A stretch of 25,784 nucleotides of DNA from an uncultured virus (IMG/VR IMGVR_UViG_2882072473_000006) (Duplodnaviria > Heunggongvirae > Uroviricota > Caudoviricetes): IMG/VR virus record IMGVR_UViG_2882072473_000006, one strand, 5' to 3'. The notes below the pieces were generated by a model. The model had not been told where the DNA came from. It did not search any database and saw nothing but the letters and a program-made list of their open reading frames with translations. Of this stretch, positions 1 through 25,784 are shown one piece after another; the stretch's first letter is position 1; every line of letters starts with the position of its first letter. The position numbers and the translations under genes are program-made.

Positions 1-459
1 TTCATTCTCCGCCTTTATATACTCGTTTTCTGCCCGAAGCCGGATCAATTCTTCTCGTTCGGATTCATTCAGTGGCCTTGCTTCTTCCTTTTTCATTTGG
101 GGTACCCCTTTACTTGGACGACCTTTTTTCATTTCTACCAGGCCATTATACCCCTTTGTTTTATAGTTTTGAACCCATTGATACAATAGTCTATCTTGAA
201 TACCGGCCTCGATTGCCACTGACACACAGGATTTTCCGGACATTACTTGGGATACTAGTTCCAGCCGTTCTTCTGGTGTCCAGTTCCTGTTGAAATTTTT
301 GTGTTTCAGTGCTTCTGGACCGCGGCTATCCTCTGCTCTTACCCATAGTCTCACTTTATCCCGAAAGGATTTATCGCTAACACCTTCCGGCGTTTCTGGC
401 CATTTTCCTTCTCGATACAGTTCTACACATTTCCTTTTGTACTCATATGTGTACCGCAT
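1..459 (-). CDS. IS3-family transposase OrfA (helix-turn-helix), 3'-truncated, at least 153 aa
   Basis: Manual translation from ATG at 459 gives MRYTYEYKRKCVELYREGKWPETPEG...WTPEERLELVSQVMSGKSCVSVAIEAGIQDRLLYQWVQNYKTKGYNGLVEMKKGRP...EELIRLRAENEYIKAENE. It is open to base 1 and has the HTH, GRP and leucine-zipper-like layout of OrfA. It is absent from the ORF track because no stop codon lies in the window. Confidence 0.85.
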   Translation of the reverse strand, partial: MRYTYEYKRKCVELYREGKWPETPEGVSDKSFRDKVRLWVRAEDSRGPEALKHKNFNRNWTPEERLELVSQVMSGKSCVSVAIEAGIQDRLLYQWVQNYKTKGYNGLVEMKKGRPSKGVPQMKKEEARPLNESEREELIRLRAENEYIKAENE

Positions 460-464
460 AATAA

Positions 465-498
465 TACCCCCTTTACTGGGTGTCCAGTAAAGGGGGTA
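465..498. repeat. Perfect 15-bp inverted repeat with 4-nt loop at the IS end, covering the OrfA ribosome-binding site
   Basis: TACCCCCTTTACTGG (465-479), loop GTGT, CCAGTAAAGGGGGTA (484-498). Confidence 0.9.
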
Positions 499-554
499 CA
501 TATCATTCACCGAGGGCTCCGCTTTCTTTTTATTTTTGAAAGGAGAAAACTGCA

Positions 555-944
555 ATGCTGAAGAAAACCATGACTTACGAGGACTACAACGGTGTTCCCC
601 GCACCGAGGACTTTTACTTCAATCTGACCCCCGCTGAGGTGACGGAGATGGAGCTTTCCGTGGATGGCGGTCTGGTGGAGATGATCAACCGCGTGGTCGC
701 GGCCCAGGACGGAAAGCAGATCATCAACGTGTTCAAGGACATCATCCTGCGGGCCTATGGCGAAAAGTCCCCCGACGGCAAGCGTTTCGTCAAGAATCAG
801 GAGATCCGGGACGCCTTCGCCCAGACCAACGCGTACAGCGACCTGTTCATGGAGCTGGCCACCGACGCCAAAGCCGCGGCCGCATTCGTCAACGGCGTCA
901 TCCAGCAGCCGAAGAAGGCCCCCGCGCCCGCCCCGCAGAACTGA
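555..944 (+). CDS. Putative phage tail assembly chaperone (129 aa)
   Basis: GAAAGGAG RBS upstream and phage-like codon usage. Size and position upstream of the tape measure gene fit a chaperone; the function is inferred from synteny. Confidence 0.55.
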   Translation: MLKKTMTYEDYNGVPRTEDFYFNLTPAEVTEMELSVDGGLVEMINRVVAAQDGKQIINVFKDIILRAYGEKSPDGKRFVKNQEIRDAFAQTNAYSDLFMELATDAKAAAAFVNGVIQQPKKAPAPAPQN

Positions 945-964
945 GTTTGAACAGGGGGCCGGAG

Positions 965-1507
965 ATGCTGGAACTTGTGGTGCCTAAATCAGAGCAGTAT
1001 GACGACGACAGCGGCTGCTTTATTACGACCAAGGAACAGACCCTTCGTCTGGAGCACTCTCTGGTCTCCCTTTCAAAATGGGAGGCGAAGTGGCACAAGC
1101 CGTACCTGTCCACCAAGTCGAAGACGGTGGAGGAGCAGATCGACTACGTCCGCTGCATGACCCTGACCCAGAATGTTGACCCCAATGTCTATACCGCCAT
1201 TACACCCCAGCTGCTGGCGGTGGTCAAGGACTACATCGAGGACTCCATGACGGCCACCACCTTCTCGAAGGAACAGAGAGGCCGCCGGGGGAGGGAAATC
1301 GTGACGGCGGAGATCATCTACTACTGGATGATCTCCCACCAAATCCCCTTCGAGTGCCAGAAGTGGCATTTGAACCGGCTGATGACGCTCATCAACGTAT
1401 GCAGCGCCAAGACTGGCCCGCAGAAGAAGATGAGCCAGAAGGATATTTTCGCACAAAACCGCGCCCTGAACGCGGCGCGAAGGAAGAGAGGAAACACAAG
1501 GGGGTGA
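965..1507 (+). CDS. Phage protein, putative second tail assembly chaperone (180 aa from ATG 965)
   Basis: ATG at 965 is in frame with the track ORF 947..1507 and has a G-rich RBS upstream. The C-terminus is basic (ARRKRGNTRG) and the gene lies in the tail operon. Confidence 0.5.
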   Translation: MLELVVPKSEQYDDDSGCFITTKEQTLRLEHSLVSLSKWEAKWHKPYLSTKSKTVEEQIDYVRCMTLTQNVDPNVYTAITPQLLAVVKDYIEDSMTATTFSKEQRGRRGREIVTAEIIYYWMISHQIPFECQKWHLNRLMTLINVCSAKTGPQKKMSQKDIFAQNRALNAARRKRGNTRG

Positions 1508-1511
1508 CGCC

Positions 1512-2813
1512 ATGTATGAAGAACGGATCTGGAGATTCCTGAAGGGGAAGCTGCTTTCCGACTGCGGAGCCGCCGGACTGATGGGAAACCTCTACGCCGA
1601 AAGCGGGCTGAACCCCGTCAATCTCCAGAACACCCATGAGAGGAAGCTGGGGCTCTCGGACAAGGAATACACCCAGCAGGTGGATTTCGGACTTTACGCC
1701 GACTTTGTCCATGACGGAGCGGGTTACGGCCTTGCCCAGTGGACCTTCTGGAGCCGGAAGCAGAACCTGCTGGCCTTTGCCAAAAGCAGGGAGAAGAGCA
1801 TCGGCGATCTGGAGACGCAGCTGGAGTTCCTGTGGAAGGAGCTGACGGAAAGCTACGCCTCCCTGGCGCAGATGCTGATGTCTGCCAGTTCTGTCCGGGC
1901 TGCCTCCGACGCGGTCCTGCTCCAGTTTGAACGCCCGGCCGACCAGAGTGAGACGGCCAAAGCCCGCCGGGCTGCCTACGGGCAGAAGTATTACGACCAA
2001 TTTGCAGGAAAGGAGGCGGCCGCCATGAGCAACAGTCCATTGGTCTCCTACACAAAGCTGTCCCCTAACCATTCCGGTAGGCGCAAGCACGCCATCGATA
2101 CCATCTCCATCCACTGTATGGCCGGTGATTTGACGGTGGAGAGCTGCGGAAACCTGTTCGCCAGCCCAAGCCGGAAGGCCAGCAGCAATTACGGGATCGG
2201 GAGCGACGGCCGGATCGGACTCTATGTGGAGGAATGCAATCGCTCCTGGTGCACCTCCTCCAGCTCCAACGACAACCGGGCCATTACCATCGAGGTGGCG
2301 AACAACGGGGGAGCCAACCAGGGATGGCCGGTATCTGACGCGGCTTATCGGTCCCTGATCGCCCTCCTGGTGGACATCTGCCAGAGAAACGGGGTTAAAC
2401 GGCTGCTCTGGAAGGGGGACAAGTCGCTGATCGGGCAGGTGGATAAGCAGAACATGACCGTCCACCGCTGGTTTGCGGCAAAGGCGTGCCCAGGGGACTG
2501 GCTTTACAGCCGCCACGGGCAGATCGCCGATGAGGTAAATGCAAAACTGTCTGAGGAGGACGAGGATATGGACCAGACAAAATTCAATGAGATGTTCTCC
2601 GCCGCCATGACGGATTATCTCAAAGGTCTTCAGAACAACAACTGCGGCGACTGGTCCCAGGAAGCGCGGGGCTGGTGTATAAGCGTCGGGCTGTTTGCCG
2701 GAAACGGAACCGCAGTGGACGGAAAGCCGAACATGATGTGGCCGTCCGGGCTGACCCGTGAACAGGCCGCCCAGCTCTTCTACCGGCTTGCGAAGATGGT
2801 GGGGCTTGCGTGA
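1512..2813 (+). CDS. Endolysin: N-terminal phage-tail-lysozyme-like domain, Amidase_2-type N-acetylmuramoyl-L-alanine amidase, and C-terminal SLH-like wall-binding domain
   Basis: Lysozyme-like motifs AAGLMGNLYAESGLNP, GYGLAQWT, QLEFL and FERP. Amidase motifs ISIHCMAG, SSNYGIG, ITIEVAN and HRWFAAKACPG. The C-terminal WSQEARGWC...GLFAG...LTREQAAQLFYR resembles SLH. Confidence 0.85.
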   Translation: MYEERIWRFLKGKLLSDCGAAGLMGNLYAESGLNPVNLQNTHERKLGLSDKEYTQQVDFGLYADFVHDGAGYGLAQWTFWSRKQNLLAFAKSREKSIGDLETQLEFLWKELTESYASLAQMLMSASSVRAASDAVLLQFERPADQSETAKARRAAYGQKYYDQFAGKEAAAMSNSPLVSYTKLSPNHSGRRKHAIDTISIHCMAGDLTVESCGNLFASPSRKASSNYGIGSDGRIGLYVEECNRSWCTSSSSNDNRAITIEVANNGGANQGWPVSDAAYRSLIALLVDICQRNGVKRLLWKGDKSLIGQVDKQNMTVHRWFAAKACPGDWLYSRHGQIADEVNAKLSEEDEDMDQTKFNEMFSAAMTDYLKGLQNNNCGDWSQEARGWCISVGLFAGNGTAVDGKPNMMWPSGLTREQAAQLFYRLAKMVGLA

Positions 2814-3166
2814 TGAGAAATCGTACAAGCCGAACCAGAGGCAAAGCTGGAAGAAAGCCGGACCTGTCGCAGTTTTCAAAATGGATGATCGCCGACATTC
2901 GTCCCCTGCTGTGGGTCGTGACTGTCGGCGGTTTTTTACTGGCCTTTTACTGTGTCTACAAGGGATACACCGGCGCGCTTCCGTGGATCGGCGCTATGGT
3001 GGGGCTCCCCTGGGGCGCCCATGGCATGGTGTGCAGCTTTTATCTGAACCTGTGCAAATCCGACCACCGGGAGGGCGGCATCACCTTTGAAACGGCAAAG
3101 GCCGCCAATTTCAACACCAATGTTTCACAGACGCCGGTAGGCTCCGTGGAGAGCCCGGCAATTTAA
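2810..3166 (+). CDS. Small membrane protein, possible holin or lysis accessory (118 aa)
   Basis: Basic N-terminus followed by two hydrophobic segments (LLWVVTVGGFLLAFYCVY and ALPWIGAMVGLPWGAHGMVCSFYL). It overlaps the endolysin stop codon. Confidence 0.55.
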   Translation: MMRNRTSRTRGKAGRKPDLSQFSKWMIADIRPLLWVVTVGGFLLAFYCVYKGYTGALPWIGAMVGLPWGAHGMVCSFYLNLCKSDHREGGITFETAKAANFNTNVSQTPVGSVESPAI

Positions 3167-3178
3167 GGAGGAGTATCG

Positions 3179-3484
3179 ATGACTGCGGAAATCATTTCCT
3201 CGCTGCTGATGCTTGTTGGCGGAATCACCATCCTGACCAACATCATCGTGCAGGTGGTCAAGAGCATCACCTGGGACAAAATTCCCACAAACTTGGTTGC
3301 GCTGTTCGTATCAGAGGCGCTGACGCTGGCCCTGGGAGGGGCCTATGCCTCGGTAAAGGGCATCGACATCGCCTGGTACATGGTGGCGGCCGCCATCGTG
3401 GTGGGGCTGATGTCCGCCTATGCGGCCATGTTCGGCTTCGATAAATTCAAGGAAGCCATCGAGGGCTGGAAACAGAAAAGCTGA
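3179..3484 (+). CDS. Putative holin (101 aa, about 3 transmembrane segments)
   Basis: AAGGAGGAG RBS, three hydrophobic stretches, a charged C-terminus (FDKFKEAIEGWKQKS), and a position beside the endolysin. Confidence 0.7.
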   Translation: MTAEIISSLLMLVGGITILTNIIVQVVKSITWDKIPTNLVALFVSEALTLALGGAYASVKGIDIAWYMVAAAIVVGLMSAYAAMFGFDKFKEAIEGWKQKS

Positions 3485-3505
3485 TCTTGAAGGAGGTGGC
3501 CGAAC

Positions 3506-3883
3506 GTGATCCATTTCAGACATACGGGGGATTTCTCGAAGCTGACCCGGTTTATGGAACGGGCAAAGGAGGCCGTCCGTCTCGGCGATCTGAACAAGTA
3601 TGGCCGGGCGGGGGTGGCGGCCCTCTCGTCCGCAACCCCGGTTGACTCCGGAGAAACGGCCGCCTCCTGGTATTACGAGATTACCAACAAGAACAACACC
3701 ATCACCATCTCGTTTCACAATTCCAACATTCAAAATGGAGTCCCCATCGCCATCCTTCTCCAATACGGGCATGGCACGGGGACCGGAGGCTGGGTACAGG
3801 GAAGAGATTACATCAACCCTGCGATCCAGCCTATTTTTGACCAGATAGCAGAATACGCCTGGAAGGAGGTGACTCGGTCATGA
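3506..3883 (+). CDS. HK97 gp10-like phage tail/neck component (125 aa)
   Basis: AAGGAGGT RBS with GTG start. Motifs ATPVDSGETAASW, LQYGHGT and DYINPA resemble the PVDTG / EYGT / PFLRPA pattern of this family. Confidence 0.6.
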   Translation: MIHFRHTGDFSKLTRFMERAKEAVRLGDLNKYGRAGVAALSSATPVDSGETAASWYYEITNKNNTITISFHNSNIQNGVPIAILLQYGHGTGTGGWVQGRDYINPAIQPIFDQIAEYAWKEVTRS

Positions 3884-6800
3884 GCAGGACGATCGACGAG
3901 AGAATCGTTGAAATGCGGTTTGATAACCGGCAGTTCGAGCAGAACGTGCAGACCAGCCTGTCTACGCTGGACAAACTCAAGCGGGGACTGGACCTGGACA
4001 ACGCCGCCAAGAGCCTTGACGGGCTTGGGGACGCGGCGAAGCGGTGCGACATGTCCGTCCTCGGCAAGTCTGTGGAGACGGTCCAGGCCAAATTTTCGGC
4101 GTTCCAGGTCGTCGCCATGACGACTCTTTCCAACATCACCAATTCGGCGGTGAACACGGGAAAGCGGCTCGTGTCCGCCCTGACAATCGACCCCATTAAA
4201 ACGGGTTTTCAGGAGTATGAGACCCAGATCGGGGCGGTGCAGACCATCCTGGCCAACACCCAGCACGAGGGGACCAACCTCCAGCAGGTGAACCGGGCCC
4301 TGGATGAGCTGAATACCTACGCGGATAAGACCATCTACAACTTTACCGAGATGACCCGGAACATCGGCACGTTCACCGCGGCCGGCGCCAACCTGCGGAC
4401 CTCGGTGGACTCCATCAAGGGTATCGCTAACCTGGCGGCCATTTCGGGCTCCACCTCCCAGCAGGCATCCACAGCCATGTACCAGCTCTCCCAGGCCCTG
4501 GCCGCAGGCAAGGTCTCCCTGATGGACTGGAACTCTGTGGTCAACGCCGGTATGGGCGGCAAGGTGTTCCAGGACGCCCTGGTGCGCACCTCCGAGCTGC
4601 TGGGCACCGGCGCGCAGAACGCCATCAATATGTACGGCTCCTTCCGGGAATCCCTCACCAGAGGCGAGTGGCTCACCACAGAGGTGCTTACCGAGACCCT
4701 GAAGCAGTTTGCCGGCGCGTACAGCGAGGCCGACCTGATCCAGCAGGGATTCTCGGAGGCCCAGGCCCGGGACATCGCCCAAATGGCGAAGACGGCGGAG
4801 GACGCCGCCACCAAGGTCAAGACCTTTACCCAGCTCTGGGACACCCTGAAGGAGAGCGCTCAGTCCGGCTGGACCACCACATGGGAAATCCTGGTTGGCG
4901 ACTTTGAGGAAGCCAAGGAAGTGCTGACCGAGGTGTCCGACGCCATTGGCGGCGTGATCAGCGAGACCTCCCAGGCGAGAAACGAATTACTCAGCGGCGG
5001 TCTCAGCTCCGGCTGGAAGCAGCTGCTGGACCAGGGCATCGCCGATGAGGGCGGGTTCATTGAGTCCATCCAGGAGGTGGCCCGAGAGAGCGGCGACGCC
5101 TTTGACAAGCTGGTGGCCGACTCGGAGAGCTTCAGTGACGCGCTGAAGCAGGGGCTGACGGACGGGGTCGTATCCTCCGAGACCCTGACGCAGGCGGTCC
5201 ATAACCTGCGGGAGAAGATGACCGGCATGTCCCAGGAGGAGCGCAAGGCGGCCGGATACACCGCGGAGATGATCGAGCAGATTGAAGCCCTGGACAAGGG
5301 ACTTCAAAATGGTTCGGTCTCCATGGAGGAGTTTACGGAAAAGATCCTGCGCCCCTCCGGACGGGAAAACCTGATCCAGGCGGTCTGGAATGCGGCTAAG
5401 GGCCTGGTCAGCGTCATTACCCCCATCAAGGACGCATTCCGCGAAATCTTTCCGCCCGCAACCGCCGACCAGCTGTACTCTCTTACGGAGACTCTCCGCA
5501 GCTTTTCTGAGTGGCTGACCCTCTCCGAGGAGACGGCGGACAAGCTGGGGCGCACCTTCAAGGGGCTTTTCTCGGTGCTGGACCTGGTGCGGCAGGGCGC
5601 TCTGGCGATTTTCAACGCTTTGGCGCCTCTGGGCAGCGGAGCCGGTTCCCTGGCTGACGGCATTCTCACCATAACCGCAGGGATCGGAGATTTCCTGGTC
5701 GGCATCAACGAGGCGGCCAAGCAGGGAGAGTTCTTTGGAACGGTGGCCCAGACGGTCGCCTCGGCGCTGGAGTTTGTTGTGTCCGGGATCGAGCGACTGA
5801 CCGGATTTCTCGCCGACGCCTTTGCTGCCCCAGGCCTGGAATCCTTCCAGGCGCTTTTGGGACGCATCCAGACCCGCATTGGGCAGGTCATCGACGTGGT
5901 GAGCGGCCTGGGCGGCGGGGTCAGCGACGCGGCGGATACTATGGATTCCGCCCTGGAAAACAGCAAATTCCTGCAAATGCTCCAGACCATTTTCAACGGC
6001 GCAAAGACCCTGGTCTCTGGCATCATCGGCGTATTCGGCGGCCTTGCCGGCGCACTGGTGGAGAGCCTGAGCAACGCGAATTTCAGCGGCGTCATCGACC
6101 TGCTGAACGGCGTCTCCCTGGGTGCTATCGCCCTGGGCATTAAGAAGTTCCTGGACTCCTTCCGGGAGGTCACAGACAGCGTCGGCAGCATCAAGGAGGG
6201 CGTGATCGGGATTCTGGACGGCGTAAAGGGCTGTTTCCAGGCCTGGCAGAATGACGTCAACGCCAAGGCCCTGCTGAAGATCGCGGCCGCTGTCGCGGTG
6301 CTGTCCGCATCCATTCTCACCATTTCCCTGATCGACAGTGAAAAGCTGACGGCGTCCCTGGGGGCCATCACGGTGCTCTTTACCGAGCTGATGGCGGCCA
6401 TGGCGGTGTTCGGAAAGCTGGACCTGAATGTCCGCGGAACAATGAAGCGCTCCACGGCAATGATCGCCCTCTCCTCCTCGGTCCTGATTCTGGCCTCCGC
6501 GCTGAAAAGCATTGCCACGCTGGAACCGGAACAGATGGCGGCGGGGCTTGCGGGCATCGCCGGACTTATGGCTGCCCTGGTGGCAGCCGCGAAGGTGCTG
6601 GGCTCCGGTTCAAGCTCCATCATCAAGGGTTCTGCCCAGATGGTGGTCTTTGCCGCGGCAATCAAAATACTGGCCTCGGCCTGCGCCGACCTGGCCCAGC
6701 TGGACCTTGCCGGACTGGCAAAGGGTCTGATCGGCGTCGGTGTGCTGCTGGCAGAGGTATCGCTCTTCATGAACGCGGCCAAGTTCAGCGGAAGGTCGGT

Positions 6801-9800
6801 GGTCACTGCCTCGGGCGTTCTGGTACTGGCCGGCGCTATGAAGGTGCTGGCCTCGGCCTGCAAAGACTTTGCCCAGATGGGTGTTGGCGAGCTGGTCAAG
6901 GGGCTGAGCGCCATCGGCGCGGTCCTGCTGGAGATCACGGCCTTTACCAAGCTGGCCGGAAGCGCCAAGGGGCTGATCACCACCGGAGCCGCCATGATCG
7001 AGATTGGCGCGGCCATGAAGATATTTGCCTCCGCTATGGCGGACTTCGGACGGATGTCTCTGGCAGAGATCGGCAAGGGCTTGCTGGCTATGGGCGGAGC
7101 CCTGGCAGAGGTGGCTGTGGCCATGCGCTTTATGCCCCGGAACATGGTAACCATGGGGGCGGGCTTGATCGCGGTGGGAGCCGCGCTGAACATCATTGCC
7201 GACGCCATGCGGTCCATGGGCGGCATGAGCTGGGAGGCTGTCGCAAAGAGCCTGGTCACCATGGGCGGGGCTCTGGTCGAGCTGGCCGTTGGTCTGAACT
7301 TCATGAACGGCACGTTGGGCGGTTCCGCCGCCATGCTGGTGGCTGCCGCCGCGCTGGCAGTGCTGACGCCGGTGCTGGTTACGCTGGGCAGCATGAGCTG
7401 GGAAGCCATTGCCAAGGGGCTGGTCACGGTGGCCGGCGCCTTTGCCGTCATCGGAACGGCCGGCGCACTGCTCACTCCGCTGCTGCCGACGATTCTTGGC
7501 CTGGGCGGCGCCTTCGCTCTGATCGGCGTTGGTGTTGCCGGCGTTGGGGCAGGTCTGCTCCTTGTCGGAACCGGCCTATCCGCCATTGCGGTGGGCATTA
7601 CGGCCCTGGCAACCTCCCTTGGAGCGGGCGTAGCCATTATCGTGGCCGGCCTGACCTCTATCATCACGGGCATCGCGGCGCTGATCCCGGCCATTGCGGA
7701 GAAGCTGGGTGAGGCGGTGGTGGCCTTTGCACAGGTCATTACGAATGGCGCTCCTGCCATTGGCGAGGCCGTCAAGACCCTTGTCCTCACCATGGTGGAC
7801 GTTCTGGTGGAGTGTGTCCCGGCCATCGCCGAGGGCGCTCTGGAGCTGGTTGCCGGGGTGCTGGACGCCCTGGTGGCCTATACGCCCCAGATCGTGGACT
7901 CCATCATGCAGTTCCTGATCGCGGTGATCGACGGGCTGGCCCGCAACATGCCCACCCTGATCCAGTCGGTGGTGGACCTGCTGATGTCCTTCTTCTCCGG
8001 CATCGTATCGGCGCTGGGAAGCATCGACACCGACGCGCTGCTGAAGGGCATCGCCGGAATCGGCCTGCTGAGCGGCATTATGGTGGCGCTGGGCGCTCTG
8101 GCCGGACTGATCCCCTCCGCCATGGTGGGTGTGCTTGGTCTGGGCGTTGTCATCGCAGAGCTGGCCATTGTTCTGGCGGCGGTGGGCGCGCTGGCGCAGA
8201 TCCCCGGCCTGGAGTGGCTCATCAGCGAGGGTGGTCAGCTCTTGCAGACCATCGGGAACGCCATTGGTGGCTTTATCGGCGGCATCGTGGGCGGATTTAT
8301 GAGCGGGGTATCCGGCTCCTTCCCCCAGATCGGCATGGACCTGGCCGCCTTTATGACCAACATACAGCCCTTTATCGACGGGGCAAGAGGTATCGACCCG
8401 GCCATGCTGGAGGGCGTCAAGGCCCTCACCGGGGCGATCATGCTGATTACGGCGGCCGATTTGCTGGAGGGTCTGACCTCCTGGCTCACCGGCGGCTCGT
8501 CCCTTTCCACCTTTGCCGAGGAGCTGGTGCCCTTCGGCGAGGCTATGAAGAAATTCTCCCACAGCATTACCGGACTGGACGGCGACCTGGTCAGCACGGC
8601 GGCAATCGCTGGAAAGACACTGGCTGAGATGGCCGCGATCCTGCCCAACAGCGGCGGCATCGCGGGATTCTTTGCCGGAGAAAACGACATGGGGACCTTC
8701 GGCGACCAGCTTGTGGGCTTCGGCGGCTCCATGATGAAGTTTGCCGCAAGCATCAAGGGGTTGGACACCGACGCGGTTCAAAATGCTGCTATCGCCGGTA
8801 AGGCCATGGCGGAGCTGGCTGCCACCCTCCCCAACACAGGAGGGGCGGTGGGCTTCTTTGCCGGCAACAACGACATGGACGACTTCGGCGAACAGCTCGT
8901 ACCCTTCGGAGCGGCCATCAAAGCCTATTCCGACGCGGTCAAGGGGCTTGATGTGGAGGCGGTCACCAATTCCGCCATTGCCGGACAGGCCATGTCGGAG
9001 CTGGCGGCTACTTTGCCCAACACCGGCGGAGCCATAGCCTTCTTCGCTGGCGACAACGACCTTGCCACCTTCGGCGAGCAGCTGGTGTCCTTCGGGGCGT
9101 CCATCAAAAGCTATGCCCAGGAGGTGACGGGGCTGGATACCGACGCGGTCGCCAGCTCGGCGGTCGCCGGACAGACCCTGGTGGAGTTGGCAAACACCTT
9201 GCCCAACACCGGGGGCCTGGTGGCCTTCTTCACAGGCGACAACGACCTTGAGACCTTCGGGGAACAGCTGGTGCCCTTTGGGGAGGCGATGAAGGCCTAC
9301 TCCGACAGCGTGACCGGCATGGACAGCGCAGCCGTAACCGCCTCCGCCACTGCGGCGAAGGCCCTTGCGGAGCTGCAAGCCTCGCTGCCCAATATTGGCG
9401 GCGTGGTGGATTTCTTTACCGGCGGCAACGACCTGGAGACCTTCGCAAACGGCCTTCTCCCCTTTGGAGAGGGCATGAAGGCCTATGCCGACGCGGTGAG
9501 CGGAATGGACGCGGGGGCGGTTTCCGCCTCCATTATCGCCGCCCAGGCCCTGGCAGAGCTCCAGGCATCTCTTCCCCATGTGGGAGGGGTGATGAACTTC
9601 TTTACCGGGGGCAACGATCTTGGCCTGTTCGCAGAGGGGATTCTCTCCTTCGGCGAGGCCATGAATTCCTACGGAAACGCCGTATCCGGCATCGATGCCG
9701 GGGCGGTATCCGCCTCCGCTACTGCGGCTCAGGCGCTGTCCCGGCTCCAGGCGTCCCTCCCCAATGTAGGCGGCATCATGGAATTCTTCACCGGCGGGAA

Positions 9801-12800
9801 TGACCTTGGGAAATTTTCCGAGGGCATCATCCCCTTCGGCGAAGCGATGAAAGCCTACGGCGAGTCGGTGGCCGGCATCGACTCCAGCGCGGTAGAGGCC
9901 TCTGCCACTGCCGCTCAATCCCTGGCAGAGCTCCAGGCGGCCCTTCCCCAGGTGGGCGGGCTTATGGAGTTCTTTACCGGCGGCAATGACCTTGGGGTAT
10001 TCTCGGAGGGCATCGTGCCCTTTGGGGCCGCTATGAAGTCCTATGCCGAAGCGGTTTCCGGCATCAACGCCGACGCGGTCACGGCCTCCGCTGTGGCGGC
10101 CCAGGCGCTGGCACAGCTGCAAACCGACCTGCCCAATGTGAGCGGGGTCATGGCATTCTTCAACGGAGGCAACGACCTTGGAACCTTTGCCGCCGGCATC
10201 GTACCCTTCGGCGCGGCCATGAAGTCCTATGGGGACGCCGTGGCCGACATCAACACCGGAGCCATCACCGCCTCGGCCATTGCCGCCCAGTCTCTGGCGC
10301 GGCTGCAAGAGGCCCTTCCCCTGGTAGGCGGTGTGATGGAATTCTTCAACGGAAGCCAGGACCTGGCCGCTTTTGCGGCGGGCATCATCCCCTTCGGCGC
10401 GGCCATGAAATCCTACGGCGACGCTGTGGCGGATATTCGGCCGGAAGCGGTGGAAAGCTCCGCCTCCGCCGGAATGGCCCTGGTGGAGCTGGCAAAGGCC
10501 CTTCCCAACACGGGCGGCCTGCTGTCCTTCTTTACCGGAGGGACCGACCTGGCCGCCTTTGGCGATGACCTGACGCTGTTTGGCGCGGATCTTTCCGCCT
10601 ATGCGGAGGCCATCAGCAATGTGAAGGCGGACGCGGTGACGGCCTCGGCCAACGCAGCGGAAGCGCTCTCCAATCTCGCCTCCGGCCTGCCGGACAGCAG
10701 TCTGTTTGACAAGTGGTTCGGCGGAGACCAGACGCTGGCCTCCTTTGGCGGGGATATTTCCAAGTTCGGCGCGGCCATGAAGGACTATTACGGCCAAATC
10801 TCCGGCATCGACACCGGGCGGATGGCCGACGTGGTCGCACAGGTATGGAGCCTGCTGGAGCTGGCTGAGGGGGCCGCAGGGGTCAACACCAGCGGTCTGA
10901 CCGGCTTTGCCGACAGCATGAGGAAGATGGGAGACGCCGGCATCTCCGGCTTTACCAGCGCTTTCTACAACTGCGGCGACACGGTCAACAAAGCCGTGTC
11001 CAGTATGCTGTCCACCGTCAGCGGCGCCGTCCTCTCCAACCTCCCCGTGACAAACGGGGCCATGGAGACGGTGGTCCAGTCGCTGGCGAACATTGTGGAC
11101 GGGAAGGTCCCGGCCATCCGGACATCGACATCGGATATGATGCGGACCATGGAAGCATCCATCACGGCCCACTCCAGAACGGTGGGGGACGCGATGAGGA
11201 CGGTGCTCTCCACCGCCGTATCCAACATCAACCGCATGAAGCCGGAGTTCGAGACCGCCGGAAAGAACGCCGGGCAGGGCTTTATCAACGGCATCAACTC
11301 CAAGCTGGGCGGCGCAAGGTCCGCCGGCCGAAGCCTGGGCCTGGCCGCTCTGGAAGCGGCAAAGAAGGCGCTGGACAGCCACTCCCCCTCCCGGGAATTC
11401 ATCCATCTGGGCGAAAACGTGGGCGAGGGTCTGGCCATCGGCGTCAACAACAGCATCGTCCCTGCCGCACAGGCCGCCTCCGGCATGATCGACGAGGTGA
11501 TCGCCGTCAGCGAGAAGGGCGTCGATGCCTTTGAGGATTGGATCAACGAGAAGCAGTATTACGGCGAGCTGAGCCTGATGGACGAGCTGGCCGGATGGGA
11601 AAACCTCCAAAAGAAGTACAGGGCCGGCAGTGAGGAGCGGATGAAGATCGACCGGGAGGTCTATCGGGTTCAAAATGAACTGGTTTCCGCCACCTACCAG
11701 GCCTCCCTGGACTGGATCGAGGAGGAGAAGTATTACAAGCGCCTGAGCACCGAGGAGGAGCTGGCCGCCTATGAGCGGATGCAGGCCCGGTATCTGGAGG
11801 GCAGCAAGGAACGGATGGAGCTGGACCGGAAGGTCTTCACCCTCCGCAACCAGCTTGTGGACGAGTCCTATCAGAACTCCATGGACTGGATCGAGGAGGA
11901 AAAGTATTACAACCGTCTGAGCCTGGCCGACGAGCTGGCCGCCTACAAGCGGGTCCAGAGCCGGTACGCCAAGGGCACCGAGGAGCGGAAGAAGCTGGAC
12001 CGGGAGGTCTACCGGCTGGAGCAGGAAATCTACGAGGCCCAGCAGCAGTACATCGCCGACGTGCAGAGCGTTCAGGAGTCTGCCAACCAGCGGCGCATCC
12101 AGCTGGAGGAGGCCTATGCCAACAAGGTCAAGTCCATCAACGAGCAGCTGGAACGGGACATCGAATCCCTGAACCAGCAGTATCAGGACGCGGTGGAGTC
12201 CCGGACCAAGAGCCTGTACCAGTCCTACGGCCTCTTTGACGAGGTCGCGAAGAAGGAAGCGGTCAGCAGTGAAACGCTGATGCAGAATCTGGAGGGTCAG
12301 GTCCAGGAGTTTGGCGAGTGGCAGGATATTCTGGGTCAGCTCTCCGCCAGGGGCGTTGACTCGGACCTGATCGCGGAGCTTCAGGAGATGGGGCCCTCTG
12401 CCATCGAAGAGATCCGGGCGCTGAACTCCATGAGCGATGACGAGCTGGAGAAGTATGTCTCCCTCTGGTCCATCAAGCACGCCCAGGCCCGTGACCAGGC
12501 GACCTCGGAACTGGAGGGGCTTCGGGTGGAGACCCAGGAGCAGATCGCGCAGCTCCGGGCGGACGCGGCGGTGGAGCTGGAGGAGTACCGGCTGACCTGG
12601 CAGAGCGAAATGGCCCAGCTGGAGGAGGATACCAGCCGTCAGCTGGCCTCCCTCCGGCAGGAATTCTCGGAAAATGTGGGCCTGATCAAGCGGGACACGG
12701 AAGCCAAGATGACGGAAATGACCGAGGCGGCCCGGAAAATCCTGTCGGAAGCCGGGTGGACGGAGACGGGGCAGCAAATTCCCGCCGGCCTCGCCCAGGG

Positions 12801-13407
12801 CGTGGCCCAGTCCAAATCCACCTTTATCGACGAGCTGACCAGCATGGCGCTGGCGGGCGTGGAGGCGGTGAAGAGCACGCTGGAGATCAACTCTCCCTCC
12901 CGGGTCTTCCGGGAGCTGGGGTCCTTCACCGGCCTTGGCTTTGTCAGCGGACTGGCCGGCTATGCCGAAAGGTCCTTTGCCGCCGGCGCAGACATGGCGG
13001 ACTCCGCCGTGGACGGCCTTTCCGGCGCCATTGCCGGACTCCCCGACCTGCTGAGCGGCGAGGCGGAGATGCGGCCCACCATACGCCCGGTGCTGGACCT
13101 GTCTGACCTCACCGGGGCCTCGACCCAGATCGACAGCCTGTTCTACCCCCTGCGGTCCATCCGCCTGGCGGGACAGGCCAGCCTGGCGTTCCAAAACGCC
13201 TCCGGGGAGAACCGGATGCCGGTCAAGGTAGACAACGACGACATCATTGAGGAGCTTCGCACCCTGCGCAGTGAAATGGCAGAGATGACGGAGCGCATGG
13301 AGCGGATGCGGGTCGTGCTGGACACCGGCACTCTGGTCGGTGAGATGGCGGGACCCATGGACAACGCCCTTGGACAGAGGGCGACACGGAGAGGAAGGGG
13401 GAACTGA
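3880..13407 (+). CDS. Phage tail tape measure protein (3175 aa)
   Basis: The N-terminal tape-measure domain has YADKTIYNFTEM, AMYQLSQALAAGKV, DWNSVVNA and GEWLTTE. There are long Ala/Gly-rich hydrophobic repeat tracts and two C-terminal SPS motifs (HSPSREF, INSPSRVF). The gene lies directly upstream of Dit/Tal-like genes. Confidence 0.95.
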   Translation: MSRTIDERIVEMRFDNRQFEQNVQTSLSTLDKLKRGLDLDNAAKSLDGLGDAAKRCDMSVLGKSVETVQAKFSAFQVVAMTTLSNITNSAVNTGKRLVSALTIDPIKTGFQEYETQIGAVQTILANTQHEGTNLQQVNRALDELNTYADKTIYNFTEMTRNIGTFTAAGANLRTSVDSIKGIANLAAISGSTSQQASTAMYQLSQALAAGKVSLMDWNSVVNAGMGGKVFQDALVRTSELLGTGAQNAINMYGSFRESLTRGEWLTTEVLTETLKQFAGAYSEADLIQQGFSEAQARDIAQMAKTAEDAATKVKTFTQLWDTLKESAQSGWTTTWEILVGDFEEAKEVLTEVSDAIGGVISETSQARNELLSGGLSSGWKQLLDQGIADEGGFIESIQEVARESGDAFDKLVADSESFSDALKQGLTDGVVSSETLTQAVHNLREKMTGMSQEERKAAGYTAEMIEQIEALDKGLQNGSVSMEEFTEKILRPSGRENLIQAVWNAAKGLVSVITPIKDAFREIFPPATADQLYSLTETLRSFSEWLTLSEETADKLGRTFKGLFSVLDLVRQGALAIFNALAPLGSGAGSLADGILTITAGIGDFLVGINEAAKQGEFFGTVAQTVASALEFVVSGIERLTGFLADAFAAPGLESFQALLGRIQTRIGQVIDVVSGLGGGVSDAADTMDSALENSKFLQMLQTIFNGAKTLVSGIIGVFGGLAGALVESLSNANFSGVIDLLNGVSLGAIALGIKKFLDSFREVTDSVGSIKEGVIGILDGVKGCFQAWQNDVNAKALLKIAAAVAVLSASILTISLIDSEKLTASLGAITVLFTELMAAMAVFGKLDLNVRGTMKRSTAMIALSSSVLILASALKSIATLEPEQMAAGLAGIAGLMAALVAAAKVLGSGSSSIIKGSAQMVVFAAAIKILASACADLAQLDLAGLAKGLIGVGVLLAEVSLFMNAAKFSGRSVVTASGVLVLAGAMKVLASACKDFAQMGVGELVKGLSAIGAVLLEITAFTKLAGSAKGLITTGAAMIEIGAAMKIFASAMADFGRMSLAEIGKGLLAMGGALAEVAVAMRFMPRNMVTMGAGLIAVGAALNIIADAMRSMGGMSWEAVAKSLVTMGGALVELAVGLNFMNGTLGGSAAMLVAAAALAVLTPVLVTLGSMSWEAIAKGLVTVAGAFAVIGTAGALLTPLLPTILGLGGAFALIGVGVAGVGAGLLLVGTGLSAIAVGITALATSLGAGVAIIVAGLTSIITGIAALIPAIAEKLGEAVVAFAQVITNGAPAIGEAVKTLVLTMVDVLVECVPAIAEGALELVAGVLDALVAYTPQIVDSIMQFLIAVIDGLARNMPTLIQSVVDLLMSFFSGIVSALGSIDTDALLKGIAGIGLLSGIMVALGALAGLIPSAMVGVLGLGVVIAELAIVLAAVGALAQIPGLEWLISEGGQLLQTIGNAIGGFIGGIVGGFMSGVSGSFPQIGMDLAAFMTNIQPFIDGARGIDPAMLEGVKALTGAIMLITAADLLEGLTSWLTGGSSLSTFAEELVPFGEAMKKFSHSITGLDGDLVSTAAIAGKTLAEMAAILPNSGGIAGFFAGENDMGTFGDQLVGFGGSMMKFAASIKGLDTDAVQNAAIAGKAMAELAATLPNTGGAVGFFAGNNDMDDFGEQLVPFGAAIKAYSDAVKGLDVEAVTNSAIAGQAMSELAATLPNTGGAIAFFAGDNDLATFGEQLVSFGASIKSYAQEVTGLDTDAVASSAVAGQTLVELANTLPNTGGLVAFFTGDNDLETFGEQLVPFGEAMKAYSDSVTGMDSAAVTASATAAKALAELQASLPNIGGVVDFFTGGNDLETFANGLLPFGEGMKAYADAVSGMDAGAVSASIIAAQALAELQASLPHVGGVMNFFTGGNDLGLFAEGILSFGEAMNSYGNAVSGIDAGAVSASATAAQALSRLQASLPNVGGIMEFFTGGNDLGKFSEGIIPFGEAMKAYGESVAGIDSSAVEASATAAQSLAELQAALPQVGGLMEFFTGGNDLGVFSEGIVPFGAAMKSYAEAVSGINADAVTASAVAAQALAQLQTDLPNVSGVMAFFNGGNDLGTFAAGIVPFGAAMKSYGDAVADINTGAITASAIAAQSLARLQEALPLVGGVMEFFNGSQDLAAFAAGIIPFGAAMKSYGDAVADIRPEAVESSASAGMALVELAKALPNTGGLLSFFTGGTDLAAFGDDLTLFGADLSAYAEAISNVKADAVTASANAAEALSNLASGLPDSSLFDKWFGGDQTLASFGGDISKFGAAMKDYYGQISGIDTGRMADVVAQVWSLLELAEGAAGVNTSGLTGFADSMRKMGDAGISGFTSAFYNCGDTVNKAVSSMLSTVSGAVLSNLPVTNGAMETVVQSLANIVDGKVPAIRTSTSDMMRTMEASITAHSRTVGDAMRTVLSTAVSNINRMKPEFETAGKNAGQGFINGINSKLGGARSAGRSLGLAALEAAKKALDSHSPSREFIHLGENVGEGLAIGVNNSIVPAAQAASGMIDEVIAVSEKGVDAFEDWINEKQYYGELSLMDELAGWENLQKKYRAGSEERMKIDREVYRVQNELVSATYQASLDWIEEEKYYKRLSTEEELAAYERMQARYLEGSKERMELDRKVFTLRNQLVDESYQNSMDWIEEEKYYNRLSLADELAAYKRVQSRYAKGTEERKKLDREVYRLEQEIYEAQQQYIADVQSVQESANQRRIQLEEAYANKVKSINEQLERDIESLNQQYQDAVESRTKSLYQSYGLFDEVAKKEAVSSETLMQNLEGQVQEFGEWQDILGQLSARGVDSDLIAELQEMGPSAIEEIRALNSMSDDELEKYVSLWSIKHAQARDQATSELEGLRVETQEQIAQLRADAAVELEEYRLTWQSEMAQLEEDTSRQLASLRQEFSENVGLIKRDTEAKMTEMTEAARKILSEAGWTETGQQIPAGLAQGVAQSKSTFIDELTSMALAGVEAVKSTLEINSPSRVFRELGSFTGLGFVSGLAGYAERSFAAGADMADSAVDGLSGAIAGLPDLLSGEAEMRPTIRPVLDLSDLTGASTQIDSLFYPLRSIRLAGQASLAFQNASGENRMPVKVDNDDIIEELRTLRSEMAEMTERMERMRVVLDTGTLVGEMAGPMDNALGQRATRRGRGN
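8525..10900 (+). repeat. About 13 tandem 186-bp (62-aa) repeats within the tape measure gene
   Basis: The FG.AMK anchor recurs at 8532, 8718, 8904, 9090, 9276, 9462, 9648, 9834, 10020, 10206, 10392, 10578 and 10764, an exact 186-bp spacing. The consensus is roughly PFGEAMKAY.DAV.GID..AV.ASA.AAQALAELQ..LPN.GG...FFTGGNDL..F. Array ends are approximate. Confidence 0.92.
11536..12057 (+). repeat. Three tandem 174-bp (58-aa) charged repeats within the tape measure gene
   Basis: DWI(N/E)E(K/E)..YY..LS...EL...DR.V starts at 11536, 11710 and 11884. Confidence 0.85.
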
Positions 13408-13410
13408 GCC

Positions 13411-14172
13411 GTGTATCATTCCATCACCATTGGCGGGAAAAACACCTGGGATGACTGGCGGCTGGTCCCCGCCTCCCGGCCCGTGTTCAATCCGCCGGCC
13501 CAGAAGGTGAAGACGCTGGAAATCCCCGGCGGGGATGGGGTCATCGACTTGTCCCAATCCCTGACCGGGTATCCGGTGTACCAAAACCGGACGGGCTCTA
13601 TCGAGTTTATCGTGATGAACGACTTCAAGCCCTGGCACATGGCCTATTCCGACATCATGGACTATCTGCACGGGCAGAAGCTGCGGGCAGTGCTGGAGGA
13701 TGACCCGGAGTATTTTTACGAGGGGCGGTTCACCGTCAACGTCTGGAAGTCGGAGAAGGACTGGTCGCGCATCACCATCGACTATGACGTGGGGCCCTAC
13801 AAGTGGTCAGTCCTGTCCTCCACGGACGACTGGCTGTGGGACCCCTTCAACTTTCAAAATGGCGTCATCCGCCCCGCCGTGTTCAAGGACATCGCGGTGA
13901 CGACGGAGGTCCGGGCGGTGAAGCTGGCGGCGCTGCTGTTCGGGCGGGCCCCGGTGTGCCCCGTGTTCCGGGTGAGCAGCTCGGATAAGCGGGGAGTACA
14001 CATCCGCTTTATCAACCCCACGCTGGGACTGGACGAGACCAAGCTCCTCCCCGACGGGGTCATCCAGTTCCCGGAGTTTGTGTTCTTCGGCGACCTGGGC
14101 GCCACGCTGGAGCTGTGGTGCGACACGGGAACGGGGTCCGTCTCCGTGGACTTCAGACAGGGGAGGTTGTGA
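13411..14172 (+). CDS. Distal tail protein (Dit)-like (253 aa)
   Basis: Immediately follows the tape measure gene. Motifs LEIPGGDGVIDLS, YQNRTGSIEF, LHGQK...DDPEYFYEGR and GPYK are typical of siphophage Dit proteins. Confidence 0.8.
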   Translation: MYHSITIGGKNTWDDWRLVPASRPVFNPPAQKVKTLEIPGGDGVIDLSQSLTGYPVYQNRTGSIEFIVMNDFKPWHMAYSDIMDYLHGQKLRAVLEDDPEYFYEGRFTVNVWKSEKDWSRITIDYDVGPYKWSVLSSTDDWLWDPFNFQNGVIRPAVFKDIAVTTEVRAVKLAALLFGRAPVCPVFRVSSSDKRGVHIRFINPTLGLDETKLLPDGVIQFPEFVFFGDLGATLELWCDTGTGSVSVDFRQGRL

Positions 14173-14175
14173 CCC

Positions 14176-16449
14176 ATGTATAGCATTTATGCAGACGGCA
14201 TGTGCATTTACAACGACGTCTTTTCCCTGGACAACATGAAGGTGGTCAACCCCAAGCTGACTCTGGAGGACAGCGCCGCCGGGTCTCTGGAGATGACCCT
14301 TCCGCCCACCAACGCGGCCTACGACACCATCGTCCGCATGGTCACAGATATTTCCGTGAAGAAGAACGGGGAAGAAATCTGGGCGGGACGGGCCCTGTCG
14401 GAGAGCCGGGACTTCTGGAACAACCGGGTGCTCTACTGCGAGGGGGAGCTGGCCTTCTTCAACGACTCGGTCCAGCCGCCGGCGGAGTATGCCGGGAAAT
14501 CGGTCCGGGAGTACCTCGACCAGCTCATCGCCGTCCACAACGGGCAGGTGGGTGAGAACCGCCGGTTCGCCATCGGGGCGGTGACGGTGGTGGACGAGGC
14601 CTTCCCCACCTATTACACCAACTATGGCAAGACCCTGGAGTCACTCAACGCCCTGGTGGAAGCCTATGGCGGCCATCTCCGGGTGCGCAAGGCGGACGGG
14701 GTGCGGTATCTGGACTATCTGAAGGACTACCCGGACACATGCAGCCAGGTGATCCAGTTCGGGTCCAACCTGCTGGACTTTGTCCGGAACTGGGACTCCG
14801 CCGAGTACGCCACGGCCATCGTCCCTCTGGGAAACCGGCTGGACGACAGTCCCATCGAGGCGCTGGACGCCTATCTGACGGTGGAGAGCGTGAACGGCGG
14901 AAGCCTGTACGTCCAATCGGACGAGGCAGTGGCGAGCCATGGCTGGATCGCGAAGACGGTGAACTGGGACGATGTGAGCGACCCCCAGGTGCTGCTGGAG
15001 AAGGCCAGGGAGTATCTGGCGGACCTTCAGTTTGACAACCTGGAGCTGGAGCTTTCCGCCCTGGACCTGCACTATCTGGACGTGGAGACCGAGGCGGTGA
15101 AGCTGCTGGACGAGATCCGGGTCATCTCCCGCCCCCACGGGCTGGACCGGCTCTTCCCGGTGACCAGGCTGGAGATCCCGCTGGATGCCCCGGAGAACAC
15201 CCAGTTCAAAATGGGGGATTCGGTACAGGTGAGCCTTACCAGCGTGAGCAACCAGACCAACGCCGCCGTGCTGGACAAGATCGAAAATCTCCCCAAGGCC
15301 CACAACATCCTCAAGGAGGCCCAGGAGAACGCCACCCACATCATGAACATGGCCACCACGGGCTACATCACCATCACGAGGGACGAGCACGGCTCGGACA
15401 CCCTCTATATTTCCAACGTCCGGGACTACACCAAGGCTGACAAGCTCTGGAAGTGGAACATGAACGGCCTGGGCTACTCCAACGACGGGGGAAAGACCTT
15501 CGGGCTGGCCATCACCATGGACGGGGCCATCGTGGCCGACTACATCACAGCGGGGGTGCTGAACGGCAACGTGCTCCGGGTGGGCGTCATCCGGGACTAC
15601 AACTCCAACGTGATCCTGGACCTGGACAAGGGCACCCTGACCATGAAGAAGGGCTCCATCAACATCGGAAACGGAAACTTCACCGTGGACGAGCAGGGCA
15701 ACCTCTACGCACGGCGGGGCACCTTCGCGGGGACGCTGGCAGGAGCCAAGGGGACCTTCGGCGGCACAGTGCAGGCGGAGGACTTTTTGGACAAGTACGG
15801 CAACAGCATGATGGACCTGGCCAAAGAGAAGTTTACCGCCGGATATCTGGACCTGTACGGCCTGACCGTCACCAACAAGAACACCGGGGCGGTCACCTTC
15901 GCCGTGGGGCCGACGGGCCTTATTACCATCAACGGCCAGGTGACCATGGGGGCCGGGAGCACCATCAATTGGGCCCAGGTGAGCAATCAGAACATTCAAT
16001 CCAATCCGGCGTATTCTATGGCCAATCAAGCTTACAACCTGGCGGATGAAGCCTATGATTATGCCGATACCGCGTATTCCAGGGCCGAACGGGCTTATAA
16101 GTTGGCTAATTCCATTGAGATGCCGGGGTACATCAAGAGCACCTACATCGACCAGACCACGATCCGTTCCCCGGTCATCGAGGGCGGAGAGTTCTACGGC
16201 GAGGAATTCAACATCATCGCCGGGGGCGACTTCGGAAGCTTCAACCTCTACGGTCCTTTCGGGAGCAGCCGTTACCACATGCTGGCCATCGAATATTTCG
16301 AGGGTAACGCCCCTCTCATCAACATTTACAGCCCCTGCGGCGGATACATCACCATTGGCCAGAGCCGCAACGGGATCGTCTACTTCAAGGGGGTCGTGGA
16401 TTTCAGCGCCGCAGACGTCCAAGGTCTGGATTTAGGAACAGGAGCATGA
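14176..16449 (+). CDS. Tail-associated hub/spike protein (Tal-like, 757 aa)
   Basis: Follows Dit. The N-terminus has prophage-tail-like motifs (IQFGSNLLDF, TAIVPLG), the middle has WKWNMNGLGYS...AITMDGAIVADYITAG, and the C-terminus has beta-rich Gly repeats. Confidence 0.75.
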   Translation: MYSIYADGMCIYNDVFSLDNMKVVNPKLTLEDSAAGSLEMTLPPTNAAYDTIVRMVTDISVKKNGEEIWAGRALSESRDFWNNRVLYCEGELAFFNDSVQPPAEYAGKSVREYLDQLIAVHNGQVGENRRFAIGAVTVVDEAFPTYYTNYGKTLESLNALVEAYGGHLRVRKADGVRYLDYLKDYPDTCSQVIQFGSNLLDFVRNWDSAEYATAIVPLGNRLDDSPIEALDAYLTVESVNGGSLYVQSDEAVASHGWIAKTVNWDDVSDPQVLLEKAREYLADLQFDNLELELSALDLHYLDVETEAVKLLDEIRVISRPHGLDRLFPVTRLEIPLDAPENTQFKMGDSVQVSLTSVSNQTNAAVLDKIENLPKAHNILKEAQENATHIMNMATTGYITITRDEHGSDTLYISNVRDYTKADKLWKWNMNGLGYSNDGGKTFGLAITMDGAIVADYITAGVLNGNVLRVGVIRDYNSNVILDLDKGTLTMKKGSINIGNGNFTVDEQGNLYARRGTFAGTLAGAKGTFGGTVQAEDFLDKYGNSMMDLAKEKFTAGYLDLYGLTVTNKNTGAVTFAVGPTGLITINGQVTMGAGSTINWAQVSNQNIQSNPAYSMANQAYNLADEAYDYADTAYSRAERAYKLANSIEMPGYIKSTYIDQTTIRSPVIEGGEFYGEEFNIIAGGDFGSFNLYGPFGSSRYHMLAIEYFEGNAPLINIYSPCGGYITIGQSRNGIVYFKGVVDFSAADVQGLDLGTGA
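16009..16113 (+). repeat. Five 7-aa heptad repeats in the Tal-like protein (coiled-coil stalk)
   Basis: AYSMANQ AYNLADE AYDYADT AYSRAER AYKLANS. Confidence 0.8.
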
Positions 16450-16456
16450 CACAGCC

Positions 16457-16828
16457 ATGAAGAAAATGTTAAAAAATTCCGAAGTGTTTGAGCGGCTCCA
16501 CTCGCTCAAGCCACTGCTGTCCCGGCGGGATCGGATCGGTTACATCGCCGCCCGGAACTACCGCTTTCTCTCCAACTCCCTGGTGGAATATGAGACCATC
16601 CGCCTCAGCCTGATCGAGAAGTACGGAGAGGAAGGGAAGGATGAACGGGGACAGCCCACCTTTGTCCTCAAAATGGAGTCCCCCAATTTCAAGACGTTCT
16701 GTGACGAGCTGGCTCCCTTCAACGAGATGACCCATGAGGTGGAGCTGATGACCGCCAAGTACAGCGAAGCGGAGGGGAACCTGACGGGGGAGGAAATTTT
16801 GGCCATCGACTGGATGCTGGAAGATTAG
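16457..16828 (+). CDS. Hypothetical phage protein (123 aa)
   Basis: Fills the gap between neighbouring genes with the operon's codon usage and an AGGAG upstream. No family was recognised. Confidence 0.7.
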   Translation: MKKMLKNSEVFERLHSLKPLLSRRDRIGYIAARNYRFLSNSLVEYETIRLSLIEKYGEEGKDERGQPTFVLKMESPNFKTFCDELAPFNEMTHEVELMTAKYSEAEGNLTGEEILAIDWMLED

Positions 16829-16841
16829 GAGGTGGTCCGAT

Positions 16842-18149
16842 TTGGCCGACATCAGCAGTTTTTTGAAGAAGATTTTGGAGGCGATCTACGGTGAGGAGGT
16901 GCGGGGTTCCATCCACGACGCCCTTGCCGCCATGAATAAGGAGTCCTCCAGCGCGATGGAGTTTGCGGCTACGGCCAAGGACTCTGCCGCCGCCTCCGCG
17001 GAAAAAGCCAAGAACGAGGCGGACACCGCCGGGCAGAAGGCGGCTGAAGCCCTGGACTCCGCCGGGAAAGCCGCCCAGTCTGAAACCAACGCCAAAGCCT
17101 CGGAGACTGCGGCGGAGGGGTACGCGGACCTCGCCGTTGACGCAGCGGAACGGGCCGGAACCTCGGAGGAGAACGCCAAGGCCTCGGAGCAGACGGCTCT
17201 GCAACAGGCCAGAGAGGCGGAGGAGTCCAAGAACGCCGCTGCTCTCAGCGAGGCCGAAGCCAAGGCGGCAGAAGAGCGGGCTAAGGAGGTCCGCAATCAG
17301 GTGGAGACCCTGGGTGCCCAAGCCACGGCAGACGCCGCAGCGGCTCAGGAAGCCAGGACCGCCACAGAGGCGGCGCGGGACGCGGCCAAGGTTAGTGAAA
17401 CCAACGCAAAGGCCTCGGAGACCAAGGCGGAAGACGCCAAAGCGGGCGCGGAAGCGGCGAAGGAAGCCGCCCTGTCCGCCCAGGAGAGCGCCGAGGAGGA
17501 CGCCCTGACCGCCGCCCAGTCCAAGGAGGACGCAGAAGCGGCCAGGACAGCCGCAGAACAGGCCAAGACCGACGCCCTTGACAGCGCCGCAGAGGCCGCC
17601 GGAAGCGCCGCCAAAGCGGAGCAGTACAGCGGCAAGCCGCCCAAGCCTCAAAATGGAACCTGGTGGATCTGGGACGCGGAAACAGGGGCCTATTACGACA
17701 GCCAAATCAGCTGTGAGCTGCAAGGCCCCATCGGCGTGGGCATCCAGGACATCCGGCTGACCAAGGGCGACCACTCGCCGGGCACCACGGATATTTACAC
17801 GGTGCATATGACAGACGGGTCTACCTACACCATTTCGGTCTACAACGGCCTGAACGGTACGGGCGCCGGCGACGTATTGGGTATCTCCTTCGACCTGGTC
17901 ATCCCCGCCGAGGGGTGGTCGGAGGGGAGCGTCACCATTGCGGACGAGCGGCTTTTGGCCCTGGGCACCCACAAGTATTTCCTCAGCGCGGACGAAGCCT
18001 GTAAGGAGGAGTTCCTTGACTGCAATGTGCAGCCCAAGAACATCACCACCTCGGGCTTTCTCACCCTGACCTGCGACACAGAGCCGGCGGCGGACCTGAC
18101 GGTCAACCTGATTCGGCTGGAGCTGTCGGGGAACGGGGCCATTCAGTGA
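16842..18149 (+). CDS. Tail fibre-like protein with Ala/Glu-rich coiled-coil stalk (435 aa)
   Basis: AGGAGGT RBS with TTG start. The N-terminus reads AIYGEEVRGSIHDAL, and SETNAKASE-type repeats run from about 16960 to 17630, as in side-tail-fibre stalks. A NGTWWIWD motif and a globular C-terminal domain follow. Confidence 0.7.
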   Translation: MADISSFLKKILEAIYGEEVRGSIHDALAAMNKESSSAMEFAATAKDSAAASAEKAKNEADTAGQKAAEALDSAGKAAQSETNAKASETAAEGYADLAVDAAERAGTSEENAKASEQTALQQAREAEESKNAAALSEAEAKAAEERAKEVRNQVETLGAQATADAAAAQEARTATEAARDAAKVSETNAKASETKAEDAKAGAEAAKEAALSAQESAEEDALTAAQSKEDAEAARTAAEQAKTDALDSAAEAAGSAAKAEQYSGKPPKPQNGTWWIWDAETGAYYDSQISCELQGPIGVGIQDIRLTKGDHSPGTTDIYTVHMTDGSTYTISVYNGLNGTGAGDVLGISFDLVIPAEGWSEGSVTIADERLLALGTHKYFLSADEACKEEFLDCNVQPKNITTSGFLTLTCDTEPAADLTVNLIRLELSGNGAIQ

Positions 18150-18166
18150 GCAAGGAGGCGAAGCCC

Positions 18167-18703
18167 ATGGAGATCGCAGTGAAAGCAACCTATGCCCATC
18201 TGGTCAAGGACGAGAGTTTGGTACAGAACTCCGACAAGCTTTATATTGTGGAGTTCCACTTTGATCAGAGTTGGGATGGTTATGCCAAATCGGCTGTCTT
18301 TGAAGCCGGCGGCGTACAGCAGCCGCCTGTGGCGTTGACGGATGACCGATGCATTATTCCGGCCGAGTGTTTGAAGCGGGCCGGAATCAATCTAAAAATC
18401 GGAGTTTCCGGCATTAAGGATGGGGTTCAGAAAGACACGGTATGGTGTCTGGCCAGCAAGATCATGTACGCGCTTGACCCCACGCAACTGATGCCGCCCA
18501 CCCACATCGACGGAGACGTGAAGGCCCAGATCCTTGAGGTCATCCGGGAAAATACTGCTACAGATGCAGAGGTTCAGGAAGTCCTCGACAATGCATTCCA
18601 GTCCTCCTGGATACCTCCCGAAAATCCTGAGGCTCCGGACAATACCGCCACTAACGAAGAGGTGGAGTCAATTCTCGATGATGTTTTCGGCGAAGAGCCG
18701 TAA
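18167..18703 (+). CDS. BppU-like baseplate/fibre adaptor (178 aa from ATG 18167; alternative GTG start at 18146)
   Basis: AAGGAGG lies before ATG 18167. FHFDQSWDGYAKSAVF...CIIPAECL...LKIGVSG resembles BppU N-terminal domains. Confidence 0.55.
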   Translation: MEIAVKATYAHLVKDESLVQNSDKLYIVEFHFDQSWDGYAKSAVFEAGGVQQPPVALTDDRCIIPAECLKRAGINLKIGVSGIKDGVQKDTVWCLASKIMYALDPTQLMPPTHIDGDVKAQILEVIRENTATDAEVQEVLDNAFQSSWIPPENPEAPDNTATNEEVESILDDVFGEEP

Positions 18704-18730
18704 ACAAATATTTTTAAGGAGGACATATTT

Positions 18731-19663
18731 ATGTCTAAGCACACTACTCTCGAACAGCTGAAGCTTCTGGCTCAGCGCACCAAGAGCGAAATCAGCAAGG
18801 TCGAATCCAAGTCCCTGGTAGGCGTTAAGGTCAACGGCGTTGCCCTGGCCATCGCCGACAAGATGGTGGACATTCTGATTGCTTCTGGTGCTACCAACGG
18901 CACTCTGTCTGTTGCCGGCAAGGATGTTGCGGTGACGGGTCTGGCGGCCCTGGCCTACAAGGCTCAGATCTCTGAGGCCGATCTGGATACCGCTCTGAAG
19001 GCTGTGCTGGACGGCAAGGCTTCCGGCGCCGATCTGGCCACTCTGATCGGTAAGGATGCTGGTAAGAGCGCCCGCGCCATCGCCAACGAGGAGCTGGCTG
19101 CTCAGCTGATCCCCGAGGGCGCCAAGGAGGCCCTGGATACTCTGACTGAGATTGCTCAGTGGATTCAGAATCACCCCGATGACGCTTCCGCGATGAATGC
19201 CGCCATCACCAAGCTGAACGGTATCGTTGCCGGTATTGGTGGTGACGAGGACGAGTACGCCACCGTGATGACCGCCATTGAGGGCAAGATCACTGCCGCG
19301 CTGAAGGACATTGCCTCCGGTGCGACCAAGGTGGAGAAGTCCGAGGTCAACGGTAACATCAAGATCAATGGCCAGGAGACCGTGGTCTACACCCACCCTG
19401 CCGTTGAGGCTGTCGGTGCCGGCTTCAAGAAGGTCGGTAAGGACAATCAGGGTCATGTGGTGCTGGGCGACGACGTGACCAAGGAGGATATCGTTGCTCT
19501 CGGTATCCCCGCACAGGACACCACCTATCAGCCTGCTACCAGCCAGGCAAACGGTCTGATGTCCAAGGAGGACAAGGCCAAGCTGGACAGCATTGAGGTT
19601 GCGGCCGATGAGGAAGTCAATCAGATGCTGGATGAGGTCTTTGGCGCCGCTGTGGGTGCCTGA
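18731..19663 (+). CDS. Fibre-like structural protein (310 aa), probably abundant
   Basis: AAGGAGG RBS. Fibre-type motifs PEGAKEALDTLTEIAQWI and ATSQANGLMSKEDKAKLD. Codon usage is distinct (GCT/GGT/ACT-rich) and a terminator follows. Confidence 0.65.
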   Translation: MSKHTTLEQLKLLAQRTKSEISKVESKSLVGVKVNGVALAIADKMVDILIASGATNGTLSVAGKDVAVTGLAALAYKAQISEADLDTALKAVLDGKASGADLATLIGKDAGKSARAIANEELAAQLIPEGAKEALDTLTEIAQWIQNHPDDASAMNAAITKLNGIVAGIGGDEDEYATVMTAIEGKITAALKDIASGATKVEKSEVNGNIKINGQETVVYTHPAVEAVGAGFKKVGKDNQGHVVLGDDVTKEDIVALGIPAQDTTYQPATSQANGLMSKEDKAKLDSIEVAADEEVNQMLDEVFGAAVGA

Positions 19664-19671
19664 TAACCGCG

Positions 19672-19710
19672 GAGGGGGATGGGGTATTCCTGTCCCCCCT
19701 CTTATTTTTT
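19672..19710 (+). terminator. Rho-independent terminator-like hairpin
   Basis: GAGGGGGATGGGG-TATT-CCTGTCCCCCCTC imperfect stem followed by TTATTTTTT, just after the stop at 19663. Confidence 0.7.
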
Positions 19711-19727
19711 CGGAAAGGAGCTCTAAC

Positions 19728-20117
19728 ATGGCAGAGAACAAAGCCACAACCTTAGAGCAGTTGCGGGCTCTGGCAGAAAGGGGAAAACTCGATACCCTGA
19801 ACCGCGTCGACCAGCTTTTAGAGTCGATCATTCCTCTGCTGGAGGGCGCACAGCATAGCGGTACTACCGTTACTCTGCCGGCCGAGAACTGGAGCGGCAG
19901 AGCTCAGACTGTAAAGGACAACATCCTTTTGGCTGACGAAAAATACTGGTATATTGTGTGCGCTGACGCGGATTGCTTTATGGCAGTCAGCGAGACTGGC
20001 GTGAAAGCTGACAATATCACCGTTAACGGTCAGGTCACCTTTCACTGCGAGGTAACTCCAACGGAAAATCTGACCATTTATATTTTGCGACTGGAGGTCG
20101 AGCAGAATAATGAGTAA
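19728..20117 (+). CDS. Small fibre-associated protein (129 aa from ATG 19728)
   Basis: GAAAGGAG RBS before ATG 19728, in frame with track ORF 19593..20117. It is paralogous to the C-terminal domain of 16842..18149. Confidence 0.7.
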   Translation: MAENKATTLEQLRALAERGKLDTLNRVDQLLESIIPLLEGAQHSGTTVTLPAENWSGRAQTVKDNILLADEKYWYIVCADADCFMAVSETGVKADNITVNGQVTFHCEVTPTENLTIYILRLEVEQNNE

Positions 20118-22851
20118 TGCAAACGTCGGCAAGGTCTTTAACATGACCGGCGGCAGCGGCGGAGGCGGTACTCTGAGGCTGGAGACCCTGACAATTACCA
20201 AGCCGCCCCAAAAGACCACCTACAAGTCCGGAGAGTCCTTTGACCCCACGGGCATGGTCGTTACCGCGGGCTATGGGTATGGTCTCACTTCGGATGTGAC
20301 TGGATATTCCGTGTCCCCCCAAGTCCTTACGGATGGGGTGACGGAGGTGGTTATCACCTATACCGAAGGCCGCATCACTAAGACGGCAAGTGTACCGGTT
20401 ACTGTGCAGAAGGTGCTGGTATCCATTGCCGTTACCAACAACCCCTCCAAGATGGTCTATCACTATCTGGAGGAATTTGCCCCTGCGGGAATGGTGGTCA
20501 CTGCCAAATTCTCGGATGACTCTACGGAGGAGGTTTCGGGATACACCTATCCCAAGACCGCTTTCTCTACTTTGGGGAGCCGTCCGGTGGAGATCGGTTA
20601 TACCTATGAGGGTGTGACCAAGACCGCCAGCTTGAATGTTACAGTCAACCCCATTGAGGTGGCTGTCCCTGTTCAAAATGGAGTCCTTACCTATGACGGG
20701 ACTGGAAAAACTCCGTCCTGGACTGGGTATGATCCGTCGAAGATGACCATTTCCGGCACGACCAACGGCGTGAACGCTGGGTCCTATTCCGCACGGTTTA
20801 ATCTGTCGTATGGATATCAGTTCCTCGGCGGCTTGGACGAGGTCACGGTTGAGTGGATCATTGACCGGGCGGTCATCGCTTCTCTTCCGGTGCAGAACAA
20901 TGTACTGGCGGCCAACGGCAAACCGCAGGCTCCCACCTGGGCCAACTACGACATCGGTCAGTTGACCATTGGCGGAGACCGATCTGGAACTGACGCAGGC
21001 GATTACAAAGCCACATTTACTCCTACCGCCAACTACAAGTGGTGGGACGGTTCCATTGAGGCCAAGGAGGTCAAGTGGACCATCACCAGCGTTATTGTAC
21101 CCATTCCTACGCAGAAGGGCTCGCCGACCTATACGGGAGCGCCCCAGACACCGGAATGGGATAACTTTGACCAGGTGAATTCCAAAGTGCAGGTGACCGC
21201 ACAGACCAATGCCGGCACCCACTCTGCCACATTTATTCTTCTGAATGGCATGTGGTCGGACGGTTCTACGACCAATAAAACCGTTCAGTGGAGCATCGGC
21301 CGAGCTTCCATCGCCAAGGTTCCCGCCCAGAGCGGAGCTTTGAAGTATGATGGGGACCCCAAAACTCCGGTGTGGGACGCCAATTATGATCCGAGCAAAA
21401 TGACGGTATCTGTAGAGGCGAAGGTCAACGCCGGCACAGGGTACACTGCCGCCTTTACACCGGATTCCAACCATCAGTGGTGGGATGGCACGGTGGACGC
21501 CAAGACAGCTACCTGGGCTATCGGCAAGGGCGATCAGGTCGTATCTGTAAGTCCGACAAGTGTGACGCTGAATACCGGCGCCCGAAGCGCCAAGTTTACC
21601 GTGACCCGAAAGGGCGACGGCGTGATCTCTGCCGTTTCCAATAATGTTGGTGTGGCTACGATCGGTAACATCAATCAGCAGACCGGCGAGGTTACGGTGA
21701 ACAGTGTAAATAACATCACCGGCACGACTACAATTATTGTTAAAGTAGCTGCGGGAGCCAACTATCTGGCTGGGGCCGATAAGCAGGTAGCAGTCAATGC
21801 CCAGTTCGTGACCATCTACGGCGTGGAATGGGACTGGACCAGCAGCGGCCCCACCAAGGGTAAGCGCACCGACGGAGCGGCGGGCTTTGGGGACCCCAAC
21901 CCGGCGGTGAACAACGGCTCCGGCTCCTCGCCCTTTGACGACTTGTACCCGTGGAAGGACATGACCAAGGTCACCCGGACGGGCGGCGTGATGGTCAAGG
22001 AGCCCAAGTATTGGTTCAAATGGACCAAGACCGGGAAGAAGCTGAAGCTCCAGATCGCCGACGGCCCCGTGGAAGGGTTCCATGTTGACCCGGTGAATAT
22101 GGACCGTGGGGACGGCCTTGGAGAGCTGGACCTCTCCTACATCGCCCGGTATCACTGCGCCAGCGGCACCTACAAGTCGGAGACCAACAAGGCCCAGCAG
22201 GTGAACATCACCCGGAGCACGGCACGAACCCAGATCCACAACCTGGGGGCCAACATCTGGCAGCTGGACTTTGCCCAGATGTGGTATGTAAACATGCTGT
22301 TTCTGGTGGAGTTCGCGGATTGGAACGGCGAGCGGATCGGCCGGGGCTGCTCGGCCAGCAATTCCAAGGAGAACAACGGGCGTACGGACGCCATGCAGTA
22401 CCACACCGGTACTACGGCGGCCAATCGGGATACTTACGGTTTCACACAGTACCGGAACATCGAGGGCTGGTGGGACAATGTGTACGACTGGATGGACGGC
22501 TGCTATTACAATGGCAACGGCCTGAACGTCATCAAGAATCCCAATCAGTTCAGCGACAGTGCCAACGGCGTGCTTGTCGGTAAGCCGGTTGCTGGTTACC
22601 CGAAGGACTTCGCCATCCCGACCCAAAGCGGGCTGGAGTGGGCGCTGTATCCCTCTGAGGCTGGCGGCAGTACCACCACATATGTCCCGGATGGCTGGAA
22701 TTTCAGCGGTGGTCTCCCGTGCCTGCTCCGCGGCGGTTACTATTACCGGAACCAGAGTCACGGGCCGTTCTACGTGGGCTGCGGCAGTGCGTCGGGCACG
22801 TACTCCTACATCGGCTGTCGCCTCCAGGAACGCCCGCCGAAGGCGGCGTGA
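20110..22851 (+). CDS. DGR target protein: Ig-like repeat adhesin/receptor-binding protein with predicted C-terminal C-type-lectin fold (913 aa)
   Basis: Two Big_3-like Ig domains (ITKPPQKTTYKSGESFDPTGMVVTA and VTNNPSKMVYHYLEEFAPAGMVVTA), then four ~73-aa beta repeats. The C-terminus (YRNIEGWWDNVYDW...RGG...IGCRL) matches CLec/FGE-like DGR targets, and the VR lies at the 3' end. Confidence 0.9.
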   Translation: MSNANVGKVFNMTGGSGGGGTLRLETLTITKPPQKTTYKSGESFDPTGMVVTAGYGYGLTSDVTGYSVSPQVLTDGVTEVVITYTEGRITKTASVPVTVQKVLVSIAVTNNPSKMVYHYLEEFAPAGMVVTAKFSDDSTEEVSGYTYPKTAFSTLGSRPVEIGYTYEGVTKTASLNVTVNPIEVAVPVQNGVLTYDGTGKTPSWTGYDPSKMTISGTTNGVNAGSYSARFNLSYGYQFLGGLDEVTVEWIIDRAVIASLPVQNNVLAANGKPQAPTWANYDIGQLTIGGDRSGTDAGDYKATFTPTANYKWWDGSIEAKEVKWTITSVIVPIPTQKGSPTYTGAPQTPEWDNFDQVNSKVQVTAQTNAGTHSATFILLNGMWSDGSTTNKTVQWSIGRASIAKVPAQSGALKYDGDPKTPVWDANYDPSKMTVSVEAKVNAGTGYTAAFTPDSNHQWWDGTVDAKTATWAIGKGDQVVSVSPTSVTLNTGARSAKFTVTRKGDGVISAVSNNVGVATIGNINQQTGEVTVNSVNNITGTTTIIVKVAAGANYLAGADKQVAVNAQFVTIYGVEWDWTSSGPTKGKRTDGAAGFGDPNPAVNNGSGSSPFDDLYPWKDMTKVTRTGGVMVKEPKYWFKWTKTGKKLKLQIADGPVEGFHVDPVNMDRGDGLGELDLSYIARYHCASGTYKSETNKAQQVNITRSTARTQIHNLGANIWQLDFAQMWYVNMLFLVEFADWNGERIGRGCSASNSKENNGRTDAMQYHTGTTAANRDTYGFTQYRNIEGWWDNVYDWMDGCYYNGNGLNVIKNPNQFSDSANGVLVGKPVAGYPKDFAIPTQSGLEWALYPSEAGGSTTTYVPDGWNFSGGLPCLLRGGYYYRNQSHGPFYVGCGSASGTYSYIGCRLQERPPKAA
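20668..21530 (+). repeat. Four tandem 72-73-aa Ig/MBG-like repeats in the DGR target
   Basis: P.Q.G.L.Y.G...TP.W..YD...NAG.Y.A.F...W begins at 20668, 20887, 21106 and 21322 (spacing 219, 219, 216 bp). Confidence 0.8.
22682..22823 (+). repeat. DGR variable repeat (VR)
   Basis: 142-bp ungapped match to 23032-23173 with 21 mismatches, every one opposite a TR adenine. It encodes VPDGWNFSGGLPCLLRGGYYYRNQSHGPFYVGCGSASGTYSYIGCR. Confidence 0.97.
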
Positions 22852-22921
22852 CCATTCCCCTGGGGAGGAGGGGGTTTGGGGTGAGGGGACCGCAGTCCCT
22901 TCCCCCAAGCTCCGGCCTTCC
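22810..22921 (+). promoter_or_regulatory. Putative IMH and downstream hairpins (DGR homing cis-elements)
   Basis: The invariant GC-rich ATCGGCTGTCGCCT is followed by CCAGGAA in VR versus TCTTGAA in TR. A hairpin CCGCC-GAA-GGCGG lies at 22834-22846, and a long imperfect hairpin is centred on GGGAC-CGCA-GTCCC (22886-22899). Confidence 0.65.
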
Positions 22922-22930
22922 ACGCATTTC

Positions 22931-22955
22931 AAAATGGAGCGGAAGGGCTCCTTTT
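22931..22955 (+). terminator. Terminator-like hairpin between the target gene and TR
   Basis: AAAAT-GGAGC-GGAAGG-GCTCC-TTTT. Confidence 0.45.
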
Positions 22956-23031
22956 CACCTTAATAAGAACAACATTTGAAACCGCTCTTCTTTGGTAAGA
23001 GGAGAGCGCGGGGTCGACTTTGCAGCAGACG

Positions 23032-23173
23032 ATGTCCCGGATAACTGGAATTTCAACGGTAGTAACCCGTGCCTGCACCACGGCGGTAACTATAACCAGA
23101 ACCAGAATCACGGGCCGTTCTACGTGAACTACAACAGTGCGTCGAACACGAACTCCAACATCGGCTGTCGCCT
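23032..23173 (+). repeat. DGR template repeat (TR)
   Basis: Contains 40 adenines and 13 AAC/AAT codons in the VR reading frame. It lies between the target gene and the RT. Confidence 0.97.
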
Positions 23174-23393
23174 TCTTGAAGCAGACGCAGGCCATTGGGC
23201 CTGTCGGGTATGGCTGAACCTCCTATCGGTAGTCAGGGTTCCTCACCCTTTCTATTACGCAGAGTTGACCGCGCAGCACTTGCTGACGATGAGCCGTCAG
23301 GACACAGCCTGGTACACTTCGGGCCGGGTTTCGCCCCGGAACCACCCGCGGCGATGGAACGGCTGTGAGGCTACAAGGAGGATATTATCCCTG

Positions 23394-24569
23394 ATGAAAC
23401 GAGTGAGAGTTTACCAACAAATCCTTTCGGAAGACAATCTGCGCCTGGCCATCCGGGAAGCCAACCGGGGACACCGGCGCAACGGCGACCACAGCCTGAA
23501 CAAGAAGGTCCTGGAGATCGAGGCGAATATGGATGCGTATGTGGCGGAGCTGCGCAGGTTCATTGAGGACCTGGTGAGCGGGGACGCGCACATGCACCCG
23601 CCGCTGAAACGGCGGCGCTGGGACCGGAACGCGGACAGCGGAAAGGGCAAATGGCGGGACATCAACGAGCCGCTTTTGTGGCCGGACCAGTATGTCCACC
23701 ATGCGGTGTTACAGCCCATGATCCCGCACATCATGCGGAGCATGGACAAATACTGCATCGCAAGCGTGCCGGGACGGGGAAATTCCTACGGGGTCAAGGC
23801 GATCAAGAAGTGGATGAACGGCGACGCCGCCGGCACACGGTACGGTGCGGAATGCGACATCTACCACTGCTTTGAGGAGCTGGACCCGCCGTATGTCATC
23901 CAGGCACTGAAACGGCTGTTCAAGGACCGGGAGACCCTCTGGCTGTGCGACGCCCTGATGGAATACGGCGTACTTATCGGCGCGTTCTTCTCCGCCTGGT
24001 TCCTGCACCTGGTACTCCAGCCGCTGGACCTGATGATCCACCAAAGGGAGTACGGCGTCAGCCACTACCTGCGGCAGATGGACAACTTCACCATCTTCGC
24101 CTCCAGCAAGCGGAAATTGCGGAAGCTGATCCGGGATATTCAGGCGTGGCTGGCCGACGTGGGACTAAAGCTGAAAGACAACTGGCAGGTCTTTCGGATC
24201 GGCTTTACCCCAAGGGTGGAGAAGGCCAGAGAGCAGCTGCCCGAGGCCAAACAGCGCCGAAGACGGCCGAGGATTCCGTCGGCGCTGGGCTACCGGTTCG
24301 GGCACGGTTACACCATCCTCCGAAAGCACAACCTGTTTCGGCTCAAGCAGTCGCTGCATTTATATTACTACCGAAGGGATCGAAACCGGGTCATCTCGTT
24401 TAAGCGGGCCTCCGGCCTGATCTCACGGCTTGGGCAGCTCCGAAAGTGCGATTGTCAACGGATTTTGGAGCGGTATTACCAGCCGAAGACCATGTTCGAT
24501 CTTAAGAAAGTCGTCCGAAAAGAGTGCAGACGGCTTCAGAAATTATATCCGCCCTACCAGGCGGCGTGA
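23394..24569 (+). CDS. DGR reverse transcriptase (391 aa from ATG 23394)
   Basis: AAGGAGG at 23375-23381. RT blocks GKWRDINEP...DQYVHHAVLQ, CIASVPGRG, ECDIYHCF, GVLIGAFFSAW, YLRQMDNF, GLKLK and LGYRF, with a basic C-terminus. It is adjacent to TR. Confidence 0.93.
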   Translation: MKRVRVYQQILSEDNLRLAIREANRGHRRNGDHSLNKKVLEIEANMDAYVAELRRFIEDLVSGDAHMHPPLKRRRWDRNADSGKGKWRDINEPLLWPDQYVHHAVLQPMIPHIMRSMDKYCIASVPGRGNSYGVKAIKKWMNGDAAGTRYGAECDIYHCFEELDPPYVIQALKRLFKDRETLWLCDALMEYGVLIGAFFSAWFLHLVLQPLDLMIHQREYGVSHYLRQMDNFTIFASSKRKLRKLIRDIQAWLADVGLKLKDNWQVFRIGFTPRVEKAREQLPEAKQRRRRPRIPSALGYRFGHGYTILRKHNLFRLKQSLHLYYYRRDRNRVISFKRASGLISRLGQLRKCDCQRILERYYQPKTMFDLKKVVRKECRRLQKLYPPYQAA

Positions 24570-24582
24570 AAGGAGCGGCACC

Positions 24583-24927
24583 ATGAAAGTACAAGGGATG
24601 GTTGACCCCGGCAGTTTTACCGTGGAGCGCATTCCCGGAAGCGGAAGAAGCCTTGTACGGCTTTTCCAGAACGTGACGCCTGTCCAGACCGAGGACTTCA
24701 CCGGATATGAGTACGACGAGTACCATGTGGAGGTGGAGACCTGGGACGGCATCGCGGCAAACGTGCGGGAGAACTACGAGACGTTCCTGAGAAAGGGAGT
24801 AGACAACGAGATCGACCGCAGCAATCGGGCACTGTATTCCGCACAAGTGGATACGGATGCCATGAACGTGGACCAGGAATTCCGTCTGACTCTGCTGGAG
24901 CTGGGTCTGACGGAGCTGGATATTTAA
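24583..24927 (+). CDS. Hypothetical acidic phage protein (114 aa from ATG 24583)
   Basis: GAAAGGAG RBS. The protein reads MKVQGMVDPGSF...YEYDEY...EFRLTLLELGLTELDI, like small proteins that follow phage fibre genes. Confidence 0.7.
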   Translation: MKVQGMVDPGSFTVERIPGSGRSLVRLFQNVTPVQTEDFTGYEYDEYHVEVETWDGIAANVRENYETFLRKGVDNEIDRSNRALYSAQVDTDAMNVDQEFRLTLLELGLTELDI

Positions 24928-24944
24928 GAAAGGGGAAAACTACT

Positions 24945-25088
24945 ATGTTGTACCGAACTTTGAAGCGCATGATCGAGAGAGGCCAGACGGCGGGTATCGA
25001 GACGAAGCTCGATATTTTCTATGCCGCCGACAAAATCAGCGAGAGCGAGTATCAGGAACTGCTCGGGATGCTGAGTCCCAAAGCCTAA
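24945..25088 (+). CDS. Small XkdX-like phage protein (47 aa; not in the ORF track)
   Basis: GAAAGGGG RBS. The protein reads MLYRTLKRMIERGQTAGIETKLDIFYAADKISESEYQELLGMLSPKA, and the I(S/T)..EY.EL ending resembles XkdX-type proteins. Confidence 0.7.
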   Translation: MLYRTLKRMIERGQTAGIETKLDIFYAADKISESEYQELLGMLSPKA

Positions 25089-25175
25089 GCTTTCCAAATT
25101 TGCCTGCTTTGAAGGAGGTTGGATGATGGCGGAAGAAAAGAAACCCACCTTTGTCGAGGTGGGTGATCGGTTAAC

Positions 25176-25784
25176 ATGATCAGCTATATCGAGTACCTGA
25201 ACATACCTATCGCTTTAGGTCTGGCTATTATCGGCGTTTTTTTGATCATGCAGATCGTTGGCGAAATTTTGGAGTTTAAGGGGAAAGTCGTTCCCGAGTT
25301 CATTAAGATCAGGAAATATTTTGCTCGGAAGAAGCAGGAACGGCAGACCATGCGAGAAATGTCCGCGACGATTCACGATGTGGAGACCGTGTTGAACAGC
25401 GTGGAATCCCATTACAGCGAAGATAATATCGCCAAGCGTGACGCCTGGATGAAATGGGTAAATGATAGAGCAGTGGTGTATGATCAGTCCATTGAGGTTC
25501 TGAAAGAAGAAATGGATAAGAACACCGAAATCACCATGTCTCTCTACATTGAAAGCAAGCGCAGTTCGATCATAAGTTTTGCCTCGTACTGCGTTTGCCC
25601 CGATAATCCTGTGACCAGGGAGCAGTTTAAGCGAGTCTTTCGGATCTATGCGGAATATGAGGAGATCATCAAAGACAACGATCTTCAAAATGGAGAAGTA
25701 GACATCGCTATTCGCATCATTCGAGAAGCGTACGAAAACCACTTGAGAAACGGGTCATTTGTCGAGGATGTGCGTGGATACTGA
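25176..25784 (+). CDS. Hypothetical membrane-anchored phage protein (202 aa)
   Basis: N-terminal hydrophobic helix (IPIALGLAIIGVFLIMQIVG) followed by a helical charged region. The stop TGA is the last three bases of the window. Confidence 0.7.
   Translation: MISYIEYLNIPIALGLAIIGVFLIMQIVGEILEFKGKVVPEFIKIRKYFARKKQERQTMREMSATIHDVETVLNSVESHYSEDNIAKRDAWMKWVNDRAVVYDQSIEVLKEEMDKNTEITMSLYIESKRSSIISFASYCVCPDNPVTREQFKRVFRIYAEYEEIIKDNDLQNGEVDIAIRIIREAYENHLRNGSFVEDVRGY

Follow-up and report, generated by a model that had tools for sequence, protein, structure and literature searches.

The window, that is, the whole 25,784-nt stretch of DNA analysed here (IMG/VR record IMGVR_UViG_2882072473_000006, an uncultured member of Caudoviricetes), carries on its plus strand a siphovirus-type tail module followed by a diversity-generating retroelement (DGR), in which the variable (VR) and template (TR) copies of a repeat lie ahead of a reverse transcriptase (RT) gene. 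The DGR belongs to an Oscillospiraceae prophage, within whose tail module it is located, and the phage context that had been claimed for it was recovered: tape measure, Dit, Tal and other tail proteins lie upstream of the cassette. The features are as follows:

3880..20117, + strand: siphovirus-type tail module (Pfam and PHROG matches)
3880-13407, + strand: tape measure protein, 3175 aa (Pfam/PHROG)
13411-14172, + strand: Dit-like protein (Pfam/PHROG)
14176-16449, + strand: Tal/prophage-tail protein (Pfam/PHROG), with further tail proteins up to 20117
20110..22851, + strand: DGR target gene, an ORF of 913 aa with N-terminal Ig-like content and a C-terminal domain of about 350 aa, modelled with a CLec/FGE fold, that contains the VR
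21790..22848, + strand: modelled C-terminal domain, aa 561-913, with the predicted C-type-lectin/FGE-like fold at about model residues 56-352
22682-22823, + strand: VR, corresponding to aa 858-905 of the target ORF
22824..22849, + strand: VR-specific 3' flank (CCAGGAAC), at which TR/VR homology ends, an IMH-like boundary
22830-22849, + strand: hairpin 1, GC-rich, 8 bp with one bulge and a GAA loop, overlapping the stop codon
22874..22910, + strand: hairpin 2, a GC-rich predicted fold with a CGCA tetraloop, 50 nt past the VR
23032-23173, + strand: TR, with 40 adenines and 13 AAY codons in the VR frame
23174..23393, + strand: non-coding TR-RT spacer, presumed to belong to the DGR RNA and containing the RT-18 motif
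23274-23380, + strand: Rfam RT-18 (RF03021), 62.4 bits against a gathering score of 41.3, E 4e-10, model positions 1-84 of 84
23394..24569, + strand: DGR reverse transcriptase, 391 aa, pI 10.1, with motif A CDIYHCF, motif 4 LIGAFFSA and the box QMDN
24583..24927, + strand: small acidic ORF, 114 aa, pI 4.3, directly 3' of the RT gene

The signature of DGR mutagenic retrohoming, as in Bordetella phage BPP-1 (mtd/TR/brt), is a set of TR/VR differences confined to adenines. Our own script reproduced exactly the gapless 142-nt alignment reported by the original prediction, together with its 21 mismatches, all of which fall on TR adenines (14 A>G, 6 A>T and 1 A>C). The TR is composed of 40 A, 43 C, 32 G and 27 T, with 21 of the 40 adenines changed against none of the 102 other bases; by arithmetic from these base counts, random placement of all 21 mismatches on A has a probability of about 0.28^21, roughly 3e-12. 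Mismatches at non-A template positions, which had been named in advance as counter-evidence, are absent from the 142 nt, and it is beyond this core that the two copies differ in all base classes. The VR ends 28 nt upstream of the stop of the target ORF, its changes fall at codon positions 1 (n = 10) and 2 (n = 11), and none of the 27 A-containing codons of the AAY-rich TR is able to mutate to a stop.

The same bias extends to the relatives, where 1,051 of 1,083 mismatches lie at A in 62 TR/VR pairs, a count that leaves out four gapped loci. The differences are strictly A-only in 34 of these pairs, and C>T makes up 21 of the 32 mismatches at other bases. A blind self-BLAST scan of 235 loci recovered 150 A-biased TR/VR pairs in 148 loci, each adjoined by an RT homologue. 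A plain duplication of the fibre gene's 3' terminus, with the adenine pattern arising by coincidence or as an effect of composition, would account for the existence of a direct repeat and for nothing else; with 21 of 21 mismatches at A against an A content of 28%, the bias repeated in the relatives and in the blind scan, an adjoining RT gene and a conserved RNA motif, this reading was rejected, its probability being negligible. The DGR signature that had been claimed thus stands both in the window and across its relatives.

Variation among close relatives bears on whether the element has been active. The nearest genome (G001) is 98% identical over the region and has no second VR in the 11 kb downstream, while a megablast of 20110-24930 against the phage collection gave zero matches. 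The TR is 100% identical in 11 related loci, and the VRs compared, those of eight of these loci and of the window, all differ. The window and the eight loci show 0-2 differences in the 208-nt VR-TR spacer, whereas 18-29 of the 142 VR positions differ from the window VR. Across these nine near-identical genomes 40 VR columns are variable, of which 37 are TR adenines. Contigs of sequencing runs from three studies, each spanning 22000-24000, agree in showing at least 27 distinct differing VR places, all listed ones at TR adenines, in a comparison that, being made on assembled contigs, is one between contigs and not within a population. In a further run, the contigs end at 22698 and restart at 22928, leaving the VR uncovered, which is compatible with assembly breakage at a polymorphic VR.

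An invariant TR beside a variable VR, in the nine genomes and in the contigs of the three studies, points to directional transfer from TR to VR, and the lack of VR variation among relatives that the original prediction had listed as an argument against current activity was not encountered. Since the VRs differ despite an identical TR and almost identical flanks, retrohoming has been more recent than almost any neighbouring point mutation. Ongoing activity is not demonstrable from a single genome, and contigs are not reads, so the DGR might be real but inactive in this genome now, its 21 differences being a frozen record of past retrohoming; with all components intact, no non-A mismatch accumulated in 142 nt and differing VRs in genomes that share the TR and near-identical flanks, we consider this unlikely. 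As judged from these comparisons, the element is a genuine and recently active DGR.

The target gene was confirmed as an ORF of 913 aa. PHROG phrog_5302, a 'tail protein', covers aa 616-912, and Pfam gave a Big_3 match above cut-off at aa 33-99 (E 1.7e-5) besides a weak match to He_PIG. Its description as an 'Ig-repeat' protein holds as regards one Big_3 domain above the Pfam cut-off, but not as regards repeats, of which self-BLASTP at E 1e-3 found none; the term therefore rests on that match and on a reading of the sequence. By sequence alone, the C-terminus gave nothing in Pfam, NCBIfam or PDB, even at E 10 or with a shallow profile from 31 sequences, and Pfam FGE-sulfatase had no sequence match in the target or in distant homologues. 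Searches for homologous proteins with the target returned only close relatives among the matches listed and made the alignment no deeper, and a lead from the ESM Atlas consisted of PF03781 on 29% of one cluster, with a score of 0.95.

A first model of the C-terminal domain, built from the 31-sequence alignment, was useless (pLDDT 42.9) and was superseded by an AF2 model from a deeper, 91-sequence alignment, with pLDDT 94.8 and pTM 0.94. The profile of this alignment matched TaqVP of Thermus aquaticus (PDB 5VF4) at E 2.3e-19, the best Foldseek match of the model was likewise 5vf4 (E 2.9e-8), and VIA-align gave Z-scores of 23.2 for TaqVP (252 residues, rmsd 3.2), 14.0 for Mtd, 13.6 for TvpA and 12-13 for FGE. 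The C-terminal lectin-like tip that had been proposed is thus borne out by the model and the fold search, which place the VR in the C-terminal strands of a predicted CLec/FGE fold, as in other DGR variable proteins. TaqVP, the best match by both structure and profile, also has its VR at the C-terminal end of the CLec fold; it differs in sharing only 14% sequence identity and in being a 381-residue bacterial protein, whereas the domain modelled here forms the tip of a phage tail protein of 913 aa that has Ig-like domains. That tail protein would presumably act as an adhesin or receptor-binding protein, and its diversification may change host specificity.

The RT gene expected after the TR is present. 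Its likely start is ATG 23394, behind AGGAGG at 23377-23382 and 220 nt 3' of the TR, giving 391 aa. A longer frame, 525 aa from TTG 22992, owes its openness solely to the TR, which duplicates coding sequence in frame. Motif 4 keeps the IGxxxS core of the DGR-type [I/V/L]GxxxSQ with the final Q replaced by A (IGxxxSA), clade relatives at 36-49% identity having IGxxxSQ; on this core, and on its position adjoining the TR, the enzyme was scored as a DGR RT. A placement with group II intron or retron RTs, which the original prediction had singled out as adverse, is contradicted by this motif and by a score of 35 bits against a cut-off of 300 for the group II intron RT model TIGR04416 (NCBIfam). Scores of the NCBIfam defence-RT models Drt3a, Drt4 and Drt5 were far under their cut-offs, and a search of 22500-24700 for RNA families at E up to 1 turned up neither a group II intron nor a retron.

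The catalytic box reads QMDN in place of YxDD, alignment to the GsI-IIC RT setting RQMDN opposite RYADD, and the canonical pair of aspartates is thus incomplete. A catalytic role is generally ascribed to the second aspartate of YxDD, and an asparagine in its place is expected to cripple a canonical RT. According to Schillinger 2012 (PMC3521204), both aspartates are 100% conserved in 155 DGR RTs. The relatives depart from this pattern consistently: MDN was found in all 80 alignable RTs from viral contigs, DN in 43 of 59 from genome contigs (the other 16 being DD) and in 18 of 97 full-length library representatives. Among the genome relatives, the DN enzymes, all but one partial match, are at least 36% identical to the window RT, and the 16 DD ones at most 33%. 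In the sub-clade of the window Tyr is also replaced by Gln (Q-M-D-N) and motif 4 ends in SA instead of SQ, the wider clade being Y/Q-M-D-N, and further active-site residues co-vary with DN ([LMQK]IG versus P[IL]G before motif 4). Judging by this distribution, the Asp-to-Asn change is fixed throughout a whole RT clade and has essentially one origin.

Such a substitution raises the possibility that the element's own RT is catalytically dead and that the VR is diversified in trans by another RT of the host or of a co-resident element, and candidates exist, as G001 encodes two further RVT_1 proteins and a related virus record encodes one. However, at 43 genome loci, from many Oscillospiraceae and other hosts, and at 80 viral loci, the DN gene is intact, with conservation reaching down to 36% identity, it always adjoins a TR with an A-biased VR, and it is the sole RVT_1 match in three of four complete related virus records. 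The other RTs of G001 are frames of about 474 aa on other contigs that need not be of DGR type, and a mixture of helper RTs would not give the clade-specific substitution spectrum described below. We therefore regard diversification in trans as quite improbable. QMDN departs from a general RT feature, but the hallmarks of the DGR process are present, and the element was accordingly filed as a DGR with a variant enzyme: it is of an ordinary kind, with a non-canonical RT variant for which no description was found, the full-text literature yielding none of YMDN in DGRs or of YXDN in reverse transcriptases.

The substitution spectrum was counted on unique TR/VR pairs with cores trimmed to exclude non-homologous flanks. 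QMDN elements (63 pairs) gave 739 A>G, 322 A>T and 12 A>C, YxDN elements (31 pairs) 251, 148 and 8, and xxDD elements (37 pairs) 243, 114 and 95, respectively. The A>C share is accordingly 1-2% in the DN clade versus 21% in relatives with YxDD whose diversified targets are homologous (Mann-Whitney on per-pair share, p = 2e-14 and 7e-9), a comparison confounded by phylogeny, as DN has a single origin in essence and other active-site residues co-vary, and possibly also by selection on different target sub-families. These counts indicate that the DN clade still diversifies its targets, almost exclusively by A>G and A>T. It is conceivable, though we hold it to be rather doubtful, that this lineage works with Asn for the second aspartate and without the accessory protein Avd, and that the active-site change itself nearly abolishes dGTP misincorporation opposite template adenines, lowering A>C from about 21% to 1-2%.

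The RT-18 match in the spacer clears the Rfam gathering score and ends 14 nt upstream of the RT start. Of 20 relatives, 17 have the motif at the matching position, and an alignment of 19 spacers has 34 predicted pairs, eight of them with compensatory changes. No paper naming RT-18 among structured RNAs was found in the full-text literature. In Weinberg 2017 (PMC5737381), RT-10 is placed in the equivalent region of BPP-1, and other RT motifs are speculated to serve other DGRs.

The flanks of VR and TR differ from each other and are each conserved, in the manner of IMH and IMH* ends, and the VR 3' flank is kept in relatives. Downstream of the VR lie GC-rich inverted repeats. Of the 17 aligned relatives, 14 have hairpin 1 and all have hairpin 2, the latter with compensatory changes at the pair adjoining its loop-closing one (GC 8, AU 5, CG 4). 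Guo 2011 describes GC-rich inverted repeats after the VR forming hairpins with a GRNA tetraloop at 4-34 bp from it, whereas the loops here are GAA and CGCA and hairpin 2, at 50 nt, falls outside that range. Hairpin 2 is either a candidate target-recognition hairpin or cruciform, or a terminator of the fibre gene.

Avd is present in about two thirds of DGRs. Pfam PF05635 had no match in the ORFs of the window at E up to 10, nor in G001 or four complete related virus records, the positive control in B. thetaiotaomicron being matched; this absence is that of a single Pfam model for a divergent protein. Avd is not obligatory for a DGR, 75 of 372 DGRs being without accessory genes and one lineage lacking avd in the available portions of Wu 2018 (PMC5758913). 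In the same portions, DGRs of Architecture A resemble the present element in having a TR-RT core without avd, HRDC or MSL, and no mention of a departure from YxDD was found ('YXDD', 'YMDD', 'motif 5').

Being tightly linked to the RT gene, the small acidic ORF had suggested an Avd substitute, an idea that was dropped. The ORF shares homology with the N-terminal portion of proteins bearing a phage tail-fibre assembly-chaperone domain, and homologous frames in relatives measure 146-175 aa. As Phage_tail_APC occurs in 5 of 15 homologues and none of the 31 YxDN loci has the ORF, its homology favours a fibre-assembly chaperone, which may still be functionally linked to the cassette. By description only, it can be likened to CH1 of Architecture E, a small acidic flanking protein of 160-169 aa and pI 4.7 (Wu 2018, PMC5758913). 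The conserved acidic ORF, which lies outside 20110..24569, the QMDN box and the missing Avd, unlike BPP-1, are three features absent from the original prediction.

Taken as a whole, the locus is very probably an active DGR of a temperate siphophage of gut Oscillospiraceae, laid out as target (VR)-TR-RT and working without Avd, in which the TR is copied by the 391-aa RT and the cDNA replaces the VR. The process would begin with transcription of the TR and the conserved spacer holding the RT-18 motif into an RNA intermediate, for which the spacer may provide self-priming. The RT itself, and not a helper, would then make cDNA from the TR, misincorporating opposite template adenines, and this cDNA would replace the 3'-terminal VR of the 913-aa tail-fibre gene, with the flank specific to the VR and the GC-rich hairpins beyond it probably giving the process its direction. 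Up to 27 codons would vary as a result, all in the last strands of the C-type-lectin/FGE-fold tip, amounting to about 10^19 to 10^24 protein variants, with retargeting of the ligand or host receptor as the presumed effect.

The nearest named phage RTs in GenBank, among the matches listed by tblastn, are only 23-29% identical over 72-97% of the query. They belong to Lactobacillus phage LBR48, Butyrivibrio phages Arawn/Idris, Faecalibacterium phage FP_Epona, crAss-like phages, Bacteroides phage p00 and ANMV-1, all of which we take to be DGR-bearing. The only RT match above 29% identity among those listed is an unannotated 5-kb faecal fragment (42%), and in the GenBank phage collection, of which 79 records matched, each at under 60% identity, no cultured or annotated member of the DN clade is present. 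BPP-1 is not among the 30 matches listed for the window RT. Its DGR (mtd-avd-TR-brt) is alike in having a 3'-terminal VR in a phage tail-fibre gene, the TR just upstream of the RT gene, adenine-only differences, a CLec-fold tip (Mtd), GC-rich inverted repeats 3' of the VR (Guo 2011) and a structured RNA between TR and RT, with RT-10 in place of RT-18 (Weinberg 2017). It differs from the window, where avd was found neither between VR and TR nor at any other place, in its YMDD-type box against QMDN, in a motif 4 ending in SQ against SA, and in its GRNA hairpin loops. A>C changes are almost absent in the clade of the window, whereas Handa 2021 (PMC7826257) gives in vitro misincorporation of dGTP by bRT-Avd as only about 2.5-fold below that of dCTP and dATP, and reports that the BPP-1 enzyme needs Avd for catalysis.

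As a single element, the locus adds one more member to the DGRs, and its significance lies in the enzyme. DGRs are common in gut phages. An RT lineage without the second YxDD aspartate appears still to carry out mutagenic retrohoming in nature, apparently without Avd and with a distinct error spectrum, which bears on the question of which active-site features cause adenine-specific infidelity. Motif filters requiring YxDD or SQ would miss functional DGRs of this sort, and the orphan Rfam motif RT-18 is assigned a likely role and a genomic place. If the proposed effect of the active-site change is true, a natural mutagenesis experiment has already separated adenine infidelity from the two-aspartate site, and the clade would offer a direct handle on how a DGR RT chooses the wrong nucleotide.

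In the gene for the 913-aa tail fibre, which the diversity-generating retroelement (DGR) targets, a 142-nt segment at the 3' end (22682-22823, the variable repeat, VR) recurs downstream without gaps as a direct repeat (23032-23173, the template repeat, TR). A script count gave 21 mismatches, all at adenines of the downstream copy (14 A>G, 6 A>T and 1 A>C); changes thus affect 21 of the 40 TR adenines and none of the 102 other TR bases. With adenine at 28% of positions, all 21 of 21 would fall on A with a chance of about 3e-12. The coordinates and mismatch numbers of the original prediction were correct. Outside the 142 nt, on either side, divergence between the two copies extends to all base classes. 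Within the reading frame, 10 of the changes affect codon position 1 and 11 affect position 2, and a stop codon is reachable from none of the 27 adenine-containing TR codons, 13 of which are AAY. The reverse transcriptase (RT) gene predicted after the TR is also present: its open frame reaches back to TTG 22992, though solely because the TR duplicates coding sequence in frame, and a plausible start is ATG 23394, preceded by AGGAGG, which would give 391 aa.

Genes around the cassette, annotated by Pfam/PHROG except the acidic ORF
555-944, tail assembly chaperone
1512-2813, Phage_lysozyme2 + Amidase_2 protein, 433 aa
3880-13407, tape measure, 3175 aa
13411-14172, Dit-like protein
14176-16449, Prophage_tail/Tal protein
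as far as 20117, more tail proteins
20110-22851, plus strand, target, 913 aa; Big_3 Ig-like domain above the Pfam cut-off; PHROG 'tail protein' over aa 616-912
24583-24927, acidic ORF, 114 aa, pI 4.3, directly 3' of the RT

By these annotations, the genes upstream of the target form a siphovirus-type tail module. The tape measure is unusually long, and the lysozyme/amidase protein lies inside the module, upstream of the tape measure gene. RT relatives, of which 278 were found in viral contigs and 60 in genome contigs, have in the latter, judged by record titles, mostly Oscillospiraceae and other Clostridia as hosts, a cultured Muriventricola aceti strain reaching 98% RT identity. The stretch occurs in mouse, rat and dog gut metagenome runs, and related virus records rated complete by CheckV measure 82-102 kb.

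Across 62 TR/VR pairs, including that of the window and skipping four loci with a gapped BLAST match, TR adenines hold 1051 of the 1083 mismatches; 34 pairs are A-only, and C>T accounts for 21 of the 32 non-A mismatches. Eight loci have a TR identical to that of the window. They differ from the window at 0-2 positions in the 208 nt from VR to TR and at 3-57 in the 600 nt upstream, and their VRs differ from the window VR at 18-29 of 142 positions. The nine VRs together have 40 variable columns, 37 of which are TR adenines; the other three (VR 45, 59 and 78; window 22726, 22740 and 22759) are Cs, each adjoining a TR adenine. In contigs of three runs from three studies, each spanning 22000-24000, all 27 distinct differing VR places among the differences listed were TR adenines. 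The pattern is what repeated, recent and directional TR-to-VR transfer would produce. The finding is real, and the DGR interpretation stands.

Two related loci (L042 and L046) each carry a second VR at 8094-8234. It lies downstream of the TR by approximately 3.4 kb, and all its mismatches are at A (20/20 and 15/15, respectively). In L042, no ORF of at least 80 aa covers this repeat, which may be an orphan VR, located in a fragment of a gene and still a recipient of retrohoming. In the window's lineage, represented by the related locus L081, no second VR was found within 11 kb downstream.

Sequence searches with the C-terminal 350 aa of the target returned no match, and modelling on 31 close relatives gave no usable structure (pLDDT 42.9). 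Distant homologues were gathered by searching 399 same-class genomes with a profile, 11 of which had a match, followed by two viral-contig scans seeded by distant members, with an HMM iterated over ORFs, yielding an alignment of 91 sequences. Its profile matched the Thermus aquaticus DGR variable protein TaqVP (PDB 5VF4; E 2.3e-19), and the model based on it reached pLDDT 94.8 and pTM 0.94. Foldseek ranked 5VF4 first (E 2.9e-8), and VIA-align superposed the model on TaqVP with Z 23.2 (252 residues, rmsd 3.2), further scores being 14.0 for Mtd, 13.6 for TvpA, 13.4 for PvdO and 12-13 for formylglycine-generating enzymes. The predicted structure confirms a CLec/FGE fold, as anticipated for the lectin-like tip, and places the VR (aa 858-905) within its last strands. 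The last 214 aa of the target recur at 76-89% identity in hundreds of proteins some 360 aa long (P0274-P0393), so that related phages bear the same diversified tip on a much shorter protein.

The RT departs from the canonical YxDD catalytic box. Its RQMDN aligns opposite RYADD of the group II intron RT GsI-IIC, so that Tyr is replaced by Gln and the second Asp by Asn (DN); its motif 4 reads LIGAFFSA, the form in DGR RTs being [I/V/L]GxxxSQ. MDN was found in all 80 alignable sequences drawn from 79 viral-contig loci, the related locus L001 and the window (68 QMDN, 12 YMDN). Motif 4 ends in SQ in YMDN members and in SA or SS in the QMDN sub-clade. Among genome-contig relatives, 43 of 59 have DN, all but one partial match at at least 36% identity, and the 16 with DD are all at 33% identity or less. 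An exhaustive library search (1636 matches at E <= 0.001) gave 97 full-length representatives: 18 xxDN, 78 xxDD and one misaligned. The DN box is not a private lesion of the window RT. That DN-type elements work is evident from the A-only differences in their VRs, and the DN RT is the sole RVT_1 match in three of the four complete records of related phages. With Asn at the second-Asp position, a mutant Ty1 RT reportedly retains polymerase activity, and GDN is used by many RNA-virus polymerases. No full-text literature match was obtained for YMDN in DGRs or YXDN in reverse transcriptases, and YXDD, YMDD and motif 5 were not found in Wu (2018; PMC5758913); the supplements of such surveys could list DN RTs.

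To compare error spectra, 235 loci were scanned blind by self-BLAST, and 148 of them yielded a total of 150 A-biased repeat pairs; pairs were trimmed to their core, duplicates were removed and 10 gapped pairs dropped.

Changes at TR adenines by RT catalytic-box type
QMDN, 63 pairs: A>G 739, A>T 322, A>C 12; A>C share 1.1%
YxDN, 31 pairs: A>G 251, A>T 148, A>C 8; A>C share 2.0%
xxDD, 37 pairs: A>G 243, A>T 114, A>C 95; A>C share 21%

The per-pair A>C share was lower than in xxDD for both QMDN (p = 2e-14) and YxDN (p = 7e-9; Mann-Whitney), a deficit confounded with phylogeny, co-varying residues and target sub-family, DN being essentially of one origin. The residues before motif 4, for example, co-vary with the box ([LMQK]IG with DN versus P[IL]G with DD). 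Since many DD loci were drawn through target-domain homology, it is unlikely that selection generally excludes the amino acids made by A>C. In vitro, the BPP-1 enzyme resembles the xxDD set, its dGTP misincorporation being only about 2.5-fold below that of dCTP or dATP (Handa, 2021; PMC7826257). Loss of A>C lowers the number of amino acids accessible from an AAY codon from 15 to 9, and the theoretical repertoire of the window VR from about 10^23.7 to 10^19.1.

The 220-nt spacer from TR to RT is strongly conserved in relatives as far as 48% RT identity, with 34 predicted pairs, 8 showing compensatory changes. It contains a full-length match to Rfam RT-18 (23274-23380; 62.4 bits, the gathering score being 41.3). 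Of 20 relatives tested, 17 carry RT-18 in the corresponding position, whether their RT is canonical or not. In another (L107) RT-17 takes its place, and two (L229 and L233) have no match at the gathering score. Weinberg (2017; PMC5737381) located RT-10 in the corresponding part of BPP-1 and offered the speculation that further RT motifs belong to other DGRs; for RT-18 the present locus supports this, the consistent position placing this orphan motif as a likely DGR RNA element.

TR/VR homology ends at 22823, followed by a conserved CCAGGAAC on the VR side and a conserved YCTTG on the TR side. Two hairpins lie after the VR:
22830-22849, hairpin 1, GC-rich, 8 bp with a bulge, GAA loop, overlapping the stop codon; in 14 of 17 relatives
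22874-22910, hairpin 2, CGCA loop; in 17 of 17 relatives
They are alike in kind to the GC stems of 7-10 bp with GRNA tetraloops that lie 4-34 bp after phage VRs and are required for efficient retrohoming (Guo, 2011), although the loop sequence differs. In hairpin 2, the pair adjoining the loop-closing pair is GC in 8, AU in 5 and CG in 4 sequences; this hairpin could instead be simply the terminator of the fibre gene. A small hairpin after the window's TR (23185-23202, CAGGCC-ATTG-GGCCTG) occurs in the 95-100% TR group and is deleted in the 83% RT-identity group, and is therefore probably dispensable.

The VR-to-TR interval of 180 nt leaves no room for a gene. ORFs in or near the cassette gave no Avd match, even at E 10, and the Avd model PF05635 matched neither the nearest genome (G001) nor four complete related phage records, while a control genome was matched. 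An avd-less state is already known, 75 of 372 DGRs lacking accessory genes and one lineage being avd-less (Wu, 2018), and contrasts with BPP-1, whose catalysis requires Avd (Handa, 2021). In all 100 cases, homologues of the acidic ORF overlapped or adjoined the RT stop (-200 to +150 nt from it), over RT identities of 23-99%; where the downstream flank was long enough, they accompanied 60/60 QMDN, 20/43 DD and 0/31 YxDN RTs. A C-terminal Phage_tail_APC/tail-fibre-assembly domain, lacking in the window copy, occurs in five of 15 aligned members. We read the ORF as a putative fibre-assembly chaperone, with TR and RT nested between fibre and chaperone genes; it may correspond to CH1, an accessory protein in Wu (2018).

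A DGR acting on the tail fibre of a gut phage is of a well-known kind. The non-canonical DN RT clade, the apparent Avd independence and the A>C-poor spectrum mark this element as a variant worth a bench test.
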